In this document: positions 1-64,000 of the stretch, one piece after another | How the letters are laid out: every line of letters begins with the position of its first letter | Position numbering within the stretch: the first letter of the stretch is position 1 | NCBI RefSeq assembly: GCF_011045215.1 | Contig: NZ_CP049201.1 | Source: Escherichia coli | GTDB taxonomy: Bacteria; Pseudomonadota; Gammaproteobacteria; Enterobacterales; Enterobacteriaceae | Strand: one strand, 5' to 3' | DNA: 64,000 nucleotides | The notes under the pieces: model-generated | Seen by the model: only the letters and a program-made list of their open reading frames with translations | The model's database searches: none | Told to the model about the DNA's origin: nothing | Translations under genes and position numbers: made by a program

Positions 1-2
1 TC

Positions 3-1100
3 GGCGTTGCACCGCTGGTGCGCCGTCGTGGCGATAAAAAAGGTGACACCGACGTCCACCAAAGTGCGCTCGGGCGTTTGCTGCAAAAAGGGGAACCGCA
101 AGATGCGGCAGGGCTTCGCACCTGTATTGAAGCGTTATGCGATGATGATATTGCCTGGCAAACGGCACAAACTGGTGATAACCAGCCCTGGCAGGTTAAT
201 GATGTTTTAACTGCAGAACTGAATGCGAGGACGCTACAACGATTGCCCGGCGATAACTGGCGTGTCACCAGCTACTCCGGTTTGCAGCAGCGTGGTCACG
301 GTATCGCTCAGGATCTGATGCCACGGCTGGATGTTGATGCCGCAGGCGTGGTCAGCGTCGTTGAAGAACCGACGTTAACACCGCATCAATTCCCGCGCGG
401 TGCGTCACCGGGGACATTCTTGCACAGTTTGTTTGAAGACCTCGATTTTACCCAGCCGGTTGACCCGAACTGGGTGCGGGAAAAACTGGAACTCGGCGGC
501 TTTGAATCGCAGTGGGAACCGGTATTGACCGAGTGGATCACGGCTGTCCTCCAGGCACCTCTCAATGAAACCGGCGTAAGCCTGAGTCAACTTTCCGCCC
601 GCAATAAACAGGTGGAGATGGAGTTTTATCTGCCGATTAGTGAACCGCTTATCGCCAGTCAGCTTGATACGTTAATCCGCCAGTTTGACCCGCTATCCGC
701 AGGCTGCCCGCCGCTGGAGTTCATGCAGGTACGTGGCATGTTAAAAGGCTTTATCGACCTGGTGTTCCGCCACGAAGGGCGTTATTACCTGCTCGACTAT
801 AAATCCAACTGGTTGGGTGAAGACAGTTCGGCTTACACCCAACAGGCTATGGCAGCGGCAATGCAGGTACACCGCTATGATCTGCAATATCAGCTTTATA
901 CCCTGGCGCTGCATCGTTATCTGCGCCATCGCATTGCTGATTACGACTATGAGCGCCACTTTGGCGGCGTTATTTATCTGTTCCTGCGTGGCGTTGATAA
1001 AGAACATCCGCAACAGGGGATTTACACAACCCGACCCAACGCCGGGTTGATTGCCCTGATGGATGAGATGTTTGCCGGTATGACCCTGGAGGAGGCGTAA
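3..1100 (+). CDS. recB: Exodeoxyribonuclease V beta subunit RecB, C-terminal part (5' end lies upstream of window)
   Basis: Open frame runs in from window edge to TAA at 1098-1100; C-terminal sequence recognised as RecB; stop overlaps recD start (TAATG); synteny with recD/argA. Confidence 0.9.
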
Positions 1101-2926
1101 TGAAATTGCAAAAGCAATTACTGGAAGCTGTGGAGCACAAACAGCTACGCCCGCTGGATGTGCAATTTGCCCTGACCGTGGCGGGAGATGAACATCCTGC
1201 CGTCACCATCGCGGCGGCACTGTTAAGTCATGATGCCGGAGAGGGACACGTTTGTTTGCCGCTTTCACGACTGGAAAATAACGAGGCGTCGCATCCGCTG
1301 TTGGCGACCTGTGTCAGTGAAATCGGTGAGCTACAAAATTGGGAAGAATGCTTGTTGGCTTCTCAAGCGGTCAGCAGGGGAGATGAACCCACGCCGATGA
1401 TCCTCTGTGGCGATCGTCTTTATTTGAATCGCATGTGGTGTAACGAGCGGACGGTAGCGCGCTTCTTCAATGAGGTGAATCATGCCATCGAGGTTGATGA
1501 AGCTCTACTGGCGCAAACCCTGGACAAACTTTTTCCAGTAAGCGATGAAATTAACTGGCAAAAAGTTGCAGCGGCAGTGGCGCTGACGCGGCGGATCTCG
1601 GTGATTTCCGGCGGCCCAGGCACCGGTAAAACGACCACCGTGGCGAAGTTGCTGGCAGCGTTAATTCAAATGGCCGACGGCGAACGCTGCCGTATCCGTC
1701 TGGCTGCACCAACGGGTAAAGCTGCCGCGCGCTTAACCGAATCTCTCGGCAAGGCTTTGCGACAGTTACCGCTGACCAATGAACAAAAGAAACGCATTCC
1801 GGAAGATGCCAGCACTTTGCACCGATTGCTGGGCGCGCAGCCGGGTAGCCAGCGTTTACGTCATCATGCCGGTAACCCGCTGCATCTTGATGTGCTGGTG
1901 GTAGATGAAGCGTCAATGATCGATCTGCCTATGATGTCGAGACTGATCGACGCCTTGCCAGATCATGCGCGAGTGATCTTTCTCGGCGATCGTGATCAAC
2001 TGGCCTCGGTTGAGGCTGGGGCTGTGCTGGGCGATATCTGCGCTTATGCCAACGCGGGCTTTACCGCCGAGCGTGCCAGGCAGCTAAGCCGCCTGACGGG
2101 GACTCACGTTCCGGCTGGAACTGGCACAGAAGCGGCATCTTTGCGCGACAGTCTCTGCCTGCTGCAAAAAAGCTATCGTTTCGGCAGCGATTCTGGCATT
2201 GGTCAGTTAGCTGCGGCGATCAACCGTGGTGATAAAACGGCAGTGAAAACCGTTTTTCAGCAGGATTTTACTGATATCGAAAAACGGCTTTTACAGAGCG
2301 GCGAAGATTATATTGCGATGCTTGAGGAAGCTCTTGCGGGTTATGGACGTTATCTGGATCTGCTGCAAGCGCGTGCCGAGCCGGATTTAATCATTCAGGC
2401 GTTCAATGAGTACCAACTTTTGTGCGCCCTGCGGGAAGGGCCATTTGGCGTGGCTGGACTGAATGAGCGAATTGAGCAGTTTATGCAACAGAAGCGCAAA
2501 ATTCATCGTAATCCGCACTCTCGTTGGTACGAAGGCCGACCGGTGATGATTGCCCGTAATGACAGCGCGCTTGGGTTGTTTAATGGCGATATCGGTATTG
2601 CGCTGGATCGCGGGCAGGGGACGCGCGTCTGGTTTGCGATGCCGGACGGCAATATTAAGTCTGTGCAACCGAGTCGTTTGCCAGAGCACGAAACTACGTG
2701 GGCGATGACGGTACATAAATCGCAGGGATCGGAGTTCGACCATGCGGCGTTGATTTTGCTGAGCCAACGCACGCCGGTAGTAACGCGAGAGCTGGTTTAT
2801 ACCGCGGTGACCCGCGCGCGTCGCCGTCTGTCGCTGTATGCCGATGAGCGCATATTAAGTGCGGCAATCGCCACTCGTACTGAGCGGCGCAGTGGTCTGG
2901 CGGCGTTGTTTAGTTCACGGGAATAA
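1100..2926 (+). CDS. recD: Exodeoxyribonuclease V alpha subunit RecD (608 aa)
   Basis: 608-aa ORF with Walker A motif GGPGTGKTT; length and sequence match RecD; start overlaps recB stop. Confidence 0.95.
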
Positions 2927-3105
2927 ACGTAATTGCCGGATGCGACGCACGAGTGTTACGCCTGCCGCATCCGGCGATTTTCGTCGCTTACCCTAAATCC
3001 GCCATCAACATCTTCGATTTTACGTAGGTCGGATAAGGCGTCCACGCCGCATCCGACGATTTTCGTCGCTTACCCTAAATCCGCCATTAACACTTTGGAT
3101 TTACG
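2927..3105. repeat. REP-type palindromes with a tandemly duplicated ~88-bp unit (REP arm + argA 3' terminus)
   Basis: Palindrome gccggatgcgacgc...gcctgccgcatccggc; segment cgattttcgtcgcttaccctaaatccgccat occurs twice (approx 2969-3010 and 3057-3092), second copy overlapping the argA stop region. Confidence 0.6.
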
Positions 3106-4401
3106 CTGGTAGTTGTACAACTGCTTTTTGCTTTCGGGCAGTAAATCAATATCCACTGGGGTAAATCCACGTTCCTGGAACCAGTGAATACTGCGCGTGG
3201 TCAGCACAAACAATTTGCTTAAGCCGCTCTGCTTCGCCTGAGCGGCAATGCGTTCCAGCAGAACTTCACCCCTTGATGAACTGCGGTAATCCGGGTGAAC
3301 TGCCACACAGGCCATTTCCCCAATCTTCTCTTCCGGGAACGGATAGAGCGCGGCGCAGGCAATAGTCGTGTTATCGCGCTGAATAATGGTGAATTTGTCG
3401 ATTTCCATCTCCAGCTGCTCGCGAGAACGGCGTACCAGAATACCTTGCTGCTCCAGCGGGCGAATCAACTCCAGAATACCGCCAATATCGTTGATTGTTG
3501 CGCGACGAATCTGCTCGGCGCTTTCCATCACAATCTGCGTACCGATACCGTCGCGTGAGAACAACTCTTGCAACAGCGCGCCATCTTCCTGATAACTGAT
3601 TAAATGACAGCGACGCACGCCGCTGCGGCAGGCTTTCACTGCGCCACGCAAAAAGCGCACCGTACCGGAGTTGTAATCACCTTTCTCTTCCTGGGCTTCT
3701 ACCCGCGCTTGCGCTTCGTTAGGGAAAAGTTCGGAGACAATATCACCGTCGTCATTAGTGACGCCCTGGGAAGAGCAAAAACCAATCATCTTTTCAGCTT
3801 TCAGTTTGATGGCCAGTTGAGTGGCAATCTCTTCCGAGGTCAGATTAAAGCTCTCGCCAGTGACTGAAACAGCGACCGGCCCCATTAGCACTATTGCACC
3901 GCTGTCCAGTTGACGATGGATCGCGTCTTCATCAATCCGCCGGATACGCCCGCTATGGCAGTAATCCACGCCGTCATCGACGCCCAGCGGCTGGGCAATA
4001 ATAAAATTGCCACTGACGACGTTGATATGCGCGCCCTGCAGCGGCGTGTTATTGAGACTCATCGACAGGCGAGCCGTAATATCCAGTTGCAATGTTCCCG
4101 CAGCCTGCTTCACCAGTTCCAGTGTTTTGGCGTCGGTCACACGTATATTCTTGTGATACAGCGGTTCGTGGTGATGCGCAGCCAGATTTGCGTCGATCTG
4201 CGGACGTGCGCCATAGACCACCACCAGACGGATGCCGAGGCTGTGCAACAACCCGATATCATTAACGATACTGGAGAAATTCTCATGCTCAATGGCTTCA
4301 CCGCCGAGCATGATGACAAACGTTTTTCCCCGGTGGGTATTGATATAGGGAACCGAATGGCGGAATCCCTCGACCAGCTCGGTTTTACGTTCCTTTACCA
4401 C
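3070..4401 (-). CDS. argA: N-acetylglutamate synthase ArgA (443 aa, GTG start)
   Basis: 465-aa ORF in track; recognised ArgA sequence begins at [14 protein letters not shown] codon at 4399-4401; ends ...KVLMADLG. Confidence 0.9.
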
Positions 4402-4632
4402 GGCACACCTCTTTGCATGATTATTCGAAATTATTGTATTTTTATTCTGTTTTTTCGCAGGGTGCAAGTGTAAATTTTATGCGAGAGCGACTTTTTTATC
4501 AGTAATACCGTGAATATAAAAAGAATGTTTACCGTTTATTAGATGACAGATTATGCGTCTTTCGCTAAAGTTTCCGGTCAAATTAGTCGTTTACTTGTTA
4601 CACAGCTTAGATTTCTTTTGCTCGGGAGAGGC

Positions 4633-5886
4633 ATGTCAGGATCCAACACTGCAATCAGCCGTCGTCGTTTACTGCAAGGCGCGGGTGCCATGTGGCTATT
4701 GAGCGTAAGTCAGGTCAGTCTGGCTGCGGTCAGCCAGGTCGTGGCGGTGCGCGTCTGGCCTGCGTCCAGCTACACCCGCGTGACGGTGGAATCAAATCGT
4801 CAGCTGAAATATAAGCAGTTCGCGTTGAGTAACCCTGAACGCGTGGTGGTGGATATCGAAGATGTAAACCTGAACTCGGTACTCAAGGGGATGGCGGCAC
4901 AAATTCGTGCAGACGACCCGTTCATCAAGTCGGCGCGCGTCGGGCAATTTGACCCGCAAACCGTACGGATGGTTTTTGAATTAAAGCAAAACGTAAAACC
5001 GCAGCTGTTTGCCCTTGCGCCGGTCGCCGGGTTTAAAGAGCGTCTGGTGATGGACCTCTATCCGGCCAATGCACAGGATATGCAGGATCCGCTGCTGGCG
5101 TTGCTGGAGGATTACAACAAAGGCGACCTCGAAAAGCAGGTGCCGCCAGCGCAAAGTGGTCCACAACCGGGTAAAGCAGGGCGCGATCGTCCGATTGTCA
5201 TTATGCTTGACCCTGGCCACGGTGGCGAAGACTCCGGTGCGGTGGGGAAATACAAAACGCGCGAAAAAGATGTGGTATTGCAAATAGCTCGCCGTTTGCG
5301 CTCTCTGATCGAGAAAGAGGGCAATATGAAGGTGTACATGACGCGCAATGAAGACATCTTCATTCCGTTGCAAGTGCGCGTAGCAAAAGCCCAGAAACAG
5401 CGTGCTGACCTGTTTGTCTCTATCCATGCCGACGCCTTTACCAGTCGTCAGCCGAGCGGTTCCTCTGTGTTTGCGCTCTCAACCAAAGGTGCAACCAGTA
5501 CTGCGGCAAAATATCTGGCACAAACCCAGAACGCCTCGGACTTGATTGGTGGCGTGAGCAAAAGCGGTGACCGCTATGTCGACCACACCATGTTCGATAT
5601 GGTGCAGTCGCTGACCATTGCCGACAGCCTGAAGTTTGGTAAAGCGGTACTGAATAAGCTCGGTAAAATCAACAAGCTGCATAAAAATCAAGTTGAACAG
5701 GCCGGGTTTGCCGTACTAAAGGCACCAGATATTCCCTCCATTCTGGTCGAAACGGCGTTTATCAGTAACGTTGAGGAAGAGCGTAAACTGAAAACGGCGA
5801 CCTTCCAGCAGGAAGTTGCAGAGTCTATTCTTGCAGGGATTAAAGCGTATTTTGCCGATGGAGCGACGCTGGCGAGAAGGGGATGA
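4633..5886 (+). CDS. amiC: N-acetylmuramoyl-L-alanine amidase AmiC (417 aa) with Tat-type signal
   Basis: ORF 4543-5886; likely start at [19 protein letters not shown] (twin-arginine motif); amidase_3-type sequence; synteny. Confidence 0.9.
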
Positions 5887-5914
5887 TAAAAAGGCGCTGA
5901 ATGGCGCTTTTTTA
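5887..5914. terminator. Bidirectional intrinsic terminator between amiC and the tRNA gene
   Basis: aaaaaGGCGCtgaatgGCGCtttttt: GC stem flanked by A-run and T-run. Confidence 0.55.
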
Positions 5915-5959
5915 TAGGAGACCAGAAACAAAAAAACACCCGCTAGGGTGTTCAATAAT

Positions 5960-6036
<77 letters not shown>

Positions 6037-6244
6037 TCCGTGGATGCGCACTATACTCCGCTCGCGTTTTCATGCAACCTTTTTTTTACCCCGATCACGG
6101 ATCTGGCATGATTTTGAACAAAAACAAATCACTAAAGCCTATTTTTTGTGCAAAATTTGCGTCAGGGAGAGGCTGCTCATTTCATTAAACGCGGTGGTTT
6201 GTTATCTTCGTTGCGCCTTATTTTTTAACCTGAAGAAGAGAACA

Positions 6245-7342
6245 ATGAAAGGACGTTGGGTAAAGTACCTTCTTATGGGCACGGTTGTGGCAATGCTTGC
6301 CGCCTGCTCTTCCAAACCAACCGATCGCGGACAGCAATATAAAGACGGGAAATTTACCCAGCCTTTCTCTCTGGTGAACCAACCAGATGCCGTTGGCGCG
6401 CCGATTAACGCCGGTGATTTTGCCGAGCAAATTAACCATATCCGTAATTCGTCACCGCGTCTGTATGGCAACCAGAGTAATGTTTATAACGCGGTGCAAG
6501 AGTGGCTGCGCGCAGGCGGTGATACCCGCAATATGCGCCAGTTCGGCATTGATGCCTGGCAGATGGAAGGTGCCGACAATTATGGTAACGTGCAGTTTAC
6601 AGGCTATTACACGCCGGTAATTCAGGCGCGCCATACCCGCCAGGGCGAGTTCCAGTATCCGATTTACCGTATGCCGCCAAAACGTGGTCGTCTGCCGTCT
6701 CGTGCGGAGATCTACGCGGGGGCATTGAGCGATAAATACATCCTCGCTTACAGCAACTCTCTGATGGATAATTTCATTATGGATGTGCAGGGTAGTGGGT
6801 ATATCGACTTTGGTGATGGCAGTCCGCTTAACTTTTTCAGCTATGCAGGGAAAAACGGTCATGCCTATCGCAGCATTGGTAAGGTGCTGATCGACCGTGG
6901 CGAAGTGAAAAAAGAAGATATGTCGATGCAGGCGATTCGTCACTGGGGCGAAACACACAGTGAAGCCGAGGTTCGCGAGCTGCTGGAACAGAACCCGTCT
7001 TTCGTTTTCTTTAAACCGCAATCTTTTGCACCGGTGAAAGGGGCAAGTGCGGTGCCGCTGGTTGGCCGTGCTTCTGTTGCCTCTGATCGTTCAATTATTC
7101 CGCCAGGTACAACCTTGCTGGCAGAAGTGCCGCTGCTGGATAATAACGGCAAATTTAACGGTCAGTATGAACTGCGTCTGATGGTGGCACTGGATGTCGG
7201 TGGCGCAATCAAAGGCCAACACTTCGATATCTATCAAGGGATCGGGCCGGAAGCCGGACACCGCGCAGGTTGGTACAACCACTATGGACGTGTCTGGGTG
7301 CTGAAAACGGCTCCGGGCGCAGGTAACGTCTTTAGCGGCTGA
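6245..7342 (+). CDS. mltA: Membrane-bound lytic murein transglycosylase A MltA (lipoprotein, 365 aa)
   Basis: Track ORF 5948-7342 is an artefactual upstream extension across the tRNA; true start at MKGRWVKYLLMGTVVAMLAACSS (lipobox LAAC). Confidence 0.92.
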   Translation: MKGRWVKYLLMGTVVAMLAACSSKPTDRGQQYKDGKFTQPFSLVNQPDAVGAPINAGDFAEQINHIRNSSPRLYGNQSNVYNAVQEWLRAGGDTRNMRQFGIDAWQMEGADNYGNVQFTGYYTPVIQARHTRQGEFQYPIYRMPPKRGRLPSRAEIYAGALSDKYILAYSNSLMDNFIMDVQGSGYIDFGDGSPLNFFSYAGKNGHAYRSIGKVLIDRGEVKKEDMSMQAIRHWGETHSEAEVRELLEQNPSFVFFKPQSFAPVKGASAVPLVGRASVASDRSIIPPGTTLLAEVPLLDNNGKFNGQYELRLMVALDVGGAIKGQHFDIYQGIGPEAGHRAGWYNHYGRVWVLKTAPGAGNVFSG

Positions 7343-7580
7343 TGTGATATTCTGTATGCCGTTTTTACGGATATGACAGGGTGAGGGATAACCTCACATC
7401 CTGATTATTGACTAAGTGCGCGTTGTTCATGCCGGATGCGGCGTGAACGCCTTATCCAGCCTACAAATCATGCAAATCCAAAATATTGCAGGAGTTATGT
7501 AGGCCTGATAAGCGTAGCGCATCAGGCATTTATGCGTTTAGGGTGAGGGATAACCTCGCCCTTTTTAATTCTGAGGTGCT
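7343..7580. repeat. REP/BIME-like palindromic cluster between mltA and tcdA
   Basis: gccggatgcggcgtgaacgccttatccagcctaca and aggcctgataagcgtagcgcatcaggc REP-type palindromes; small hairpin gggtgagggataacctc present twice (7379-7397, 7541-7561). Confidence 0.6.
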
Positions 7581-8387
7581 ATGTCTGTGGTAATTAGTGA
7601 TGCATGGCGTCAGCGTTTTGGTGGCACAGCGCGTCTGTATGGTGAAAAAGCGTTGCAACTGTTTGCTGACGCGCATATTTGTGTGGTTGGTATCGGTGGT
7701 GTCGGTTCCTGGACGGCGGAAGCGCTGGCGCGCACGGGGATTGGCGCAATCACGCTTATCGATATGGATGATGTGTGCGTCACCAATACCAATCGGCAAA
7801 TTCATGCCCTGCGCGATAACGTTGGGCTGGCAAAAGCGGAAGTCATGGCGGAACGTATTCGCCAGATTAACCCGGAGTGCCGTGTAACGGTGGTGGATGA
7901 TTTCGTGACGCCGGATAACGTAGCGCAATATATGAGTGCCGGTTATTCGTACGTGATTGATGCCATTGATAGTGTACGGCCCAAAGCGGCGCTGATTGCT
8001 TATTGTCGGCGCAATAAAATTCCGCTGGTCACGACCGGTGGCGCGGGTGGGCAGATTGACCCAACGCAGATTCAGGTTACCGATCTGGCGAAAACGATTC
8101 AGGACCCGCTGGCGGCGAAGTTGCGTGAGCGCCTGAAAAGCGATTTTGGCGTAGTGAAAAACAGTAAAGGTAAGCTCGGCGTGGATTGCGTGTTCTCTAC
8201 CGAAGCATTGGTGTACCCGCAGTCAGACGGCACGGTGTGTGCGATGAAAGCCACGGCGGAAGGACCAAAGCGGATGGATTGTGCATCTGGATTTGGCGCG
8301 GCAACTATGGTGACCGCCACCTTTGGGTTTGTTGCGGTTTCTCATGCGCTGAAGAAGATGATGGCGAAAGCGGCGCGTCAGGGGTAA
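7581..8387 (+). CDS. tcdA: tRNA threonylcarbamoyladenosine dehydratase TcdA/CsdL (268 aa, ThiF/MoeB-type E1-like)
   Basis: 268-aa ORF with GIGGVGSW nucleotide-binding motif; synteny with csdAE. Confidence 0.92.
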   Translation: MSVVISDAWRQRFGGTARLYGEKALQLFADAHICVVGIGGVGSWTAEALARTGIGAITLIDMDDVCVTNTNRQIHALRDNVGLAKAEVMAERIRQINPECRVTVVDDFVTPDNVAQYMSAGYSYVIDAIDSVRPKAALIAYCRRNKIPLVTTGGAGGQIDPTQIQVTDLAKTIQDPLAAKLRERLKSDFGVVKNSKGKLGVDCVFSTEALVYPQSDGTVCAMKATAEGPKRMDCASGFGAATMVTATFGFVAVSHALKKMMAKAARQG

Positions 8388-8437
8388 ACAATCAGGTCGG
8401 ATGCGACGCAAACGTCTTATCCGACCCGGTTCTGTGC
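8388..8437. repeat. REP-type palindrome between tcdA and csdE
   Basis: ggtcggatgcgacgcaaacgtcttatccgacc palindrome. Confidence 0.5.
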
Positions 8438-8881
8438 TTAAACCTGCTTCGTCGCAGCGATAATCGCCTCGCTTAACGCATTTAACCCCTGGCTGCGTGA
8501 GGCGCTAAGTTGCGCACGCAATCCCAGTTCATCAAACAATGCCAGCGGCGACTGTGCCTGCAATTCGGCGGCGGTTTTCCCCTCAACGGCAGTCAACAGC
8601 ACCGCCAGCAGGCCGCGCACTATACGTCCTTCGCTGTCGCCAAAGAAGTGCATTTTACCGTTTTCAGCCACGGTATATCCCAGCCAGACGCGGTTTTCGC
8701 ATCCGGCAATCTCTTTAGCCTGCGCTTTTAACTCGTCTGGCAAAGCCGGAAGCTGTTTCCCCAGCATGATCAACTGGCGATATTTATCTTCCCATTGCGT
8801 CAACGGTGCGAAGGTATTGCGTAACGTTTCTGCGGTTACGGTTGTGCCGAACGGGTGTCCGGCGAATTGCGGGTTCGTCAT
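8438..8881 (-). CDS. csdE: Sulfur acceptor protein CsdE (147 aa, SufE-like)
   Basis: 147-aa ORF; start overlaps csdA stop; synteny. Confidence 0.92.
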
Positions 8882-10086
8882 TAATCCACCAATAATTCCA
8901 GCGCGCGGTCAACGGCATTCACCAGCGCATCCACATCACTCTTTGTATTATATGGCGCAAAAGAGGCGCGCAGTGTGCCGGTTACGCCTAATTCTGCCAG
9001 TAGCGGCTGAGCGCAATGCTGCCCGGCGCGCAGGGCAATACCGTACTCCGCCAGCAGCGTCACCATATCGCTGTGATGAACGCCAGCAAAATCAAAGGCC
9101 AGCAGGCTGGAATCCTGGCAGCGGAATGAACGAAAGCCTGGACGTTTCGCCAGCGCTTCTTCTGCAAGCGTTGCCAGGCTACGGCTCCAGCTTTCGGCCT
9201 GGTTGATATCGTAATCTGCCAGCCATTCCAGCGCCGCGCTTAATCCTATGACACCAGCCACATTTGGCGTTCCTGCTTCCAGTTTCCACGGCGCAGATTG
9301 AGTCGTGAAGCCGTCAAAACTCACTTCGTGAATCATTTTTCCGCCGCCCAGCCAGGGTGACATTGCTTCCAGCAGTTCTGGTTTGCCATACAGCACGCCG
9401 ATACCTGTCGGGCCATACAGTTTGTGACCTGAAAAAGCATAGAAATCGATATCCAGTTGCTGAACATCCGCGGGGAAATGCACCGCCCCCTGAGCACCAT
9501 CAACCATCACCACCATCCCGGCTGAATGAGCAAAGGTAATCGCTCGCGCCAGATCCGGGCAACCGCCAGTAACGTTCGACATCTGACCCAACGCCAGAAT
9601 CCGACTACGGGGAGTAATCAGTTCTGGCAACAAATCGACATCCGGCAGTCGCTGCGCATTAAGCGGCAATTTCACCACTTTGGCTCCAGTTTGTTGGGCA
9701 ACCATCAGCCAGGGGACGAGGTTAGCGTGGTGTTCTGCCACGCTGACAATAATCTCATCGCCCGGTTGCAGACGCGGACGCGCATAGCATTGTGCCACCA
9801 TGTTGATGGATTCAGTGGTGCCGCGCGTCCAGACGATAGTTTTATCATCCGGTGCATTCAGTAATTGCGCCACTTTTTCCCGCGCAGCTTCATAACGCGC
9901 GGTCAGGCGTTGGGCTTCGGCAAACTGGCTGCGATGGACGTTTCCGGCGCTCAGACTGTAAAACTGTCGGGTGGCTTCAACCACGGCTTCAGGTTTAAGC
10001 GCGGTCGCGGCGCTGTCGAGATAGACGCCCGCATCCTGTAGAGCGGTAAACTGGGCGCGAAACTGCGCGGGATTAAAAACGTTCAT
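8881..10086 (-). CDS. csdA: Cysteine sulfinate desulfinase / cysteine desulfurase CsdA (401 aa)
   Basis: Track ORF 413 aa; recognised start [13 protein letters not shown] at 10086; class V aminotransferase-type sequence. Confidence 0.92.
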
Positions 10087-10277
10087 GGTACTCCTCGGCT
10101 TGATGCACCGATCGTGACGCAAAATTCACTTTGATACAAGGAGAGTGCTAACCATCAGAATTATCTGGATATCCTGGCGAAGCCGCGTCAGTAACATATG
10201 CTGAATAGTGTTAGGCGTTAATTTTAGCCTGTTAATCAATACTATTAAGATTTATTAATCGCTTTAAGGAGAAGATG

Positions 10278-10505
10278 ATGAAAAAGACTGCCGCAATTAT
10301 TTCTGCCTGTATGCTGACTTTTGCCCTGAGCGCCTGTTCCGGTTCGAACTATGTGATGCACACCAATGACGGACGTACCATCGTCTCTGACGGCAAACCA
10401 CAGACTGATAACGATACCGGTATGATTTCGTATAAAGACGCTAATGGCAGCAAACAGCAGATCAACCGTACCGACGTGAAAGAGATGGTCGAACTGGATC
10501 AGTAA
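10278..10505 (+). CDS. ygdI: Small lipoprotein YgdI (DUF903, 75 aa)
   Basis: MKKTAAIISACMLTFALSACSG signal/lipobox; length matches YgdI. Confidence 0.85.
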   Translation: MKKTAAIISACMLTFALSACSGSNYVMHTNDGRTIVSDGKPQTDNDTGMISYKDANGSKQQINRTDVKEMVELDQ

Positions 10506-10521
10506 TTCGCGATCGCAAGGT

Positions 10522-11230
10522 AATAAATATCCTCCGGCATAGCCGGAGGTTTTTCAAATGCGCCTATAAGGCTCTCTTACCAGCCGCGCCCTAACAGGCG
10601 CACACGATCTGACATTTGCATCCAACTTCGTTACTTACGGCCCGTAAACGGGCTGCCCGGATAGGGAATCGATAACTGCTCTCCCATTTCATCCTCTTCA
10701 AGCTGGTGCTTTATGTAATCCTGTATCTTCGCCGTGTTCTTACCCACCGTATCGACGTAGTACCCTCTGCACCAGAACTCCCTGTTCCTGTATTTGAATT
10801 TCAAATCCCCAAACTGCTCATAAAGCATCAGACTGCTTTTCCCTTTCAGATATCCCATAAAGCCGGATACGCTCATTTTGGGCGGGATCTCCACAAGCAT
10901 ATGGATATGATCTGCACAGCATTCAGCTTCAAGAATCCGTACGCTTTTCCACTCACACAGCTTTCTCAAAATACTGCCTATTGCTCTACGCTTCTCTCTG
11001 TAGAACACTTGTCTTCGGTATTTTGGCGCAAAAACTATGTGATATTTACAGTTCCATCGGGTGTGCGCTAAGCTCTTTTCGTTCCCCATTGGGACCCCCT
11101 TTTGATTTCTTGTTTGACACTTGCAGTTGCCAGACCGCAAGGTGTTTTAACAAATCAAAAGGGGTTTTAATAACTGGCTCAAAGCTGAAAGCTTTCCGGA
11201 ACCCCCAGCCTAGCTGGGGGTTTTCTGTGC
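10522..11230 (-). mobile_element. IS200 (IS200/IS605 family) insertion sequence, about 0.7 kb; ends approximate
   Basis: Contains a 152-aa Y1 (HuH) transposase near-identical to Salmonella IS200 TnpA; subterminal hairpins at 10531-10549 and 11200-11222; no terminal inverted repeats expected for this family. Confidence 0.85.
10631..11089 (-). CDS. tnpA: IS200 transposase TnpA (152 aa)
   Basis: MGNEKSLAHTRWNCKYHIVFAPKYRRQ...HIHML...GSPFTGRK; track ORF is extended 17 codons upstream of the likely start. Confidence 0.93.
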   Translation of the reverse strand: MGNEKSLAHTRWNCKYHIVFAPKYRRQVFYREKRRAIGSILRKLCEWKSVRILEAECCADHIHMLVEIPPKMSVSGFMGYLKGKSSLMLYEQFGDLKFKYRNREFWCRGYYVDTVGKNTAKIQDYIKHQLEEDEMGEQLSIPYPGSPFTGRK

Positions 11231-11232
11231 AC

Positions 11233-11438
11233 AAAAAAAAGCACCGCAATTAGGCGGTGCTACATTAATCACTATGGACAGACAGGGTAAATGTACAGGA
11301 AGTGAAAAAAGGTAGCTTTGCTACCATGGTCTGAATCGCAGACCAATTGCAAACACAACAACACAACATCACAACCGTAAGCCAAAAGTTCACCAGAACA
11401 CGCATTCCGATAAAACTTTTCGTTCCGGCTCAGGAAGT
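11233..11438 (-). ncRNA. gcvB: GcvB small regulatory RNA
   Basis: Reverse complement matches recalled GcvB sequence (ACTTCCTGAGCCGGAACGAAAAGTTTTATCGGAATGCGTGTTCTGGTGAACTTTTGGCTTACGG...) ending in terminator GCACCGCCTAATTGCGGTGC + U8; divergent from gcvA. Confidence 0.93.
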
Positions 11439-11566
11439 GCCGCCACTATAGGTATTTGCTGGTAGAAGCTCAACGGACAATTTATAATGGCTCAGATTAA
11501 AAAAACTAATAGGTTACACAGTGTGATCTAATTGTTAAATTCATTTAACATCAAAGTTTAAAAGCC
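11439..11566. promoter_or_regulatory. Divergent gcvB/gcvA control region
   Basis: AT-rich interval between gcvB 5' end and gcvA start; position only, sites not resolved. Confidence 0.45.
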
Positions 11567-12484
11567 ATGTCTAAACGATTACCACCGCTAAATGCCTTAC
11601 GAGTTTTTGATGCCGCAGCACGCCATTTAAGTTTCACTCGCGCAGCAGAAGAGCTTTTTGTGACCCAGGCCGCAGTAAGTCATCAAATCAAGTCTCTTGA
11701 GGATTTTCTGGGGCTAAAACTGTTCCGCCGCCGTAATCGTTCACTCCTGCTGACCGAGGAAGGTCAAAGCTATTTCCTCGATATCAAAGAGATATTTTCG
11801 CAATTAACCGAAGCGACGCGTAAACTCCAGGCCCGTAGCGCCAAGGGGGCGTTGACGGTCAGTTTACTCCCCAGTTTCGCCATTCATTGGTTGGTTCCGC
11901 GACTTTCCAGCTTTAATTCAGCTTATCCGGGAATTGACGTTCGAATCCAGGCGGTTGATCGTCAGGAAGATAAGCTGGCGGATGATGTTGATGTGGCGAT
12001 ATTTTATGGTCGGGGCAACTGGCCGGGGCTACGGGTGGAAAAACTGTACGCCGAATATTTATTGCCGGTGTGTTCGCCGCTACTGCTGACTGGCGAAAAA
12101 CCCTTGAAGACCCCGGAAGATCTGGCTAAACATACGTTATTACATGATGCGTCACGCCGTGACTGGCAGACATATACCCGACAGTTGGGGTTAAATCATA
12201 TCAACGTGCAGCAAGGGCCAATTTTTAGCCATAGCGCCATGGTGCTGCAAGCGGCTATCCACGGGCAGGGAGTGGCGCTGGCAAATAACGTGATGGCGCA
12301 ATCTGAAATTGAAGCCGGACGTCTTGTTTGCCCGTTTAATGATGTTCTGGTCAGTAAAAACGCTTTTTATCTGGTTTGTCATGACAGCCAGGCAGAACTG
12401 GGTAAAATAGCCGCCTTTCGCCAATGGATCCTGGCGAAAGCCGCTGCTGAACAAGAAAAATTCCGCTTTCGTTATGAACAATAA
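11567..12484 (+). CDS. gcvA: LysR-family glycine cleavage system regulator GcvA (305 aa)
   Basis: 305-aa ORF, N-terminal HTH (MSKRLPPLNALRVFDAAARHLSFTRAAEELFVTQAAVSHQIKSLE). Confidence 0.95.
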   Translation: MSKRLPPLNALRVFDAAARHLSFTRAAEELFVTQAAVSHQIKSLEDFLGLKLFRRRNRSLLLTEEGQSYFLDIKEIFSQLTEATRKLQARSAKGALTVSLLPSFAIHWLVPRLSSFNSAYPGIDVRIQAVDRQEDKLADDVDVAIFYGRGNWPGLRVEKLYAEYLLPVCSPLLLTGEKPLKTPEDLAKHTLLHDASRRDWQTYTRQLGLNHINVQQGPIFSHSAMVLQAAIHGQGVALANNVMAQSEIEAGRLVCPFNDVLVSKNAFYLVCHDSQAELGKIAAFRQWILAKAAAEQEKFRFRYEQ

Positions 12485-12502
12485 TTTACGTAGGGTACGA
12501 CC

Positions 12503-12898
12503 ATGACCAGCCGTTTTATGCTGATTTTCGCCGCCATTAGCGGCTTCATTTTTGTGGCTCTGGGCGCTTTTGGCGCGCATGTGTTAAGTAAAACCATGGG
12601 GGCCGTTGAGATGGGCTGGATCCAGACCGGCCTCGAATACCAGGCGTTTCATACTCTGGCGATCTTAGGTCTGGCGGTGGCAATGCAGCGTCGCATCAGT
12701 ATCTGGTTTTACTGGAGTAGCGTTTTCCTCGCGTTAGGCACGGTGCTGTTCAGCGGCAGCCTTTATTGCCTGGCACTGTCCCATCTGCGTTTGTGGGCGT
12801 TTGTCACTCCGGTTGGCGGCGTGAGCTTCCTTGCGGGCTGGGCGTTAATGTTAGTTGGTGCTATCCGTTTAAAGCGCAAGGGCGTAAGTCATGAATAA
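12503..12898 (+). CDS. ygdD: Inner membrane protein YgdD (DUF423, 131 aa)
   Basis: 131-aa hydrophobic ORF; overlaps rlmM start by 8 nt. Confidence 0.9.
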
Positions 12899-13991
12899 GG
12901 TTGTATTGCTGTGCCGTCCGGGCTTTGAAAAAGAGTGCGCCGCAGAAATTACCGATAAAGCCGGCCAGCGGGAAATTTTCGGTTTTGCCCGCGTGAAAGA
13001 GAATGCGGGTTATGTCATTTATGAATGTTATCAACCTGATGATGGCGATAAGTTAATCCGTGAGCTGCCGTTCAGTTCATTAATTTTTGCCCGCCAGTGG
13101 TTTGTGGTTGGGGAACTCCTGCAGCATTTGCCGCCAGAAGATCGTATTACCCCCATTGTCGGCATGTTACAGGGCGTAGTAGAGAAGGGCGGTGAACTGC
13201 GTGTTGAAGTTGCCGATACCAACGAAAGCAAAGAGTTGCTGAAATTCTGCCGTAAATTCACCGTGCCGCTACGCGCTGCCTTGCGCGATGCGGGGGTGCT
13301 GGCGAACTATGAAACGCCGAAGCGTCCGGTAGTGCATGTATTCTTCATTGCACCAGGCTGCTGCTATACCGGTTACTCATACAGCAACAATAATTCGCCA
13401 TTCTATATGGGCATTCCGCGCCTGAAATTTCCGGCAGATGCGCCGAGTCGTTCCACGCTCAAACTGGAAGAGGCATTTCATGTGTTTATTCCTGCGGATG
13501 AGTGGGATGAACGCCTGGCGAACGGGATGTGGGCGGTGGATTTGGGCGCTTGCCCAGGCGGCTGGACCTACCAACTGGTGAAGCGCAACATGTGGGTTTA
13601 TTCCGTCGACAACGGCCCGATGGCGCAAAGTCTGATGGATACCGGGCAGGTGACGTGGCTACGGGAAGACGGGTTCAAATTCCGTCCGACACGCAGCAAT
13701 ATCTCCTGGATGGTATGCGATATGGTTGAAAAACCGGCGAAAGTTGCGGCATTGATGGCGCAGTGGCTGGTTAATGGCTGGTGCCGTGAAACCATTTTCA
13801 ACCTCAAACTGCCGATGAAAAAACGCTACGAAGAAGTGTCACACAATCTGGCGTATATTCAGGCACAGCTTGATGAACATGGCATAAATGCTCAGATTCA
13901 GGCGCGGCAGTTGTATCACGATCGCGAAGAAGTGACGGTGCACGTCCGCCGCATCTGGGCTGCGGTGGGTGGTCGTCGCGACGAGCGATAA
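12891..13991 (+). CDS. rlmM: 23S rRNA 2'-O-ribose C2498 methyltransferase RlmM (366 aa)
   Basis: 366-aa ORF; synteny between ygdD and fucR. Confidence 0.92.
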
Positions 13992-14034
13992 CAGGCAAGG
14001 CCGGGGCGTCGTCTCCGGCCTGCTACCCTTTCCG

Positions 14035-14766
14035 TCAGGCTGTTACCAAAGAAGTTGCAACCTGGCGCTCATCAGAAATAATGTGCGTTACCTCATCCAG
14101 ATGCCCGATGCGGGCTTCCCCTGAACGATTAAATTTACTTTTATCAATCAATAACAACGATTGCGCGGCACGTTTTAATAGCATCGATTTGTAATCAGCG
14201 TTGATGGCATTGGAGTCCCACAGTGCGCCGCTGCTATCGATCCCTTCACAAGAAAAAATAAACAGATCGATTTCCAGCGATTTAAGTTGGGAAATCAGCG
14301 AGGGATTGACGTAACAGCCATATTTGCGCTCAAGTGTGCCGCCGGAACTGATCAGTTGAATGCGTTCGCGTTTACCGAGTTCATGGCAAATCGGATGGCT
14401 ATTGGTGAAGACCTGAATGTTGATGTCAGGCAACTGACGTGCCAGATACCAGCAGGTTGAACTGGCGTCTAAGGCTATCACCATCCCTTCTTCAATCCAC
14501 GCGAGCGCCTCGCGCGCGATATCTGCTTTATGCGCATAATGGCTTTTCAGCCTGATGTGAAAGGGATCGCCACTGTCTTGATTTTGACGGTGGATATATT
14601 TAGCGCGTCCATGATTGCGCAGAATTTTACCCTGCGTCTGTAATTCATTGAGATCGCGACGAATGGTTTCTTTACTGACCTTTAGCTGTTCAGAGAGAGC
14701 TTCCGTGGTCAGGCTGGTATGGTTCAGCAGCAGGTCGACTATCGCTTGCTGGCGTGCCGCTTTCAT
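14035..14766 (-). CDS. fucR: DeoR-family L-fucose operon activator FucR (243 aa)
   Basis: Track ORF 246 aa; recognised start MKAARQQAIVDLLLNHTSL. Confidence 0.92.
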   Translation of the reverse strand: MKAARQQAIVDLLLNHTSLTTEALSEQLKVSKETIRRDLNELQTQGKILRNHGRAKYIHRQNQDSGDPFHIRLKSHYAHKADIAREALAWIEEGMVIALDASSTCWYLARQLPDINIQVFTNSHPICHELGKRERIQLISSGGTLERKYGCYVNPSLISQLKSLEIDLFIFSCEGIDSSGALWDSNAINADYKSMLLKRAAQSLLLIDKSKFNRSGEARIGHLDEVTHIISDERQVATSLVTA

Positions 14767-14823
14767 ATTTTTCACCCCATCATTCGATAACCGCCCGCGT
14801 CATGCGGGCGTACCGGTATGAGA

Positions 14824-15246
14824 TTACGGTGTTACCCCTTTTTTTAAAAGAATATTCCCGTACTTCGCTCGTTCGCCTGTGATAACGATCGCAAAGGCTT
14901 TTTGCGCACGTTCATAAAACGCAAAACGATTGATGCGGATGATGTCAGGACACGGGGCTTGTAGTGAAAGCGCATTACGGTAACGTCGTTCTACTTCAGG
15001 ATCGAGAGTGTCACCTTCTACCGCCGCCATCATCACCAGCGGTGGTGCATAACTGTCCAGTTCAAATAACGGGATAATCGCCTGGAGCAAGTCGCTCACC
15101 AACAGGCCATCAGCGCGGATCACCTGCGGTCCCATCGAATGGGCGGGAAAGTGAGCATCGGAAAAAATAATTTCATCTCCATGTCCCATCTCTGCCAGCA
15201 CTTTCAATAGTTCGGGAGAAATTAACGGCGAAATTGTTTTCAGCAT
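14824..15246 (-). CDS. fucU: L-fucose mutarotase FucU (140 aa)
   Basis: 140-aa ORF; fuc operon synteny. Confidence 0.93.
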
Positions 15247-15247
15247 T

Positions 15248-16666
15248 TCACACTTCCTCTATAAATTCAGGTTCAGTTTGCGGGTAGAAATAACGGTACT
15301 GATAATGAATCTGTGCACGGGCTTCTTCCGGGCTGTTAAATTCCCCTACGCCATACCAACCGAACAGCGCAGCTCCTGCGACGGTCGTTTCAGCATCGTC
15401 GAGAACTTTTACCGGAATATCAAGCATATTGGCTTTAATCTGATTCCACAATGTGTTGCGACTTCCTCCACCGACTAACAATAATTCAGAGGCTTTAAAG
15501 TGGCCGATTTTTTCCAGCATCTGTAGATTGCGCTGTAATTGCGCAGTTAACCCTTCTAGCGCCGCGCGATAGAAATGCCCCCGCGTGGTATTAAGCGTCA
15601 CTCCTTGCCAGCCAGCGTTCTGACACGACAATAAATCACACTGCATTTTTACGCCATCCGCGCCAGGCGCGATCAGACGAGCCTCTTCAATCAACATTTG
15701 CCAGGGTGTTTCAGCCGTCCAGAACAGTTTTCTCACCCATTCCAGCACGCCGGATGCCAGCCATTGCATACCTGGGTTATACAACCCTGCCTGGCTATCC
15801 AGTTCGCAGGTGGAACCGGCGTACTGACTTAACAGCGAAGTATCAACCTGGGCGCTACGGACCATTAAAATTTCCCATGTACCGGAAGAGAGCACGGGTT
15901 CATTTTGGTCGGCACCAGCGCCAAAAAGGGCGAACTGGGTATCGTGACCTGCGGAAATCACCGGTATGCCAACGGGTAAGCCGAGCATTGCTGCGGCGCT
16001 GTTCTGTAGCGTACCAATCTGTTCACCCGCTTCCACCAGACGAGGGAAGAGTCGGCGTGGAATACCGGTGGCTTGTAAAATTTGCGGACTGAAATCGCGT
16101 TGCTGGATATCCAGCATCTGGCTGGTTCCGGCCATCGTGATATCAGTAGTGAATTCGCCGGTTAAACGGTGGTTAATCAGCGACGAAATAAAGAGCCAGG
16201 CGTGCGCGCGTTCCAGCAGTTGTGGATGATTTTCTTTCAACCACACCAACTTATATAACGTATTGAAACTAAAGGCTCCGACGCCAGAAATAGCCTGCAA
16301 CCGCTGTGCGGAGATCAACTGTTCAATATTGTCCATAACCGCTGCTGTTCGCGGACATTTCCAGCTAATGATCGGATAGAGCAGATTACCTTGCTTATCT
16401 ACCAGAGCGCCATCCACACCAAAGGTGGTGACGGCGATACCGCGGATGTGGCATTCAGTCAGTTCACTATTGATTTGCCGACAGCAATCAGCAAAGCGTT
16501 GCAAAATGGCGTCTAAAGACCACTGGTGCCAGGTGTTGTTTTCCATCGCGATATCGCTGGCATTAGGCGTTGAGGCGCGGGCAACAATTTTTCCCTGCCG
16601 ATTAACCGCGATGGCCCTGACATTGGTCGCGCCACAGTCGAGTACCAGGATAACTTCTTGTTTCAT
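15248..16666 (-). CDS. fucK: L-fuculokinase FucK (472 aa, FGGY kinase)
   Basis: 472-aa ORF; FGGY-type sequence; synteny. Confidence 0.93.
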
Positions 16667-16683
16667 AATCGCTCCTGCAATAT

Positions 16684-16750
16684 AGCCGGATAATATTGCT
16701 TATCCGGCTAACCACTCTTGCTTGTTCAGGCCCGGTAGCCGGAGCGACCG
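16684..16750. repeat. Palindromic hairpins in the fucI-fucK intercistronic region
   Basis: Perfect 10-bp inverted repeat agccggataa/ttatccggct (16684-16709) and gcccggt/accgggc stem. Confidence 0.4.
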
Positions 16751-16774
16751 GGCATCACATCAGGGAGTAATGTA

Positions 16775-18550
16775 TTAACGCTTGTACAACGGCCCGTAGT
16801 TCTGGCAAGCGCGGTAATCTTGGCCTTCAATATCCATGCCGTGCGCAGCCCAGGCAGAAGGACGATACACTTTGGTCTCTTCTACGTTGTGCATACATAC
16901 CGGGATACGCAGCATGGAGGCGAGAGTGATAAAGTCTGCGCCAACGTGGCCGATGGTCAGAACCCCATGGTTAGCGCCCCAGTTCGCCATTACCGAGTAC
17001 ACATCCGTAAACGGCCCTTTACCGGTGAGGCGCGGTGCAAACCAGGTGGTTGGCCAGGTTGAGTTGGTGCGTTTGTTGAGGATGTCATGCACATCCTTCG
17101 GCAATTCCACGCTCCAGCCTTCCGCGATTTGCAGTACCGGTCCCAGGCCTTTGATGATGTTGACACGAGTCATGGTGAACGGGACGCCGCCTTCGGTAAG
17201 GAAGCGGGAAGAGTAACCGCCGCCACGGAAGTATTCGTGGATCGCCGGGCACCATTCGGTAGCGGCGAGGCAAGCGTCAGCCTCTTGCTGAGAGATTTCC
17301 CAGTGCGGCTTCATCGTCGGGTTACCTTCGCTGTCGCGTTGTTTACAGGAACCGTCCAGCGCAGCAGAACCTGAGTTGATCAAATGGATGATGCCGTGTT
17401 CTGCCAGTCCATCGAGTTTATGCCCCGTTACACGCTCAATTGCTTCTGGTGACCAGTAGGTACGCACATCGGCAAATACCTGAGCGGTGCCGGTGAGCTG
17501 GTGACCCATTAGCATTGCCACGCCGTTAAGACTGTCGTTTTCGGTCGCCACGACAAAGGGTTCGCGCACGCCATTCCAGTCAAATGAACTGTTAAGGATC
17601 GCTTCGGCGGTGTCGCCATTGGGATATTGATCGGTCCAGTGGCGTTGTCCCTGGAAGCCCGCAGCGATGGCGTTGTAGCCAAGTGATTCTTCCACGCGAC
17701 CAATATCGGCCAGTTTGCTGTTGCCTTGCATCATGTCGCGGATACACATCGCCATCAGTAAACTTTCGCGCAGAACTGCGCGGCTTTGCTCGGCATTACG
17801 TTGATACTGTTTGTTATTTTCATCTTCGCCATAGCGGAAGTTTTTATCAGCCCAGGCCAGTGCCATTTCCAGTTCGGCTTCGTCGTAAATCTTCTGATCG
17901 ATACGGCGACGCAGTTCGGTCATATCCACCGCCTGGACTTTCATTCCCAGCCAGGATTCAAAGAAGTTGTGATCAACAATGGAACCGGCGATACCCATCG
18001 AAACGCCGCCCAGCGACAGATAGCTTTTACCTTTCATACTGGCGACGGCCAAACCGGCGCGGGCAAAGCGCAGCAGTTTTTCTTCAACATCGGCAGGAAT
18101 CGATGTGTCATCGGCATCCTGAACGTCATGACCGTAAATGGAGAATGCCGGGATGCCTTTCTGGCTGTGAGCTGCCAGAGCCGCGGCCAGGTAAACAGCG
18201 CCGGGGCGTTCAGTGCCGTTAAAGCCCCAAATGGCTTTCGGGCGGGTTGGATCCATGTCGATGGTTTCACTGCCATAGCACCAGCAAGGCGTTACCGTAA
18301 TGGTGAGGCCTACATTCTGACTGCTAAATTTTTCTTCGCAAGCCGCGGCTTCAGCCATACCCGCGATACAGGTATCGGAAATGACACACTCGACGGCAGC
18401 TCCGCAGGCATGGCGCAGTTTCTCGGTCAGCAGTGCGGCCGTAGCTTTCGCCATATTCATTGTTTGTTCTTCAAGCGACTCACGAACACCCATGCGACGA
18501 CCGTCAATAACCGGGCGGATACCAATTTTCGGTAAGCTGATTTTTTTCAT
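16775..18550 (-). CDS. fucI: L-fucose isomerase FucI (591 aa)
   Basis: 591-aa ORF; sequence recognised; synteny. Confidence 0.95.
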
Positions 18551-18582
18551 TACAGATTCCTCACTTTATTCGGAAAATATGT

Positions 18583-19899
18583 TCAGTTAGTTGCCGTTTG
18601 AGAACGGAAACGGGCAAAGATAAAGATGACCGCGAAGCAGAGTGCGGGGATCAGTTCAGCAGTGGGGATGTTGCCCGCCGCGTCACTGACAAAACCCATG
18701 ACCGGAGTGACAATACCGCCGCCAATGATGGTCATAACGATGAAGGACGAACCGTATTTGGTGTCCTGGCCGAGATTCTTAATGCCCAGCGAGAAGATTG
18801 TTGGGTACTGAATCGACATAAAGGCGCTGCATAAAGTCAGGGCTATTAAGCCCACATGACCGTCAGCGAAGGCTGAGATCAGGCACAGTGCCATAGCGAT
18901 TAATGCGTAGGCGGCCAGGACTTTGTGTGGTGCGAAGCGACTGATGAGCCAGGTACCGGTGAAACGACCAATAAAGAAGCACACCATGGTTCCGGTTAAA
19001 TAGTTAGCGGCAAAGCCTGCAGTCATACCTGGAATTTCTTCTACAGCGTAGCGAATCAAATAGCTCCAGCAGGCCGTTTGTGCGCCAACGTAGCAGAATT
19101 GCGCTAATACTGCCCAGCGCCAGTGGCGAATACGCGCCAGGCGAGAAAGCGATGCGGAGAACGATCCTTGTTTGGCGTCACTGTGATTATCACTCTGCAA
19201 TGCCGGGAATTTCGTCAGCATGATCAGCAGGGCGACCAGTAACACGATAGCCACGATGATCATATAAGGTGTCTGTACCGATAATACCAGGCTGTGTTTA
19301 TACGCACTCAATTGCTCTGGAGACATTTTATCGAGAACGTCTTGCGATTGATGTGGCACGTTAGACAAAATAAGACTTTGCCCAAAGACAACCGCGATAA
19401 TTGCGCCAAATGAGTTAAATGTTTGCGCAAGATTTAAGCGGAAGTGACCACTGCTTTCCGGCCCTAATACCGTAACAAAAGGGTTTGCGGCAGTTTCCAG
19501 ACAACCTAATCCGGCTGCAATAATAAATAGGCCAACTAAAAATAAGGTGTAGTTCATTATTTCTGCGGCGGGCCAGAATAATGCAGCACCCAAGGCATAT
19601 AAAAATAACCCGGTAATAATTCCTGCTTTATAACTGAGTTTTTTCATCAATATCCCAGCAGGGATTGGGATAATGAAATAACCAAAGTAAAAGGCCGATT
19701 GGATCAGGCCAGCCTGGAAATTTGTCAGTGTAAAAGCCTGCTGGAATTGAGGTAATAAAATGTCGTTAAGGTTATTGGCTACCGCCCAAAGAAAAAACAG
19801 TGAGCACAGCAGCGCGAATGGAATAATGTAACTTCTGCTTTGCCCTGCATCTTTATCTACCGCACGGTAACTCTGCGTTTGTATTGATGTGTTTCCCAT
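18583..19899 (-). CDS. fucP: L-fucose:H+ symporter FucP (438 aa, MFS)
   Basis: 438-aa polytopic membrane ORF; synteny. Confidence 0.95.
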   Translation of the reverse strand: MGNTSIQTQSYRAVDKDAGQSRSYIIPFALLCSLFFLWAVANNLNDILLPQFQQAFTLTNFQAGLIQSAFYFGYFIIPIPAGILMKKLSYKAGIITGLFLYALGAALFWPAAEIMNYTLFLVGLFIIAAGLGCLETAANPFVTVLGPESSGHFRLNLAQTFNSFGAIIAVVFGQSLILSNVPHQSQDVLDKMSPEQLSAYKHSLVLSVQTPYMIIVAIVLLVALLIMLTKFPALQSDNHSDAKQGSFSASLSRLARIRHWRWAVLAQFCYVGAQTACWSYLIRYAVEEIPGMTAGFAANYLTGTMVCFFIGRFTGTWLISRFAPHKVLAAYALIAMALCLISAFADGHVGLIALTLCSAFMSIQYPTIFSLGIKNLGQDTKYGSSFIVMTIIGGGIVTPVMGFVSDAAGNIPTAELIPALCFAVIFIFARFRSQTATN

Positions 19900-20445
19900 A
19901 GCATCCTCTTAGGTTCAGAAGCTTAAGCACGTAATCGGTTATGTTTTCAAAAGTGCAAAACCAGCGAGTTCGGGCTTCATATCAGTGAATATTTGCCTGT
20001 CTGAAATGAACTCATGGATTCATTTTCAAATAAAAAACGCTCTGTAATATGACGGCGGTCACACTTATTAGCTGGAAGGTGACTTTATGTGACTACCATC
20101 ACTTTAATAATCGAAATTTCATGCCCGTTTCAGAAAATAAATCATAAAAAACACAAACCAGATGACCGTATTAATTGTTTATGCCGAAAACGGGCATTCC
20201 TGGCTTAGGTGAATAGAAAAATGACCGTTTTGATAAATATTTTTAAGAGCGGTCATTTTTAATGGGGTTATAAAAAGAGAACTTGCAGTTATTTACTGTG
20301 ATTAGTTGAACCAGGTCACAAAATATAAGCTTGTGAATTTCTTTCTGGTTAATCAGGAAGAAGATGGTGGGTAATTAAACGGCTAATTCAATAGTGTGAA
20401 AGGAACAACATTATTGCCCTGTTTTGAATCAGAGAGAGGTAGCTA
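19900..20445. promoter_or_regulatory. Divergent fucPIKUR / fucAO control region; CRP-like motif TGTGA-N6-TCACT at 20088-20103
   Basis: 546-bp AT-rich intergenic region between divergent operons; motif seen by eye, other sites not resolved. Confidence 0.4.
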
Positions 20446-21093
20446 ATGGAACGAAATAAACTTGCTCGTCAGATTATTGACACTTGCCTGGAAATGACCC
20501 GCCTGGGACTGAACCAGGGGACAGCGGGGAACGTCAGTGTACGTTATCAGGATGGGATGCTGATTACGCCTACAGGCATTCCATATGAAAAACTGACGGA
20601 GTCGCATATTGTCTTTATTAATGGCAACGGTAAACATGAGGAAGGAAAGCTCCCCTCAAGCGAATGGCGTTTCCATATGGCGGCCTATCAAAGCAGACCG
20701 GATGCCAACGCGGTTGTTCACAATCATGCCGTTCATTGCACAGCAGTTTCCATTCTTAACCGACCGATCCCCGCTATTCACTACATGATTGCGGCGGCTG
20801 GCGGTAATTCTATTCCTTGCGCGCCTTATGCGACCTTTGGAACACGCGAACTTTCTGAACATGTTGCGCTGGCTCTCAAAAATCGTAAGGCAACTTTGTT
20901 ACAACATCATGGGCTTATCGCTTGTGAGGTGAATCTGGAAAAAGCGTTATGGCTGGCGCATGAAGTTGAAGTGCTGGCGCAACTTTACCTGACGACCCTG
21001 GCGATTACGGACCCGGTGCCAGTGCTGAGCGATGAAGAGATTGCCGTAGTGCTGGAGAAATTCAAAACCTATGGGTTACGGATTGAAGAGTAA
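20446..21093 (+). CDS. fucA: L-fuculose-phosphate aldolase FucA (215 aa)
   Basis: 215-aa class II aldolase-type ORF; synteny. Confidence 0.95.
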   Translation: MERNKLARQIIDTCLEMTRLGLNQGTAGNVSVRYQDGMLITPTGIPYEKLTESHIVFINGNGKHEEGKLPSSEWRFHMAAYQSRPDANAVVHNHAVHCTAVSILNRPIPAIHYMIAAAGGNSIPCAPYATFGTRELSEHVALALKNRKATLLQHHGLIACEVNLEKALWLAHEVEVLAQLYLTTLAITDPVPVLSDEEIAVVLEKFKTYGLRIEE

Positions 21094-21120
21094 TTTCGTA
21101 AAGCAACAAGGAGAAGGATG

Positions 21121-22269
21121 ATGGCTAACAGAATGATTCTGAACGAAACGGCATGGTTTGGTCGGGGTGCTGTTGGGGCTTTAACCGATGAGGTGAAACG
21201 TCGTGGTTATCAGAAGGCGCTGATCGTCACCGATAAAACGCTGGTGCAATGCGGCGTGGTGGCGAAAGTGACCGATAAGATGGATGCTGCAGGGCTGGCA
21301 TGGGCGATTTATGACGGCGTAGTACCCAACCCAACAATTACTGTCGTCAAAGAAGGGCTCGGTGTATTCCAGAATAGCGGCGCGGATTACCTGATCGCTA
21401 TTGGTGGTGGTTCTCCACAGGATACTTGTAAAGCGATTGGCATTATCAGCAACAACCCGGAGTTTGCCGATGTGCGTAGCCTGGAAGGACTTTCCCCGAC
21501 CAATAAACCCAGTGTACCGATTCTGGCAATCCCCACCACAGCAGGCACTGCGGCAGAAGTGACCATTAACTACGTGATCACTGACGAAGAAAAACGGCGC
21601 AAGTTTGTTTGCGTTGATCCGCATGATATCCCGCAGGTGGCGTTTATTGACGCTGACATGATGGATGGTATGCCTCCAGCGCTGAAAGCTGCGACGGGTG
21701 TCGATGCGCTCACTCATGCTATTGAGGGGTATATTACCCGTGGCGCGTGGGCGCTAACTGATGCGCTGCACATTAAAGCGATTGAAATCATTGCTGGGGC
21801 GCTGCGAGGATCGGTTGCTGGTGATAAGGATGCCGGAGAAGAAATGGCGCTCGGGCAGTATGTTGCGGGTATGGGCTTCTCGAATGTTGGGTTAGGGTTG
21901 GTGCATGGTATGGCGCATCCACTGGGCGCGTTTTATAACACTCCACACGGTGTTGCAAACGCCATCCTACTACCGCATGTCATGCGCTATAACGCTGACT
22001 TTACCGGTGAGAAGTACCGCGATATCGCGCGCGTTATGGGCGTGAAAGTGGAAGGTATGAGCCTGGAAGAGGCGCGTAATGCCGCTGTTGAAGCGGTGTT
22101 TGCTCTCAACCGTGATGTCGGTATTCCGCCACATTTGCGTGATGTTGGTGTACGCAAGGAAGACATTCCGGCACTGGCTCAGGCGGCACTGGATGATGTT
22201 TGTACCGGTGGCAACCCGCGTGAAGCAACGCTTGAGGATATTGTAGAGCTTTACCATACCGCCTGGTAA
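21121..22269 (+). CDS. fucO: L-1,2-propanediol oxidoreductase / lactaldehyde reductase FucO (383 aa incl. Met)
   Basis: Track ORF begins MMANRM; start taken at second Met (MANRMILNETAWFGRGAV); iron-containing alcohol dehydrogenase family. Confidence 0.93.
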   Translation: MANRMILNETAWFGRGAVGALTDEVKRRGYQKALIVTDKTLVQCGVVAKVTDKMDAAGLAWAIYDGVVPNPTITVVKEGLGVFQNSGADYLIAIGGGSPQDTCKAIGIISNNPEFADVRSLEGLSPTNKPSVPILAIPTTAGTAAEVTINYVITDEEKRRKFVCVDPHDIPQVAFIDADMMDGMPPALKAATGVDALTHAIEGYITRGAWALTDALHIKAIEIIAGALRGSVAGDKDAGEEMALGQYVAGMGFSNVGLGLVHGMAHPLGAFYNTPHGVANAILLPHVMRYNADFTGEKYRDIARVMGVKVEGMSLEEARNAAVEAVFALNRDVGIPPHLRDVGVRKEDIPALAQAALDDVCTGGNPREATLEDIVELYHTAW

Positions 22270-22285
22270 ATGCGCTGATGTGATA

Positions 22286-22316
22286 ATGCCGGATGCGACG
22301 TTTGCGGCGTATCCGG
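22286..22316. repeat. REP element downstream of fucO
   Basis: gccggatgcgacgtttgcggcgtatccggc palindrome. Confidence 0.5.
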
Positions 22317-22323
22317 CACGCCG

Positions 22324-23190
<867 letters not shown>

Positions 23191-24558
23191 TTAATCGCAG
23201 GCAACGATCTTCATTGCCAGGCCGCCGCGAGAGGTTTCGCGGTACTTGGCGTTCATATCTTTACCTGTTTCGTACATGGTTTCGATAACTTTATCGAGGC
23301 AGACGCGCGGCTCGCTGGTACGGCGCAGCGCCATACGTGCGGCGTTCACCGCTTTTACTGCCGCAATGGCGTTACGCTCGATGCATGGCACCTGGACCTG
23401 TCCGGCGACCGGGTCACACGTCAGACCGAGGTTGTGCTCCATGGCGATTTCCGCCGCGATGCACACCTGCGCCGGGCTTGCGCCTAATAGTTCTGCCAGA
23501 CCAGCCGCCGCCATTGAGCACGCCACGCCAACTTCACCCTGGCAACCCACTTCAGCACCAGAAATCGACGCGTTCATCTTATAAAGAGAACCAATGGCGC
23601 TGGCTACCAGCAGGTAACGAGCCAGTGAGTTAGCGTTCACTTCGCGGATAAACTTATCGTAGTACGCCAGCACAGCCGGGATAATCCCGCACGCACCGTT
23701 AGTCGGCGCAGTCACCACGCGACCGCCAGCGGCGTTCTCTTCGTTCACTGCCAGTGCAAACATGTTGATCCAGTCAACAACCGCCATCGGGTCAGTGGTG
23801 GTTTTATCCTGGCTGACCAGCATCCGGCGTAGTGCCGCAGCACGGCGTGGTACGCGCAGTTTGCCAGGCAACACGCCTTCGGTAGAAATACCGCGCTCAA
23901 TACCGCCGCGCATGACTTCCCAGACGTTCGCCAGGTGCTGTTCCAGCTCTTCTTTGCTGTGCAGCGCCAGCTCGTTTTTCATCATCAGGCCAGAGAGTGA
24001 CAGCCCGGTTTCCTGACAATGTTTTTGCAGATCAGCTGCTGAACTGTACGGATAAGGAACTTCAACCGGTGCGCTATCCTGCTGGCCAAAATGCTCTTCA
24101 TCAACGATAAAGCCACCGCCAATAGAGTAGTAAGTCTGACTGTAAACGACTTTATCACCCGCCAGCGCGGTAATGCGCATACCGTTTTCATGCAGAGAAA
24201 GGTTGTCGGCATGGAAGTTCATGCACTGATCAACCGGGAACTCCACTTCATGCTGACCGTTTGCCAGCATCAGGCGACCATGAGTATTCACATCCTGAAT
24301 AAAACCAGGGATGGAATCGATATCCACGGTATCCGGCAGGTTACCCGCCAGGCCCATAATAATGGCGATATCAGTGTGGTGGCCTTTACCAGTCAGAGAG
24401 AGCGAGCCGTACACGTCAACCACCACGCGGGTCACGTCTTTAAGCAGGTTACGGGCAATCAGATCGTCGGTAAATTGTTTACCCGCTTTCATTGGTCCAA
24501 CGGTATGAGAACTGGAAGGGCCAATGCCGATTTTGAAAATATCGAATACGCTAATCAT
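23191..24558 (-). CDS. sdaB: L-serine dehydratase 2 SdaB (455 aa)
   Basis: 455-aa ORF; Fe-S L-serine dehydratase sequence; synteny with sdaC. Confidence 0.95.
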   Translation of the reverse strand: MISVFDIFKIGIGPSSSHTVGPMKAGKQFTDDLIARNLLKDVTRVVVDVYGSLSLTGKGHHTDIAIIMGLAGNLPDTVDIDSIPGFIQDVNTHGRLMLANGQHEVEFPVDQCMNFHADNLSLHENGMRITALAGDKVVYSQTYYSIGGGFIVDEEHFGQQDSAPVEVPYPYSSAADLQKHCQETGLSLSGLMMKNELALHSKEELEQHLANVWEVMRGGIERGISTEGVLPGKLRVPRRAAALRRMLVSQDKTTTDPMAVVDWINMFALAVNEENAAGGRVVTAPTNGACGIIPAVLAYYDKFIREVNANSLARYLLVASAIGSLYKMNASISGAEVGCQGEVGVACSMAAAGLAELLGASPAQVCIAAEIAMEHNLGLTCDPVAGQVQVPCIERNAIAAVKAVNAARMALRRTSEPRVCLDKVIETMYETGKDMNAKYRETSRGGLAMKIVACD

Positions 24559-24615
24559 AGGAAATACATCGCGTTAAAACGGAGGAAGCGCCGCCCGAAA
24601 GCGGCGCGAAAGGAC

Positions 24616-25905
24616 TTAGCTGAACAGAGAGTAGAAGATTGCGGAGATTGCAATCAGACCCATCACGACAACGAATACGTTGCTGATGTGACCGCTGTAC
24701 TTACGCATTGCCGGTACTTTCTGAATTGCGTACATCGGCATCAGGAACAGGATCATCGCGATGATTGGGCCGCCCAGGGTTTCAATCATACCCAGGATGC
24801 TCGGGTTCAGGGTGGCAACAATCCAGGTCGTTACCAGCATGAACAGCGCAGTGATACGGTTCAGCTTGTTGATTTCGATAGACTTACCTTTACCACGCAG
24901 AGATTTAATCACCATACCGTTGAAGCCTTCACGTGCGCCCAGGTAGTGGCCGAGGAAGGATTTGGTGATAGCGATAATCGCGATAATCGGAGCCATCCAC
25001 GCGATAACCGGTGCGTTAAAGTGGTTAGCCAGGTAAGACAGAATCGAGATGTTCTGCTCTTTAGCCGCCGCCAGGTCTGCCGGAGTCAGGCTCAGTACGC
25101 AGCTGAAGACGAAGAACATTACGGTCAGCACCATCATGATGTGTGCGAATGCCAGGATCTTCGAGCATTTCTGTTCTGCCATATCGCCGTACTCTTCACG
25201 CTTCGCAACGGCGAAAGAAGAGATGATCGGAGAGTGGTTGAACGAGAACACCATTACCGGAATTGCCAGCCACAGGGTCATCCACAGACCGTTTCCGGTT
25301 GCAGATGCAGTGTCCAGAGACAGCGTTTCCAGTGCTGCGCCGTTCCACTGCGGGATCAGGTACAGAGCCAGCAGCATCAGTACGCCAACAAACGGGAATA
25401 CCAGAATACTCATCGCTTTAACGATCATCTGTTCACCAAAGCGAACGATGGTCATCATACCCACGATCAGGATCAGCGACAGAATCGCACGCGGCGGTGG
25501 TGTCATACCCAGCTGGTGAGACATGAAGCTTTCAACTGTATTGGTGATTGCCACGCTATAAACCAGCAGGATCGGGTAGATAGCGAAGAAGTAGAGCAGG
25601 GTAATCAGTTTACCTGCGCCAATACCAAAGTGTTCTTCTACAACCTCGGTGATGTCTTCGCCCGGGTTTTTACCAGACAGTACGAAGCGAGTCAGGCCGC
25701 GGTGAGCAAAAAACGTCATCGGGAACGCAAGGATAGCCATGATGATCAGCGGGATCATACCGCCAACACCGGCGTTGATTGGCAGGAACAGCACGCCCGC
25801 GCCGATTGCCGTGCCGTAAAGGCCCAGCATCCACATGGTGTCTGTCTTGCGCCAGGCACTACGAGAGTCTTTCGACGCAATCGTGCTGGTTTGAGTCGTT
25901 TCCAT
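24616..25905 (-). CDS. sdaC: Serine:H+ symporter SdaC (429 aa)
   Basis: 429-aa polytopic membrane ORF; synteny. Confidence 0.95.
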
Positions 25906-26420
25906 CTATTTCTCCTGGAGGAATGCAAATAATTCAGCTTTTAGCCAGTTCAGCCCGGGAAGGTGCCTGACCGTAAAAATGAAATCTGTCTATCGGCGAT
26001 GGCTTAATCATTTACCGCCGTAATAATTTGAGGGCGGAAAGATACACACAAGTTATGTATCTATCAGTGATCTTGATCCCAAATACAATAATCTACTTGT
26101 AAGATAGATTATCCCAACGCTTTACTCTGTAAATCAAAAGTAAAAGAGAATTTAAGGGCAATATTTGCCCATTAAACGACATCTGACTTCTTCCGGGGCG
26201 CGCAATATATGTAGGTTGAACTAAAAAAATCAATACTTTTAGTTAATCATGGCGATAATTTCTTTTTCATAGCGATAAAATACGGTTTATGAAAATAGGG
26301 AAACGTTTGCGTTGCAACATAAATTGTATGACATATTAACTGTGATGATATTTGTCGCGTGAGGGTGATAAGAAACATTCATATAACAAATGAAATGAGT
26401 TGATGAGTAAGTGACCAAAA
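25906..26420. promoter_or_regulatory. Long AT-rich sdaCB upstream/leader region
   Basis: About 0.5 kb of AT-rich non-coding sequence with no ORF of 60 aa or more; position only. Confidence 0.4.
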
Positions 26421-26453
26421 ACGAGAAAACCCGGCAACAAACGTCACCGGGGG
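26421..26453 (-). terminator. Intrinsic terminator of ppnN
   Basis: Minus strand reads cccggtgacgtttgttgccggg followed by ttttctcgttttt, just after the ppnN stop. Confidence 0.55.
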
Positions 26454-26461
26454 AGCGGAGA

Positions 26462-27826
26462 TTACGTGCAGATTTCGTAGCAAGGGATGTAGGCTGAGCC
26501 TGGCAACTTCATACGATGCTGGGCAACAAAACCCTGTAGCAGGTCGTCCATACGACGCATAATCTCTTTATCGCCGTTGATTTTGTAAGGACCAAACTCT
26601 TCAATGGCGCGAATACCGACTTCTTTTACGTTACCCGCCACAATACCGGAGAACGCACGGCGCAGGTCGGCAGCCAGCACTTCAACGGGTTGATCCGGGT
26701 AAAGCTTCAGATTAGCCATATTCTCGTGAGACGGCTCAAACGGCATTTGCAAATCTGGCGCAATGCGCATTGACCAGTTAAAGCTGTAAGCGTCACCGGT
26801 GTCGCGGCGATTTTCTTTCACCAGCGGCATCGATTTTTTCATCTGACGAGCGACTTCAGCGGCGTCATCAATGATGATGCGGTAATGGCGGCGCGCGTTT
26901 TCGCCCAGCGTATGTACGACAAACTCGTCCAGTACGCGGAAGTAGTCGGCGCTCTCTTTCGGGCCGGTGAGGATCAATGGTAAAACCTGATCTTTGTTGG
27001 CCGGGTTCATTAAAATTCCCAGCAAATACAGCAACTCTTCTGCCGTACCCACACCGCCAGGGAAGATAATGATGCCGTGAGCGATACGGACAAACGCTTC
27101 CAGACGTTTTTCGATATCCGGCATGATGATCAATTCGTTGACCAGCGGGTTAGGCGGTTCAGCGGCGATAATCGACGGCTCTGTCATACCAATAAAACGA
27201 CTGTCTTTGTAACGCTGCTGCGCGTGTCCGACCGCAGCACCTTTCATCGGCGCTTCCATCGCTCCCGGACCACAGCCGGTGCAGATATTCAGCTCACGCA
27301 GGCCCAGCTGGTTTCCGACGCGACGGGCATACAAATACTCATTTTCGTTAATTGAGTGACCGCCCCAGCAGACCACCATATTTGGCGCTTCACCCACATG
27401 CAGCGCGCGAGCGTTACGCAAGATGGAAAAGACCAGGTTAGTGATGTGGACGGAGTTGTCGAGATTCAGGTTGGGAAAACGAACGGTATTATGGATTTGC
27501 CCGTAAACGAAGAGAATGTCTCGCAGAACCGCGAACAAGTTGGCCTGCAAAGCGCGAATAATTCGCCCATCGACAAAAGCCTCTTCCGGGGGATTAATCA
27601 GTTCCAGCTTTACGCCGCGTTCACGGCGCAAGACGTTAATATCGAAATTTTCAAAACGAGACAGCAATTCTTTGCTGTTATCGGTCAAACTACCGGAGTT
27701 CAGTACGGCAAGTGAACAGTTGCGAAACAGTTGATAGAGGTCGCTGCTGGCGGTGCGTTTAAGCATATCCACTTCCAGCTGCGACAACATATCCATGGAG
27801 CCAAGCGGGCTAATATGTGTAATCAA
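26462..27826 (-). CDS. ppnN: Pyrimidine/purine nucleotide 5'-monophosphate nucleosidase PpnN (YgdH, 454 aa, LOG family)
   Basis: 454-aa ORF; sequence recognised; synteny. Confidence 0.92.
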
Positions 27827-27937
27827 GAAAAACTCCTTATGGGACGAATATCGTCATTCCCTTTGATTACAATAGCCCTGCCTGATGACCTTTCACAACC
27901 TTCTGCGTGAATCCAGCACGCAAAATTGAGAAAAAAT

Positions 27938-28786
27938 TTATTGCCGAACCAGTCTTGTGGTCGATGGGACAAAATCGCTATTACTGCGCCACGGGTTAAT
28001 ATCCAGACCGCCACGACGGGTATAACGTGCGTAAACGCTCAATTTCTCTGGCTGGCAGAAGCGTAACAGGTCATTAAAGATGCGTTCCACGCACTGTTCG
28101 TGGAACTCGTTGTGATGGCGGAAAGAGACCAGGTAACGCAGCAGTTTTTCTCTGTCAATTTGGCGTCCACGATACTGAATTTGGATCGAACCCCAATCTG
28201 GTTGATGGGTGATCAGGCAGTTTGATTTCAGCAGGTGGCTGACAAGCGTCTCTTCCACTACTTTTTCACCACTGGTGGCATTCTCCAGATAGTCAGTAGT
28301 GAATTCATAGTTATCGATAGCGATATCCTGGTCATCAATGCAAGTGCCATTGAAATGACCTATCGGCTGGCCTTCCAGTTCATCAAGACGATATAACGCC
28401 ACGCTAACCTTACCCTGAGCGCAAGTGCTTAAGTCGCGCTCCAGCGTCTGGCGCACCTCATCCCAGTTATTAAAACGCGTCTGGTTAAAACTGTTGAGAT
28501 AGAGCTTAAAACTCTTCGACTCAATCAGATTTACGCTGGTGTAATCAAGTTCAACATGACCGACAGCGACCTGCGGCAAACCTTTCGCATTCAGCCAGGA
28601 AAGTTCATACAGCGTCCAGATATCCGTACCTTGAAAAGGCAGGTTATCCGCTTTCAGACCCAGCGGGTCGCGATTCAGGCTGCGTGGAACGCCTTGCAGT
28701 AGGCTGGCGTCATAGGTATCCCGGTAATCGGTTGATTTTCCAAGAGTCAGGCCCGCAAGTGCCTGATGGTTTGCATAAGAAGACAT
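27938..28786 (-). CDS. queF: NADPH-dependent 7-cyano-7-deazaguanine reductase QueF (282 aa)
   Basis: 282-aa ORF; synteny (yqcD position). Confidence 0.92.
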
Positions 28787-28853
28787 GTTTCACCGTCATA
28801 AACCAGATAAACTAAACGACAAGTGTATCTGGTTTAAGTGAAGAGAGAAATTA

Positions 28854-29399
28854 GTGGACGATTTGACCGCACAAGCCCTGAAAGATTTTACTGCACGCTA
28901 CTGCGATGCGTGGCATGAAGAGCATAAAAGCTGGCCGTTAAGTGAGGAACTGTACGGCGTTCCTTCACCGTGCATTATTTCAACTACTGAAGATGCCGTA
29001 TACTGGCAACCCCAGCCGTTTACCGGGGAACAAAATGTAAACGCGGTTGAACGCGCTTTTGATATTGTGATACAACCCACAATTCATACCTTTTATACGA
29101 CTCAGTTTGCCGGGGATATGCACGCGCAGTTTGGCGATATCAAACTGACATTGCTGCAAACCTGGAGTGAAGACGACTTCCGTCGGGTGCAGGAAAATCT
29201 GATTGGTCATCTGGTGACTCAGAAAAGGCTAAAACTGCCACCCACGCTATTTATCGCGACGCAGGAAGAAGAGTTAGAGGTCATCTCGGTGTGTAATCTC
29301 TCCGGTGAAGTGTGCAAAGAGACGCTGGGAACACGTAAACGGACGCATTTAGCCTCAAATCTTGCGGAATTCCTTAATCAACTTAAGCCTCTTCTGTAA
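28854..29399 (+). CDS. syd: SecY-interacting protein Syd (181 aa)
   Basis: 181-aa ORF; synteny upstream of csrB. Confidence 0.9.
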
Positions 29400-29418
29400 T
29401 CCAAATACCCCATCTGGT

Positions 29419-29436
29419 TGTGAGAGATCTCTTACA
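29419..29436. promoter_or_regulatory. UvrY (BarA/UvrY two-component) binding palindrome upstream of csrB
   Basis: TGTGAGAGATCTCTTACA, near-perfect 18-bp palindrome about 175 bp upstream of the csrB 5' end; matches the UvrY box as I recall it. Confidence 0.65.
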
Positions 29437-29611
29437 GACTCTGTAGGAGATCGCCAGGAAATAAGCGAATACTTAAAAAGATAAGAATCGTTATTTTCAT
29501 TTAAAAACAACATGTTGCTTGTTAATTCCTAACTTTCATATGAAATTTTCCTTAAGGCATTGTCTGTAAGCGCCTTGTAAGACTTCGCGAAAAAGACGAT
29601 TCTATCTTCGT

Positions 29612-29976
29612 CGACAGGGAGTCAGACAACGAAGTGAACATCAGGATGATGACACTTCTGAAGGACACACCAGGATGGTGTTTCAGGGAAAGGCTTCTGG
29701 ATGAAGCGAAGAGGATGACGCAGGACGCGTTAAAGGACACCTCCAGGATGGAGAATGAGAACCGGTCAGGATGATTCGGTGGGTCAGGAAGGCCAGGGAC
29801 ACTTCAGGATGAAGTATCACATCGGGGTGGTGTGAGCAGGAAGCAATAGTTCAGGATGAACGATTGGCCGCAAGGCCAGAGGAAAAGTTGTCAAGGATGA
29901 GCAGGGAGCAACAAATGTAGCTGGAATGCTGCGAAACGAACCGGGAGCACTGTGAATACAGTGCTCCCTTTTTTTA
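29612..29976 (+). ncRNA. csrB: CsrB, CsrA-sequestering small RNA
   Basis: Starts GTCGACAGGGAGTCAGACAACGAAGTGAACATCAGGATG; many repeated CAGGATG/AGGA motifs; ends with hairpin GGGAGCACTGTGAATACAGTGCTCCC + T8. Confidence 0.93.
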
Positions 29977-30020
29977 TTCCTGCTATCCTTCGCGGCAGTT
30001 TTTCTTATTGAGGTTGCTTT

Positions 30021-30350
30021 ATGACCACTCATGACCGCGTTCGTCTCCAGTTGCAGGCGCTTGAAGCGTTACTGCGTGAACATCAGCACTGGCAAAACGA
30101 TGAACCCCAGCCGCATCAATTTAACAGTACCCAACCGTTCTTTATGGACACCATGGAACCACTGGAGTGGTTGCAATGGGTGCTGATCCCACGAATGCAC
30201 GATTTGTTAGATAACAACCAGCCGTTACCGGGCGCTTTTGCTGTTGCACCCTATTATGAAATGGCGCTGGCGACGGACCATCCGCAACGCGCGCTTATTC
30301 TGGCTGAGTTGGAAAAACTGGATGCTCTTTTTGCGGATGATGCGAGCTAA
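30021..30350 (+). CDS. yqcC: YqcC (DUF446, 109 aa)
   Basis: 109-aa ORF; stop overlaps truC start (TAATG). Confidence 0.88.
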   Translation: MTTHDRVRLQLQALEALLREHQHWQNDEPQPHQFNSTQPFFMDTMEPLEWLQWVLIPRMHDLLDNNQPLPGAFAVAPYYEMALATDHPQRALILAELEKLDALFADDAS

Positions 30351-31132
30351 TGCTGGAAATACTCTATCAGGATGAATGGCTGGTTGCGGTAAATAAACCC
30401 TCCGGCTGGCTGGTTCACCGCAGCTGGCTGGATCGCGACGAGAAAGTAGTGGTCATGCAAACCGTGCGTGACCAGATAGGCCAGCATGTTTTTACTGCTC
30501 ATCGTCTGGACCGACCCACTTCTGGTGCGTTGTTGATGGGATTATCCAGCGAGGCCGGACGGCTGCTGGCACAACAGTTTGAACAGCACCAAATCCAGAA
30601 ACGTTACCATGCAATTGTGCGCGGCTGGTTGATGGAAGAAGCGGTGCTGGATTATCCACTGGTGGAAGAACTGGACAAAATCGCTGATAAATTTGCCCGC
30701 GAAGATAAAGGCCCGCAGCCAGCAGTGACGCATTATCGCGGTCTGGCGACCGTAGAAATGCCTGTAGCGACCGGACGTTACCCGACCACGCGCTACGGCC
30801 TGGTGGAACTGGAGCCGAAAACCGGACGCAAGCACCAGCTCCGTCGCCATCTTGCCCATTTGCGTCATCCGATTATTGGCGATAGCAAACATGGCGATTT
30901 ACGCCAGAATCGCAGCGGTGCTGAGTATTTTGGCCTTCAGCGCTTAATGCTGCATGCCAGTCAGTTGTCATTGACGCATCCTTTTACTGGCGAGCCGCTG
31001 ACTATTCACGCGGGCCTGGACGACACCTGGATGCAGGCGTTATCACAATTTGGCTGGCGCAATCTGCTTCCTGAAAATGAAAGGGTTGAGTTCAGTGCGC
31101 CATCGGGTCAGGATGGAGAGATAAGTTCCTAA
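30350..31132 (+). CDS. truC: tRNA pseudouridine-65 synthase TruC (260 aa)
   Basis: 260-aa ORF; RluA-family motif HRLDRPTSG. Confidence 0.92.
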
Positions 31133-31149
31133 TCCAGGGAGAAAACGGT

Positions 31150-31599
31150 ATGGCGGAAATTGGTATTTTTGTCGGCACCATGTACGGAAATTCGCTGTTA
31201 GTGGCGGAAGAAGCAGAAGCAATTCTGACCGCGCAGGGCCACAAAGCAACGGTATTTGAAGATCCTGAATTAAGCGACTGGCTGCCCTATCAGGATAAGT
31301 ATGTTCTGGTGGTTACGTCCACGACCGGGCAGGGCGACCTTCCTGATAGCATTGTGCCGCTCTTTCAGGGAATCAAAGATAGTCTGGGCTTCCAGCCGAA
31401 TCTGCGTTATGGCGTGATTGCGCTCGGCGACAGCAGTTATGTAAATTTCTGCAATGGCGGCAAACAGTTCGATGCCTTGTTGCAGGAACAGAGCGCTCAG
31501 CGGGTTGGCGAAATGCTGTTGATTGACGCCAGTGAGAACCCGGAACCGGAAACGGAATCAAATCCGTGGGTCGAACAGTGGGGCACGCTGTTGTCCTGA
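31150..31599 (+). CDS. yqcA: Flavodoxin-like protein YqcA (149 aa)
   Basis: 149-aa ORF; flavodoxin-like N-terminus ([12 protein letters not shown]...). Confidence 0.9.
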
Positions 31600-31651
31600 T
31601 ATGTTCAGCGAGCGGTAAATGCCGTTTTAGCGGTGCTGAATCGAATCTTTT

Positions 31652-31708
31652 CAGGCAAATGCCAGTAAAAACTGCTTCATAGCGCGGATTTTTACTGGCG
31701 TTTGCCTG
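31652..31708. repeat. 20-bp inverted repeat (long stem-loop) downstream of yqcA
   Basis: caggcaaatgccagtaaaaa ... tttttactggcgtttgcctg, 17-nt loop, one G-U position; no adjacent U-tract. Confidence 0.5.
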
Positions 31709-32033
31709 GAGTCAAGCGATCCATTTCATACTCTTCTTTATTTCTTCGTTTTAACCCTTCCTTTCTTGTTCTTGTTTTCATTTCCGTGAAGTGGATTCCA
31801 CCGTCCAGGGCTAATGCCAAAATCGGGCCTCATTGAACGCATTAATGTTGTGTTGTTGCACGGTGAGCCGCTATGGCGCGCTTTTTATACTGCTATTACC
31901 AGATATTAACACGCGCCGTATTCGGCGAACGACCTATAAAAACGGCAAAAAACACCCTACGTCACCTCTGATTTCCTGGCGATGTCGCAGTCCAGAGTGA
32001 GCGTGGCTAACGCGAATTTTCAGGAGTGCAACA

Positions 32034-33386
32034 ATGAGTTCTTTAAGTCAGGCTGCGAGCAGTGTGGAAAAACGCACGAATGCTCGTTACTGGATAGTGG
32101 TGATGTTGTTTATCGTCACATCCTTCAACTACGGCGACCGCGCTACGCTTTCTATTGCCGGTTCGGAAATGGCCAAAGATATCGGCCTTGATCCCGTGGG
32201 AATGGGCTATGTGTTCTCTGCCTTCTCATGGGCTTATGTTATCGGGCAGATCCCTGGTGGTTGGTTGCTGGATCGTTTTGGTTCAAAACGCGTCTACTTC
32301 TGGTCGATCTTTATCTGGTCGATGTTTACCTTGCTGCAAGGCTTCGTCGATATCTTTAGTGGATTCGGCATTATCGTTGCCCTGTTTACGCTGCGCTTCC
32401 TGGTCGGGCTTGCTGAAGCGCCATCTTTCCCCGGCAACAGTCGCATTGTTGCGGCCTGGTTTCCGGCGCAGGAAAGGGGAACGGCGGTGTCGATTTTTAA
32501 CTCCGCTCAATACTTCGCAACGGTGATCTTCGCGCCGATTATGGGCTGGCTGACGCATGAAGTGGGTTGGTCACACGTCTTCTTCTTTATGGGCGGTCTG
32601 GGCATTGCCATCAGCTTTATCTGGTTGAAAGTCATCCACGAGCCAAATCAACATCCGGGGGTAAATCAGAAAGAGCTGGAGTACATCGCTGCGGGTGGCG
32701 CGCTGATCAATATGGATCAGCAAAACACCAAAGTTAAAGTGCCGTTCAGCGTGAAGTGGGGGCAGATCAAACAACTGCTCGGGTCACGGATGATGATCGG
32801 CGTTTATATCGGTCAGTACTGTATCAACGCCCTGACTTACTTTTTCATTACCTGGTTTCCGGTTTATCTGGTGCAGGCGCGTGGGATGTCGATTCTGAAA
32901 GCGGGCTTTGTGGCTTCCGTTCCGGCGGTTTGCGGTTTTATCGGCGGTGTGCTGGGTGGGATTATTTCCGACTGGCTGATGCGCCGCACGGGATCGCTGA
33001 ACATTGCGCGTAAAACACCGATCGTAATGGGCATGTTGCTGTCGATGGTGATGGTGTTCTGCAACTACGTCAACGTTGAGTGGATGATCATCGGCTTTAT
33101 GGCGCTGGCCTTCTTCGGTAAGGGCATTGGGGCGCTGGGTTGGGCAGTAATGGCAGATACCGCGCCAAAAGAGATCAGCGGTCTTTCCGGTGGCCTGTTC
33201 AACATGTTCGGTAACATTTCTGGCATCGTCACGCCAATCGCAATTGGTTATATCGTTGGCACGACTGGCTCCTTTAATGGGGCGCTGATTTATGTTGGTG
33301 TTCATGCCTTAATCGCGGTACTGAGCTACCTGGTGCTGGTGGGCGATATCAAGCGTATCGAGCTGAAACCTGTCGCGGGGCAATAA
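32034..33386 (+). CDS. gudP: D-glucarate/galactarate MFS permease GudP (450 aa)
   Basis: 450-aa MFS ORF; synteny with gudXD. Confidence 0.93.
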
Positions 33387-33387
33387 G

Positions 33388-34728
33388 ATGACGACACAAT
33401 CCAGTCCTGTTATTACTGATATGAAAGTCATTCCGGTCGCCGGGCACGACAGCATGTTGCTTAATATTGGTGGGGCGCATAACGCATATTTCACTCGCAA
33501 TATTGTGGTACTCACCGATAACGCCGGGCATACCGGCATTGGTGAAGCGCCAGGCGGAGAGGTGATTTATCAGACATTGGTCGATGCTATTCCGATGGTG
33601 CTGGGCCAGGAAGTTGCGCGCCTGAATAAAGTGGTTCAGCAGGTGCATAAAGGTAATCAAGCAGCCGATTTTGATACCTTCGGCAAAGGTGCCTGGACTT
33701 TTGAATTGCGCGTTAATGCCGTAGCGGCGCTGGAAGCCGCCTTGCTTGACCTGTTAGGTAAGGCGCTGAATGTTCCGGTCTGCGAACTGTTAGGGCCAGG
33801 CAAGCAACGCGAGGCTATTACCGTCCTTGGTTATCTGTTTTATATCGGTGATCGGACCAAAACCGATCTTCCTTATCTGGAAAATACGCCGGGCAACCAT
33901 GAGTGGTATCAGTTGCGGCATCAGAAAGCGATGAACAGCGAAGCCGTTGTGCGTCTGGCGGAAGCCTCACAGGATCGCTACGGCTTTAAAGATTTTAAAC
34001 TTAAGGGCGGCGTGTTACCTGGCGAGCAAGAAATCGACACTGTTCGTGCATTGAAGAAACGCTTCCCGGATGCGCGGATTACCGTTGATCCCAACGGTGC
34101 ATGGCTGCTTGATGAAGCCATTTCTCTGTGCAAAGGGCTGAATGATGTTCTTACCTATGCCGAAGATCCATGCGGCGCAGAACAGGGCTTCTCCGGACGT
34201 GAAGTGATGGCGGAGTTTCGGCGGGCGACCGGCTTGCCCGTCGCGACTAATATGATCGCCACCAACTGGCGCGAAATGGGCCATGCGGTGATGCTCAATG
34301 CGGTAGATATTCCACTTGCCGATCCGCACTTCTGGACGCTTTCCGGTGCAGTCCGCGTGGCGCAGCTTTGCGACGACTGGGGGCTGACCTGGGGCTGCCA
34401 TTCCAACAACCATTTCGATATCTCTCTGGCGATGTTTACCCATGTGGGCGCGGCGGCACCGGGTAATCCTACCGCTATCGATACCCACTGGATTTGGCAG
34501 GAGGGCGATTGTCGCCTGACCCAAAATCCGCTGGAGATTAAAAACGGAAAAATTGCCGTTCCTGATGCGCCCGGTCTGGGCGTGGAACTGGACTGGGAAC
34601 AGGTACAAAAGGCACATGAGGCCTATAAACGTCTGCCTGGCGGTGCGCGTAACGACGCAGGCCCGATGCAGTACCTGATTCCCGGCTGGACCTTTGACCG
34701 TAAACGTCCCGTTTTCGGCCGTCATTGA
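33388..34728 (+). CDS. gudX: Glucarate dehydratase-related protein GudX (446 aa, enolase superfamily)
   Basis: 446-aa ORF, paralogous to the following gudD. Confidence 0.92.
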
Positions 34729-34748
34729 TTCTGAAAAAGGACATAAAT

Positions 34749-36089
34749 ATGAGTTCTCAATTTACGACGCCTGTTGTTACTGAAATGCAGGTCATCCCGG
34801 TGGCGGGCCATGACAGTATGCTGATGAATCTGAGTGGTGCACACGCACCGTTCTTCACGCGTAATATTGTGATTATCAAAGATAATTCTGGTCACACTGG
34901 CGTAGGGGAAATTCCCGGCGGCGAGAAAATCCGTAAAACGCTGGAAGATGCGATTCCGCTGGTAGTGGGTAAAACGCTGGGTGAATACAAAAACGTTCTG
35001 ACGCTGGTGCGTAATACTTTTGCCGATCGTGATGCCGGCGGGCGCGGTTTGCAGACATTTGATTTGCGTACCACTATTCATGTAGTTACCGGGATAGAAG
35101 CGGCAATGCTGGATCTGCTGGGGCAGCATCTGGGGGTTAACGTGGCATCGCTGCTGGGCGATGGTCAACAGCGTAGCGAAGTCGAAATGCTCGGTTATCT
35201 GTTCTTCGTCGGTAATCGCAAAGCCACACCTCTGCCGTATCAAAGCCAGCCGGATGACTCATGCGACTGGTATCGCCTGCGTCATGAAGAAGCGATGACG
35301 CCGGATGCGGTGGTGCGCCTGGCGGAAGCGGCGTATGAAAAATATGGCTTCAACGATTTCAAACTGAAAGGCGGTGTACTGGCCGGGGAAGAAGAGGCCG
35401 AGTCTATTGTGGCACTGGCGCAACGCTTCCCGCAGGCGCGTATTACGCTCGATCCTAACGGTGCCTGGTCGCTGAACGAAGCGATTAAAATTGGTAAATA
35501 CCTGAAAGGTTCGCTGGCTTATGCAGAAGATCCGTGTGGTGCGGAGCAAGGTTTCTCCGGGCGTGAAGTGATGGCAGAGTTCCGTCGCGCGACTGGCCTG
35601 CCGACTGCAACCAATATGATCGCTACCGACTGGCGGCAGATGGGCCATACGCTCTCGTTACAATCCGTTGATATCCCGCTGGCGGATCCGCATTTCTGGA
35701 CGATGCAAGGTTCGGTACGTGTGGCGCAAATGTGCCATGAATTTGGCCTGACCTGGGGTTCACACTCTAACAACCACTTCGATATTTCCCTGGCGATGTT
35801 TACCCATGTTGCCGCCGCTGCACCGGGTAAAATTACTGCTATTGATACGCACTGGATTTGGCAGGAAGGCAATCAGCGCCTGACCAAAGAACCGTTTGAG
35901 ATCAAAGGCGGGCTGGTACAGGTGCCAGAAAAACCGGGGCTGGGTGTAGAAATCGATATGGATCAAGTGATGAAAGCCCATGAGCTGTATCAGAAACACG
36001 GGCTTGGCGCGCGTGACGATGCGATGGGAATGCAGTATCTGATTCCTGGCTGGACGTTCGATAACAAGCGCCCGTGCATGGTGCGTTAA
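34749..36089 (+). CDS. gudD: D-glucarate dehydratase GudD (446 aa, enolase superfamily)
   Basis: Track ORF starts at 34725; recognised start [20 protein letters not shown] at 34749. Confidence 0.92.
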
Positions 36090-36215
36090 GACAGAAAACC
36101 AAAACCGGCTCTATCTGGAGCCGGTTTGAGATTGATGCTAAACGCAAAATAGCCTGTTGTGCTATGTATCAGGTCTACATCATTTTTTAATTCATTGAAT
36201 TTAATTGGTTTTGTA

Positions 36216-36246
36216 GGCCGGATAAGGCGTTAACGCCGCATCCGGC
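36216..36246. repeat. REP element between gudD and barA
   Basis: ggccggataaggcgttaacgccgcatccggc, classic REP palindrome. Confidence 0.6.
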
Positions 36247-36320
36247 ATAAACACAGGCACTTTGTCACCAATCTGAAACCAGCGTCATAAAAAGCCGATT
36301 GCTACTCGACAAGACGTCCG

Positions 36321-39077
36321 TTACCCGAGAATTTTGCTGGCTTCGCGCGCGACATTATCCATCTCGTCCAACAGTTCCAGCAGCTCCGGCTCCAAATCTT
36401 CTTCTTTAGTACCGCTACGTAGCTGTTGTTCGATCAGTTGGCAGAGATTCTTCATACGCGGCACACCGCTATAGCCGCAACTGCCATGCAGTTTATGAAT
36501 CAAATCAACCAGGCCTTCCGGGTTTTCTCCAACCAGCTGTTCCTCAACTTTGTTGCGAACTTCAGGCAGGAAATCGAGTAACATTTGCAGCATATCGCGC
36601 GCTAAATCGGTTTTTCCTGCTGCCTGGCGTAGTGCCAGTTGCCAGTCGAGGGTCGCATTCGGGTTCACCACAATTTCGTTGACTTCGGGCGTCACGACGC
36701 GAGACGAAATACCGCTGCCAGGCTTGTAGCGCAACAACAAATTATGCAATCGCTCTTCTTCAATCGGTTTCGCCAGATAATCGCTCATCCCTGCGCCAAG
36801 CAGCTTCTCTTTTTGCCCGGCCATTGCATGCGCCGTTACCGCGATAACCGGCGTTTGTTGCTGATGGGGGAGCTGGTGGATGAGCTCGCAGGCCCGAATG
36901 CCATCCATGTCAGGCATTTGAATATCCATTAAGATCAAATCGAACGGCATCTGTTTCGCCCGTTCAACCGCCTGATGTCCGCTATCGCAAAGTTCCACAT
37001 GTTGCACCATATCTTCCAGCAATGCGCCGATAAGTTTCAGGTTAGCGGGGTTGTCATCAACCGCCATGACTGTCATTGCCAGCTTACTTTCATCGGTTAC
37101 AGGCAAAAGCGTGTTTTGTTTGTGATGACAAAATTCCGTCAGGGCAGGCAACAGGCGCGTAGGTGTTAATGGTTTCAGCAGACACGCGCCGATACCATCT
37201 TGCTTGAGTTTTTCAGCATTGACTTGTGCATGGCAAGGAAGTGCCAGCATCAGGAAATCGGTCATCGATACCGCTTTCGCTAATCGCTCATGTTGCATTG
37301 TTAGCGGCTCGCGGAAGGTCACCGCGATGCCTAACAACATCATGTCGTAATGCGCGGGAGGCAGCGCGGAGAACGTTGGGCTATAAACCACTTCCAGCGG
37401 CGTTTCACTTAAAATATCCAGCGTGCATTGCGCTGCTGCGGAGTTTGGTTCGACATAGGCCAGGCGCTTACCTGCGAGACACTGGGTGGATGGCCCTTCG
37501 ATAATAATGTTCGGGTTCAGATCGAGATTAATGTGGAACCAGAAAGTTGAACCGCGATTCGGCTGGCTATGGAACGAAATATCGCCGCCCATTTCATTAA
37601 CCAGTTTTTGTGTAATCACCAGCCCCAGCCCGGTGCCACCATGACGGCGGGAAATACTGGCATCAGCCTGTCGGAAGGCCTGGAATAAGCGCGATTGATC
37701 GCGTTCAGGAATACCAATGCCGGTATCCCGAATCTGCACTTCAATCTGCACTTTGGTATTACTCAGCGCACGTTTTTCTACCAGAATATCAATGTTGCCA
37801 TTCTCGGTGAATTTAATTGCATTCCCCACCAGGTTAGTGATGATTTGCTGTAATCGCAGTGGGTCGCCGATCACGTTATCAGGCACGTCGCTCTTAATAT
37901 TGAGCGTCAGTTCCAGACCTTTATCGTGAGAAGAATGTGCCAGCAGGGTAACGACTTCATCCAGCGTGCTGCGTAGTGGGAATGGAATACTTTCCAGAAT
38001 CAGCTTACCTGCTTCCAGTTTCGAGAAGTCGAGAACATCATTAATAATTGCCAGCAAATTATTTGCCGAACGTTCAATCGTATTTAGGTGATCGCGCTGC
38101 GTTGGTGTTAATTCTGTTTTCAGCGTCAGGCGGGTAAAGCCAATAACACCATTCAGTGGTGTACGCAGCTCGTGTGACATATTTGCCAGAAACTCGGATT
38201 TAATACGTGCCGCTTCCTGGGCGCGCTTTTTCGCCAGATCCAACTCAACGTTCTGAATTTCCATCTGCTCCAGCGTTTCACGCAGATCGGACGTCGCCTG
38301 GTCGATATTGTGCTGCATTTCTTCGTGATAAGCAGCCAGCGACATTGCCATCGAGTTGATACCGTTTTTCAGCATATCCAGCTCGCCGAGCATAAATCCT
38401 TCCACCCGGCTGTCGAGTTGCCCGCGACGGATGCGGTCGACGGTATTCACCATGTTGCGAATCGGACCGGTTACATCGCGCATTAAGCGCCAGCCAAAAA
38501 TAAGCGCAATACCGATACAAAACAGCATCATCACGCTGGAAATAAAGATCTCTTTATATTGCTGCAAGCGAACCGATTTAAGATCCAGCTCAAGCGCAAT
38601 ATATCCCAACATATTTTGACTATTTTTGGCATCGCTACTGGGCGATTCGTCGGGGGAGTAACTCTCAGAAATAATCGGCGTGCGGAGGATCATAATATCG
38701 CCGTCACGAGTGACAGTGAGCTGGCGAGGAAACGGCACGTTGCTGCCGAGCTGCATTGATGAGGGATCAAGATGAAAATTGGAGGTGACAAAGAGTCGGT
38801 TATTTTCATCATAAACCGAAATCGCGCGAACAATATCGGAATGGCGACGATGCAGTACGCTTATTAACTGACCGATAGATTCGCGATTTTGCAGGCTCAT
38901 GCCATATTCAGTAGAAACTGCAAGCGGCTCAATAATGCTGGCACCGGCATCTTCCAGTTGACGCTGCAAGTCGTTATAGCGATGCACGACGAAAAAGATA
39001 CTCAGCAATAAACCAATAAGGACGGTCGGTGCCAGGATCAGAATCATCATGCGTGCGCGCAGGCTGTAGTTGGTCAT
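36321..39077 (-). CDS. barA: Hybrid sensor histidine kinase BarA (918 aa)
   Basis: 918-aa ORF with N-terminal TM segments, HisKA/HATPase region, receiver and HPt domains; synteny. Confidence 0.95.
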
Positions 39078-39133
39078 GGAGTTCCGTTATGGGACAATTA
39101 AGGTCACACTGTTAAATTGAGAAAGTCTCGCCA

Positions 39134-40435
39134 ATGGCGCAATTCTACTCTGCAAAACGACGCACGACGACGCGTCAGATCATAACCGTTTCAGTCAACG
39201 ACCTCGACTCTTTTGGTCAGGGCGTGGCGCGACATAACGGCAAAACGCTATTTATCCCCGGATTATTGCCGCAGGAAAACGCGGAAGTTACTGTTACTGA
39301 AGATAAAAAACAGTATGCCCGCGCTAAAGTCGTACGCCGGTTAAGCGATAGCCCGGAACGCGAAACGCCACGCTGTCCTCATTTTGGCGTATGCGGCGGC
39401 TGTCAGCAACAACACGCCAGCGTGGATTTACAGCAGCGAAGCAAAAGTGCGGCACTCGCCCGATTAATGAAACACGAAGTCTCTGAAGTGATCGCCGATG
39501 TTCCCTGGGGCTATCGCCGTCGCGCGCGTTTAAGTCTGAACTACTTACCGAAAACACAGCAACTTCAGATGGGGTTTCGCAAAGCGGGCTCCAGTGACAT
39601 TGTCGACGTTAAACAATGCCCCATTTTAGTGCCCCAACTTGAAGCATTGCTGCCCAAAGTCAGGGCATGCCTGGGCAGCTTACAAGCTATGCGCCATCTT
39701 GGTCATGTTGAACTGGTACAGGCAACCAGCGGCACGCTGATGATTTTGCGCCATACCGCACCGCTAAGTTCGGCAGATCGCGAAAAACTGGAACGCTTTT
39801 CGCATTCTGAAGGCCTGGATCTGTATCTCGCCCCCGATAGTGAGATACTCGAAACCGTCTCTGGTGATATGCCCTGGTATGACTCAAACGGGTTGCGCTT
39901 AACTTTTAGCCCGCGCGATTTTATTCAGGTCAATGCGGGTGTGAACCAAAAAATGGTAGCGCGTGCGTTGGAATGGCTGGATGTGCAACCTGAAGATCGC
40001 GTACTGGATCTGTTCTGCGGTATGGGCAACTTTACACTGCCATTGGCGACACAAGCAGCCAGTGTGGTGGGTGTAGAAGGTGTTCCGGCGCTGGTGGAAA
40101 AAGGCCAGCAGAATGCGCGTCTTAATGGCTTACAGAATGTGACGTTTTATCATGAAAATCTTGAAGAAGATGTCACAAACCAGCCGTGGGCGAAAAACGG
40201 CTTCGATAAAGTGTTGCTGGACCCGGCGCGAGCAGGTGCCGCAGGTGTTATGCAGCAAATTATAAAACTGGAACCTATTCGTATAGTTTATGTATCCTGT
40301 AACCCTGCAACGCTGGCTCGGGATAGCGAAGCGTTATTAAAAGCAGGATATACCATTGCGCGACTGGCGATGCTGGATATGTTCCCACACACGGGACATC
40401 TGGAATCGATGGTACTTTTCTCGCGCGTTAAATAG
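39134..40435 (+). CDS. rlmD: 23S rRNA m5U1939 methyltransferase RlmD (RumA, 433 aa)
   Basis: 433-aa ORF with Fe-S cysteine cluster ([14 protein letters not shown]); upstream of relA. Confidence 0.93.
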
Positions 40436-40482
40436 TTACGATTTGCCGATTTCGGCAGGTCTGGTCCCTAAAGGAGAGGACG

Positions 40483-42717
40483 ATGGTTGCGGTAAGAAGT
40501 GCACATATCAATAAGGCTGGTGAATTTGATCCGGAAAAATGGATCGCAAGTCTGGGTATTACCAGCCAGAAGTCGTGTGAGTGCTTAGCCGAAACCTGGG
40601 CGTATTGTCTGCAACAGACGCAGGGGCATCCGGATGCCAGTCTGTTATTGTGGCGTGGTGTTGAGATGGTGGAGATCCTCTCGACATTAAGTATGGACAT
40701 TGACACGCTGCGGGCGGCGCTGCTGTTCCCTCTGGCTGATGCCAACGTAGTCAGCGAAGATGTGCTGCGTGAGAGCGTCGGTAAGTCGGTCGTTAACCTT
40801 ATTCACGGCGTGCGTGATATGGCGGCGATCCGCCAGCTGAAAGCGACGCACACTGATTCTGTTTCCTCCGAACAGGTCGATAACGTTCGCCGGATGTTAT
40901 TGGCGATGGTCGATGATTTTCGCTGCGTGGTCATCAAACTGGCGGAGCGTATTGCTCATCTGCGTGAAGTAAAAGATGCGCCGGAAGATGAACGCGTACT
41001 GGCGGCAAAAGAGTGCACTAATATCTACGCGCCGCTGGCGAACCGTCTTGGGATTGGGCAACTGAAATGGGAGCTGGAAGATTACTGCTTCCGTTATCTC
41101 CACCCGACCGAATATAAACGCATCGCAAAACTGTTGCATGAACGCCGTCTCGACCGCGAACACTATATCGAAGAGTTTGTCGGCCATCTGCGCGCTGAGA
41201 TGAAAGCTGAAGGCGTTAAAGCTGAAGTGTATGGTCGTCCGAAACACATCTACAGCATCTGGCGCAAAATGCAGAAAAAGAACCTCGCCTTCGATGAGCT
41301 GTTTGATGTGCGTGCGGTACGTATTGTCGCCGAGCGTTTACAGGATTGTTATGCCGCACTGGGGATAGTGCACACTCACTATCGCCACCTGCCGGATGAG
41401 TTTGATGATTACGTCGCTAACCCGAAACCAAACGGTTATCAGTCTATTCATACCGTGGTTCTGGGGCCGGGTGGAAAAACCGTTGAGATCCAAATCCGCA
41501 CCAAACAGATGCATGAAGATGCAGAGTTGGGTGTTGCTGCGCACTGGAAATATAAAGAGGGCGCGGCTGCTGGCGGCGCACGTTCGGGACATGAAGACCG
41601 GATTGCCTGGCTGCGTAAACTGATTGCGTGGCAGGAAGAGATGGCTGATTCCGGCGAAATGCTCGACGAAGTACGTAGTCAGGTGTTTGACGACCGGGTG
41701 TATGTCTTTACGCCGAAAGGTGATGTCGTTGATTTGCCTGCGGGATCAACGCCGCTGGACTTCGCTTACCACATCCACAGTGATGTCGGACACCGCTGCA
41801 TCGGGGCAAAAATTGGCGGGCGCATTGTGCCGTTCACCTACCAGCTGCAGATGGGCGACCAGATTGAAATTATCACCCAGAAACAGCCGAACCCCAGCCG
41901 TGACTGGTTAAACCCAAACCTCGGTTACGTCACAACCAGCCGTGGGCGTTCGAAAATTCACGCCTGGTTCCGTAAACAGGACCGTGACAAAAACATTCTG
42001 GCTGGGCGGCAAATCCTTGACGACGAGCTGGAACATCTGGGGATCAGCCTGAAAGAAGCAGAAAAACATCTGCTGCCGCGTTACAACTTCAATGATGTCG
42101 ACGAGTTGCTGGCGGCGATTGGTGGCGGGGATATCCGTCTCAATCAGATGGTGAACTTCCTGCAATCGCAATTTAATAAGCCGAGTGCCGAAGAGCAGGA
42201 CGCCGCCGCGCTGAAACAGCTTCAGCAAAAAAGCTACACACCGCAAAACCGCAGTAAAGATAACGGTCGTGTGGTGGTTGAAGGTGTCGGTAACCTGATG
42301 CACCACATCGCGCGCTGCTGCCAGCCGATTCCTGGAGATGAGATTGTCGGCTTCATTACCCAGGGACGCGGTATTTCAGTACACCGCGCCGATTGCGAAC
42401 AACTGGCGGAACTGCGCTCCCATGCGCCAGAACGCATTGTTGACGCGGTATGGGGCGAGAGCTACTCCGCCGGATATTCACTGGTGGTCCGCGTGGTGGC
42501 TAATGATCGTAGTGGGTTGTTACGTGATATCACGACCATTCTCGCCAACGAGAAGGTGAACGTGCTTGGCGTTGCCAGCCGTAGCGACACCAAACAGCAA
42601 CTGGCGACCATCGACATGACCATTGAGATTTACAACCTGCAAGTGCTGGGGCGCGTGCTGGGTAAACTCAACCAGGTGCCGGATGTTATCGACGCGCGTC
42701 GGTTGCACGGGAGTTAG
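40483..42717 (+). CDS. relA: GTP pyrophosphokinase RelA, (p)ppGpp synthetase I (744 aa)
   Basis: 744-aa ORF; sequence recognised; synteny with mazEF. Confidence 0.95.
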   Translation: MVAVRSAHINKAGEFDPEKWIASLGITSQKSCECLAETWAYCLQQTQGHPDASLLLWRGVEMVEILSTLSMDIDTLRAALLFPLADANVVSEDVLRESVGKSVVNLIHGVRDMAAIRQLKATHTDSVSSEQVDNVRRMLLAMVDDFRCVVIKLAERIAHLREVKDAPEDERVLAAKECTNIYAPLANRLGIGQLKWELEDYCFRYLHPTEYKRIAKLLHERRLDREHYIEEFVGHLRAEMKAEGVKAEVYGRPKHIYSIWRKMQKKNLAFDELFDVRAVRIVAERLQDCYAALGIVHTHYRHLPDEFDDYVANPKPNGYQSIHTVVLGPGGKTVEIQIRTKQMHEDAELGVAAHWKYKEGAAAGGARSGHEDRIAWLRKLIAWQEEMADSGEMLDEVRSQVFDDRVYVFTPKGDVVDLPAGSTPLDFAYHIHSDVGHRCIGAKIGGRIVPFTYQLQMGDQIEIITQKQPNPSRDWLNPNLGYVTTSRGRSKIHAWFRKQDRDKNILAGRQILDDELEHLGISLKEAEKHLLPRYNFNDVDELLAAIGGGDIRLNQMVNFLQSQFNKPSAEEQDAAALKQLQQKSYTPQNRSKDNGRVVVEGVGNLMHHIARCCQPIPGDEIVGFITQGRGISVHRADCEQLAELRSHAPERIVDAVWGESYSAGYSLVVRVVANDRSGLLRDITTILANEKVNVLGVASRSDTKQQLATIDMTIEIYNLQVLGRVLGKLNQVPDVIDARRLHGS

Positions 42718-42729
42718 GCCGAAACTTGC

Positions 42730-42775
42730 TCGTATCTACAATGTAGATTGATATATACTGTATCTACATATGATA
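42730..42775. promoter_or_regulatory. mazEF promoter/operator region with palindromes
   Basis: atctacaatgtagat perfect palindrome and repeated tatctaca motif directly upstream of mazE. Confidence 0.5.
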
Positions 42776-42794
42776 GCGGTTTGAGGAAAGGGTT

Positions 42795-43043
42795 ATGATC
42801 CACAGTAGCGTAAAGCGTTGGGGAAATTCACCGGCGGTGCGGATCCCGGCTACGTTAATGCAGGCGCTCAATCTGAATATTGATGATGAAGTGAAGATTG
42901 ACCTGGTGGATGGCAAATTAATTATTGAGCCAGTGCGTAAAGAGCCCGTATTTACGCTTGCTGAACTGGTCAACGACATCACGCCGGAAAACCTCCACGA
43001 GAATATCGACTGGGGAGAGCCGAAAGATAAGGAAGTCTGGTAA
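42795..43043 (+). CDS. mazE: Antitoxin MazE (82 aa)
   Basis: [27 protein letters not shown]...; stop overlaps mazF start. Confidence 0.93.
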
Positions 43044-43378
43044 TGGTAAGCCGATACGTACCCGATATGGGCGATCTGATTTGGGTTGATTTTGACCCGA
43101 CAAAAGGTAGCGAGCAAGCCGGACATCGTCCGGCTGTTGTCCTGAGTCCGTTCATGTACAACAACAAAACAGGTATGTGTCTGTGTGTTCCTTGTACAAC
43201 GCAATCAAAAGGATATCCGTTCGAAGTTGTTTTATCCGGTCAGGAACGTGATGGCGTAGCGTTAGCTGATCAGGTAAAAAGTATCGCCTGGCGGGCAAGA
43301 GGAGCAACGAAGAAAGGAACAGTTGCCCCAGAGGAATTACAACTCATTAAAGCCAAAATTAACGTACTGATTGGGTAG
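43043..43378 (+). CDS. mazF: Endoribonuclease toxin MazF (111 aa)
   Basis: [52 protein letters not shown]... Confidence 0.95.
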   Translation: MVSRYVPDMGDLIWVDFDPTKGSEQAGHRPAVVLSPFMYNNKTGMCLCVPCTTQSKGYPFEVVLSGQERDGVALADQVKSIAWRARGATKKGTVAPEELQLIKAKINVLIG

Positions 43379-43448
43379 TGTTACTAACTCACTTCTATTC
43401 TGGTCACAGGTTTCCACCTGACGGACCCGCAATTTTCAGGACATTCTA

Positions 43449-44240
43449 ATGAATCAAATCGACCGTTTGCTCACTATTATGCAGCGCCTGCGCGACCCGG
43501 AAAACGGCTGCCCGTGGGATAAAGAGCAGACATTTGCCACCATTGCGCCTTACACCCTTGAAGAAACCTACGAAGTGCTGGACGCCATCGCCCGTGAAGA
43601 TTTTGACGATCTGCGTGGTGAACTCGGCGATCTGCTGTTCCAGGTGGTGTTTTACGCCCAAATGGCTCAGGAAGAAGGGCGCTTTGACTTTAATGATATT
43701 TGCGCTGCGATTAGCGATAAATTAGAGCGTCGCCATCCGCATGTTTTTGCTGACAGTTCTGCCGAAAACAGTAGTGAAGTGCTTGCCCGTTGGGAGCAAA
43801 TCAAAACCGAAGAGCGCGCGCAGAAAGCGCAGCATTCGGCGCTGGACGATATTCCTCGTAGTTTACCGGCTTTAATGCGGGCGCAAAAAATCCAGAAACG
43901 TTGCGCCAACGTTGGCTTCGATTGGACGACGCTTGGTCCGGTAGTCGATAAAGTCTACGAAGAGATCGACGAGGTGATGTACGAGGCACGGCAGGCTGTT
44001 GTCGACCAGGCTAAACTGGAGGAGGAAATGGGGGACCTGCTGTTTGCCACGGTCAATCTGGCTCGTCATTTAGGGACAAAAGCGGAAATCGCATTGCAAA
44101 AAGCGAACGAAAAATTCGAGCGTCGTTTTCGCGAAGTGGAGCGTATTGTTGCCGCGCGTGGACTGGAAATGACAGGTGTTGACCTCGAAACAATGGAAGA
44201 AGTCTGGCAACAGGTAAAACGGCAGGAAATTGATCTCTAA
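43449..44240 (+). CDS. mazG: Nucleoside triphosphate pyrophosphohydrolase MazG (263 aa)
   Basis: 263-aa ORF; synteny after mazF. Confidence 0.93.
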   Translation: MNQIDRLLTIMQRLRDPENGCPWDKEQTFATIAPYTLEETYEVLDAIAREDFDDLRGELGDLLFQVVFYAQMAQEEGRFDFNDICAAISDKLERRHPHVFADSSAENSSEVLARWEQIKTEERAQKAQHSALDDIPRSLPALMRAQKIQKRCANVGFDWTTLGPVVDKVYEEIDEVMYEARQAVVDQAKLEEEMGDLLFATVNLARHLGTKAEIALQKANEKFERRFREVERIVAARGLEMTGVDLETMEEVWQQVKRQEIDL

Positions 44241-44383
44241 GGGAATTACGCGGTCAAGCGCCATTTGTGTCATTTTTTAAATGACAAGCGCTTGATTTGC
44301 GTCAAAAACATTTACCCCAAAGGGGCTATTTTCTCACTCCTGATTTCAATAGTGCGCTGGCGAAGAGGAGGGATAATGAAAGT

Positions 44384-44412
44384 TTGTGGCACAGGTCATG
44401 TTCGGGTATACT
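44384..44412 (+). promoter_or_regulatory. Candidate sigma70 promoter upstream of pyrG
   Basis: TTGTGG-N17-TATACT about 55-85 bp upstream of the pyrG ATG; motif read by eye. Confidence 0.4.
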
Positions 44413-44452
44413 GCTTTCCCGTCCTGGTTATTCCATCGTCTTTTCAACCTAA

Positions 44453-46105
<1,653 letters not shown>

Positions 46106-46124
46106 GTAAAAAAGTTAGAACGGC

Positions 46125-46153
46125 AACGCGTACCCTGGGTACGCGTTGTTTGT
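46125..46153 (+). terminator. Hairpin + U-rich tract after pyrG
   Basis: aacgcgtacc ctg ggtacgcgtt followed by gtttgt. Confidence 0.5.
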
Positions 46154-46177
46154 CTGGAGTTTCAGTTTAACTAGTGA

Positions 46178-47491
<1,314 letters not shown>

Positions 47492-47510
47492 GTCTGACTT
47501 TATCTGATTT

Positions 47511-47541
47511 AAAAATGCCAGCCTTCGGGCTGGCGTTTTTT
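47511..47541. terminator. Bidirectional intrinsic terminator between convergent eno and the TPM/LemA operon
   Basis: aaaaatGCCAGCCttcgGGCTGGCgttttttat. Confidence 0.65.
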
Positions 47542-47550
47542 ATGGTTGAG

Positions 47551-48456
47551 TTACCAGCGACCGGACGCGCCGCCACCGCCAGAAGAACCGCCCCCGCCGC
47601 TAAATCCGCCGCCACTTGAGCCTCCACCGGAAGAGGGTGAAGAAGAACCTTTTCTTGAAGCTCTTTCTTTACTGAGTTTTTTGTATTTGGCGCGTAGCTT
47701 TTTATTGACGATAAGCCAAAAAATAACCAGTGGTACGATCGCAAAAGGCGTTAACATACCGCAGGCAACGATTAAATTGGTCCATGGTCCTGGCTCGGCA
47801 ACATAGAGGAATACCATCCCGTAAATGGCGCCAGTGAGAGTGATCCAGGGTAAATTCGACGGATCGGTAAAAACAATAAAATATGAAAGTACCGCCAGCA
47901 ATATAATTACAGCAAGCGATAATGGAATAGGGGGATTGATACTGTAATAATCCCCCCTGTCTTCCGGTAATTCACCATTCAACAGAAGCGCGCCGATATT
48001 TTCGCTTGCCAGTGTTAATCCACCCATCAGGTCATCACTTTTGAAGGCAGGGATCAATATATCCCTGATAATTTTCGCCGCTTGCAGGTCGGTAACCACC
48101 CCTTCCAGCCCGTAGCCAACCTCAATACGAACAGCATGATCCTCCCAGGCAACCAGAAGTAAAATACCATCGTTTCTCTGCTTATCTCCCAGTTTCCAGC
48201 TATCAAAAACGCGTGTTGCATATTGTTCAATGGAATCGTCTCCGGTGGACGGCACTACTAATACAGCGACCTGCGCCCGTGTTTTATGTGTAATATCCTG
48301 CAGTTGCTGTGTCAGTGATTGTTGTTCAGAAGTGCTTAACGTACCAGTAATATCGGTCACCTGTTGGCGCAGTTCCGGCACAGCAATTTGCTGGGCAAGC
48401 CCAGGAAGGCACCACAAAGTGAATAGAATAAAGATTAAGCGCATTACGATCACCAA
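47551..48456 (-). CDS. TPM-domain (YgcG-like) membrane protein, paralog 1 (301 aa); signal peptide, TPM domain, TM segments, Gly/Ser-rich C-terminus ending SGRW
   Basis: Signal-like N-terminus; TPM-like block VTDITGTLS...VAVLVVP...IEQYATRVFDSWKLGDK...DGILLLVAWEDHAVRIEVGYGLEG; hydrophobic segments; tail GGGSSGGGFSGGGGSSGGGGASGRW. Alternative start at 48444. Confidence 0.8.
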   Translation of the reverse strand: MVIVMRLIFILFTLWCLPGLAQQIAVPELRQQVTDITGTLSTSEQQSLTQQLQDITHKTRAQVAVLVVPSTGDDSIEQYATRVFDSWKLGDKQRNDGILLLVAWEDHAVRIEVGYGLEGVVTDLQAAKIIRDILIPAFKSDDLMGGLTLASENIGALLLNGELPEDRGDYYSINPPIPLSLAVIILLAVLSYFIVFTDPSNLPWITLTGAIYGMVFLYVAEPGPWTNLIVACGMLTPFAIVPLVIFWLIVNKKLRAKYKKLSKERASRKGSSSPSSGGGSSGGGFSGGGGSSGGGGASGRW

Positions 48457-49598
48457 CGGCCGGATGAACCGCCGCCTCCTGAAGAACCGCCACCACCGCG
48501 GAAAGAATTTCTCGACGAAGAGCGAGAGTGAGCATTACGATTCCCCGTTTTCCTGTTGCTTTTTTCTCCTGACCCCAGCTTAAGATTGCCAGTAAATTTG
48601 GCCACAATGATCAGCAGAACGATGCCAGCAATGGTTATTGGGCCGATAAAATGATCAATTAACCCAATAATTGTTGAGATGAATGCAATATCTTTATTAC
48701 TGGCGAACACCAGGCACCATCCCACAATAATTATCAGCATCACGACAAACAATGAATTTCGTCCTGATTCACGAACCTGCGGAGTCTTCTTTTGTTTTTT
48801 CACTTTAGAGTTTTTATTTTTTGGGGTCAGCATCATAGGAAATACGCGGCACATATTAAAAACTACCGCGAGACGCTGCTTGCAGGTTGTTGCTAACAAT
48901 AAACTAAAACAAACGACCGATACCCGCCGAATGATGACATCGTCCTGAAAGGAGAAAAACCAGACCATAGGGGTAATCATCGATATCATCCATATGCCAC
49001 GCCGTGGGCGGCTGGCAAATCGCCAGAGGACAACGATGGCAACGATCATCAGCAGTGTCCAGGCAAGACATGGCAGCGAACGTTGCGGATTAGCAAACAG
49101 ATGATTGGCTAAAGCATCCAAAGGGCTAAGGTTCGCTTTGATATGGGTAAACTGTGCGATGCTTTCAATTCCGCCCGTTAATCCAGCAAAGAGATTGTTT
49201 TTTTCGAATTCTGGCTGCATATGGTAACGAACAATTTGCGCAGCTTGTTCCGGCGGCAACATCTCTTCCAGTCCATGTCCAATCTTCATTGACGCCAGCC
49301 CTTCCGGCCATACGACGAGAATTAAGATACCTTCGCCATATCGCTTCTCTCCAACGGGTTTCCAGTGATATACCCCGTATCTCTGCGAGGCTGCAAGTTT
49401 AATGTTTTTGCCCCCTGTGGTCGGCGTAACCAACACGGCCACCTGGAAGTGGTTTTGCTGCTCGAGAGTCTGTAATTGTTGAGTTAAAGCAGTTTGTTCT
49501 TCTGTCGTTAATGTCCCGGTTAAGTCAGTTACTGAAGGCCATTGTTCAGCGAATACCTGAAAACCGCATAGCATCAGAAGTAAGAGAAAAATACGCAT
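48450..49598 (-). CDS. TPM-domain (YgcG-like) membrane protein, divergent paralog 2 (382 aa) with extended membrane region and SGRW tail
   Basis: N-terminus MRIFLLLLMLCGFQVFAEQWPSVTDLTGTLTTEEQ...; several hydrophobic segments, Lys-rich linker (KNKNSKVKKQKK), tail RGGGGSSGGGGSSGRW; overlaps paralog 1 start by 7 nt. Confidence 0.8.
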   Translation of the reverse strand: MRIFLLLLMLCGFQVFAEQWPSVTDLTGTLTTEEQTALTQQLQTLEQQNHFQVAVLVTPTTGGKNIKLAASQRYGVYHWKPVGEKRYGEGILILVVWPEGLASMKIGHGLEEMLPPEQAAQIVRYHMQPEFEKNNLFAGLTGGIESIAQFTHIKANLSPLDALANHLFANPQRSLPCLAWTLLMIVAIVVLWRFASRPRRGIWMISMITPMVWFFSFQDDVIIRRVSVVCFSLLLATTCKQRLAVVFNMCRVFPMMLTPKNKNSKVKKQKKTPQVRESGRNSLFVVMLIIIVGWCLVFASNKDIAFISTIIGLIDHFIGPITIAGIVLLIIVAKFTGNLKLGSGEKSNRKTGNRNAHSRSSSRNSFRGGGGSSGGGGSSGRW

Positions 49599-49612
49599 AT
49601 CAATTCCTTTTG

Positions 49613-50536
49613 TTACCAGCGCCCGGAAGCGCCACCGCCACCAGATGAACCGCCACCACCGCTGAAATTGTCATTGTTGAATGAAGAGGATGACGATGAT
49701 GAATAGTGGGAGGAAGAATTGCTTCTTGTATGGCGTGATGGCTGGTTGACATCACGCATCAAATCCCGAACTTTTTTGCCGAAGGGGGTAAAAGCGATGG
49801 CGACAGCCAGGAACGGTGTGGCGAAGCAGAGTAATGTTGCGAGTACTCCCCAGCTTCCGCTGAAGCCTGCTATAGGTAAAACAAAGGCCAGTACAATAGC
49901 TGCGAAGCAAATTACTCCCAGCGTTTTGATATATCCTCTGGCAGAAATAAACGTCAGTACTATCGCCCAGACTAACAATGCCCACCAACCGCTAAAGGGC
50001 AAAGGGTGATCGGTCGGTGTTATCGTTGCTAAATTATTCCCCGTAAGACGACTTTCAATATCGCTGATCCCCTTTTGTAAACCGCCAGCCAGGTCGCCTT
50101 TTTTAAATGCAGGAATAATACTGTTGCGAATAATTTTCCCGGACTGTGCATCCGTAATAATACCTTCCAGCCCGTAACCGATTTCAATACGCACGGTATG
50201 ATCCTGCCAGGCGACTAACAGTAGAACGCCATCATCACGGTCTTTATCACCCGGTTTCCAGCTATCGAATACCCGCGTTGCGTACTGCTCGATGGTTTCA
50301 TCGCCTGTTGTATCAACCACTAACACGACCAACTGTGCGTGGTTTTTTTGCGTCAGGGCTTTAATCTGGTTGGTCAGGGTGTTTACTTCGCTGTTTGTTA
50401 ATGTGCCGGTTAAGTCATTCACATACTTGGGGGATTCAGGTACTGGAATTTGTGTGGCAAACACAGATGAACAGAAGAAAGCCATAAGGAAGATAAAATT
50501 TCGCATAGAACTTCCCCGCTTAATGAGCATTAGCAT
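49613..50536 (-). CDS. TPM-domain (YgcG-like) membrane protein, paralog 3 (307 aa; likely start at 50506)
   Basis: VNDLTGTLTNSEV...LVVLVVDTTGDETIEQYATRVFDSWKPGDKDRDDGVLLLVAWQDHTVRIEIGYGLEG, closely similar to paralog 1; tail SGGGGSSGGGGASGRW. Confidence 0.8.
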   Translation of the reverse strand: MLMLIKRGSSMRNFIFLMAFFCSSVFATQIPVPESPKYVNDLTGTLTNSEVNTLTNQIKALTQKNHAQLVVLVVDTTGDETIEQYATRVFDSWKPGDKDRDDGVLLLVAWQDHTVRIEIGYGLEGIITDAQSGKIIRNSIIPAFKKGDLAGGLQKGISDIESRLTGNNLATITPTDHPLPFSGWWALLVWAIVLTFISARGYIKTLGVICFAAIVLAFVLPIAGFSGSWGVLATLLCFATPFLAVAIAFTPFGKKVRDLMRDVNQPSRHTRSNSSSHYSSSSSSSFNNDNFSGGGGSSGGGGASGRW

Positions 50537-60057: not shown

Positions 60058-60814
60058 AGCCGAACCGGATGCCGGAATGCTGGCGGAAAAAGAGTGGCAG
60101 GCGGCGGCTCAGGGTAATAGCGGACCGGATGTTTCGCTACTGCGAAGTTTACTCGGTGCTGATGAACAGGCCGCTGCCGCGCTGCTGTTGGCGCAGAGAA
60201 AAAACGGTACGCCGATGTCTTTAACCGCGTTGAGCATGGGGGATGAACGGGCGTTGCACTGGCTGCGCTATCTCATGGCTCTTGGGTTTGAGGAAGCTGT
60301 ATTGCTGGAGACGGCGGCAGATCTGCGCTTTGCGCCGGAATTTGTCGCTCGCCATATTGCCGAATGGCAGCGTCAGAATCCGCTGGATCTGATAATTACT
60401 GGCTGCCAAAGCAGCGAAGGGCAGAATGGGCAAACGCCATTTTTGCTGGCGGAAATGCTGGGCTGGCCTTGCTTCACCCAGGTGGAGCGTTTCACTCTCG
60501 ACGCGCCGTTTATCACCCTCGAACAGCGTACTGAATATGGGCTGCGCTGTTGCCGGGTTCGCTTGCCTGCGGTGATTGCCGTGCGTCAGAGTGGTGAAGT
60601 GGCCTTGCCAGTACCGGGAATGCGCCAGCGAATGGCTGCGGGGAAAGCAGCCATTATCCGCAAAACTGTTGCTGTCGAATTGCCAGCGATGCAGTGTCTG
60701 CAACTGGCAAGAGCAGAGCAACGACGCGGAGCGACGCTGATTGATGGGCAAACGGTAGCAGAAAAAGCGCAAAAGCTATGGCAGGACTATTTACGCCAAA
60801 GGATGCAGCCATGA
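60035..60814 (+). CDS. ygcR: Electron-transfer-flavoprotein beta-subunit-like protein YgcR (FixA-like, 259 aa)
   Basis: Track ORF from 60029; start at MNILLAFK; synteny with ygcQ. Confidence 0.85.
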   Translation: MNILLAFKAEPDAGMLAEKEWQAAAQGNSGPDVSLLRSLLGADEQAAAALLLAQRKNGTPMSLTALSMGDERALHWLRYLMALGFEEAVLLETAADLRFAPEFVARHIAEWQRQNPLDLIITGCQSSEGQNGQTPFLLAEMLGWPCFTQVERFTLDAPFITLEQRTEYGLRCCRVRLPAVIAVRQSGEVALPVPGMRQRMAAGKAAIIRKTVAVELPAMQCLQLARAEQRRGATLIDGQTVAEKAQKLWQDYLRQRMQP

Positions 60815-61671
60815 ATATCGCAATTGTGACAATAAATCAGGAGAATGCCGCAATAGCAAGCTGGCTGGCGGCGCAGGATTTCAGCGGTTGTACCCTGGCG
60901 CACTGGCAGATTGAACCTCAGCCCGTAGTGGCGGAACAGGTGCTGGATGCGCTGGTGGAACAGTGGCAGCGAACGCCTGCGGACGTTGTTCTCTTTCCGC
61001 CGGGAACGTTTGGCGATGAACTGTCGACCCGGCTGGCCTGGCGTTTACATGGTGCAAGCATCTGCCAGGTGACTTCGTTAGATATTCCAACCGTAAGCGT
61101 GCGCAAATCCCACTGGGGAAATGCGCTAACGGCGACGCTGCAAACAGAAAAACGCCCGCTATGCCTTTCCCTGGCGCGTCAGGCGGGAGCAGCGAAAAAC
61201 GCCACGTTGCCCTCTGGAATGCAACAACTGAACATTGTCCCGGGTGCGCTTCCGGACTGGCTGGTTAGCACAGAGGATCTGAAAAATGTTACTCGCGACC
61301 CATTAGCTGAGGCCAGACGGGTGCTGGTGGTGGGGCAGGGCGGAGAGGCAGATAACCAGGAAATCGCTATGCTGGCAGAAAAGCTGGGAGCCGAAGTGGG
61401 CTACAGTCGGGCGCGAGTGATGAACGGTGGCGTTGATGCTGAAAAAGTGATTGGTATTTCCGGACATCTGCTGGCACCTGAGGTGTGTATTGTTGTTGGC
61501 GCTTCTGGCGCAGCAGCGTTAATGGCGGGCGTACGCAATAGCAAGTTTGTGGTGGCGATTAATCATGACGCCAGCGCAGCGGTATTTTCACAGGCAGATG
61601 TTGGCGTGGTTGATGACTGGAAAGTGGTGCTGGAGGCACTGGTGACAAACATTGACGCAGAATGCCAATAA
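60811..61671 (+). CDS. ygcQ: Electron-transfer-flavoprotein alpha-subunit-like protein YgcQ (FixB-like, 286 aa)
   Basis: Track ORF from 60778; start at MNIAIVTINQ, overlapping the ygcR stop; ETF-alpha-like C-terminus. Confidence 0.85.
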   Translation: MNIAIVTINQENAAIASWLAAQDFSGCTLAHWQIEPQPVVAEQVLDALVEQWQRTPADVVLFPPGTFGDELSTRLAWRLHGASICQVTSLDIPTVSVRKSHWGNALTATLQTEKRPLCLSLARQAGAAKNATLPSGMQQLNIVPGALPDWLVSTEDLKNVTRDPLAEARRVLVVGQGGEADNQEIAMLAEKLGAEVGYSRARVMNGGVDAEKVIGISGHLLAPEVCIVVGASGAAALMAGVRNSKFVVAINHDASAAVFSQADVGVVDDWKVVLEALVTNIDAECQ

Positions 61672-61674
61672 CGT

Positions 61675-61800
61675 GCTGCCGGATGATCCTGCCTACGGTT
61701 CTGGACTGGGGACCTGTAGGCCTGATAAGACGCGTCAAGCGTCGCATCAGGCGCTGAATGTCGGATGTGGCGTGCAGCCTACAAATCACACAAATTCAAT
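61675..61800. repeat. REP cluster at the convergent ygcQ/ygcP junction
   Basis: gtaggcctgataagacgcgtcaagcgtcgcatcaggcgc and related REP-type palindromes. Confidence 0.55.
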
Positions 61801-61817
61801 TGGTTACGATTATCCCG

Positions 61818-62393
61818 TCAAAGCAATTTTTTCGCTAACGTCCAGACTCCGGTATTCGTGGTGGAAAGCGCCACGACACCCGCGTTAATCGCATTACGCG
61901 CATCTTCTTCATCGCATACCAGCCCGCCAGCAATCAGCGGTTGGCGGATTTTTTCCGTCACCCAGCCCAGCACTTTGGGCATGCAGCCTGGCAGGATCTC
62001 AATACAATCCGGATTCGATTGCGCAACTTGCTTATCAATGTTGTGAAACGAAATCGAATCAACAATAAACAGGCGATGAATACAGAAAAAACCTTCCGCT
62101 CTTGCCGCTTTCAACATTGAGGCTTTGGTACTGATAATGCCGTCCGCCTCGGTCACCAGTTTCAAAAACTGAATAACGACTTCTTTATTTGACGCGCCTT
62201 CCAGCAAATCAACATGAATAAAAGCATATTTCCCGGCGTTCTTAATCTTTTTAACGATATTACTGATGGTGCAGATATTGCCGTACAACACGGAAATAAA
62301 CTGGCATTCAGAATCGATTGCCAGTTGCAGGCTGGCATTATCTTTAACGGCAGCAATCACCGGATTCTGGCGGAGCAGGTGTAAGAGGGGCAT
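61818..62393 (-). CDS. ygcP: GlpP-like glycerol-3-phosphate-responsive antiterminator family protein YgcP (191 aa)
   Basis: 191-aa ORF; synteny. Confidence 0.85.
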   Translation of the reverse strand: MPLLHLLRQNPVIAAVKDNASLQLAIDSECQFISVLYGNICTISNIVKKIKNAGKYAFIHVDLLEGASNKEVVIQFLKLVTEADGIISTKASMLKAARAEGFFCIHRLFIVDSISFHNIDKQVAQSNPDCIEILPGCMPKVLGWVTEKIRQPLIAGGLVCDEEDARNAINAGVVALSTTNTGVWTLAKKLL

Positions 62394-62409
62394 AAATTAT
62401 CCTTATTAT

Positions 62410-62670
62410 TTATCCAAAGCGGTAGGTGATGCCGAATCCGGAAGGCGGATAGCGCCACTGTTGTAGTGTTGATTCGTCGCACAGCAAACGGCAGGTGCCA
62501 CACTCCAGGCAACTGCGATAGTCAATACGTAAGTCACCTTCCGGTGTGAGCGAAAAAAGACCTGCCGGACAGGCGTTAATCAACCGTTCTGCCGTCTGGC
62601 GCTCAACGGAGTCAGCCGGAACAATGTGCGGCGCATCAGCAACGCGCCAGAGATTACGGGCTACAGACAT
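62410..62670 (-). CDS. ygcO: Ferredoxin-like protein YgcO (FixX-like, 86 aa)
   Basis: Cys-rich (CPAGLF...CLECGTCRLLC); likely start MSVARNLW; track ORF extended to 62706. Confidence 0.8.
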   Translation of the reverse strand: MSVARNLWRVADAPHIVPADSVERQTAERLINACPAGLFSLTPEGDLRIDYRSCLECGTCRLLCDESTLQQWRYPPSGFGITYRFG

Positions 62671-63932
62671 CGCAGACTCCTGATAACATCGCCCGCCAGA
62701 TGCCACAGGCCGTGACGACGTAAATGACGCCAGAATAACTGGCGCAGCGGTGGAACAGGTTTATCACCCTGATCCCATAAATCGCGGGAAATATCCTGCA
62801 TTAACGCAGGCCACGCCCGATACCAGCCAGGGCGTTGCAAAAGCGCCGGAACATGCTGATAACGTTGTAGAACATCCCACAGCAGGCTGCGCTCGACGTT
62901 GTGATGATAAAGCGCAAACAGATTTTGCGGCTCGCGGTGCTGGCAGGCGCTTATCAGCGTTTGTGCCGCCGCCTGTGCGCCAGTCAGCGCCATATCCATG
63001 CCGCGCACGGAAATTCCGGTATTGACGCAACTGCGTAACGCATCGCCCACCAGCAGCCAGCCGTTACCGGCGTATTGTACCGGCATACTGTGCAAGCCAC
63101 CTTCTGGCACCAGATGCGCACCATACTCCAGTGATTCCGTGTTTTTGATAAGCGGGCGAACTGCCGGATGCGTTTTAAAGCGAGCCAGCAGCTCGCTTGC
63201 CGGAACACGACTTTGCGTAAGGGAAGAGAGCGGGCAAACAATCCCTAACGAGAGCGTTTGTTGATTAGTATAAAGAAATGCGCCGCCGGGTAAGTCATCA
63301 CAGATCCCGCCGCTGAACAGCAACGCTGCGCCTTCGTTATTCTCCAGATGAAAACGTTCTTCAATAGCGGATGTTTCCAGCGACAGCACTTCTTTGATCC
63401 CCAACGCCATCGCTTCGCCAGCAGGACGAGTCACTAACCCGTGACGTTCAGCCAGGACGCTGTTGGCACCTTCTGCCAGCACCACATAACGGGCGCGGAG
63501 AATATCGTCACCACAAATGACACCACACACCCTGCCGTTTTCTTCATACAGTGCATCCACCGTCGCACCAGGGATGCATTCGACACCTTCTTTTTCGGCT
63601 TCGGCAACCAGCCACGGATCGAACCGTGCACGTAATACACTCCAGGATTCACCGCCGGGCTGTAAGCTGGAAAACGTCGTTGCGCCATTCGGCGTTAACA
63701 GGGAAAGGCTTTCGTGAGTGATGCGTCGTTCAAGAGGCGCGGTCAGATGAAATTGCGGGAGGAGTTCCGCGAGTGCATGGGTATATAACCGCCCGCCGGA
63801 AAGATTTTTGCTGCCGGGGATTTCAGCTCGTTCCAGTAACAAAACGGATAAACCCGCTCGCGCGCAGCGTAACGCGCAAGCGGTGCCTGCAATACCGGCA
63901 CCAATAATAATAATGTCGCAGTCGTCTTCCAT
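62661..63932 (-). CDS. ygcN: FAD-dependent oxidoreductase YgcN (FixC-like, 423 aa)
   Basis: DIIIIGAGIAG dinucleotide-binding motif; start chosen at MEDDCDIIIIGAG; track ORF extended to 63962. Confidence 0.85.
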   Translation of the reverse strand: MEDDCDIIIIGAGIAGTACALRCARAGLSVLLLERAEIPGSKNLSGGRLYTHALAELLPQFHLTAPLERRITHESLSLLTPNGATTFSSLQPGGESWSVLRARFDPWLVAEAEKEGVECIPGATVDALYEENGRVCGVICGDDILRARYVVLAEGANSVLAERHGLVTRPAGEAMALGIKEVLSLETSAIEERFHLENNEGAALLFSGGICDDLPGGAFLYTNQQTLSLGIVCPLSSLTQSRVPASELLARFKTHPAVRPLIKNTESLEYGAHLVPEGGLHSMPVQYAGNGWLLVGDALRSCVNTGISVRGMDMALTGAQAAAQTLISACQHREPQNLFALYHHNVERSLLWDVLQRYQHVPALLQRPGWYRAWPALMQDISRDLWDQGDKPVPPLRQLFWRHLRRHGLWHLAGDVIRSLRCL

Positions 63933-64000
63933 GTCATGCCCCAGATATCCTGAACACAACACCCTAACATAGCGTTACTTAAGGGAAATTGACCGCCGAC

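Follow-up and report, generated by a model that had tools for sequence, protein, structure and literature searches.

The convergent genes recD and argA are separated, stop to stop, by a spacer of 143 nt in the window, by which we refer to the whole analyzed stretch of 64,000 nt of Escherichia coli DNA. This spacer corresponds to a K-12-type spacer plus 82 nt. On either side of it the sequence is almost that of K-12, with 226 of 227 positions identical over the last 227 nt of recD and 297 of 298 over the 298 nt of argA beyond the repeat that forms the subject of this analysis. Ordered along the window, the locus comprises the following features:

1100-2926, plus strand: recD, 608 amino acids, stop codon TAA at 2924-2926; assigned from the list of open reading frames and the annotated recD at matching E. 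coli positions
2934-2975, no strand: decayed BIME hairpin, recognized by its inverted repeat and by RNA folds
2964-3020, no strand: direct repeat copy 1 (relic), consisting of a y' right arm (2964-2975), a 12-nt spacer (2976-2987), a stop codon TTA (2988-2990) and ten argA codons (2991-3020)
3021-3023, no strand: junction nucleotides TAC between the relic and the REP, of uncertain origin (GAT in the 14EC020-type allele)
3024-3057, plus strand: intact y-type REP GTAGGTCGGATAAGGCGTCCACGCCGCATCCGAC, with GTAG at 3024-3027 and a two-base AA/GC stem mismatch
3046-3102, no strand: direct repeat copy 2 (live), consisting of the right arm of the y REP (3046-3057), a 12-nt spacer (3058-3069), the argA stop codon (3070-3072) and the last ten codons (3073-3102)
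3070-4401, minus strand: argA, 443 amino acids, intact and with its native C-terminus; residues 1-443 align to relatives

The two copies, 2964-3020 and 3046-3102, are direct repeats of 57 nt whose starts lie 82 nt apart. They are identical at 52 of the 57 positions, the mismatches between copy 1 and copy 2 being found at 2974, 3006, 3011, 3012, and 3015, and their longest common exact run covers 31 nt (2975-3005). The chance expectation of such a repeat in the window is approximately 1e-18. Each copy is built from the right arm of a REP, GCCGCATCCG[G/A]C, followed by the 12-nt spacer GATTTTCGTCGC, the trinucleotide TTA (the stop codon as seen from the minus strand) and 30 nt representing ten codons. 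Copy 2 is the true terminus of argA, while copy 1, whose conceptual translation is KSKMLMADLG*, is not part of the gene. Translation of the relic was considered and rejected because of an upstream in-frame stop and the absence of a start codon.

The first-pass annotation of this DNA had described the interval as REP-X-REP-X, with X containing the last codons and the stop of argA and with the outer X representing a duplicate of the argA end outside the gene. This layout is correct. X is present in both copies, and the argA-distal one (copy 1) is non-coding. The similarity is also not confined to the REP core, since past the REP arm the copies agree at 41 of 45 positions. Two other elements of that description had to be revised. 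The unit, given there as ~88 bp, has an actual period of 82 nt, 57 nt of which are repeated, and the term tandem duplication of a REP unit does not fit, as the left parts share no similarity and the two palindromes differ in kind and state. A simple tandem duplication is expected to show similarity across its whole period; here, 57 of the 82 nt are similar and the 25 nt preceding each copy (2939-2963 and 3021-3045) are unrelated. Congruently, Tandem Repeats Finder reported no array between 2500 and 3600 at a score of 30.

The differences between the copies are unevenly distributed, with four of the five located in the 16 nt adjoining the junction (P = 0.019). The remainder of copy 1, together with the hairpin, equals the K-12-type allele of strain PS10-3 except for 1 nt. 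Both observations fit a later recombination that overwrote the sequence up to the end of homology. Within the entire 64 kb, only two families of local direct repeats of at least 30 nt were detected, the recD-argA repeat and a CRISPR array. The latter (52307-52593) has a period of 61 nt and at least five repeats of GTTCCCCGCGCCAGCGGGGATAAACCG, which we take to resemble the E. coli type I-E repeat.

Short REP-rich repeats can confuse assemblers, and the allele of the window is missing from all complete E. coli genomes of the census below. We considered whether the source assembly might have collapsed or expanded a repeat. In an independent short-read assembly (k = 31), the Logan contig of SRR11014969, the only exact match to the RecD of the window, ends at window position 3004. 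This is the last base before the shared 31-mer (2975-3005) completes, i.e., exactly the point at which a k = 31 graph must branch given two copies. The break of this contig at the repeat makes a mis-assembly unlikely. Furthermore, the five mismatches tell the copies apart, and 131-133 finished genomes carry a related allele with a relic. Taken together, an assembly artefact is extremely improbable.

Extension of the analysis toward other genomes was based on a census of 5,425 complete E. coli genomes, with Shigella and draft genomes lying outside it. The spacer occurs in the following forms, X denoting the 12-nt spacer, the stop and the last ten argA codons, and S a BIME linker:

K-12 type, 61 nt: z(deleted) - y' - X; about 4,400-4,560 of 5,425 genomes
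N50 type, 81 nt: full z - y' - X; about 732 genomes
14EC020 type, 237 nt: z - y' - X1 - GAT - y REP - S linker - z - y' - X2; 131-133 genomes, including APEC O78:H4 and O2 strains
Window type, 143 nt: z(deleted) - y' - X1 - TAC - y REP - X2; 0 of 5,425 genomes
L006 type: z - linker - intact y REP - 12 nt - argA stop, without relic; one diverged Escherichia, labelled E. coli SCPM-O-B-8794

At this hypervariable REP/BIME locus, the allele of the window represents a rare length variant. Its additional 82 nt are missing from K-12 as from most E. coli. The 143-nt form was found in none of the 5,425 complete E. coli genomes, where the best matches span 179 nt for a 261-nt query. A megablast search of the junction (2985-3075) against 5,426 E. 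coli genomes returned generic REP matches of 34-35 nt only, and metagenome scans for the relic-REP junction as well as for the combination of y REP, 12 nt and argA stop gave 0 matches each. The L006-type spacer was likewise absent from the complete E. coli genomes, its best alignments (84%) being those to N50-type spacers.

The two palindromes of the window allele are of different quality. The one at 3024-3057 matches the y-REP pattern with zero mismatches over its 34 nt; its arms GTCGGATAAGGCG and CGCCGCATCCGAC pair except for AA versus GC, and the hairpin appears in RNA folds. A sub-threshold match (33.7 bits) to the Rfam family naRNA4, a REP-derived RNA family, simply reflects the REP. Both the 5' GTAG and the AA/GC stem mismatch are needed for binding by TnpA-REP (Ton-Hoang et al. 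2012, PMC3333891). Near copies of 33-34 nt are found at other loci in 2,240 E. coli genomes, e.g., beside artM and ycfP, and the L006 spacer contains the identical 34-mer. In a search for a donor locus sharing both this REP and its left flank, the sequences to the left of the REPs at artM and ycfP proved unrelated. The window contains two more intact y-type REPs (7431-7464, minus strand; 36213-36246, plus strand), neither of them with flanking direct repeats.

The element at 2934-2975 consists of the left part of a z-type REP with an internal deletion of 20 nt, visible in the alignment with N50 and 14EC020, followed by y', a y-type REP devoid of GTAG and of its left arm. It carries neither GTAG nor CTAC, and no intact z REP was found in the window. 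The right arms of y and y' are alike at 11 of 12 nt. A single uninterrupted alignment (84%) covers the N50-type spacer and the z-linker-y spacer of L006, which shows y' to be the degraded counterpart of the y REP of L006. Judged by its sequence, the window allele is a decayed BIME plus one intact REP. With just this one intact REP it lacks a feature of BIMEs that the 14EC020 and L006 alleles possess.

In the longer allele of 14EC020 (L002, 528-764), two units of ~115 nt, sharing 96 matches with 17 mismatches and 4 gaps, each run from just past the recD stop to codon -10 of argA, with the y REP and an S-type linker between them. What follows the y REP is similar to the linker from y to z in the ycfP BIME, and the repeated unit looks BIME-2-like in its order y-S-z-linker-y'. 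The 237-nt spacer is nearly uniform across its 131-133 carriers. Like the window, this allele contains a relic argA end of its own, which meets the same y REP (33 of 34 positions) at the same codon. Its argA is intact, and the relics of both alleles carry AAA>AAG. The common y REP, the common codon and the shared AAA>AAG point to one origin. Counting against a single history, the junction nucleotides differ (TAC versus GAT), as do the relic tails at two more positions, so that two independent events at the same argA site are possible.

Regarding the age of the duplication, the window and 14EC020 differ at 9 of 94 positions over relic and REP, compared with about 2-2.6% in the flanking genes. 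Considering that 9 of 94 is close to the neutral-site divergence between distant E. coli lineages, the duplication looks old. The relic is missing in L006, in four Citrobacter genomes and in Salmonella arizonae, with the REPs of Citrobacter and S. arizonae being different ones. L006, the outgroup within Escherichia among the matches listed (E. fergusonii, E. albertii and the cryptic clades stand outside this comparison), carries a y REP identical to that of the window at 12 nt from the argA stop; its recD end is ~10% diverged from the window according to an estimate by eye from the sequences rather than a computed value. Given the absence of the relic in these outgroups, the duplication would have arisen within E. 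coli, taken in the broad sense.

These comparisons also bear on a recent simple tandem duplication in the window genome, formed by slipped-strand mispairing or by unequal sister exchange between REPs. Such an event would account for two copies in close proximity and direct orientation, the palindromes in front of them having the same right arm. However, it should have repeated more than 57 of the 82 nt and left an array detectable by Tandem Repeats Finder. It would also have to accommodate five differences between the copies although the surrounding genes are only ~0.4% away from K-12, as well as the same junction in 131-133 genomes of another lineage. We regard this explanation as largely refuted and very improbable. 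A fresh local event, which the first-pass annotation had implied, is consequently not upheld, given 5 differences in 57 nt and a relic-REP junction that the longer allele of the 131-133 genomes also has.

On a larger scale, the best complete E. coli genomes are ~99.1% identical to the window over 20 kb (3200-23200), compared with ~99.6% for the recD and argA ends relative to K-12. Judging from these identities and from the single public short-read assembly that matches RecD exactly, the window seems to come from an uncommon lineage of E. coli/Shigella whose local ancestry is mosaic. Comparison with E. coli FDAARGOS_943 revealed two differences elsewhere in the window. A single tRNA-Met gene (5960-6036) is located downstream of amiC, where FDAARGOS_943 has two tandem copies; this copy-number difference explains a BLAST overlap at 5958-6038. 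In addition, the window has an insertion of ~705 nt (~10528-11232) between ygdI and csdA. Its open reading frame (10631-11140, minus strand) matches the Pfam family Y1_Tnp, "Transposase IS200 like", with E = 3.8e-38, a superfamily that includes TnpA-REP.

Based on the anatomy and the distribution of alleles, we favor, at a probability of roughly 55%, an old and inherited REP/BIME-associated insertion-duplication that was later trimmed by deletions and recombination. In an initial step, an intact y REP would have been joined to argA at codon -10 in an E. coli ancestor; in the longer allele, this y REP belongs to a canonical y-S-z BIME-2 unit like that of ycfP. The end at codon -10 that was joined to the REP would have been a nascent strand or a broken end. 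The resident spacer segment would then have been copied again beyond the REP, leaving argA whole, either by a replication template switch or by unequal exchange, with re-entry guided by the homology of the REP arms. Re-entry at REP arms would account for the exact coincidence of the repeat's start in the window with a REP right arm. Subsequently, the inherited structure may have been trimmed by deletions between REP arms. A deletion of 94 nt between the right arm of y, CGCATCCGACGAT, and the second y' right arm, CGCATCTGGCGAT, would convert the 237-nt form into the window form, and recombination with majority alleles would have homogenized the flanks. The forms of 61 and 81 nt might have arisen by deletion between the direct repeats of relic-bearing forms or might be older than the event.

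The anatomy, the distribution of alleles, the junction common to both relic-bearing forms and the lack of a relic in the outgroups can be read directly from the sequences. The order of events and the enzymology are what we infer from them, and among three possible mechanisms REP-guided template switching or unequal exchange is the favored one. In this respect the term REP-mediated, as used in the first-pass annotation, is a reasonable reading of the sequence: with the repeat starting exactly at a REP arm and the junction occupied by an intact REP, such a role of REPs is plausible. The almost K-12-like flanks, with 1 mismatch in 227 and 1 in 298 nt, count against the favored history. They demand that the old 82-nt block persisted or was moved by recombination, which is an extra assumption.

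A more specific role can be envisaged for TnpA-REP, the RAYT enzyme of the Y1 HUH type. According to the amplification model (Ton-Hoang et al. 2012), it would have attached to the y REP with its GTAG, cleaved single DNA strands at C^T sites (the caret denoting the cut or joint) in the BIME and in the argA 3' end, and rejoined the ends, thereby adding a BIME unit carrying an argA fragment. TnpA-REP joins C^T sites in vitro and was proposed to let BIME units "sequester" flanking gene fragments (PMC3333891). The only REP of the locus that retains GTAG and the AA/GC mismatch, the determinants described in PMC3333891, sits exactly at the junction. Read in the argA sense, this junction adjoins GACC^TACG, fitting the "iREP II" cleavage consensus of PMC3333891, and six nt upstream of the breakpoint, native argA reads AAC^TAC. 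Cleavage at more than 400 nt from a REP was shown in the same study (PMC3333891), and the repeated unit of 14EC020 resembles a BIME-2 unit of the order y-S-z-linker-y'.

The joints themselves are less easily reconciled with this enzyme. The predicted one reads ...GACC^TACCAGCGTAAATCC, whereas ...GACCTACGTAAAATCG is found in the window and ...GACCTACATCAAATCA in 14EC020, both being 3 nt shorter and carrying substitutions. On the plus strand, the junction GATTT^TAC^GTAGG (carets separating relic, junction nucleotides and REP) contains no CT dinucleotide. Simple amplification should moreover duplicate the whole unit, which disagrees with the unrelated 25 nt to the left of the copies. In vivo activity of such kind was not shown, a caveat expressed in PMC3333891 itself. 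Within the examined parts of the 64-kb window, no tnpA-REP gene was seen. Weighing both sides, we consider an origin by TnpA-REP unlikely. It is still less probable that the relics of the window and of 14EC020 are natural in vivo footprints of TnpA-REP, maybe from two independent events at the same argA site. If true, they would represent a rare case in which RAYT-driven BIME growth and the capture of coding sequence can be reconstructed from the products, and RAYT-driven BIME growth would become assayable via a simple length polymorphism.

A target-site duplication made by a transposon was also considered and rejected on account of its size, since the repeats of 45-57 nt in the window and of ~115 nt in 14EC020 contrast with the fixed 2-14 bp expected. 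The IS200-related enzymes linked to REPs make no target-site duplications (PMC2817692).

The coding sequence preserved in the relic raises a different possibility, namely that the relic is the former argA terminus of a recipient. In such an allelic replacement, a y REP together with an argA 3' end would have been imported by a recombination that was homologous in or beyond argA and illegitimate at the resident codon -10, leaving the last ten codons and the spacer behind. The coding changes in the relic are three synonymous ones (TCC>TCA/TCG twice, AAA>AAG) versus one conservative replacement (GTG>ATG), although only 19 of the 90 possible substitutions are synonymous (P = 0.03). The relic of 14EC020 still encodes the exact native peptide of ten residues, and its TCA AAG is the argA state of Citrobacter braakii and Salmonella arizonae, not that of Escherichia. 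The synonymous bias and the TCA AAG state hint that a diverged allele formerly used the relic as its functional terminus. The structure required of the donor, an identical y REP followed by 12 nt and the argA stop, is carried by L006. Nevertheless, the bias is based on four events only, with P rising to 0.08 if 30% of mutations are synonymous. Both flanks of the window are K-12-like, so that donor and recipient tracts are no longer visible. An allelic replacement also leaves the 14EC020 form unexplained, in which the REP is separated from argA by a complete second z-y' unit. In sum, we consider this origin rather improbable and retain the inherited insertion-duplication as the preferred history.

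In terms of function, the relic is without evident function and almost certainly neutral. Its sole plausible effect, as suggested by RNA folding, would be a second stable hairpin between the convergent genes. The predicted fold reaches -63.6 kcal/mol in the argA sense (z-score -2.8) and -56.3 kcal/mol in the recD sense (z-score -3.3). Scans for promoters and terminators gave nothing above the shuffled background. In the window, argA keeps its native end, and a palindrome starts 12 nt past the argA stop throughout all alleles. The spacing between a REP and a stop codon reportedly affects translation termination, an effect attributed to Liang, Rudd and Deutscher (2015), and 12 nt is said to be within the reported range. 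A literature search combining REP, stop codon and tmRNA found nothing. The palindrome 12 nt after the stop could merit a look with respect to argA expression.

The recD-argA case is an ordinary REP/BIME length polymorphism with a duplicated gene end and, with recD as well as argA intact, is of little import alone. It does illustrate that REP/BIME turnover can duplicate a gene end undamaged and leave datable relics. The spacer lengths of 61, 81, 143, and 237 nt can serve as a strain-typing marker, and the window allele together with the 237-nt alleles represents a small natural data set for models of REP spread, i.e., template switching versus cleavage and joining by TnpA-REP.

Several known systems share features with this locus. 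In a formal sense the window allele resembles a target-site duplication, with an insert of 37 nt (TAC plus the y REP) between direct repeats of 45 nt, but 45-113 nt far exceeds any duplication made by a transposase. Chromosomal tandem duplications mediated by REPs, reportedly described by Shyamala, Schneider and Ames (1990), are said to span kilobases to hundreds of kilobases and to be unstable. They have in common with the recD-argA case that REP homology is the join point; in contrast to them, the latter is 82 nt in length, diverged and inherited. Closer in size and content are the gene-capturing BIMEs at codA-cynR and at tnpA-REP loci (PMC3333891), in which a neighbouring coding piece likewise lies inside a REP-bounded repeated unit. 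Compared by description, the recD-argA case differs from them in the captured piece of 33 nt and in joints that do not seem to bear the predicted C^T signature.

Length polymorphism of BIMEs and REPs in intergenic regions of E. coli was reportedly documented by Bachellier et al. (1997). The recD-argA spacer resembles such BIME/REP polymorphism (PMC3333891) in being extragenic, in its position between convergent genes, and in y and z REPs that vary by strain to give 61, 81, 143, or 237 nt. It deviates in that the repeated block extends 45 nt past the REP into the 3' UTR and ten codons of argA, forming an unclean version of the REP-linker-REP repeat.

What the first reader, a model, noticed from the sequence alone, without database searches (positions are those of the whole stretch)
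7379..7561. Duplicated small hairpin bracketing a REP pair between mltA and tcdA
The motif gggtgagggataacctc(a/g)c occurs at 7379-7397 and 7541-7561, flanking two REP palindromes. The second copy is followed by a T-run and could act as a terminator or as the tcdA upstream boundary. The arrangement looks like a REP/BIME insertion that duplicated its target hairpin.
Basis: seen in the sequence. Interest (0 to 1): 0.2.

Follow-up and report, generated by a model that had tools for sequence, protein, structure and literature searches.

The report
BIME-1 insertion duplicated mltA terminator
A known small repeat element of E. coli (a BIME-1, two REP palindromes around an IHF site) sits between mltA and tcdA, flanked by two copies of the mltA terminator hairpin. 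Half of E. coli strains lack the element and have one hairpin, and other BIME-1 sites show the same hairpin duplication, which gives a testable clue to how these repeats move.

Summary
A 20-nt direct repeat (one mismatch; 22-23 nt including decayed ends) at 7378-7399 and 7540-7562 brackets a 140-nt BIME-1: A arm, Y REP, IHF-type linker, inverted Z1 REP and a truncated B arm.

- **Right copy:** a 9-bp hairpin plus T-run, 18 nt before the tcdA ATG. It is the mltA terminator.
- **E. coli population:** 2751 of 5425 complete genomes carry this filled allele. The sampled remainder are 162 nt shorter, and the three aligned have exactly one hairpin plus T-run.
- **Outgroups:** Citrobacter, Enterobacter and Salmonella have one hairpin. 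E. albertii and Escherichia sp. E1V33 share the filled allele with the same truncated B junction. This points to one old insertion, so E. coli empties are probably later precise excisions.
- **Generality:** 6 of 23 independent BIME-1 loci have locus-specific 18-31-nt aligned hairpin repeats abutting the element ends. Two further polymorphic loci (pitA-uspB, mscS-fbaA) have single-copy empty alleles; three others show 0-5 nt duplications.
- **Ends:** BIME-1 ends form ~16-nt terminal inverted repeats, shared by REP-less elements that made the same hairpin duplication in Kosakonia and Cedecea.

The element is known. The terminator-hairpin duplication was not found in the literature I could read.

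The parts
6245..7342 (+). mltA coding sequence (stop codon 7340-7342)
   Evidence: ORF ending at 7342. Annotated as mltA in matching E. coli genomes. The start is inferred from the 1098-nt length of b2813 in K-12.
7378..7399 (+). Left copy of the duplicated target. This is the mltA terminator hairpin without its T-run; the last bases are decayed (CCTCACAT versus CCTCGCCCT).
   Evidence: It folds at -14.7 kcal/mol with help from the first bases of the element.
7400..7430 (+). A arm of the BIME-1 (CCTGATTATTGACTAAGTGCGCGTTGTTCAT). Its outer half is the left terminal inverted repeat.
   Evidence: Aligned to the consensus TCAGATTGTTGACAAAGTGCGCGTTGTTCAT derived from other loci.
7431..7464 (+). Y-type REP palindrome
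   Evidence: Exact match to the Y REP head; tail CTTATCCAGCCTAC.
7465..7498 (+). L linker with an IHF-consensus-like site (AAATCCAAAATATTG)
   Evidence: Sequence. Rfam RF02751 ES036/CssrF matches 7464-7506 at 46.5 bits against a gathering score of 37.6. The same linker is present in 23 other BIME-1 loci.
7499..7527 (+). Z1-type REP palindrome, inverted relative to the Y REP
   Evidence: Forms an inverted repeat with the Y REP tail (I1).
7528..7539 (+). Truncated B arm (ATTTATGCGTTT). The terminal ~13 nt of the family consensus (GTCATCAGTCTCA) are missing.
   Evidence: E. albertii and Escherichia sp. E1V33 have the same truncation.
7540..7562 (+). Right copy of the duplicated target: an intact 9-bp hairpin
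   Evidence: -17.2 kcal/mol. It is the only copy present in the empty alleles.
7562..7566 (+). T-run completing the intrinsic terminator of mltA. It lies in the tcdA leader, 15 nt before the ATG.
7581..8387 (+). tcdA coding sequence
   Evidence: ORF; annotated as tcdA in matching genomes.

Best explanation
The two small hairpins are the two copies of a target-site duplication. It was made when a BIME-1 element inserted at the 3' base of the stem of the mltA intrinsic terminator, between the stem and its T-run. BIME-1 is also called RIP or RIB; its order is A arm, Y REP, IHF-site linker, inverted Z1 REP, B arm.

The whole 22-23-nt hairpin was copied. The right-hand copy keeps the T-run and still terminates mltA just upstream of tcdA. 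The left-hand copy lost the T-run, so mltA transcripts should now run through the BIME-1 to the regenerated terminator.

The two direct repeats flanking a palindromic insert also make the insertion reversible by precise deletion. This most simply explains why about half of E. coli genomes have the single-hairpin allele.

Shown here: the insertion/deletion polymorphism, its exact borders, the ancestral single-hairpin state, and the recurrence of the pattern at other BIME-1 loci and in other genera.

Inferred: how the duplication arises. My preferred mechanism is that a protein recognising the conserved ~16-nt terminal inverted repeats, with IHF bending the centre, joins the element across the base of the terminator palindrome while it is extruded as a hairpin or cruciform. 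A short stagger in space then becomes a duplication of the whole palindrome once the DNA is relaxed and repaired. Attack on the unextruded site would give the 0-5-nt duplications seen at other loci. I rate this mechanistic step at about 0.35.
For: - **Borders:** the three shorter E. coli alleles aligned differ from the window by exactly one repeat unit (162 nt) and retain one hairpin plus T-run.
- **Ancestral state:** single-hairpin alleles occur in Citrobacter amalonaticus, C. sedlakii, Phytobacter, several Enterobacter and Salmonella arizonae. This makes one copy ancestral.
- **Identity of the insert:** the 140 nt between the repeat copies match the published BIME-1 size of 140 bp (PMC1187871). 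They match the family consensus from 23 other loci, and the linker hits Rfam ES036.
- **Generality, statistics:** left-flank versus right-flank alignments of 23 independent BIME-1 loci give scores of 15.5-23 at 6 loci, against a maximum of 12 in 506 cross-locus pairs. Every one of these repeats is a hairpin abutting the element ends.
- **Generality, hairpins:** stable hairpins abut the A end in 11/23 loci and the B end in 9/23, against 1/23 and 4/23 control windows.
- **Generality, empty alleles:** at pitA-uspB and mscS-fbaA the empty alleles carry one copy of the 26-27-nt and 33-36-nt repeats.
- **Other genera:** independent events at this same terminator in Kosakonia (L022) and Cedecea-like genomes (L045, L049/L057) duplicated the resident hairpin around ~130-150-nt inserts. 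In L022, L045 and L057 at least one end matches the BIME-1 ends (15/16, 13/15, 13/14).
- **Inverted repeats:** the family's terminal inverted repeats match at 13/16 positions.
- **Age:** E. coli, E1V33 and E. albertii share the idiosyncratic truncated B junction, indicating one old insertion.
Against: - The hairpin duplication is not universal. Of six polymorphic BIME-1 loci compared with their empty alleles, three show only 0-5 nt of duplication and small target replacements, although the element still abuts a terminator hairpin.
- Duplication lengths (about 0 to 36 nt) and frequent truncation of the A or B arm are not what a fixed-stagger transposase gives.
- No enzyme was identified. No IS-sized element with these inverted repeats exists in the 1.67 Mb held locally.
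- This copy lacks the right terminal repeat.
- Whether the E. coli empty alleles are excisions or introgressed ancestral alleles is inferred, not shown.
- Terminator function and read-through into the BIME-1 were not measured.
Confidence: 0.85

Rival explanations
1. Same insertion, different mechanism: replication template switching. A nascent strand stalls at the terminator hairpin, switches to a donor BIME-1 elsewhere and copies it. It then returns by microhomology upstream of where it left and re-copies the hairpin. No transposase-like cut is involved.
For: - Duplication length varies from about 0 to 36 nt.
- Small target replacements occur at rlmC-artJ and cmoB-torZ.
- The A or B arms are truncated at several loci.
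- The truncated right junction at mscS-fbaA has a TTGC microhomology.
- The argA 82-nt insertion in this window looks like a switch within the 12-nt REP head shared by the resident and inserted palindromes.
Against: It gives no reason for the ~16-nt terminal inverted repeats to be conserved across Escherichia, Kosakonia and Cedecea elements with unrelated interiors. It also does not explain the constant full length (132-137 nt between the two terminal repeats). The ends abut hairpin bases within 0-2 nt on both sides. No donor was found for the argA insert.
Confidence: 0.3
2. Same insertion, made by the REP-associated tyrosine transposase (RAYT, TnpA_REP) through an IS200/IS605-like single-strand pathway acting on the two REP hairpins.
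For: BIME-1 has two inverted REPs with 25-31 nt of conserved sequence outside them. This resembles IS200/IS605 ends, which are cut at a distance from the hairpins. TnpA_REP cleaves and rejoins BIMEs in vitro and is the proposed disseminator (PMC3333891; PMC8266576).
Against: IS200/IS605-type transposition makes no target duplication (PMC3333891 and PMC2817692), yet a 22-36-nt duplication is seen here. Elements with the same ends but no Y or Z1 REPs made the same hairpin duplication in Cedecea and Kosakonia. This points to the terminal repeats, not the REPs, as the mobility determinants.
Confidence: 0.15
3. The two hairpins are an older tandem duplication or an ancestral pair unrelated to the REPs. 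The REPs landed between them later, and single-hairpin alleles are simply deletions.
For: Deletion between 20-nt direct repeats is easy. Because the filled allele is shared with E. albertii, the E. coli empty alleles probably are deletions.
Against: - No allele with two hairpins and no insert was seen in 80 genera-wide loci or in the sampled E. coli classes.
- Outgroups have one hairpin.
- The repeats abut the ends of the element.
- The same configuration recurs with different, locus-specific hairpins at five other of 23 loci and in other genera. Independent prior duplications cannot explain this.
Confidence: 0.04
4. Chance resemblance of two short hairpins.
For: None beyond the shortness of the motif.
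Against: 18/18 identity; 0.09 matches of the 17-mer expected in 64 kb even with 3 mismatches allowed. The population indel has exactly the repeat period.
Confidence: 0.01

Closest known systems
BIME-1 / RIP / RIB elements of E. coli (Gilson 1991; Boccard and Prentki 1993; Oppenheim 1993; Bachellier 1994, 1997)
   Same: Y REP, conserved L linker with an IHF site and inverted Z1 REP. Single copy, about 140 bp, extragenic at the 3' end of a transcription unit. Present or absent among natural isolates (PMC1187871, PMC3333891).
   Different: Nothing in the element itself; this is a member. The accessible descriptions do not mention the flanking duplication of the terminator hairpin, the terminal inverted repeats of the A and B arms, or the abutment on hairpin bases. 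The original papers were not held, so they may already describe some of this.
Correia elements (CREE) of Neisseria and other bacterial MITEs
   Same: About 100-155 bp, terminal inverted repeats, a central IHF site, intergenic, present or absent between strains, flanked by a target duplication (own knowledge and PMC3184786).
   Different: MITEs give a short fixed duplication (TA for Correia). Here the duplication varies from about 0 to 36 nt and often equals a whole terminator palindrome. No parent IS is known.
CRISPR spacer integration by Cas1-Cas2 with IHF (type I-E), and casposons
   Same: Geometry only. The two joining reactions occur at the two borders of a palindromic repeat, so the whole palindrome is duplicated. 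Cas1-Cas2 is reported to prefer cruciform-forming sequences next to AT-rich DNA, and IHF is involved (own knowledge, not tested here).
   Different: Cas1-Cas2 substrates are about 33-bp prespacers, not 150-bp elements with inverted repeats. No link to cas genes was tested.
Class C group II introns
   Same: They home to the position just after intrinsic terminator hairpins, recognising the structure (own knowledge).
   Different: They are retroelements encoding a reverse transcriptase and make no duplication of the hairpin.
REPINs mobilised by RAYTs (Bertels and Rainey 2011)
   Same: Two inverted REPs as the replicative unit; slow duplication; excision events observed (PMC3116915).
   Different: No target duplication is expected or reported. 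Here conserved arms outside the REPs and a long duplication are present.

Membership tests
BIME-1 (RIP/RIB) | One Y-type and one Z1-type REP in inverted orientation | tested here: met
   Y REP at 7431-7464 and Z1 REP at 7499-7527.
BIME-1 (RIP/RIB) | Conserved long (L) linker of about 34 nt carrying an IHF consensus | tested here: met
   Linker at 7465-7498 aligns with the linkers of 23 other loci. Rfam ES036 scores 46.5 bits against a gathering score of 37.6. The IHF-like site has one or two departures from the family's AATTCAATATATTG.
BIME-1 (RIP/RIB) | Flanking A and B arms | tested here: inconclusive
   The A arm is complete (7400-7430; alignment score 44). Only the first 12 of 25 nt of the B arm are present.
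BIME-1 (RIP/RIB) | Single copy, extragenic, at the 3' end of a transcription unit; present or absent among strains | tested here: met
   Lies between the mltA stop codon and tcdA. 2751 of 5425 genomes are filled and the rest are shorter.
BIME-1 (RIP/RIB) | Binds IHF | not testable with these tools
   Needs a footprint or ChIP experiment.
Intrinsic (Rho-independent) terminator (copy 2) | G+C-rich stem-loop immediately followed by a T-run, downstream of a stop codon | tested here: met
   9-bp stem with 6 G-C pairs, 5-nt loop, tail TTTTAATTCT; -17.2 kcal/mol, z = -3.9. Conserved across genera.
Intrinsic (Rho-independent) terminator (copy 2) | RNA 3' ends map to the T-run | not testable with these tools
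   Needs Term-seq or 3' RACE.
MITE (non-autonomous DNA transposon) | Terminal inverted repeats | tested here: inconclusive
   The family consensus ends match at 13/16 positions. This particular copy lacks the right repeat.
MITE (non-autonomous DNA transposon) | Short target duplication of fixed length | tested here: not met
   Duplications are about 0-1, 4-5, 22-23, 26-27 and 33-36 nt at different loci.
MITE (non-autonomous DNA transposon) | A parent IS with the same ends | tested here: inconclusive
   None found in the 1.67 Mb held locally. No collection-wide search was possible.
REPIN / RAYT-mobilised element | IS200/IS605-like insertion without target duplication | tested here: not met
   A 22-23-nt duplication is present here, and similar ones at five other of 23 loci.
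REPIN / RAYT-mobilised element | Dependence on the genome's RAYT gene | not tested
   Neither RAYT presence nor its correlation with filled alleles was examined.

The most novel reading that the evidence does not exclude
BIME-1 and related ~140-150-bp enterobacterial elements are inverted-repeat-bearing, IHF-bent mobile elements. They home to the base of intrinsic terminator hairpins and often duplicate the whole palindrome. This would be a structure-defined, variable-length target duplication with the geometry of CRISPR spacer integration. It regenerates the terminator, making insertion nearly neutral, and leaves direct repeats that allow precise excision. If so, this is an undescribed integration mode, and it makes the long-open question of how REP/BIME sequences spread directly testable with a plasmid-borne terminator as bait.
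Probability: 0.35. Interest if true: 0.65.

Novelty: already known. Interest (0 to 1): 0.4.

Why it matters
How REP/BIME sequences disseminate is stated to be unknown in the two mechanistic papers I could read (PMC3333891 from 2012, PMC8266576 from 2021).

This locus and its relatives give concrete anatomy. The element has conserved terminal inverted repeats outside the REPs. Its ends sit within 0-2 nt of terminator hairpin bases. In roughly a quarter to a third of loci the hairpin is duplicated on both sides.

That would explain three things: why BIME-1 lies at the 3' ends of transcription units, why insertion is tolerated (the terminator is rebuilt), and why whole BIME-1s are cleanly present or absent among strains (the repeats permit precise loss).

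It also suggests a simple capture assay. For annotation, the left hairpin should not be called a second terminator, and the 162-nt indel is a convenient strain marker.

Tried and rejected
- **Viral contigs:** a scan for the linker pattern gave 28 hits, none in a REP context, so they are chance matches.
- **Donor of the argA REP insert:** a megablast search of all E. coli complete genomes found no match.
- **Original BIME, RIB and RIP papers:** Bachellier 1997 was tried by PubMed id and by PMC1207841; PMC413762 and PMC333889 were also tried. None are held. Literature searches for a described hairpin or terminator duplication found nothing relevant.
- **K-12 RefSeq table:** no repeat features are listed at this locus.
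- **L233:** this locus has the cleanest 23-nt repeat, but it is not from E. coli, so no empty allele could be retrieved.
- **pgm locus (L185):** too rearranged to interpret; one allele carries an IS200.
- **fepA-entD BIME-1:** essentially fixed, so uninformative.
- **Longer decayed duplication:** I considered that the sequence after copy 1 was a decayed copy of the T-run and ribosome-binding region. I rejected this once the A-arm consensus showed those bases belong to the element.
- **IS-sized partner:** no pair of the terminal repeats at IS spacing was found in the DNA held locally.

Full report
**1. The observation**

The window sequence shows AGGGTGAGGGATAACCTCAC at 7378-7397 and AGGGTGAGGGATAACCTCGC at 7540-7559, 162 nt apart. 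The repeat finder reports the 18-nt identical core as the only direct repeat in 7250-7650. The 17-mer occurs nowhere else in the 64 kb even with three mismatches allowed, against 0.09 expected. A scan of the whole window for local direct repeats of at least 17 nt found only this pair, the CRISPR repeats near 52.3 kb, and one other REP-flanking pair at argA.

Copy 2 forms a 9-bp stem followed by TTTTT. It is flagged as the only strong terminator-like site here and folds at -17.2 kcal/mol. The tcdA ATG is at 7581. Copy 1 has no T-run. Its 3' arm has decayed (CCTCACAT), but it still folds at -14.7 kcal/mol because the first bases of the insert (CCTG) pair with CAGG.

**2. What lies between the copies**

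- 7431-7464 is a Y-type REP and 7499-7527 is an inverted Z1-type REP.
- They are separated by a 34-nt linker with an IHF-consensus-like site.
- The linker matches Rfam ES036/CssrF above its gathering score.
- This is the BIME-1 (RIP/RIB) architecture as described in PMC3333891 and PMC1187871. The latter gives a size of 140 bp; the sequence between the repeat copies is 140 nt.

**3.

Of 5425 E. coli complete genomes with a match, 2751 carry the full-length (filled) allele. In the evenly spaced sample of the rest, the chromosomal matches were in two pieces spanning 268-269 nt instead of 431, exactly one repeat period shorter. Three such alleles (ATCC 25922, JNEC-KY177, CREC-544) were fetched and aligned. 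Each has one hairpin followed directly by the T-run.

A scan of one genome per species with TcdA as query returned 80 loci. Single-hairpin 75-77-nt intergenic regions are found in Citrobacter amalonaticus, C. sedlakii, Phytobacter massiliensis and several Enterobacter. Salmonella arizonae also has one hairpin.

**4. Age and direction of change**

The GTDB E. coli representative, Escherichia sp. E1V33 and E. albertii all have the filled allele. All three have the same unusual right junction, in which the B arm is cut off after ATTTATGCGTTT and joined to AGGGTGAGG. Sharing that idiosyncrasy argues for one insertion before these lineages split.

The E. coli empty alleles are then most simply precise deletions between the two repeats. 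Consistent with repeated loss, both left-flank haplotypes 30-50 nt from the indel occur with both states:
- The window (filled) and ATCC 25922 (empty) share one haplotype.
- L005 (filled) and CREC-544 (empty) share the other.

Recombination could also produce this pattern.

In E. albertii, copy 1 reads AGAGTGAGAAATAATCTCGCTCT. Two stem pairs have changed on both sides (G-C to A-T), and it still folds at -12.3 kcal/mol. This hints that the left hairpin is kept for its structure there.

**5. Is the hairpin duplication a property of BIME-1?**

A metagenome scan with the Y-REP tail plus the start of the linker returned many E. coli-like contigs. From these, together with the window's own copy, came 23 distinct canonical BIME-1 loci.

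*Element ends.* Their flanks define conserved arms: A is TCAGATTGTTGACAAAGTGCGCGTTGTTCAT and B is AATTTTGCGTTTGTCATCAGTCTCA. The outer 16 nt of the two arms are inverted repeats, matching at 13/16 positions.

*Flank repeats.* I aligned the 50 nt outside the A arm with the 50 nt outside the B arm.

| Comparison | Score |
|---|---|
| Cross-locus pairs (n = 506) | mean 6.5, maximum 12 |
| Six loci, own left flank versus own right flank | 15.5-23 |
| A seventh locus | 11 |

In each of the six, the aligned repeat is a locus-specific 18-31-nt hairpin touching the element ends. The barA-gudD BIME-1 in this window and one further locus (L118) show decayed versions of the same pattern.

*Hairpins at the ends.* Hairpins of -8 kcal/mol or better abut the A end in 11/23 loci and the B end in 9/23, against 1/23 and 4/23 control windows. 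The gap between hairpin base and element end is usually 0-2 nt.

**6. Filled versus empty at other polymorphic BIME-1 loci**

| Locus | Filled genomes | Duplication | Notes |
|---|---|---|---|
| pitA-uspB | 1940 | 26-27 nt | Whole terminator hairpin; one copy in the empty allele |
| mscS-fbaA | 3719 | 33-36 nt | Hairpin plus A-run plus 8 nt; truncated B arm; TTGC microhomology |
| yvcK-uvrB | 3675 | 4-5 nt (CTTC(G)) | A end abuts the hairpin's 3' base |
| rlmC-artJ | 3191 | ~0-1 nt | Nine target bases replaced |
| cmoB-torZ | 3883 | none | Truncated A arm; B end abuts the terminator |

Insertion next to a terminator hairpin is therefore the constant feature. Duplication of the entire hairpin occurs in about half of the polymorphic cases examined, counting mltA-tcdA.

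**7. Other genera, same terminator**

In Kosakonia sp. S29 (L022) and in Cedecea-like genomes (L045, and L049/L057), the resident mltA terminator hairpin is duplicated around a 130-150-nt insert. In Cedecea that hairpin has a different sequence (ACGGGCTGTATAATCAGCCCGT). Close relatives have the single-hairpin site.

The Cedecea-like inserts lack REPs, and the Kosakonia insert carries REP-like palindromes of a different type; none has Y or Z1. At least one end of the L022, L045 and L057 inserts matches the BIME-1 arms: 15/16, 13/15 and 13/14 positions, with none of 500 shuffled queries scoring as high. For L049 only a 7-mer matched. The L045 insert has a central IHF-type site. The ends, not the REPs, are what these elements share.

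**8. Mechanism**

What is shown: there was an insertion with a target duplication equal to the hairpin. It occurred at the stem/T-run boundary and rebuilt the terminator on the tcdA side.

How the duplication arises is inferred. Three readings were weighed.

- **Attack across an extruded hairpin (preferred, about 0.35).** Conserved terminal inverted repeats across genera, a constant element length (132-137 nt between the two repeats), a central IHF site and ends flush with hairpin bases point to a protein-mediated event at a folded palindrome. A short stagger across the base of an extruded hairpin or cruciform would appear as a duplication of the whole palindrome. The same enzyme on unextruded DNA would give the short duplications.
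- **Replication template switching at hairpin-stalled forks (about 0.3).** The spread of duplication lengths, the truncated arms and the small target replacements fit this better.
- **RAYT / IS200-like pathway (about 0.15).** This predicts no duplication and does not explain elements lacking Y/Z1 REPs that share the same ends.

No enzyme was identified.

**9. Comparison with what is known**

The element is a member of BIME-1. It is present in K-12-like genomes at this locus (e.g. H5 and H10), and BIME-1 presence/absence among isolates is established (PMC1187871 citing Bachellier 1997).

The papers I could read state that the dissemination mechanism is unknown and that IS200/IS605-type elements make no target repeats. 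None mentions terminator-hairpin duplications or the terminal repeats of the arms. The original 1990s descriptions were not available, so I cannot exclude that this was noted there.

**10. Verdict**

The finding is a correctly read, ordinary element with a well-supported history. Its kind is already known. Its added value is the general pattern it led to, which I could not find described. That pattern gives a practical handle on how BIME-1 moves.

Noticed in passing
window 2934-3092 (argA-recD intergenic region and the argA 3' end): An 82-nt insertion made of 14 nt, an unusual Y-type REP (3023-3056) and a 34-nt second copy of the argA stop-codon region. The direct repeats are at 2975-3008 and 3057-3090, or 47 nt if the shared 12-nt REP head is counted. 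In the sampled ranking of the 5425 E. coli complete genomes, including the best hit, none has it; the best matches are exactly 82 nt shorter. No donor was found.
   Followed up: partly
window 36103-36300, minus strand (barA-gudD): A full-length BIME-1 (36127-36276) with both terminal repeats. On one side is an intact terminator hairpin (AACCGGCTCCAGATAGAGCCGGTT plus T-run). On the other is a decayed copy of it (AATCGGCTTTTTATGACGCTGGTT, 15/24 matching). The element is present in 5205 of 5424 E. coli genomes.
   Followed up: partly
window 7343-7353: TGTGATATTCT immediately after the mltA stop codon. The pattern TGTGnTAnnCT is conserved at this position in Citrobacter, Enterobacter, Leclercia, Kosakonia, Salmonella and others, and it looks like an extended -10 promoter for tcdA. 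If it is real, the hairpin plus T-run lies in the tcdA leader as well as ending mltA, and the BIME-1 moved this promoter 162 nt further from tcdA.
   Followed up: no
L007 (E. albertii), left hairpin copy just upstream of the BIME-1: Copy 1 reads AGAGTGAGAAATAATCTCGCTCT. Two stem pairs changed on both sides (G-C to A-T) and the hairpin is kept at -12.3 kcal/mol. The first ~15 nt of the A arm are deleted.
   Followed up: partly
L026 1292-1800 (Enterobacteriaceae bacterium UBA5654, mltA-tcdA region): The last ~25 nt of mltA (GGGGACGGGTAACGTGTTTAGCGGC) recur five times, each with a ~100-nt unit containing a CCCTCTCCC...GGGAGAGGG-type palindromic repeat. This is a tandem amplification of a repeat element together with the gene's 3' end.
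   Followed up: no
L045, L049, L057 (Cedecea-like genomes) and L022 (Kosakonia sp. S29), mltA-tcdA intergenic region: Inserts of 130-150 nt without Y or Z1 REPs, flanked by duplications of the resident terminator hairpin. In L022, L045 and L057 at least one end resembles the BIME-1 terminal repeats; only a 7-mer matched in L049. The L045 insert has a central IHF-type site.
   Followed up: partly
window 52303-52576: A CRISPR array with type I-E-like repeats (GAGTTCCCCGCGCCAGCGGGGATAAACCG) at 61-nt spacing.
   Followed up: no
window 61716-61810: A REP cluster with a partial BIME-1-like linker (CCTACAAATCACACAAATTCAATTGGTTACG) next to Z-type REPs. It is probably an atypical or broken BIME.
   Followed up: no
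window 7464-7506: The BIME-1 linker scores above the gathering threshold for Rfam RF02751 (ES036/CssrF sRNA). That Rfam family therefore matches the BIME-1 linker at this locus.
   Followed up: no

Follow-up and report, generated by a model that had tools for sequence, protein, structure and literature searches.

The window analysed here, a stretch of 64,000 nt of E. coli DNA, contains a complete 711-bp IS200C-type element whose left end directly abuts the terminator of the small RNA gene gcvB. We conclude, with a probability of roughly 0.85, that an IS200C copy entered by single-strand 'peel and paste' transposition immediately 3' of the final T of the gcvB terminator, that this site was not hit by chance, and that the outcome is neutral. 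The element itself is a known one; its site is new but characteristic, and the insertion is rare but ordinary.

An IS200C element between ygdI and gcvB

The window is collinear with the 2.89–2.95 Mb region of K-12, with ~98–99% identity, and contains a single IS200 copy. The locus around that copy is organised as follows.

~10275–10505, + strand: ygdI, encoding the DUF903 lipoprotein YgdI (75 aa); intact, stop codon at 10503–10505
10506–10521: 16-nt spacer between ygdI and the IS; no change relative to K-12
10522–11232, − strand: complete IS200C-type element, 711 bp, delimited by comparison with the K-12 empty site and by the ends of other copies
11233–11240, − strand: U8 tract of gcvB, the integration target (TTNTT); all retained
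11240–11261, − strand: gcvB terminator stem-loop, AGCACCGC-CTAATT-GCGGTGCT; intact
11233–11438, − strand: gcvB sRNA gene; Rfam RF00022, 199 bits, full length (1–204)
11567–12484, + strand: gcvA, divergent from gcvB; intact

The element begins 16 nt past the ygdI stop codon and ends 0 nt from the gcvB U-tract, with tnpA on the same strand as gcvB. The initial annotation had placed an IS200 in the gap between the convergent ygdI and gcvB, with its other end near the U-tract of the gcvB terminator, and both statements agree with these distances. Of the range that it proposed, 10522–11240, the start is exact, whereas the end overshoots the true end (11232) by 8 nt, because the last 8 nt are the A8/U8 tract of the gcvB terminator. 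YgdI differs from its K-12 counterpart by one N-to-S substitution.

Both junctions are defined by alignment with K-12 MG1655. The empty site of K-12 reads ...CGCAAGGT/AAAAAAAAGCACCGC... (with longer flanks, ...GATCAGTAATTCGCGATCGCAAGGT/AAAAAAAAGCACCGCAATTAGGCGGTGCT...; the slash marks the junction), and the window differs from it by a clean insertion of exactly 711 bases at 10522–11232, between GGT and A8. The ends of the element, GTGCACAGAA... and ...GGATATTTATT on the tnpA-sense strand, are common to 13 other IS200C copies with unrelated flanks, which fixes the boundaries at 10522–11232. Because element and target both end in TT, an insertion of 711 bp with no duplication and one of 709 bp with a TT duplication would give the same sequence. 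Apart from this 2-nt ambiguity, target-site duplication is absent in the comparison of empty and occupied sites at gcvB and at amiC. In the latter case, K-12 and the window itself represent the empty site (GGCGCTTTTTT/ATGGGAG), and the occupied site is a simple insertion after the last T.

Authenticity of the insertion

The insertion is rare. Flanking DNA is present in at least 5422 of 5426 complete E. coli genomes, with best identities of 99.6% and 98.9% for the two flanks, and the IS is at the gcvB site in none of them; likewise, no match spanning the junction was found in these 5426 genomes. An exact-match search of JGI metagenome contigs for both junctions returned none. Assemblies of reads that bear the insertion were traced through exact matches to the YgdI and CsdA protein variants encoded at this locus. 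Contig 440 of Logan SRR11014969 is 100% identical to the window over 3050 nt (window positions 7502–10551) and stops inside the right end of the IS, the usual behaviour of a repeat when short reads are assembled. Contig 47 of Logan ERR3329057 spans gcvA, the whole IS, ygdI and csdA; its flanks match the window at 100% identity, and 7 apparent substitutions and an apparent 1-bp deletion are present in this assembly. The empty site ...GGT/A8GCACC... is also present in three contigs that encode the same YgdI variant. Because two read sets carry the junction while contigs with the same YgdI carry the empty site, we regard the insertion, judging from these assemblies, as a real and recent event confined to a single lineage. 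It serves best as a marker of that lineage, being represented by two public read sets and by 0 of 5426 complete genomes.

Taken by itself, the absence of the junction from the complete genomes and from the metagenome contigs could cast doubt on the window: the junction might be an assembly artefact or a chimera, or the 711 bp might be ancestral and have been lost from K-12 and other strains. Both readings are extremely improbable and were rejected on the basis of the empty sites and the two Logan read sets. Specifically, the flanks occur in nearly all of the complete genomes and the IS at this site in none of them; the occupied site minus the IS is exactly the empty site; copies of the element occur at many further loci; and two independent read sets reproduce the junction with identical flanks. 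The claim in the initial annotation that the insertion is strain-specific and absent from K-12 is borne out at the ygdI/gcvB locus, where K-12 has an empty site and none of the 5426 complete genomes has the insertion. IS200 is not known to occur elsewhere in the K-12 genome.

Identity and anatomy of the element

The element has the organisation of the IS200 group of the IS200/IS605 family. Its features are listed below.

10631–11089, − strand: tnpA, encoding a 152-aa Y1 HUH transposase (coordinates include the stop codon); uninterrupted, with H61-I-H63 and Y125
10522–10549, − strand: right end, assigned by folding, comprising a 9-nt tip (ATATTTATT, sense strand) and a subterminal hairpin
10531–10549, − strand: right-end hairpin CCTCCGGC-TAT-GCCGGAGG; fold z −3.1, 9 nt from the tip
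11200–11222, − strand: left-end subterminal hairpin AACCCCCAGC-TAG-GCTGGGGGTT; fold z −3.6, 10 nt from the tip
11223–11232, − strand: left-end tip, 10 nt, GTGCACAGAA; common to other IS200C copies
11096–11164, − strand: 5'UTR stem-loop in which the Shine-Dalgarno sequence AAGGGGGU is buried; −40.4 kcal/mol, z −3.4
11099–11222, − strand: region recognised by the Rfam model RF01405 (STnc490), which covers the IS200 left end and the tnpA 5'UTR; 146.4 bits, compared with a gathering score of 56
~11081–11170, + strand: putative antisense RNA art200, by homology only; fold z −4.7

The only long open reading frame in the 711 bp is tnpA, and there is no tnpB. The product matches the Pfam profile Y1_Tnp (PF01797) with E=4.4e-38 and the NCBIfam profile transpos_IS200 (NF033573) with 147.7 bits, against a cutoff of 55; the transposase is therefore IS200-like. 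Y125 is the residue whose substitution in Y125F yields a catalytically dead IS200 mutant (PMC4513863). The element lacks terminal inverted repeats: its two tips, GTGCACAGAA and ATATTTATT, do not form such a pair. The right-end hairpin is terminator-like in both directions; on the + strand it is followed by TTTTTC and faces ygdI. The left-end hairpin of IS200 is a published bidirectional terminator, reported to stop ~85% of incoming transcripts, and a 5'UTR stem-loop sequestering the Shine-Dalgarno sequence has been described for Salmonella IS200 (PMC4513863). Profiles, the HUH and Y125 residues and the folds all bear out the initial annotation, which described a complete IS200 encoding a Y1 transposase of 152 aa and carrying subterminal hairpins. 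At the level of sequence, every feature that defines IS200 and IS200C is present, and the element is an intact, potentially active IS200C-type IS.

Among E. coli elements that RefSeq annotates as IS200C, the best alignment over the full length (1–711) has 99.7% identity (E. coli GF4-3). In a spread sample of 40 matches, full-length copies have 97.2–99.7% identity and those annotated as IS200C 98.2–99.7%. A copy covering at least 80% of the element is found in 2063 of 5426 complete E. coli genomes, while 2330 of the 5426 have no match to it at all. Other E. coli genomes encode exactly the same TnpA protein at the ycdU site. The element shares termini, hairpins, 152-aa TnpA and kind of target with E. 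coli IS200C, and its location alone is different.

Salmonella enterica IS200, for which the reference is said to be Lam and Roth (1983), has ~92% nucleotide identity to the element, as judged from one plasmid copy in the spread sample. It resembles the element in its single tnpA, its stem-loop sequestering the Shine-Dalgarno sequence, its art200/STnc490 region and Y125 (PMC4513863, PMC5435999). Its left-end terminator hairpin lies at ~nt 11–34, as it does here. The quoted length is 707 bp (PMC4513863), compared with 711 bp here, and the sRNA functions have been shown in Salmonella, whereas here they are assigned by homology. Yersinia pestis IS1541, with 87% identity, has a left-end hairpin identical over 23 nt and uses the same hairpin and TTNTT target at ~55 sites. 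It differs in its left-end tip (GTGCCCAGAA), its far higher copy number and its tandem dimers.

The better-studied IS608 and ISDra2 share with the element a Y1 HUH transposase, subterminal hairpins in place of inverted repeats, duplication-free integration 3' of a short specific sequence, and a guide 5' of the foot of the left-end hairpin. Unlike the element, they carry tnpB, and their targets, TTAC and TTGAT, need no adjacent hairpin.

Consequences for gcvB and ygdI

The gcvB gene is identical to that of K-12 at 206 of 206 positions, and the terminator stem and all eight U residues are unchanged. Folding as DNA and as RNA places the gcvB hairpin next to the left-end hairpin of the IS, with no competing structure. 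With stem and U8 kept, gcvB unchanged and the two hairpins folding independently, the suggestion in the initial annotation that the IS end hairpin could alter gcvB 3' end formation is unsupported, and an altered gcvB 3' end appears unlikely. Disruption of the gcvB terminator by the IS hairpin was rejected as the default reading, because both hairpins are kept in the folds.

On the other side of the element, the right-end hairpin and the TTTTTC behind it are scored as a terminator directed towards ygdI, located 26 nt past the ygdI stop codon; in K-12, the sole hairpin facing ygdI lacks a T-tail. Because tnpA lies on the same strand as gcvB, gcvB read-through runs into the left-end hairpin of the IS, and tnpA now lies behind two serial terminators, namely the gcvB terminator and its own left-end hairpin. 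From this arrangement, it is plausible that the IS hairpins insulate ygdI and gcvB from each other's read-through.

Such insulation by two IS hairpins, or a change in the 3' end or stability of gcvB, would amount to a regulatory consequence of the insertion. The gain by ygdI of a canonical-looking terminator in place of a hairpin without T-tail points in this direction, as do the reported efficiency of the left-end hairpin and a predicted pairing, in read-through RNA, of the left-end tip with an internal segment of gcvB. We nevertheless consider a regulatory consequence improbable, because gcvB and its terminator are the same as in K-12, the difference is limited to sequence downstream of the release point, and IS200 uses the same kind of site everywhere, so that no locus-specific function is needed. 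We infer instead a neutral 'safe-harbour' insertion that leaves both neighbours intact, and the consequence at the ygdI/gcvB locus itself would be slight.

IS200 copies lie directly behind terminators

The position behind the gcvB terminator is not peculiar to this copy. The first BLAST matches of the element to other copies ran into the flanks because the copies behind sodA and gyrB are also located on an A-tract and a GC-hairpin. Ten more E. coli copies, drawn at even intervals from the ranked matches, lie at ycdU, potE, an integrase island, pqqU, deoD, cysH, amiC, ccmH, a prophage gpT and plaP. At all 13 E. coli IS200C sites inspected, the left end abuts a GC hairpin followed by a T-run ending in TTNTT. 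A co-oriented gene is annotated just upstream at 12 of the 13; at the remaining one, the integrase island, the nearest co-oriented annotated gene is ~0.8 kb away.

For a wider survey, the exact 23-nt left-end hairpin was used as bait with one genome per species. The survey yielded at least 120 loci, all from close relatives of IS200 because of the exact bait, with ~55 sites from a single Y. pestis genome. Among the matches listed, hosts include Y. pestis, Vibrio, Brenneria, Pluralibacter, Edwardsiella and Dickeya, together with metagenome-assembled genomes labelled Bacillota, Mailhella/Desulfovibrio, Oxalobacter and others. A strict terminator had to have a fully paired stem of 5 or more base pairs, 3 or more of them G-C, a loop of 3–8 nt, and a T-rich tail running right up to the IS tip. 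Among the matches listed, 92 of 119 unique non-tandem sites pass this test, compared with 0.26% of 1.76 million control positions taken from the same loci. By eye, most of the 27 sites that fail (of the same 119 among the matches listed) have imperfect stems.

The flanks of 131 sites have the consensus TTNTT immediately before the IS. Specifically, T is found at −1 in 130/131, at −2 in 129/131, at −4 in 113/131 and at −5 in 126/131, while −3 is free and the stem positions further upstream are G/C-rich. A hairpin lies just upstream of the pentanucleotide at 86 of 107 IS sites, compared with 9.5% of background TTNTT sites. The right end of the element is itself a hairpin followed by ATATTTATT, and thus ends in TTATT. 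In Y. pestis, head-to-tail dimers of IS1541 have the left end of one copy abutting the right end of another.

A statistical association of IS200 with terminators is already on record (10.1101/2025.07.22.666184), which limits any claim to novelty. That preprint, of 2025–26, describes sequences resembling terminators directly upstream of ISs, a signal that is strongest for IS200/IS605; in its Supplementary Table 1, 40.2% of 20314 IS200-family copies have one just outside and upstream, compared with 0.2% inside. It was the only directly relevant work retrieved by full-text searching on IS200 and terminators. In the literature searched, with older IS200/IS1541 papers outside its scope, we found no statement of the 0-nt junction rule, the TTNTT consensus or the resemblance to the right end. 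Nor did we find target choice by the IS200 transposase defined in the accessible literature; the TTNTT rule provides a concrete, testable target model.

Targeting or selection

The pattern suggests how a target might be read. The IS200 group integrates directly behind a GC-rich hairpin and a short T-run ending in TTNTT. Such a target is in effect the DNA image of an intrinsic terminator and resembles the element's own right end, the hairpin followed by ATATTTATT. IS608 recognises its target, TTAC, through a guide tetranucleotide located 5' of the foot of the left-end hairpin; its integration tolerates double-stranded DNA on the 5' side of the target and is inhibited by SSB. In our element, the left-end tip has AGAA just 5' of the hairpin foot, and the bases 5' of both hairpin feet are A-rich (...CAGAA/AACCCCC at the left end, ...GAAAAA/CCTCCGG at the right end; the slash marks the foot). 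A-rich bases at these positions fit T-rich cleavage sites, and by analogy with the IS608 guide the left-end AGAA probably pairs with the T-rich target.

The hairpin of the target would have a role of its own. In single-stranded DNA, the terminator hairpin would extrude. It would then either keep a short SSB-free T-rich tail available or be bound as a pseudo right end, and integration would occur 3' of TTNTT. We therefore propose, tentatively and at a little less than even odds, that IS200-group transposases read terminators in single-stranded DNA as a hairpin with a TTNTT tail that mimics their own right end. If this is true, it explains the target choice of IS200 and IS1541, their intergenic distribution and the tandem dimers, and the gcvB insertion is one instance. 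In addition, precise landing behind terminators would explain the harmless persistence of IS200 and IS1541, whose activity is very low.

Alternatively, the pattern could be produced by selection only: IS200 would enter any T-rich pentanucleotide, and the surviving copies would be the harmless ones, shielded from read-through behind terminators. The sites are indeed intergenic gene ends, where insertions are expected to be harmless; the preprint cited above (10.1101/2025.07.22.666184) reads the association as a niche that limits transposase expression; and the IS608 paradigm requires a short single-stranded target rather than a hairpin. Purifying selection against insertions elsewhere could yield part of the terminator pattern. 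As the whole explanation, we consider selection rather unlikely, and less likely than targeting, because many variants of the element, in many hosts, have an offset of exactly 0 nt, and because one copy lies inside a prophage tail operon and yet directly behind a hairpin and T6. Two further observations weigh against it. Other harmless T-rich intergenic positions are unused, with a hairpin at 80% of IS sites and at 9.5% of background TTNTT sites, and in IS1541 tandems the left end of one copy directly follows the right end of another, itself composed of a hairpin and TTATT.

Strand context and related insertion strategies

GC skew indicates that the + strand of the window is leading-strand sequence, and therefore the active (top) strand of the gcvB copy is on the leading-strand template. 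IS608 and ISDra2 favour the other orientation, with the active strand on the lagging-strand template, a bias that the gcvB copy does not follow. A single case is no test of the lagging-strand rule. Single-stranded DNA generated by transcription at the strongly expressed gcvB terminator, rather than the lagging-strand template, may have helped the insertion.

IS1541 is also known between pheL and pheA, i.e. behind an attenuator. Annotators should expect IS200 and IS1541 behind terminators, including those of sRNA genes and attenuators.

Group IIC introns insert just after intrinsic terminators. Together with ISs that target REP sequences, such as ISPpu9, which is reported to insert in REP sequences, they use a structured extragenic motif as a safe landing site, as the element does here. 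The likeness is an analogy only, since the enzymes and mechanisms, retrohoming for the introns and DDE/DEDD transposition for the REP-targeting ISs, are unrelated to those of IS200.

Another carrier of the insertion and other integration sites

Contig 47 of Logan accession ERR3329057 (L147) carries an insertion site identical to that of the window, with flanks that are 100% identical. The two IS copies differ over the equivalent of window 10690-11035. Specifically, seven substitutions relative to the window bring the ERR3329057 copy closer to the common IS200C sequence. This copy also lacks 1 bp, at window 11035, and the deletion leaves a tnpA call of only 81 aa. These differences could reflect mixing of IS copies in the assembly, gene conversion, or true decay.

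In the E. coli CD45 prophage (L135), IS200C occupies locus position 1201-1911 within a phage tail operon, between the gene for tail assembly protein T and the tape-measure gene. A hairpin followed by T6 immediately precedes the element, as at other sites.

The related IS1541 forms head-to-tail tandems in Yersinia pestis NCTC5923 (L070, L071, L073, and L117). At the tandem junction, the right end, ...CCGGAGGATATTTATT, is directly fused to the left end, GTGCCCAGAA. This arrangement is compatible with a right end that acts as a target for integration, and also with a retained structure resembling a circle junction.

RNA features at the left end

At window 11099-11222, the tnpA-sense strand matches the Rfam model RF01405 (STnc490), and the left-end terminator hairpin falls within this match. 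According to PMC4513863, STnc490/art200 is the antisense transcript; the Rfam strand of RF01405 appears not to match art200.

For a hypothetical RNA that reads through the gcvB terminator, base-pairing is predicted between the left-end tip UGUGCACAGA (11223-11232, minus strand) and UCUGUCCAUAGUG, a segment of gcvB (approximately 11270-11285, minus strand), and the predicted pairing would enclose the gcvB terminator hairpin. This modelled pairing is probably a coincidence.

Left-end hairpin in MAGs with labels outside Enterobacterales

Among the loci listed, the exact 23-nt IS200 left-end hairpin also occurs in metagenome-assembled genomes (MAGs) labelled Bacillota, Peptococcaceae, Mailhella/Desulfovibrio, Oxalobacter, Saccharibacteria, and Elusimicrobiaceae (L005-L008, L010, L012-L024, L025-L027, L029-L033, L049-L054, and L057-L065, including L060 and L061). 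The hairpins stand near contig ends, mostly at a distance of ~15-130 nt and in a few loci up to ~700 nt, which indicates that the IS200-like elements in these MAGs are multi-copy. Either very close relatives of IS200 have spread far beyond Enterobacterales, or the bins are contaminated.

Differences from K-12 and other features away from the IS

Two further RNA features were annotated in the window:

5960-6036, minus strand, initiator tRNA-Met gene, one copy
7464-7506, plus strand, Rfam match to ES036 (CssrF), 46.5 bits

The single tRNA-Met gene compares with the metZ-metW-metV triplet in K-12, and the alignment of this region has the 110-bp repeats reduced to one copy. A minor break in collinearity with K-12 lies between recD and argA (window 3024-3048). 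In the eno-queE interval (window 47633-51087), ~3.5 kb has no K-12 alignment, and GC content falls to 0.46 in that stretch. The interval contains four ORFs, all on the minus strand (two with weak TPM/Psb32-like hits, one LemA/MamQ-like, and one without a family), whereas that of K-12 contains only ygcG and yqcG.

Follow-up and report, generated by a model that had tools for sequence, protein, structure and literature searches.

The best-described counterpart of the locus analysed here is csrB of Escherichia coli K-12, where UvrY was mapped by ChIP-exo and DNase I footprinting (Zere 2015; PMC4682653). In that work, phosphorylated UvrY (UvrY-P) protected an 18-nt inverted repeat, TGTGAGAGATCTCTTACA, centred at −183/−182 of csrB; a partial copy of the repeat, TGTAGGAGA, lay 5 bp downstream of it, a second region of in vivo UvrY crosslinking extended from −56 to +25, and UvrY binding in vivo was dependent on BarA. 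The same paper assigns a putative IHF site to the interval separating these crosslinking regions (−142 to −56), gives a ~10-fold decrease in CsrB upon loss of IHF in K-12, and contains the authors' proposal that IHF bending repositions UvrY-P at the csrB promoter, for which NarL/IHF repositioning at narG is cited as an analogue. The number of GGA motifs in E. coli CsrB is given as 22 in a 2020 review of the Csr system (PMC7652899).

We compared this system with the csrB region of a 64-kb stretch of E. coli DNA (64,000 nt; hereafter, the window). Over 751 nt, the window and K-12 (locus L001) aligned with no indel and seven substitutions, four in the spacer upstream of csrB, one of them in the putative IHF core, and three in csrB itself. 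None of the seven affected the palindrome, the second half site, the conserved −35 and −10 blocks, or any GGA motif, and the 18-mer, half site, spacing, transcription start, terminator, 22 GGA motifs, and flanking syd and yqcC genes were those of K-12. A first-pass annotation of this DNA had proposed checking whether the sRNA and its upstream site are intact in this strain, with disruption of the palindrome or of the GGA repeats as the outcome to look for; both elements are intact, with CsrB full length and the box unchanged. Its description of csrB, the UvrY box, and barA as established biology also agrees with our results, as all three are essentially as in K-12 and represent already known, well-studied biology with nothing new. 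Taking the comparisons below together, we put at roughly 95% the probability that the region is a standard E. coli csrB locus that would work as it does in K-12.

The predicted UvrY box, of the SirA/GacA type, is an 18-nt near-perfect inverted repeat with no assigned strand. An exact-pattern scan found TGTGAGAGATCTCTTACA once in the 64-kb window, at 29419–29436, so that the near-palindromic 18-mer previously noted upstream of csrB is a single site at the position of the K-12 footprint. Being a near-palindrome, the sequence also matched on the reverse strand with two mismatches; its chance expectation was 0.03 per window, and two matches were obtained in 0 of 100 shuffles. When the 64-kb window was scanned with a relaxed GacA/UvrY pattern (TGTRAGN6CTYACA, at most one mismatch), no UvrY box was found besides 29419–29436. 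With the csrB start at 29610, the centre of the repeat, between 29427 and 29428, falls at −183/−182, far upstream of the sRNA promoter and at the value for E. coli csrB. A second, partial copy of the box, TGTAGGAGATCGCC, lies at 29442–29455 (+), 5 bp downstream of the inverted repeat, with the half site TGTAGGAGA at 29442–29450 as in K-12. The anatomy of the predicted site is identical to that of K-12 in repeat, centre, and spacing of the partial copy, and because the repeat (TGTRAGnnnnnnCTYACA) is identical to the footprinted K-12 site, UvrY-P would be expected to bind 29419–29436 in this strain as well. The 18-mer was unchanged in 9 of 9 E. coli alleles compared, a biased set in that some alleles were picked for differing in the spacer stretch, and 4,362 of 5,425 complete E. 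coli genomes had exactly the same 71 nt around the box.

The 18-mer sits just past the syd stop, 20 nt downstream of the end of syd at 29399, and as RNA it could make a 7-bp hairpin with a 4-nt loop, features that would suit a syd transcription terminator. We rejected this reading, along with that of a chance palindrome, and consider it extremely improbable that the 18-mer is either of these instead of a regulator site. No T run follows the 18-mer, which is absent from the output of the terminator scan, and the low chance expectation given above argues against an accidental palindrome. The spacing between the 18-mer and CsrB is also conserved across genera, the box adjoins GGA-rich sequence also in those loci, roughly half of the set, for which no Syd homologue was found in the fetched flank, and the identical K-12 18-mer is footprinted by UvrY-P.

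Evidence for a UvrY box also came from its conservation beyond E. coli. A scan of species-representative genomes for TGTRAGAGATCTCTYACA gave at least 120 loci, and the matches listed included loci from Enterobacterales, Vibrionaceae, Shewanella, Halomonadaceae, Alcanivorax, and Kangiella. Among the matches listed, 100 of 125 box occurrences had at least 16 GGA motifs in the 500 nt on one side, compared to 0.3% of background 500-nt segments in the same loci, for which the mean was 5.5. The Rfam CsrB model was found in 12 of 14 tested loci, and the distance from the box centre to the start of the model was 174–193 nt in Enterobacterales, 149 nt in Vibrio breoganii, and 191.5 nt in the window. 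The link of the box to a Csr/Rsm-type RNA is therefore conserved in other species. When 19 Enterobacteriaceae upstream regions were aligned, the conserved blocks were the repeat, the second copy of the box (kept as TGTRRGAnATYG), a C-A...TT IHF-like core (+), CTTGTAAGAC, GATTCTAT, and a GTCGACA start, and all of the upstream blocks conserved across genera were intact in the window. The identity or near-identity of each element with K-12 and its cross-genus conservation were observed directly.

At loci in Alcanivorax, Halomonadaceae, and Kangiella, the same box was accompanied by ~10–13 GGA motifs on one side, or by none (the low-GGA loci include L011, L013, L022–L024, L054, L062, L070, and L128); shorter Rsm-type RNAs, or targets of another kind, may account for this. 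One box was found in a contig labelled Porphyromonadaceae (L050), where chance or mis-binning is possible.

Two of the conserved blocks lie close to the csrB start. The first, CTTGTAAGAC, at 29574–29583 (+; −36 to −27), combines a −35-like TTGTAA with a UvrY half-site-like TGTAAGA, is nearly invariant in the cross-genus alignment, and falls within the UvrY crosslinking region that lies next to the promoter (−56 to +25). The second, GATTCTAT, at 29598–29605 (+; −12 to −5), is likewise conserved across genera and is likely to supply a weak −10 region, GATTCT. TTGTAA, a 17-bp spacer, and GATTCT can be read as a weak sigma-70 promoter. No canonical sigma-70 promoter was detected at csrB in a scan for the consensus, a result that fits an activator-dependent promoter.

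A putative IHF core was located in the spacer at 29505–29517 (+), where the window (AAACAACATGTTG) has one mismatch to the consensus, WATCAANNNNTTR, whereas K-12 (AATCAAAATGTTG) matches it perfectly. By our own consensus reading and the cross-genus alignment, this segment is the putative counterpart of the published IHF site. The mismatch is a T to A change at 29507, by which AATCAA becomes AAACAA and the T of the consensus WATCAA is lost; K-12 carries a second perfect IHF consensus on the opposite strand, whereas on each strand the window departs from the consensus once, at the T. C29508, A29509, and the TT at 29515–29516 are conserved across genera and intact in the window. This layout resembles the narG NarL/IHF model in having a distal site for a FixJ/NarL-family activator near −185, followed by a putative IHF site ahead of a weak promoter, but differs in that the putative IHF core of the window has one consensus mismatch. 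The four spacer substitutions (window/K-12: 29507 A/T, 29511 C/A, 29518 C/A, and 29529 C/T) lie between −103 and −81 and, in the alignment, are the sole regulatory difference from K-12. Of 5,425 complete E. coli genomes, 393, among them O157:H7 and isolate AB66, carried exactly the 91-nt spacer haplotype of the window; the K-12 haplotype was present unchanged in 2,867 of 5,418.

These substitutions bear on an alternative in which the circuit is present but quantitatively retuned, with the minority spacer haplotype weakening IHF binding and lowering UvrY-dependent csrB transcription relative to K-12. A perfect consensus on both strands in K-12 compared to one mismatch on each in the window, the large CsrB drop that accompanies IHF loss in K-12, and the lower frequency of the window allele would all be consistent with such retuning. 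However, the C, A, and TT of the IHF core that are invariant across genera are kept, an A at the IHF T position is also present in Kosakonia, Pluralibacter, and two Enterobacter-labelled species, and the 29518 column is not conserved across genera, with C at this position also in B2 strains, BL21, and O157:H7. Moreover, IHF tolerates deviations of this kind. The 20.7 kb aligned with K-12 contained six clusters of at least four differences in 23 nt, and we rejected the notion that the spacer cluster is a statistical outlier, as it is one of these six. We consider retuning unlikely, and there is a similarly slim chance that the IHF site is weakened by the minority haplotype, found in O157:H7 and in ~7% of complete E. 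coli genomes, which would then be a natural allele giving less CsrB and a shifted CsrA set-point in these lineages. The preferred reading, a csrB locus working as in K-12, leaves the spacer polymorphism over the putative IHF site as a small lead on natural variation in CsrB levels.

The csrB sRNA gene occupies 29610–29978 (+; 369 nt in the K-12 sense), with the K-12 csrB start, GTCGACAGGG, found at 29610. The Rfam CsrB model (RF00018) matched 29619–29978 (+) at 384 bits compared to a gathering threshold of 71 (E = 1e-111), and the match spanned positions 1–356 of the 356 in the model, with no non-standard pairs flagged. Counting of the CsrA-binding GGA motifs, which the first-pass annotation had suggested, gave 22, the same number as in K-12 and in the literature and at the same positions as in K-12. 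The motif was strongly strand-specific, with 2 copies on the opposite strand, and the window-wide density predicts ~4.6 for the RNA. In the minimum-energy fold, 17 of the 22 motifs were unpaired and 9 were in hairpin loops, and this fold was better than those of 100 of 100 shuffled sequences (z = −4.46). A terminator scan identified an intrinsic terminator at 29943–29975 (+) consisting of an 11-bp stem (29943–29968), a 4-nt loop, and T7; the interval originally highlighted, 29419–29976, thus runs from the palindrome to the csrB terminator and ends in the T run.

The three substitutions inside csrB (window/K-12: 29661 A/C, 29916 T/A, and 29949 A/G) affected no GGA motif and broke no pair. The A at 29949 forms an A-U pair in the terminator where K-12 has G·U, and 29916 is one base 5′ of a stem. 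The window matches the RF00018 consensus at 29661 and 29949, two positions at which K-12 differs from it. As a member of the CsrB/RsmB family (RF00018; clan CL00106), the window RNA shares the GGA-bearing hairpins and the intrinsic terminator, and nothing notable differs. Near-identity with K-12 CsrB (three substitutions in 369 nt) suggests that the RNA would bind and sequester CsrA.

In the RefSeq annotation of matching E. coli records, csrB has no feature, and syd and yqcC are the only ones there; with the gene unannotated in these records, sequence scans are how it gets noticed. One of the records with a csrB match is classed as a plasmid.

The 751 nt around csrB matched 5,425 of 5,426 complete E. 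coli genomes, with query coverage of at least 80% in 5,403 and below 80% in 22 of the 5,425. In strain 1919D62, a swine isolate (NZ_CP046009.1), an IS3-family transposase lies inside csrB at about +94 (L131, 3404–4700). Because natural disruptions of csrB exist, as in 1919D62 and among the 22 genomes with low coverage, checking its intactness is not vacuous. For positions 20000–44000 of the window, the best match among the 5,426 complete E. coli genomes had 99.4% identity over 24 kb, from which we conclude that the lineage is not closely represented in this collection.

The first-pass annotation had also placed barA at 36321–39077, about 6 kb from csrB, and a 918-aa ORF on the minus strand at this position encodes a protein with 0 amino-acid differences from BarA of K-12, a tripartite sensor kinase acting on UvrY by phosphorylation; the gene has 21 synonymous nucleotide differences. 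The phosphorelay residues H302, D718, and H861 are present, and the NCBIfam BarA equivalog NF008318 matched residues 1–917 at 1623.9 bits compared to a cut-off of 890. The Pfam domains sCache_4, HAMP, HisKA, HATPase_c, Response_reg, and Hpt were detected, and this domain set and the length of 918 aa are common to the window protein and the BarA family of GacS/VarS/LetS-type tripartite sensor kinases (NF008318). The distance from barA to the csrB 3′ end is 6.3 kb, and the gene order, queF-syd-csrB-yqcC-truC-yqcA-gudPXD-barA-rlmD, is the same as in K-12.

The circuit had been described as represented twice in the window. This description stands for the sensor, barA, and the target, csrB, but not for the whole circuit: uvrY was not found in the 64-kb window, and the window and K-12 are collinear between recB and the cysJ side. 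Because uvrY is absent from the window, "represented twice" can be taken to mean that the window holds both the sensor kinase and the target sRNA. The products encoded in the segments that depart from K-12 are an IS200-type transposase and TPM/LemA proteins, with no response regulator among them, and csrA, csrC, and csrD also lie outside the window.

The proximity of csrB and barA could be explained by a selected, co-inherited module instead of incidental linkage. In the fetched flanks of E. albertii, Enterobacter sp. Ag1, E. asburiae, Cedecea neteri, and Pantoea stewartii (loci L010, L015, L069, L096, and L063), csrB has a barA orthologue on the same side as in the window, in a set in which most flanks are too short to cover barA, and in E. 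albertii (L010, 2516–7553), which has no gud operon, barA is only ~1.7 kb from csrB. By contrast, the genes between csrB and barA (yqcC, truC, yqcA, and gud) are unrelated to the circuit, shared gene order is common among Enterobacterales without functional meaning, and uvrY and csrC are unlinked in K-12. Overall, we find a selected module doubtful, though less so than retuning of the spacer.

Published experiments in K-12 and Salmonella, from which we infer binding, activation, and sequestration, suggest how a standard csrB locus would operate in this strain. BarA would autophosphorylate and pass phosphate through a His-Asp-His relay to UvrY, encoded outside the window; UvrY-P would bind the 18-nt inverted repeat at −183/−182; and IHF would bend the DNA between the UvrY site and the weak sigma-70 promoter. 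Transcription of csrB would then run from 29610 to the terminator at ~29975, and the 369-nt CsrB, most of whose 22 GGA motifs lie in single-stranded stretches or hairpin loops, would sequester CsrA dimers from mRNAs. With csrB, the UvrY box, and barA intact, the Csr carbon-storage/virulence switch is expected to work as in K-12.

Several other features of the window were observed. Two further sRNA matches were the GcvB sRNA at 11233–11438 (−; 199 bits) and ES036/CssrF at 7464–7506 (+; 46.5 bits). Between gcvB and ygdI, ~705 nt at 10528–11232 are absent from K-12 and contain an IS200-type transposase ORF at 10631–11140 (−). An Rfam STnc490 match at 11099–11222 lies at the 5′ end of this ORF and is therefore apparently part of the IS copy and not of a host sRNA gene. 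At 5960–6036 the window has one tRNA-Met (CAT) gene at a site, between mltA and amiC, that in K-12 holds three in tandem. The segment 47633–52576 differs from K-12 and contains a LemA-like gene as well as three TPM-domain (YgcG-like) paralogues whose tails are rich in Gly/Ser; these genes together fill ~3.4 kb compared to ~0.9 kb in K-12; the CRISPR region beside it aligned to K-12 at 91%, with many gaps.

Follow-up and report, generated by a model that had tools for sequence, protein, structure and literature searches.

In the E. coli window analyzed here, that is, the whole 64,000-nucleotide stretch of DNA, an inverted repeat at positions 31652-31708, between yqcA and gudP, is best explained as the 3′-end-forming, protecting stem-loop of the yqcC-truC-yqcA transcript that would shield the CdaR-controlled gudP promoter from upstream transcription; we assign this interpretation a probability of about one half. 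The feature is real, conserved and previously unannotated, and it is ordinary in kind: it is a stem-loop that follows a gene where one operon gives way to the next, and only its length and the T-run buried within the stem set it apart. Several lines of evidence support this reading, namely, the position of the repeat on the sense strand, 52 nt past the yqcA stop codon and about 190 bp before the putative gudP start; the stability of the hairpin (-36.8 kcal/mol), which is much above that in any other genus; the strand asymmetry; the homologous hairpins; modest covariation; the different variation of the arms and the loop; and the compositional skew downstream. Counting against it are the observations that the homologous module in many genera is a second element next to yqcA's own canonical terminator, that the full structure is limited to Escherichia, with the module absent in Enterobacter and the Citrobacter freundii group, and that the conservation of a box in the 5′ arm exceeds what pairing requires.

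The locus is of the Escherichia coli K-12 type, with the gene order csrB, yqcC, truC, yqcA, gudP and gudX, all on the + strand. The csrB small RNA (29619-29978, +), identified by a full-length Rfam match of 384 bits, lies just 5′ of yqcC, whereas the coding sequences of yqcA (31150-31599, +; flavodoxin) and gudP (32034-33386, +) were taken from the list of open reading frames (ORFs) and the RefSeq annotation of the identical K-12 locus. The yqcA gene is the last in the co-directional yqcC-truC-yqcA run, and its transcript would carry the hairpin; gudP is the downstream gene which the hairpin region would insulate. The repeat begins on the same strand 52 nt after the end of the yqcA stop codon (31599), so that it is located, like an intrinsic terminator, 3′ of the gene on the sense strand; on the - strand, the ORF list includes no gene that would need a terminator at this site. 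Directly after the yqcA stop codon, RNA folding predicts a smaller + strand hairpin (31603-31641), with an inner CGG-UAAAUG-CCG stem-loop followed by UUUU, which is Escherichia-specific; its place is taken in other genera by a strong terminator of the form CCCTCCC..GGGAGGG.

Several other candidates at this site were considered and dropped. Two small ORFs over the element, one of 38 aa (31566-31682, +) and the other of 42 aa (31692-31820, -), were rejected because the flanking sequence is not conserved beyond Escherichia. A small RNA gene between yqcA and the hairpin was likewise set aside, the scan having given no + strand promoter-like site there and a segment that is kept in other genera being absent from E. 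coli. A candidate antisense promoter, TTGACT-16-AAAAAT, on the - strand overlaps the 3′ arm, its -35 element coinciding with an invariant GTCAAG block; it was discarded because, in the aligned sequences read by eye, the -10 element is not conserved in Kosakonia and Phytobacter. Among the papers searched, none prints the arm or box sequences and none names yqcA and gudP together; the names yqcA, gudP and truC were likewise missing from those supplements that were searched, which belonged to papers on Term-seq, SMRT-Cappable-seq, nanopore sequencing, RNase III and operon mapping.

The geometry of the repeat agrees with the original prediction of a 20-bp stem with one G-U pair and a 17-nt loop, located about 50 bp past yqcA. 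The 5′ arm, caggcaaatgccagtaaaaa (31652-31671), and the 3′ arm, tttttactggcgtttgcctg (31689-31708), form 19 Watson-Crick pairs and one wobble pair (T31660·G31700). Read along the + strand, the 5′ arm (CAGGCAAATGCCAGTAAAAA) ends with an A5 run (31667-31671) and the 3′ arm (TTTTTACTGGCGTTTGCCTG) starts with a T5 run (31689-31693), as seen in the sequence and in the repeat search. Within the 17-nt spacer (31672-31688, +), CUGC (31672-31675) pairs with GCGG (31684-31687) in a weak 4-bp apical stem that encloses an 8-nt loop, with A31688 bulged; thus, the apical stem is followed by an A and U5. This apical stem has a stability of -3.9 kcal/mol in E. coli but is absent (0.0) in two other Escherichia species. 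At the base, the RNA fold adds three + strand pairs (U·G, U-A, U·G) between 31649-31651 and 31709-31711 (GAG), such that the minimum-free-energy structure contains 23 consecutive pairs, the 20 bp of the repeat and 3 basal ones, and so is as long as an RNase III substrate, for which some 20 bp or more of unbroken RNA duplex are needed. The repeat search further places the element at the center of an imperfect palindrome with 35-nt arms that are 77% complementary.

The description of the repeat as unusually long holds as well. When one non-Watson-Crick position is permitted (here, the U·G), it is the longest short-range inverted repeat of the 64-kb window. Its 20 bp compare with 11-13 bp when the surrounding 24 kb were shuffled five times, and the analytic expectation for such repeats is about 1e-4 per 64 kb. 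RNA folding, which had been suggested as a check, confirmed a strong structure, the 161-nt context on the + strand reaching -57.6 kcal/mol (z = -5.9; none of 200 shuffles equaled it). The context on the - strand is weaker (-43.9 kcal/mol, z = -3.1) and carries an A·C mismatch. The hairpin alone (31652-31708) has a predicted stability of -36.8 kcal/mol.

A consensus terminator scan of positions 31100-32100 detected 0 terminator-like sites, in line with the earlier view that the element is not a canonical intrinsic terminator. The full stem is followed by GAGTCAAGCG (+ strand) and AAAAGATTCG (- strand), neither of them a U-rich run, so that the stem lacks the U-rich stretch (at least about 5 U in 8 nt) that directly follows the stem of a canonical terminator. 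The accompanying claim that there is no U-tract on either strand is accurate only past the full stem because the T5 run (31689-31693) sits inside the 3′ arm, and homologues contain terminator-like cores. The full stem is preceded by TCTTTT, without an A-tract, the A5 run being located inside the 5′ arm.

The element is present in 5425 of the 5426 complete E. coli genomes searched with an 81-nt query (word size 11), at a median of 1 place per genome. No RefSeq annotation lies beneath it, and no second copy with up to 3 mismatches was found in the 64-kb window. The search of Rfam at E values up to 10 yielded no family match, only matches at the chance level; the sole match overlapping the element, with 25.5 bits where the gathering score is 90 (E = 5.9), involves a Plasmodium snoRNA and is attributable to chance.

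Arm-centered 30-nt queries match the window exactly in about 99% of E. coli genomes (5363/5425 and 5376/5425), whereas with the loop-centered query about 9% of the genomes differ, the 17-nt spacer being the most polymorphic part of the element; these genome counts are not equivalent to independent events. In the four sampled variant strains, the changes are confined to the loop or flanks. Arm changes occur in the divergent strain ZF8-1 and in other Escherichia species, several of them being C-to-T substitutions that give G·U on the + strand. This population pattern in E. coli is consistent with constraint on the arms, short of proof. In a separate strain, E. coli 2014C-4135 (locus L088, ~3078-5900), an IS66-family element (tnpA, tnpB and an ISEc23-type transposase) is located directly 3′ of the hairpin, the insertion at window position ~31716 parting the hairpin from the gudP control region.

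A comparison of the K-12 locus with five other Escherichia genomes showed that all six sequences keep the stem and that in each of them the + strand RNA has the greater stability of the two strands. Three of the arm substitutions among Escherichia species yield a + strand G·U; one species (L002) has accumulated later mismatches that reduce the stability to -24 from -37 kcal/mol. The U·G pair at 31660/31700, which on the - strand is an A·C mismatch, is U·G in 14 of the 21 aligned sequences. Given the stable + strand fold, the conserved U·G and the lack of a - strand gene needing a terminator, a + strand RNA is favored, namely, the yqcA transcript.

Among the 80 yqcA loci compared, one per species, the adjacency of yqcA and gudP is widespread, and a module homologous to the E. 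coli element is present in Escherichia, several Citrobacter, Salmonella, Silvania, Kosakonia, Phytobacter, Superficieibacter, Raoultella and others. The module reads CTGAATCG ... GGCAnnTGCC-n-GTAAAA ... variable core ... TTTTTAC-n-GGC ... GTCAAGCGA-N-TTTCACAC, and its distance to the gudP start codon is constant (about -400 to -323); hence, the hairpin is the left edge of a long conserved region upstream of gudP. Citrobacter, Salmonella, Superficieibacter, Raoultella and others share the consensus GCCnGTAAAA-(short stem)-TTTTTACnGGC, and in Citrobacter, Superficieibacter and Raoultella a short stem flanked by A and T runs makes up the variable core, for example, AAAACCCTTTC-ATAC-GAAAGGGTTTT. 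The copies of Raoultella and Superficieibacter read as terminator-like (e.g. AACCACTGG..AGTGGTTTTTT), and that of Citrobacter sp. MGH106 passes the terminator scan on both strands, but the homologous sites in loci L062, L079 and L023 fail it, and the apical stems of the homologues are generally weak. In Kosakonia, Phytobacter and Silvania, the 3′ side is A-rich, not T-rich, and there is no long stem.

The module is missing in Enterobacter and the Citrobacter freundii group, where the equivalent space contains GC-rich hairpins (GCCGGGTAAGGCG..CCCGGC); in loci L025-L043 of these groups, which lack the module, hairpins of the form GCCGGGTAAGGCG..GCCGCCACCCGGC are located in the first ~60 nt after yqcA, and we presume these hairpins to be REP-like. 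In one Citrobacter locus (L014), 2 kb are inserted between yqcA and gudP, and the module is absent on both sides. In many genera, yqcA has a canonical terminator of its own right after the stop codon (e.g. Salmonella arizonae, L023, 3458-3477), so that the module there is a second element. In non-Escherichia genomes (Salmonella L023/L024, Citrobacter), direct repeats flank the module, one A(A/G)CGACCTGT..CACA copy lying ~60-90 nt 5′ of it and a second one just 3′ of it (AGCGACCTGTTTCACAC); AACGACCT is also found in the gudP leader (window 31928-31935).

The homologous elements of other genera have predicted stabilities of -7 to -27 kcal/mol, compared with -36.8 in E. coli. The outgroup sequence TTTTCATAG corresponds to TTTGCCTGG in Escherichia, a change that comprises 3 substitutions within 5 nt, each of which creates a Watson-Crick pair with the 5′ arm; the basal part of the 3′ arm, TTTGCCTG, is Escherichia-specific, the other genera having TTTTCA(C/T). 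These substitutions, together with the far weaker homologues, indicate that the long stem is an Escherichia-specific extension of an older, shorter hairpin.

Conservation of the pairing, the lack of which had been named in the original prediction as grounds for rejecting it, turned out to be partial. RNAalifold, applied to 29 and to 21 sequences, produced no consensus long stem across genera, which limits conservation of the full structure to Escherichia; pairing was therefore counted on the named E. coli structure, and covariation is treated as modest. In the 21-sequence alignment, 82.8% of the cells are paired in the middle 12 bp, which pair in five genera and include one clearly covarying pair, compared with 63% in the basal 8 bp, where full pairing is seen in Escherichia only; the counts for all 29 sequences give a similar picture. 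The covarying pair (AU 7, CG 7, UA 3, UG 1, with 2 unpaired) has a covariation score of 0.151 as against 0.125 in shuffles (reached by 5/500) and at most 0.097 with slid partners, but this reflects very few independent events, and arm-to-arm template switching could yield the same pattern without selection. The box GGCAAATGCC (GGCAnnTGCC; 31654-31663) in the 5′ arm, delineated by alignment and motif comparison and reading GGCATTTGC on the - strand, is nearly invariant across genera, with or without a pairing partner, so that the box is conserved in sequence while a neighboring stem position covaries.

Directly 3′ of the stem, the GTCAAGCGA block marks the start of the conserved gudP upstream region; in the alignments, the core positions of the GTCAAGCGA-N4-TTTCATAC block (31711-31731, +) are invariant or nearly so. 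The hairpin is followed directly by a C-rich, G-poor and T-rich tract (31720-31799, +; 20 C and 8 G, GC skew -0.43), a candidate Rho-utilization region, the skew of which falls in the lowest 0.5% of the 80-nt windows of the 64 kb. A skew of C over G (-0.2 to -0.5) is found at the same place in all 38 loci with the GTCAAGCGA block, even though the sequences differ.

The putative gudP core promoter (31849-31891, +), recognized by conservation, consists of TGTGTTGTTGCACGGTGAG, TTGCAC (31856-31861), N24 and TATACT (31886-31891), which would place the gudP start site near 31898, about 190 bp 3′ of the hairpin. The TTGCAC-N24-TATACT layout is common to the gudP and garP upstream regions, and in Citrobacter (L008) the promoter scan recovered TATACT as well. 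One 14-mer, GCATTTGCACAATG, occurs in identical form 5′ of cdaR (L083, 2887-2901) and of garP (L082, 6392-6405, - strand). It looks like a CdaR activator box centered near -41 of the putative start sites, a candidate derived from three promoters and not a published consensus. Many genera share conserved blocks far 5′ of the putative gudP promoter, at 31711-31731, 31775-31792 and 31808-31819 (GTCAAGCGA-N-TTTCAYAC, TTTTCATTTCCGTGAAGT and GGGCTnnTGCCA, respectively), among which TTTCA(C/T)/GTGAA recurs; the first of these blocks (31711-31731) resembles a weak CRP site.

Put together, these features suggest how the stem-loop could act at the end of the yqcA transcript. RNA polymerase leaving yqcA would transcribe the + strand hairpin, and a minority of the polymerases may halt at the embedded U5, a minor intrinsic component. 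The remaining polymerases would enter the untranslated C-rich, G-poor tract (31720-31799), where Rho would load and bring about termination ahead of the CdaR-controlled gudP promoter near 31890. The RNA would then be trimmed by 3′-to-5′ exonucleases back to the base of the hairpin, near 31708-31711, yielding a precise, protected 3′ end of the yqcA mRNA. As a consequence, transcription of the constitutive upstream operon would not run on into the inducible gudPXD operon and the control sites that precede it. Historically, the element would descend from a shorter hairpin with a terminator-like core, the stem of which Escherichia lengthened to 20 (23) bp.

The same hairpin could instead be a weak, symmetric intrinsic terminator in which the apical stem and the A5/U5 tracts stop RNA polymerase at ~31694-31697, with the outer 15 bp forming only in read-through or released RNA and adding nothing to termination. 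The T5 run embedded after the apical CUGC/GCGG stem and the A-tract/stem/T-tract layout of the homologues in other genera speak for this possibility, as do the Citrobacter copy that passes the scan on both strands and the terminator-like copies of Raoultella and Superficieibacter. We nevertheless regard it as doubtful, given that the apical stem is only 4 bp long, with an 8-nt loop and -3.9 kcal/mol, and drops to 0.0 in two other Escherichia species; that no scan match exists in the E. coli intergenic region and the L062, L079 and L023 sites fail too; and that the extension of the stem in Escherichia is left unexplained. The helix of 20 bp plus 3 basal pairs runs for about two uninterrupted turns, which is the size range in which E. 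coli RNase III substrates fall. The hairpin might accordingly be an RNase III site, at which predicted cleavage of the 23-bp helix in read-through RNA would part the yqcA RNA from the downstream RNA, an event compatible with transcript-end formation. We give this proposal little credence, there being no sequence feature that specifically points to RNase III.

The suggestion of a protein-binding palindrome fits the conservation of the 5′-arm box without a partner, but compensatory changes at one stem position are unlike a simple operator. In its most specific form, the arms would be inverted GGC(A/G)TTTGCC boxes 43 bp apart, a distal putative site at which CdaR or a different regulator of gudP would bind, and the ability to form a hairpin would be incidental. 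The near-invariance of GGCAnnTGCC across genera even when it has no pairing partner speaks for this model, and the - strand box GGCATTTGC can be compared with GCATTTGCACAATG, identical 5′ of cdaR and garP and accompanied at gudP by the related TTGCAC-N24-TATACT; the two share 9 of about 14-15 positions, the box itself being a derived one and the 9-mer common. By our reading of the alignment, the Salmonella version, GCATATGCACAAAGC, matches the candidate CdaR box more closely, and the garP-garD intergenic region holds two such boxes 42 bp apart. The similarity, however, extends only over a 9-mer with 5 occurrences in 64 kb (8 for the 8-mer class GCAWWTGC), the site is 190-245 bp 5′ of the putative start site, the second box, in the 3′ arm, exists in Escherichia only, and neither the covarying pair nor the U·G asymmetry is predicted, all of which makes an operator rather improbable. 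More speculative still would be a composite Escherichia insulator, in which the U-tract buried in the 23-bp helix makes an RNase III-cleavable read-through duplex and the arms serve also as paired CdaR-like boxes 43 bp apart; we consider it a long shot, but, if true, a single sequence would link upstream transcription to the control of gudP by glucarate. The correction of quasi-palindromes by template-switch mutation is a mechanism of E. coli mutagenesis, and the perfection of the stem could be a neutral result of intrastrand template switching, with no function beyond that of the ancestral shorter hairpin. The clustering of three substitutions within 5 nt (TTTTCATAG to TTTGCCTGG), each adding a Watson-Crick pair, is suggestive of such an event, and in L002 mismatches have since been gained; yet the retention of the stem in 6/6 Escherichia sequences and the ~99% identity of the arms in 5425 E. 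coli genomes, compared with ~9% differing at the loop, render a purely neutral origin unlikely. The uncatalogued repeat family envisaged at the outset, and more generally any origin as a dispersed repeat or a small mobile element (REP/BIME, ERIC/IRU, BoxC or MITE type), is refuted for E. coli: the imperfect palindrome does reach 35-nt arms and an IS66-family element adjoins the hairpin in one strain, but the genome search gives one place per genome (median) in 5425 genomes with no further copy in the window, Rfam offers no match, and the position relative to gudP is constant across genera.

The protective transcript-end stem-loop, if correctly identified, provides a defined, conserved 3′ boundary for the yqcC-truC-yqcA unit and delimits the gudPXD control region on its upstream side. 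Its value is mainly for annotation, and it bears on no open question, but it offers a clean natural case of a terminator-type hairpin lengthened in one genus by clustered substitutions, which could be of use in the study of the evolution of 3′-end stem-loops and, as a strong protective hairpin without a U-tail, in construct design.

Among known systems, canonical and bidirectional intrinsic terminators likewise consist of an A-tract, a stem-loop and a T-tract after a gene, and the homologues are alike in this respect; the E. coli element differs in that only a weak 4-bp stem adjoins T5, the T-run is buried in a longer helix and nothing U-rich follows. By contrast, the same window contains a textbook terminator (56244-56293), in which a perfect 16-bp stem (AGAAAGGTAACTTCCC / GGGAAGTTACCTTTCT; 56244-56283) encloses an 8-nt loop and leads into T10. 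As in quasi-palindromes shaped by template switching, clustered multi-base changes have perfected an imperfect inverted repeat, but here such an origin is deduced from species comparison only, and the retention in E. coli suggests some constraint. REP/BIME and ERIC elements are also intergenic imperfect palindromes 3′ of a gene, from which this element differs in being single-copy and in lacking sequence similarity to those families.

The closest parallel is the class of E. coli transcripts described by Dar and Sorek (2018; PMC6061677), in which Rho-dependent transcripts end precisely just after stable stem-loops that are devoid of a U-rich tail and are followed by a mild enrichment of C over G, with rut sites just downstream. 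These stem-loops protect the RNA against PNPase and RNase II and are reported to have no association with the A-rich tracts found 5′ of intrinsic terminators (PMC6061677). The E. coli hairpin resembles this class in forming a stable stem-loop past the gene end without a U-rich tail and in being followed directly 3′ by a C-over-G tract (31720-31799), and it is this fit of stable stem, missing U-tail and C-over-G tract that makes protective transcript-end formation the best explanation. It differs from the class in the length of the stem, 20-23 bp, far beyond ordinary terminator-sized stems, and in carrying internal A5/U5 tracts; given that the class is reportedly not associated with A-rich tracts, the element appears to be a hybrid form.

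Follow-up and report, generated by a model that had tools for sequence, protein, structure and literature searches.

Why does Escherichia coli keep, immediately upstream of its D-glucarate dehydratase gene, a second gene of the same length encoding a protein of the same family? The question is raised by gudX and gudD in the window analyzed here (the whole 64,000-nt stretch of contig NZ_CP049201.1 from assembly GCF_011045215.1), which the initial annotation described as adjacent genes for paralogs of 446 amino acids. The pair is already known: databases contain the operon as well as the two proteins and their structures, and gudX and gudD belong to the E. coli core genome. As a discovery it matters little, and its residual value lies in GudX, an enzyme-like protein under strong purifying selection. 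The comparative results presented here narrow the search for what GudX does, as they define an invariant catalytic kit, 13 positions clustered in the capping loops, a near-obligate adjacency to gudD and a natural X/D chimera. Besides, glucarate catabolism is relevant to gut colonization by enterobacteria (PMC3877842, PMC11077982).

We assign a probability of about 0.9 to the reading that gudX and gudD are the second and third genes of a gudP-gudX-gudD operon for D-glucarate and that they are ancient tandem paralogs from the mandelate racemase branch of the enolase superfamily. In such a pathway GudP would import glucarate, GudD would dehydrate D-glucarate to 5-dehydro-4-deoxy-D-glucarate with Mg2+ and with Lys207 and the His339-Asp313 dyad as bases, and gar genes located elsewhere in the genome would convert this product further. 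Carried over from the K-12 enzyme of identical sequence, the established chemistry of GudD begins with Mg2+-assisted removal of the C5 proton, for which Lys207 or His339 is the base, and ends with departure of the 4-OH group.

Organization of the gudPXD operon

The three genes lie on the plus strand between yqcA upstream and the convergent barA gene (36321-39077, minus strand) downstream. The first, gudP (32034-33386), encodes a 450-aa MFS transporter for glucarate/galactarate/glycerate, and its TAA stop codon lies 1 nt ahead of the ATG start codon of gudX (ygcY; 33388-34728, 446 aa), which encodes the glucarate dehydratase-related protein. A 20-nt spacer (34729-34748, plus strand), identical in sequence to that of K-12 and containing a Shine-Dalgarno AGGA at 34738-34741, separates gudX from the D-glucarate dehydratase gene gudD (34749-36089, 446 aa), so that the coordinates and lengths given for the pair at 33388-36089 proved exact. 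The open reading frame listing places the second frame at 34725-36089 (plus strand, 454 aa), beginning at an upstream TTG; we assign the gudD start to the ATG at 34749 because AGGA lies 7 nt upstream of it, the RefSeq start in the best-matching genome coincides with it, and the alignment with PDB 1ec7 covers residues 1-446. The 1-nt gap between gudP and gudX and the 20-nt gap with a ribosome-binding site between gudX and gudD indicate a compact co-transcribed unit.

Expression of the unit is presumably driven from the 434-nt non-coding gap between yqcA and gudP (31600-32033, plus strand), a presumed activator-dependent promoter/leader of gudPXD. A promoter scan of this 434-nt region found no sigma-70 consensus promoter on the plus strand upstream of gudP, which is compatible with activator dependence, and the equivalent Salmonella promoter, PgudTYD, is CdaR-dependent (PMC11077982).

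Between the convergent gudD and barA genes, a 10-bp GC-rich hairpin without assigned strand (36102-36127) begins 13 nt past the gudD stop codon and would terminate gudPXD. The terminator scan called it on the minus strand, where a T-run follows it, and when the stem is read on the plus strand only TTTGAG follows. The same intergenic region contains a REP-like palindromic element (36217-36246, plus strand; GCCGGATAAGGCGTTAACGCCGCATCCGGC), of which a second copy with 2 mismatches is located at 7431-7460 on the minus strand, none being expected by chance. This second copy adjoins a match to the ES036/CssrF sRNA at 7464-7506 (plus strand).

Identity of GudP, GudX and GudD

Pairwise BLASTP of GudX against GudD gave 283/448 identities (63%), 78% positives, 592 bits and E = 0, which bears out the extensive identity that had been noted for the two proteins. 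The enolase C-terminal domain PF13378 was found in both GudX and GudD (173 and 164 bits, respectively); PF02746 was found in GudX, and in GudD the N-domain model fell short of E <= 0.001. With these domains and with full-length matches to solved GlucD/GlucDRP structures, both proteins have the two-domain architecture of the mandelate racemase subgroup of the enolase superfamily, in which an N-terminal capping domain (MR_MLE_N) precedes a C-terminal (beta/alpha)7-beta barrel (MR_MLE_C).

The assignment of GudD as glucarate dehydratase was confirmed by TIGR03247, the NCBIfam glucarate dehydratase equivalog with a curated cut-off of 828.7 bits, on which it scored 898.7 bits. GudD also matched PDB 1ec7 over its full length, and it is the same protein as the K-12 enzyme (b2787; PDB 1ec7, 1ec8, 1ec9, 1ecq), in the same operon place beside barA: compared with a K-12 derivative, gudD carries 25 nucleotide differences, all synonymous, and 0 amino acid differences. 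Based on this identity to a characterized enzyme, the product of 34749-36089 is predicted to dehydrate D-glucarate/L-idarate to 5-dehydro-4-deoxy-D-glucarate.

GudX scored 748.4 bits on TIGR03247, under the cut-off, and is thus placed only in the wider GlucD family and not as a glucarate dehydratase. Its naming as gudX held, given that RefSeq uses the same gene name, with the product listed as 'enolase C-terminal domain-like protein' or 'glucarate dehydratase family protein', and that the full-length matches were PDB 4il0 and 4gyp_C, 'Glucarate dehydratase-related protein' (1042 bits). In PDB entry 4gyp, GudX and GudD are both represented among the chains. The K-12 counterpart (GudX/YgcY, b2788, GlucDRP; 4il0, 4gyp chain C) has the same length and position, and between the window and a K-12 derivative gudX shows 37 nucleotide and 3 amino acid differences (A2T, D58E, V164L), none of them at an active-site or clade-discriminating position. 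For gudP, which is annotated as such in RefSeq, PF07690 (MFS_1) and TIGR00893 (536 bits, above the cut-off of 395) were found, with 23 nucleotide and 2 amino acid differences from the K-12 derivative.

The single-copy GlucD proteins of Pseudomonas (PDB 1bqg), Bacillus, Bradyrhizobium and others have the fold and the catalytic residues in common with GudD of the window and are 73-77% identical to it. They differ in having no adjoining X-type paralog, and with Q102, D105 and H111 their loop is of the D type. The L-talarate/galactarate, D-mannonate, D-galactonate and L-rhamnonate dehydratases gave weak matches through the common C-terminal barrel domain (E 1e-6 to 1e-18); on the models of these other acid-sugar dehydratases GudX and GudD scored 24-64 bits against cut-offs of 311-750, and by this measure neither protein belongs to those families.

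Age of the duplication

The long blocks of identical amino acids shared by the two proteins (residues 258-293 and 339-354) could point to a recent duplication, or to ongoing gene conversion homogenizing the copies. Within these blocks, however, synonymous codons match at only 42-62% and nucleotide identity is 77-86%. Over their whole length the genes are 65% identical at the nucleotide level, the longest identical run being 20 nt, and synonymous-codon matching in a sliding window along the gene ranges only from 0.25 to 0.70, which argues that there is no conversion tract between gudX and gudD. Moreover, Nei-Gojobori estimates gave a dN of 0.29 and a saturated dS of ~2.

The same picture emerged from a GudX scan with one genome per species, from which 80 loci were kept and 126 proteins were placed in a neighbor-joining tree. 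In this tree the X clade was monophyletic and sister to all GudD proteins, including the single-copy proteins of Pseudomonas, Bradyrhizobium, Variovorax, Bacillus and Paenibacillus, and GudX and GudD formed separate deep clades with no species-wise pairing. These clades, the dS of ~2 and the 20-nt longest run rule out recent duplication or ongoing conversion, to which we give a vanishingly small probability. Judged by these comparisons, the duplication is old, or was followed by early and rapid divergence, and homogenization is not ongoing.

Conservation of the active site and divergence of the paralogs

To the inspection of catalytic residues that had been proposed for this pair we brought a set of 17 positions (H32, T103, Y150, F152, K205, K207, D235, N237, E260, E266, N289, D313, H339, N341, D366, H368 and R422), which are known or believed, from the structural papers on GlucD, to form its active site, H32 and T103 being the least certain. 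All of them are kept in both proteins of the window (17/17 in GudX), and they are invariant in 46 GudX and 79 GudD sequences, with the exception of one GudD that has Glu at position 103. In the mandelate racemase subgroup, acid/base catalysis falls to a KxK motif, located where strand 2 ends, and to a His-Asp dyad on strands 7 and 6, and the essential Mg2+ is bound by three carboxylate/amide ligands where barrel strands 3, 4 and 5 end. Both proteins have K205-L-K207 and the H339-D313 dyad, invariant in the two clades, as well as D235, E260 and N289, also invariant in the 46 GudX and 79 GudD sequences, which are the Mg2+ ligands of the GlucD structures.

What separates the paralogs is a set of 13 clade-discriminating columns, which read from GudD to GudX are L28I, S29G, R88H, a Gly insertion after 88, Q102W, D105E, I110V, H111N, T114A, D294N, S322A, S338C and G418P, along with a 2-residue deletion at 108-109. 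In GudX numbering the X-clade residues are I27, G28, H87, the inserted G89, W103, E106, V109, N110, A113, N293, A321, C337 and P417, and the deletion removes 2 residues after R108. GudX of the window has 13/13 of these residues and groups inside the monophyletic X clade. Nine of the 13 columns belong to two loops in the N-terminal part of the protein that border H32 and T103, and the segment 97-123 shows higher conservation among GudX sequences (0.97-0.99) than among GudD sequences (0.89-0.90). Capping-domain loops of enolase superfamily members close over the substrate and set specificity, and the clustering of the 13-position signature in loops with this role points to the same chemistry with different binding or lid behavior for GudX. 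GudX is thus a paralog that has been maintained, is equipped for catalysis and is altered in the region that sets specificity.

A change of the same loop was observed in Lucifera butyrica, where a second and apparently independent tandem pair (locus L058, 3584-4951 and 5001-6323) lies inside the GudD clade. Its upstream copy has a 17-residue insertion in this 100s loop together with Q102H and D105N, which suggests recurrent duplication followed by divergence of the 100s loop.

Retention and selection

The description of the pair as a conserved, retained tandem duplicate was upheld both within and beyond the species. The 4.4-kb gudP-gudX-gudD stretch was matched in 5425 of the 5426 complete E. 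coli genomes, and the gudX-gudD pair was found at a coverage of at least 80% in 5403 of them, typical strains being 97-98% identical to the window over the pair and the best 99.7%. The order gudP-gudX-gudD was observed in ~40 loci from Enterobacteriaceae, Erwiniaceae, Pectobacteriaceae, Yersiniaceae, Budviciaceae, Orbaceae and one Pasteurellaceae genome. GudX adjoins GudD in 42/45 assessable loci, while GudD occurs without GudX in 37 loci.

At the sequence level, omega was ~0.02-0.08 for both gudX and gudD (measured against the genes of the window), the median dN(X)/dN(D) ratio over 39 loci was 1.18, and no frameshifts or stops were detected in 46 GudX orthologs. Purifying selection acts equally strongly on gudX and gudD. 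Taken together, the low omega, the conserved gudPXD order and an amino acid change only ~1.2 times faster than that of GudD indicate that GudX is clearly a functional protein.

These data bear directly on the view that GudX is a redundant, decaying copy of GudD, a pseudoenzyme near loss that persists only through its location in the operon. Such a view could draw on the score of GudX under the equivalog cut-off, on a published pathway scheme that needs only GudD (PMC11077982), and on the loss of the pair in rare E. coli strains such as 2452. It is nevertheless very improbable, and the selection data effectively refute it: omega equals that of GudD at Enterobacterales-scale divergence, the orthologs carry intact reading frames with 100% conserved catalytic residues, just 3 amino acid changes go with the 37 nucleotides at which gudX of the window differs from K-12, and the duplicate persists across Enterobacterales, Orbaceae and Pasteurellaceae.

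As separate observations on these genomes, 23 of the 5426 complete E. coli genomes have less than 80% of the gudX-gudD pair, and in strain 2452 (locus L083, 5001-5498) gudX is cut down to its first 498 nt; its remainder and the whole of gudD are deleted, so that barA is directly next. A species representative labelled E. coli SCPM-O-B-8794 (L028) showed a dS of ~0.40 against the window in both gudX and gudD with proteins 99% identical, a divergence far above the 2-3% nucleotide divergence among complete E. coli genomes, and this genome may belong to a cryptic Escherichia lineage.

Possible roles of GudX

The initial annotation had called the in vivo role of GudX less clear than that of GudD, and the score of 748.4 bits, the generic NCBI product name and a pathway scheme that gives the dehydration step to GudD alone (PMC11077982) agree with it. 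Our literature search on the biochemistry of GudX/GlucDRP turned up nothing on GudX function. The activity of GudX on glucarate is said to be low, as reportedly found by Hubbard and colleagues in 1998.

We tentatively prefer, at slightly less than even odds, the reading in which GudX works as a partner subunit of GudD. GudX would be co-expressed with GudD and would join it in a mixed tetramer, adding little glucarate turnover itself. This reading is favored by the co-crystallization of the two proteins in 4gyp, whose title reportedly describes a heterotetramer, and by the co-translation of both from one mRNA. The adjacency to gudD in nearly all assessable loci, with GudD often found alone, points the same way, as does their joint decay in Salmonella Paratyphi A, where gudT, ygcY, gudD and garD were degraded together (PMC11077982). 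Some of the evidence counts against a partner role. Co-crystallization is no proof of a physiological GudX-GudD complex, and the invariant catalytic residues of GudX would be no less expected in an active enzyme than in a structural subunit. Besides, X-clade genes without an adjacent gudD were found in Paludibacterium yongneupense (L030), with garK and gudP as neighbors, and in Halomonas eurihalina (L042), next to a TctA/TctC-like tripartite tricarboxylate-type transporter, and these lone genes suggest that X-type proteins can act alone.

GudX may instead be an independent dehydratase or epimerase for another acid sugar, imported via GudP or another carrier, and kept for its new specificity, an explanation that we regard as possible, with a chance appreciably below one half. 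The invariance of all catalytic residues in 46 GudX sequences is as expected for such an enzyme, and the fixed changes lie in the capping loops and beside catalytic residues (Q102W, D105E, H111N and S338C), in a protein whose 97-123 segment is conserved more tightly than that of GudD and whose score falls under the glucarate dehydratase equivalog cut-off. The lone X-clade genes, the Halomonas one beside a different type of transporter, would also agree with independent activity. On the other hand, GudX is nearly always encoded directly upstream of gudD in a glucarate operon and was co-crystallized with GudD, and the neighborhood, holding only glucarate/galactarate pathway genes, offers no candidate substrate.

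Both the partner subunit and the independent enzyme could be accommodated if GudX forms a separate isofunctional family conserved since the Enterobacterales-Pasteurellales radiation, recognizable by the W103/E106/N110 capping-loop signature, which either modifies GudD in a mixed tetramer or dehydrates another acid sugar. We put this forward as a conjecture somewhat short of an even chance. If it is true, a natural GudX(N)-GudD(C) chimera of Pantoea stewartii would serve as a ready-made domain swap for finding the half of the protein that sets its activity.

Evolution of the gud/gar locus

The chimera occurs in Pantoea stewartii subsp. stewartii (NZ_VZPF01000011.1; locus L032, 5001-6335), in which a single dehydratase gene, a clean X/D chimera, takes the place of the pair in a locus arranged as garD / gudP-chimera-garL-garR-garK / barA. 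Scored at positions diagnostic against Pantoea and Erwinia relatives, it follows GudX as far as residue 286 (57 X versus 2 D up to residue 262) and GudD from residue 294 onward (28 D versus 2 X), and the crossover falls at the end of a long block identical between the paralogs. Unequal recombination of the two tandem genes, with loss of DNA, seems to have produced it.

A wider comparison places the compact operon of E. coli at one end of a series. In Erwiniaceae, Pectobacteriaceae, Yersiniaceae, Budviciaceae and Orbaceae, a divergent garD is followed by gudP-gudX-gudD-garL-garR-garK, with barA beyond wherever the locus reaches that far; in Citrobacter, Enterobacter and relatives only a garK-like gene is left after gudD; and in Escherichia nothing is left between gudD and barA. 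Across these loci (L002-L046 and L080) the glucarate/galactarate cluster beside barA shrinks step by step.

The longer arrangement is relevant to a Tn-seq study of Dickeya solani that listed gudX as a fitness gene on galactarate. The operon of this organism is gudP-gudX-gudD-garL-garR-garK, with garD present, and polar effects on garLRK explain the fitness drop, which says nothing about GudX itself. The possibility that GudX acts on galactarate was therefore dropped.

Other features of the window

A 613-codon open frame at 24091-25932 (plus strand) runs antisense to sdaB (23191-24558, minus strand) and sdaC (24616-25905, minus strand). No family match was found for this frame, which probably results from the scarcity of TTA/CTA/TCA codons in the sense genes and owes its unusual length to spanning two genes.

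Between amiC and mltA a single initiator tRNA-Met gene (5960-6036, minus strand) was observed, where K-12 has three such genes (metZWV). The 701-nt amiC-mltA tRNA stretch aligned in one place at a coverage of at least 80% in 225/5425 E. coli genomes; in the genomes listed, two tRNA-Met genes are annotated within the match, and the best match over the full length extends to 812 bp, not 701. A rare copy number or else a collapsed assembly would explain the single gene.

Small RNA genes in the window include GcvB (11233-11438, minus strand), immediately followed by STnc490 (11099-11222, minus strand), and a full-length CsrB gene (29619-29978, plus strand; 384 bits) ~6.3 kb from barA. The BarA/UvrY system activates csrB. 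Additionally, eno (46193-47491, plus strand), encoding phosphopyruvate hydratase (TIGR01060, 685 bits), lies ~10 kb downstream of gudD and is the founding member of the superfamily that contains gudX and gudD.

Follow-up and report, generated by a model that had tools for sequence, protein, structure and literature searches.

The chromosomal mazEF toxin-antitoxin module of an Escherichia coli strain is intact and encodes proteins identical to those of K-12

The stretch of DNA analysed here (64,000 nucleotides, referred to as the window) carries between 39 and 47.5 kb the genes barA (minus strand), rlmD, relA, mazE, mazF, mazG, pyrG and eno, and from barA to eno this is the order in which the E. 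coli chromosome has them near position 2.91 Mb of K-12. The gene relA (40483-42717, plus strand) encodes a GTP pyrophosphokinase of 744 aa with the Pfam domains HD_4, RelA_SpoT, TGS and ACT_4, and is annotated at the matching regions of K-12 and O157:H7 as well. Its stop codon TAG occupies 42715-42717 and is followed, after a spacer of 77 nt, by mazE (42795-43043, plus strand) and mazF (43043-43378, plus strand), in agreement with the preliminary description of this DNA, which had located the module downstream of relA. The next gene, mazG (43449-44240, plus strand), encodes a nucleoside triphosphate pyrophosphohydrolase of 263 aa (Pfam MazG, 1.6e-39) and begins 70 nt after the end of mazF. The position of mazEF between relA and mazG is confirmed by the open reading frames, by the Pfam domains and by the annotation of both K-12 and O157:H7.

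Both genes start with ATG, mazE (antitoxin and autorepressor, 82 aa) behind a GAGGA ribosome-binding site at 42783-42787 and mazF (ACA-specific endoribonuclease toxin, 111 aa) behind AAGGA at 43029-43033. The stop codon TAA of mazE (43041-43043) and the ATG of mazF (43043-43045) share one base in the motif TAATG, and the lengths and the 1-nt overlap that had been given earlier are those of the reading frames. Two small co-oriented genes, antitoxin first and overlapping by one base, form the layout of a toxin-antitoxin system of type II. MazE matches the Pfam family MazE_antitoxin PF04014 (52.9 bits, 3.5e-14, residues 6-51) and the NCBIfam equivalog NF007312 (196.2 bits against a cut-off of 113), and has the AbrB/MazE-type N-terminal DNA-binding domain and the C-terminal MazF-binding tail of such antitoxins. 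MazF matches PemK_toxin PF02452 (84.8 bits against a cut-off of 23.1, 5.9e-24) and the equivalog NF007386 (227.4 bits against a cut-off of 120). With both scores above the equivalog cut-offs, and with MazE identical over 82/82 residues to the crystallised E. coli MazE (PDB 1MVF_D) and MazF over 111/111 residues to the crystallised E. coli MazF (PDB 3NFC_A), the initial assignment to the known mazEF module is borne out. Through its identity to 3NFC, MazF also has R29 and T52, which we take to be catalytic residues. The DNA-contact residues of MazE, K7, R8, W9, N11 and R16 (PMC4333400), are all found in the protein of the window, and MazF retains E24, which is needed for RNA cleavage, the E24A mutant being inactive (PMC5888573). 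The window has two ACA sites in mazE and nine in mazF, and the same counts were given for K-12 (Nikolic et al. 2018).

The integrity of the module was assessed by aligning positions 42660-43470 with the corresponding segment of MG1655 using MAFFT (811 columns). Over these 811 bp the window and MG1655 are separated by 8 substitutions and 0 gaps. One of the substitutions, at 42725 in the relA-mazE spacer, precedes the operator by 4 nt. Three lie in mazF at 43120, 43132 and 43150 (codons 26, 30 and 36), and the other four are in the mazF-mazG spacer, leaving mazE without any. A frameshift or premature stop was looked for in this alignment and none was found; the alignment is free of gaps and the changes in mazF are all synonymous, so that the module is intact, as had been proposed. 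Gene integrity is accordingly a direct observation on this locus, as are the identity of the proteins and of the operator and the conserved synteny.

The spacer upstream of mazE contains the inverted repeat ATCTACAATGTAGAT (ATCTACA-A-TGTAGAT, 42734-42748) with arms of 7 nt and a centre of 1 nt. The preliminary description had placed this promoter palindrome correctly; as an account of the operator it was incomplete, since the palindrome is only one of three MazE-binding sites. According to Zorzini et al. 2015 the operator is 47 bp long and binds MazE dimers at three sites, 'c', 'a' and 'b' (PMC4333400). Positions 42729-42778 (plus strand) agree base for base with the initial 50 nt of their 'cab' oligonucleotide (PMC4333400), whereas 0/100 shuffles matched in the control. 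The site 'c' oligonucleotide, GTATCTACAATGTAGATTG, lies at 42732-42750 and holds the palindrome. Site 'a', TTGATATATACTGT (42748-42761), contains the perfect palindrome ATATAT at 42751-42756 and is the site behind the published MazE-DNA model (PMC4333400). Within site 'b' lies a third arm, ATCTACAT (42762-42769), which belongs to an 8-nt inverted repeat of 100% identity, as it is perfectly complemented by ATGTAGAT (42741-42748). The first arm, ATCTACA (42734-42740), also pairs with TGTAGAT (42742-42748), and GTATCTACA forms a direct repeat with two copies 28 nt apart. As the middle arm complements both outer arms, either pairing is possible, which makes the arrangement an 'alternating palindrome'. 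This term for the mazEF promoter reportedly comes from Marianovsky and co-workers, in work of 2001 that is also said to give the details of the P2/P3 promoters and the Fis site.

The strength of this pattern was evaluated with 20,000 shuffles of the AT-rich 77-nt spacer. When 7 nt or more were required per arm and no more than 20 nt were allowed for the loop, an inverted repeat appeared in 7.2% of the shuffles and one with 8-nt arms in 1.7%, while the three-arm arrangement ATCTACA...TGTAGAT...ATCTACA, of the form X...rc(X)...X, appeared in 0.025% (5/20,000). The palindrome by itself is only modestly significant, and the weight rests on the three-arm arrangement and on the exact match to the literature. 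The same three-arm 7-mer pattern occurs in other 77-nt stretches of the window, at 2211-2234, 16666-16684, 51733-51746, 51948-51973, 53086-53095 and 56202-56227. Two of them, beginning at 51733 and 51948, fall within queE or at its end, a short way upstream of the CRISPR region, and that at 53086 belongs to the second array.

The sense promoter can be placed through a published construct. The 'Sense_MazEF' fragment, which comprises the 75 bp upstream of the promoter +1 (PMC8749433 Data Set S1), maps to 42691-42765 with one mismatch, the substitution at 42725. As this fragment ends at 42765, transcription of mazEF likely starts at about 42766, judged from the design of this construct, and TATACT (42754-42759, plus strand) at -12 to -7 would be the likely -10 hexamer. 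With such a start the operator would cover about -37 to +13, a span that fits repression by occlusion. The abstract of Zorzini et al. puts the 'a' palindrome ~10 bp upstream, which agrees with this start (PMC4333400). A generic promoter scan of 42300-43600 missed the documented mazEF promoter. It returned promoter-like sites at 42770-42799, overlapping the mazE ATG, and at 42898-42925, inside mazE, and a generic terminator scan of the same region returned two minus-strand terminator-like sites inside mazF; as these counts are at the level of shuffles (1.4 and 1.5 expected), the sites were given no weight.

On the opposite strand, the RefSeq annotation of K-12 has ameF (b4844), described as "small antisense RNA aMEF", at 2911051-2911450 opposite mazEF, a feature that the earlier reading of this DNA had overlooked. 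Its coordinates were moved from K-12 to the window through the gap-free alignment, which would put an RNA of about 400 nt on the minus strand at 42684-43083, with an approximate 3' end. So placed, it runs antisense to mazF over its initial 41 nt, to the whole of mazE, to the promoter with its operator and to the final 34 nt of relA. aMEF arises from a weak, non-canonical promoter inside mazF and its 400-nt band is visible only in an RNase III mutant (PMC8749433). The published 75-bp fragment with this promoter maps to 43083-43157 (minus strand, mazF codons 14-39) and the published Northern probe to 43035-43078, which is consistent with a start near 43082/43083. A search of 42000-44000 against Rfam at gathering thresholds gave no RNA family match, aMEF included. 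Matches at this level elsewhere in the window were CsrB, GcvB, STnc490, ES036 and one tRNA, with the coordinates 29619-29978 (plus), 11233-11438 (minus), 11099-11222 (minus), 7464-7506 (plus) and 5963-6036 (minus). An ORF of 146 aa, antisense to mazE and mazF (42764-43204, minus strand), gives no hit to Pfam at a threshold as loose as E <= 1 and was regarded as mechanical because its start lies upstream of the aMEF start site.

To place the module within the species, 5,426 complete E. coli genomes were searched, of which 5,425 gave some match to the 1.5-kb span from the 3' end of relA to the 5' end of mazG. The full-length relA-mazEF-mazG span is present in 4,415 of these 5,425 genomes, and about 1,000 genomes match in the flanks only, so that ~19% of complete genomes are without mazEF. 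A total of 4,506 complete E. coli genomes carry the 751 bp around mazEF annotated as mazE/mazF, and those of the window are 100% identical to those of O157:H7 TR01 and PapM-32-1. In the O25:H4 strain 18044 the spacer between relA and mazG is 95 bp long (record positions 719-813) and has no trace of mazEF. Its homology to the window ends at the relA stop codon and restarts at ~43408-43414, ~40 nt before mazG, with ~57 bp standing in place of ~690 bp of the window (42718-43407). Directly after the relA stop this spacer has a strong 12-bp hairpin that is missing from the window (102 nt folded; z-score -6.3 against shuffles). mazEF is accessory in E. coli and behaves as a presence/absence island. 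In E. coli SW07163 (NZ_CM129852.1) the match is broken at query position 726, corresponding to 43025 of the window near the 3' end of mazE, and falls in two places; this suggests an insertion or rearrangement disrupting mazE and that natural disrupted alleles exist. Across the 25 kb from 30000 to 54999 the best match among the 5,426 genomes is 98.8% (PapM-32-1), and the source strain is without a close representative in this collection; it may belong to Shigella or to a lineage that has not been sampled.

This distribution bears on whether the intact genes represent a selfish or accessory element that was inserted between relA and mazG and is kept by addiction and not for service to the host under stress or phage attack. 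Such a reading draws on the incomplete occurrence of the full span, on the spacer without mazEF in strain 18044 and on the nature of the indel, in which ~690 bp and ~57 bp with a strong hairpin alternate between the relA stop and the last ~40 nt before mazG. A comparison with PADLOC-DB v2 gave no match for MazE, MazF or MazG at E <= 0.001, which adds to it, since no defence model recognises the module and its link to phages rests on the literature only. That literature points the other way, as mazEF was reported to limit the growth of P1 and T4 and T4 possesses the counter-measure Alt, which ADP-ribosylates MazF (2025 review, PMC11869752). Moreover, no plasmid appears among the 4,509 matches to the mazEF DNA of the window, and no mobile-element signature flanks mazEF within the window. 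We consider an addiction-driven insertion possible although rather doubtful, and it concerns the role of the module and not its identity, so that it is compatible with the reading of the locus as the ordinary chromosomal mazEF. The physiological role of mazEF itself is disputed in the literature, both between programmed death and reversible stasis and with regard to phage exclusion.

The comparison with K-12 also raises the question of whether the module is regulated differently, because all three synonymous differences in mazF sit in the 75-bp fragment with the aMEF promoter, namely at -68 (43150), -50 (43132) and -38 (43120). Five silent mutations in this promoter (pMUT), which jointly lowered its activity, shifted the transcripts towards mazEF, away from mazE, and cut the levels of both proteins to about half (PMC8749433). 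One of these five knock-down mutations is the A-to-G change that the window has at -38 (43120). A weaker aMEF promoter allele might accordingly shift the ratio of mazE to mazEF transcript and lower the amounts of MazE and MazF, although several observations speak against it. The remaining four knock-down positions (-35, -14, -11 and -8) are wild type in the window, and the published data count -38 only as part of the five-mutation set. The allele is also common, as 1260 of the 4401 complete E. coli genomes with this stretch (~29%) have its exact form; among the matches listed (12 of 4,401), every one at 96.0% identity has 3 differences, as K-12 does. Furthermore, the poorly conserved aMEF promoters of Salmonella and Leptospira were still active in E. 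coli (PMC8749433), and since such divergent promoters work in the published assay, a real effect of the -38 change is rated unlikely. In our view a differently regulated module is improbable, and the narrower claim that the -38 change alone weakens antisense transcription, as a natural regulatory polymorphism within synonymous sites of a toxin gene, would be slightly less probable. If it were true, a large sub-population of E. coli and Shigella would set the levels of MazE and MazF differently from K-12. As the allele differs from that of K-12 at three positions, the degree of antisense regulation could be different. The insert of the 'Shig_asmazEF' oligonucleotide pair ('Shig_asmazEF_F'; PMC8749433 Data Set S1) has exactly the sequence of this allele; the main text of that paper has no 'Shig_asmazEF' result and uses 'Shigella' only in another context.

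That mazE and mazF are decayed or chance reading frames and not functional genes is refuted by the alignment and deserves next to no credence, as both proteins agree at every residue with ones characterised by experiment, no difference from K-12 within the genes changes an amino acid, the operator equals that of K-12 and the synteny is conserved. We conclude, with a probability of about 97%, that the locus is mazEF (chpA), the type II toxin-antitoxin module of the E. coli chromosome, intact and at its usual site between relA and mazG. Because the proteins and the operator are identical to those of K-12, results obtained there on MazF activity, on repression by MazE and on operator binding can be transferred to this strain, and it is from that K-12 work that we infer every biochemical and regulatory step of the module in the window.

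On the strength of the 100% protein identity, MazF would act as a ribosome-independent endoribonuclease which cuts at ACA in single-stranded RNA, and MazE would neutralise it by binding MazF dimers through a disordered C-terminal tail, with one MazE dimer expected to keep two MazF dimers inactive. MazE would also be labile to ClpAP and Lon, so that a stop in synthesis should free MazF; being unstable, the antitoxin would have to be made continuously. The regulation of the operon may likewise follow that of K-12. MazE, aided by MazF, would occupy the operator sites c, a and b (42729-42778) and repress its own operon. MazF would be predicted to cleave its own mRNA, at the 2 ACA sites of mazE and the 9 of mazF. 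The antisense RNA aMEF, started inside mazF, would modulate the amounts of the mazE and mazEF transcripts and proteins.

The relevance of toxin-antitoxin loci to stress and phage responses, which the preliminary description had put forward, is fair as a statement of the literature (PMC11869752); the same review also notes that the exclusion of P1 was not reproduced in K-12. The same description had also remarked that mazEF shares 10 kb with a CRISPR/TPM region, and the distances agree with this, as the TPM/LemA block begins 4.2 kb and the CRISPR repeats 8.9 kb downstream of mazF. The block (47551-51122, minus strand), downstream of eno, consists of three genes with a TPM domain and one LemA family gene, and as these are found at the same positions in O157:H7 TR01, there is no sign of a special association with mazEF. 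The middle TPM ORF (48450-49598, 382 aa) is open in the window and annotated in O157:H7 TR01 as a pseudogene with an internal stop. Downstream of queE (51295-51966) lies a first type I-E CRISPR array (52306-52578) with five repeats of GTTCCCCGCGCCAGCGGGGATAAACCG at a spacing of 61 nt, and a second type I-E array (53032-53170) holds three more degenerate copies that are 66-90% identical to the reference repeat. Between these arrays and mazEF there are no cas genes. A functional link between mazEF and its TPM/LemA or CRISPR neighbours is not indicated.

The strain thus carries a complete mazEF that is K-12-identical at the protein level, an ordinary and already explained feature which matters little in itself. 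The module is already known from textbooks, and what is added here is descriptive only, namely the full operator, the antisense RNA with its allele and the accessory distribution. For annotators, the presence of mazEF is a property of the strain and not a given, and it may be useful to count aMEF and the complete operator with its three sites as parts of the locus.

Among known systems, the mazEF of K-12 (chpAI/chpAK; b2783/b2782) is the closest counterpart, with the same relA-mazE-mazF-mazG locus, identical proteins, an identical 50-bp operator, the same 1-nt overlap, equal ACA counts and an aMEF (b4844) that maps without gaps, and it differs by eight single bases over 811 bp. The chromosomal paralogue chpBIK of E. 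coli (ChpS/ChpB) has the same families, an AbrB-type antitoxin and a toxin with the PemK/MazF fold, in the same gene order. However, the proteins of the window stay well short of the equivalog cut-offs for ChpS and ChpB (34.6 against 101 bits and 55.2 against 129 bits), and the locus is different. The plasmid systems kis-kid (parD of R1) and pemIK (R100) share the toxin fold, with Kid (PDB 1M1F) matching MazF at E = 7.6e-9, and the same logic of an autoregulated two-gene addiction module. They are plasmid-borne and distant in sequence, whereas the mazEF DNA of the window gave no match on a plasmid (0 of 4,509).
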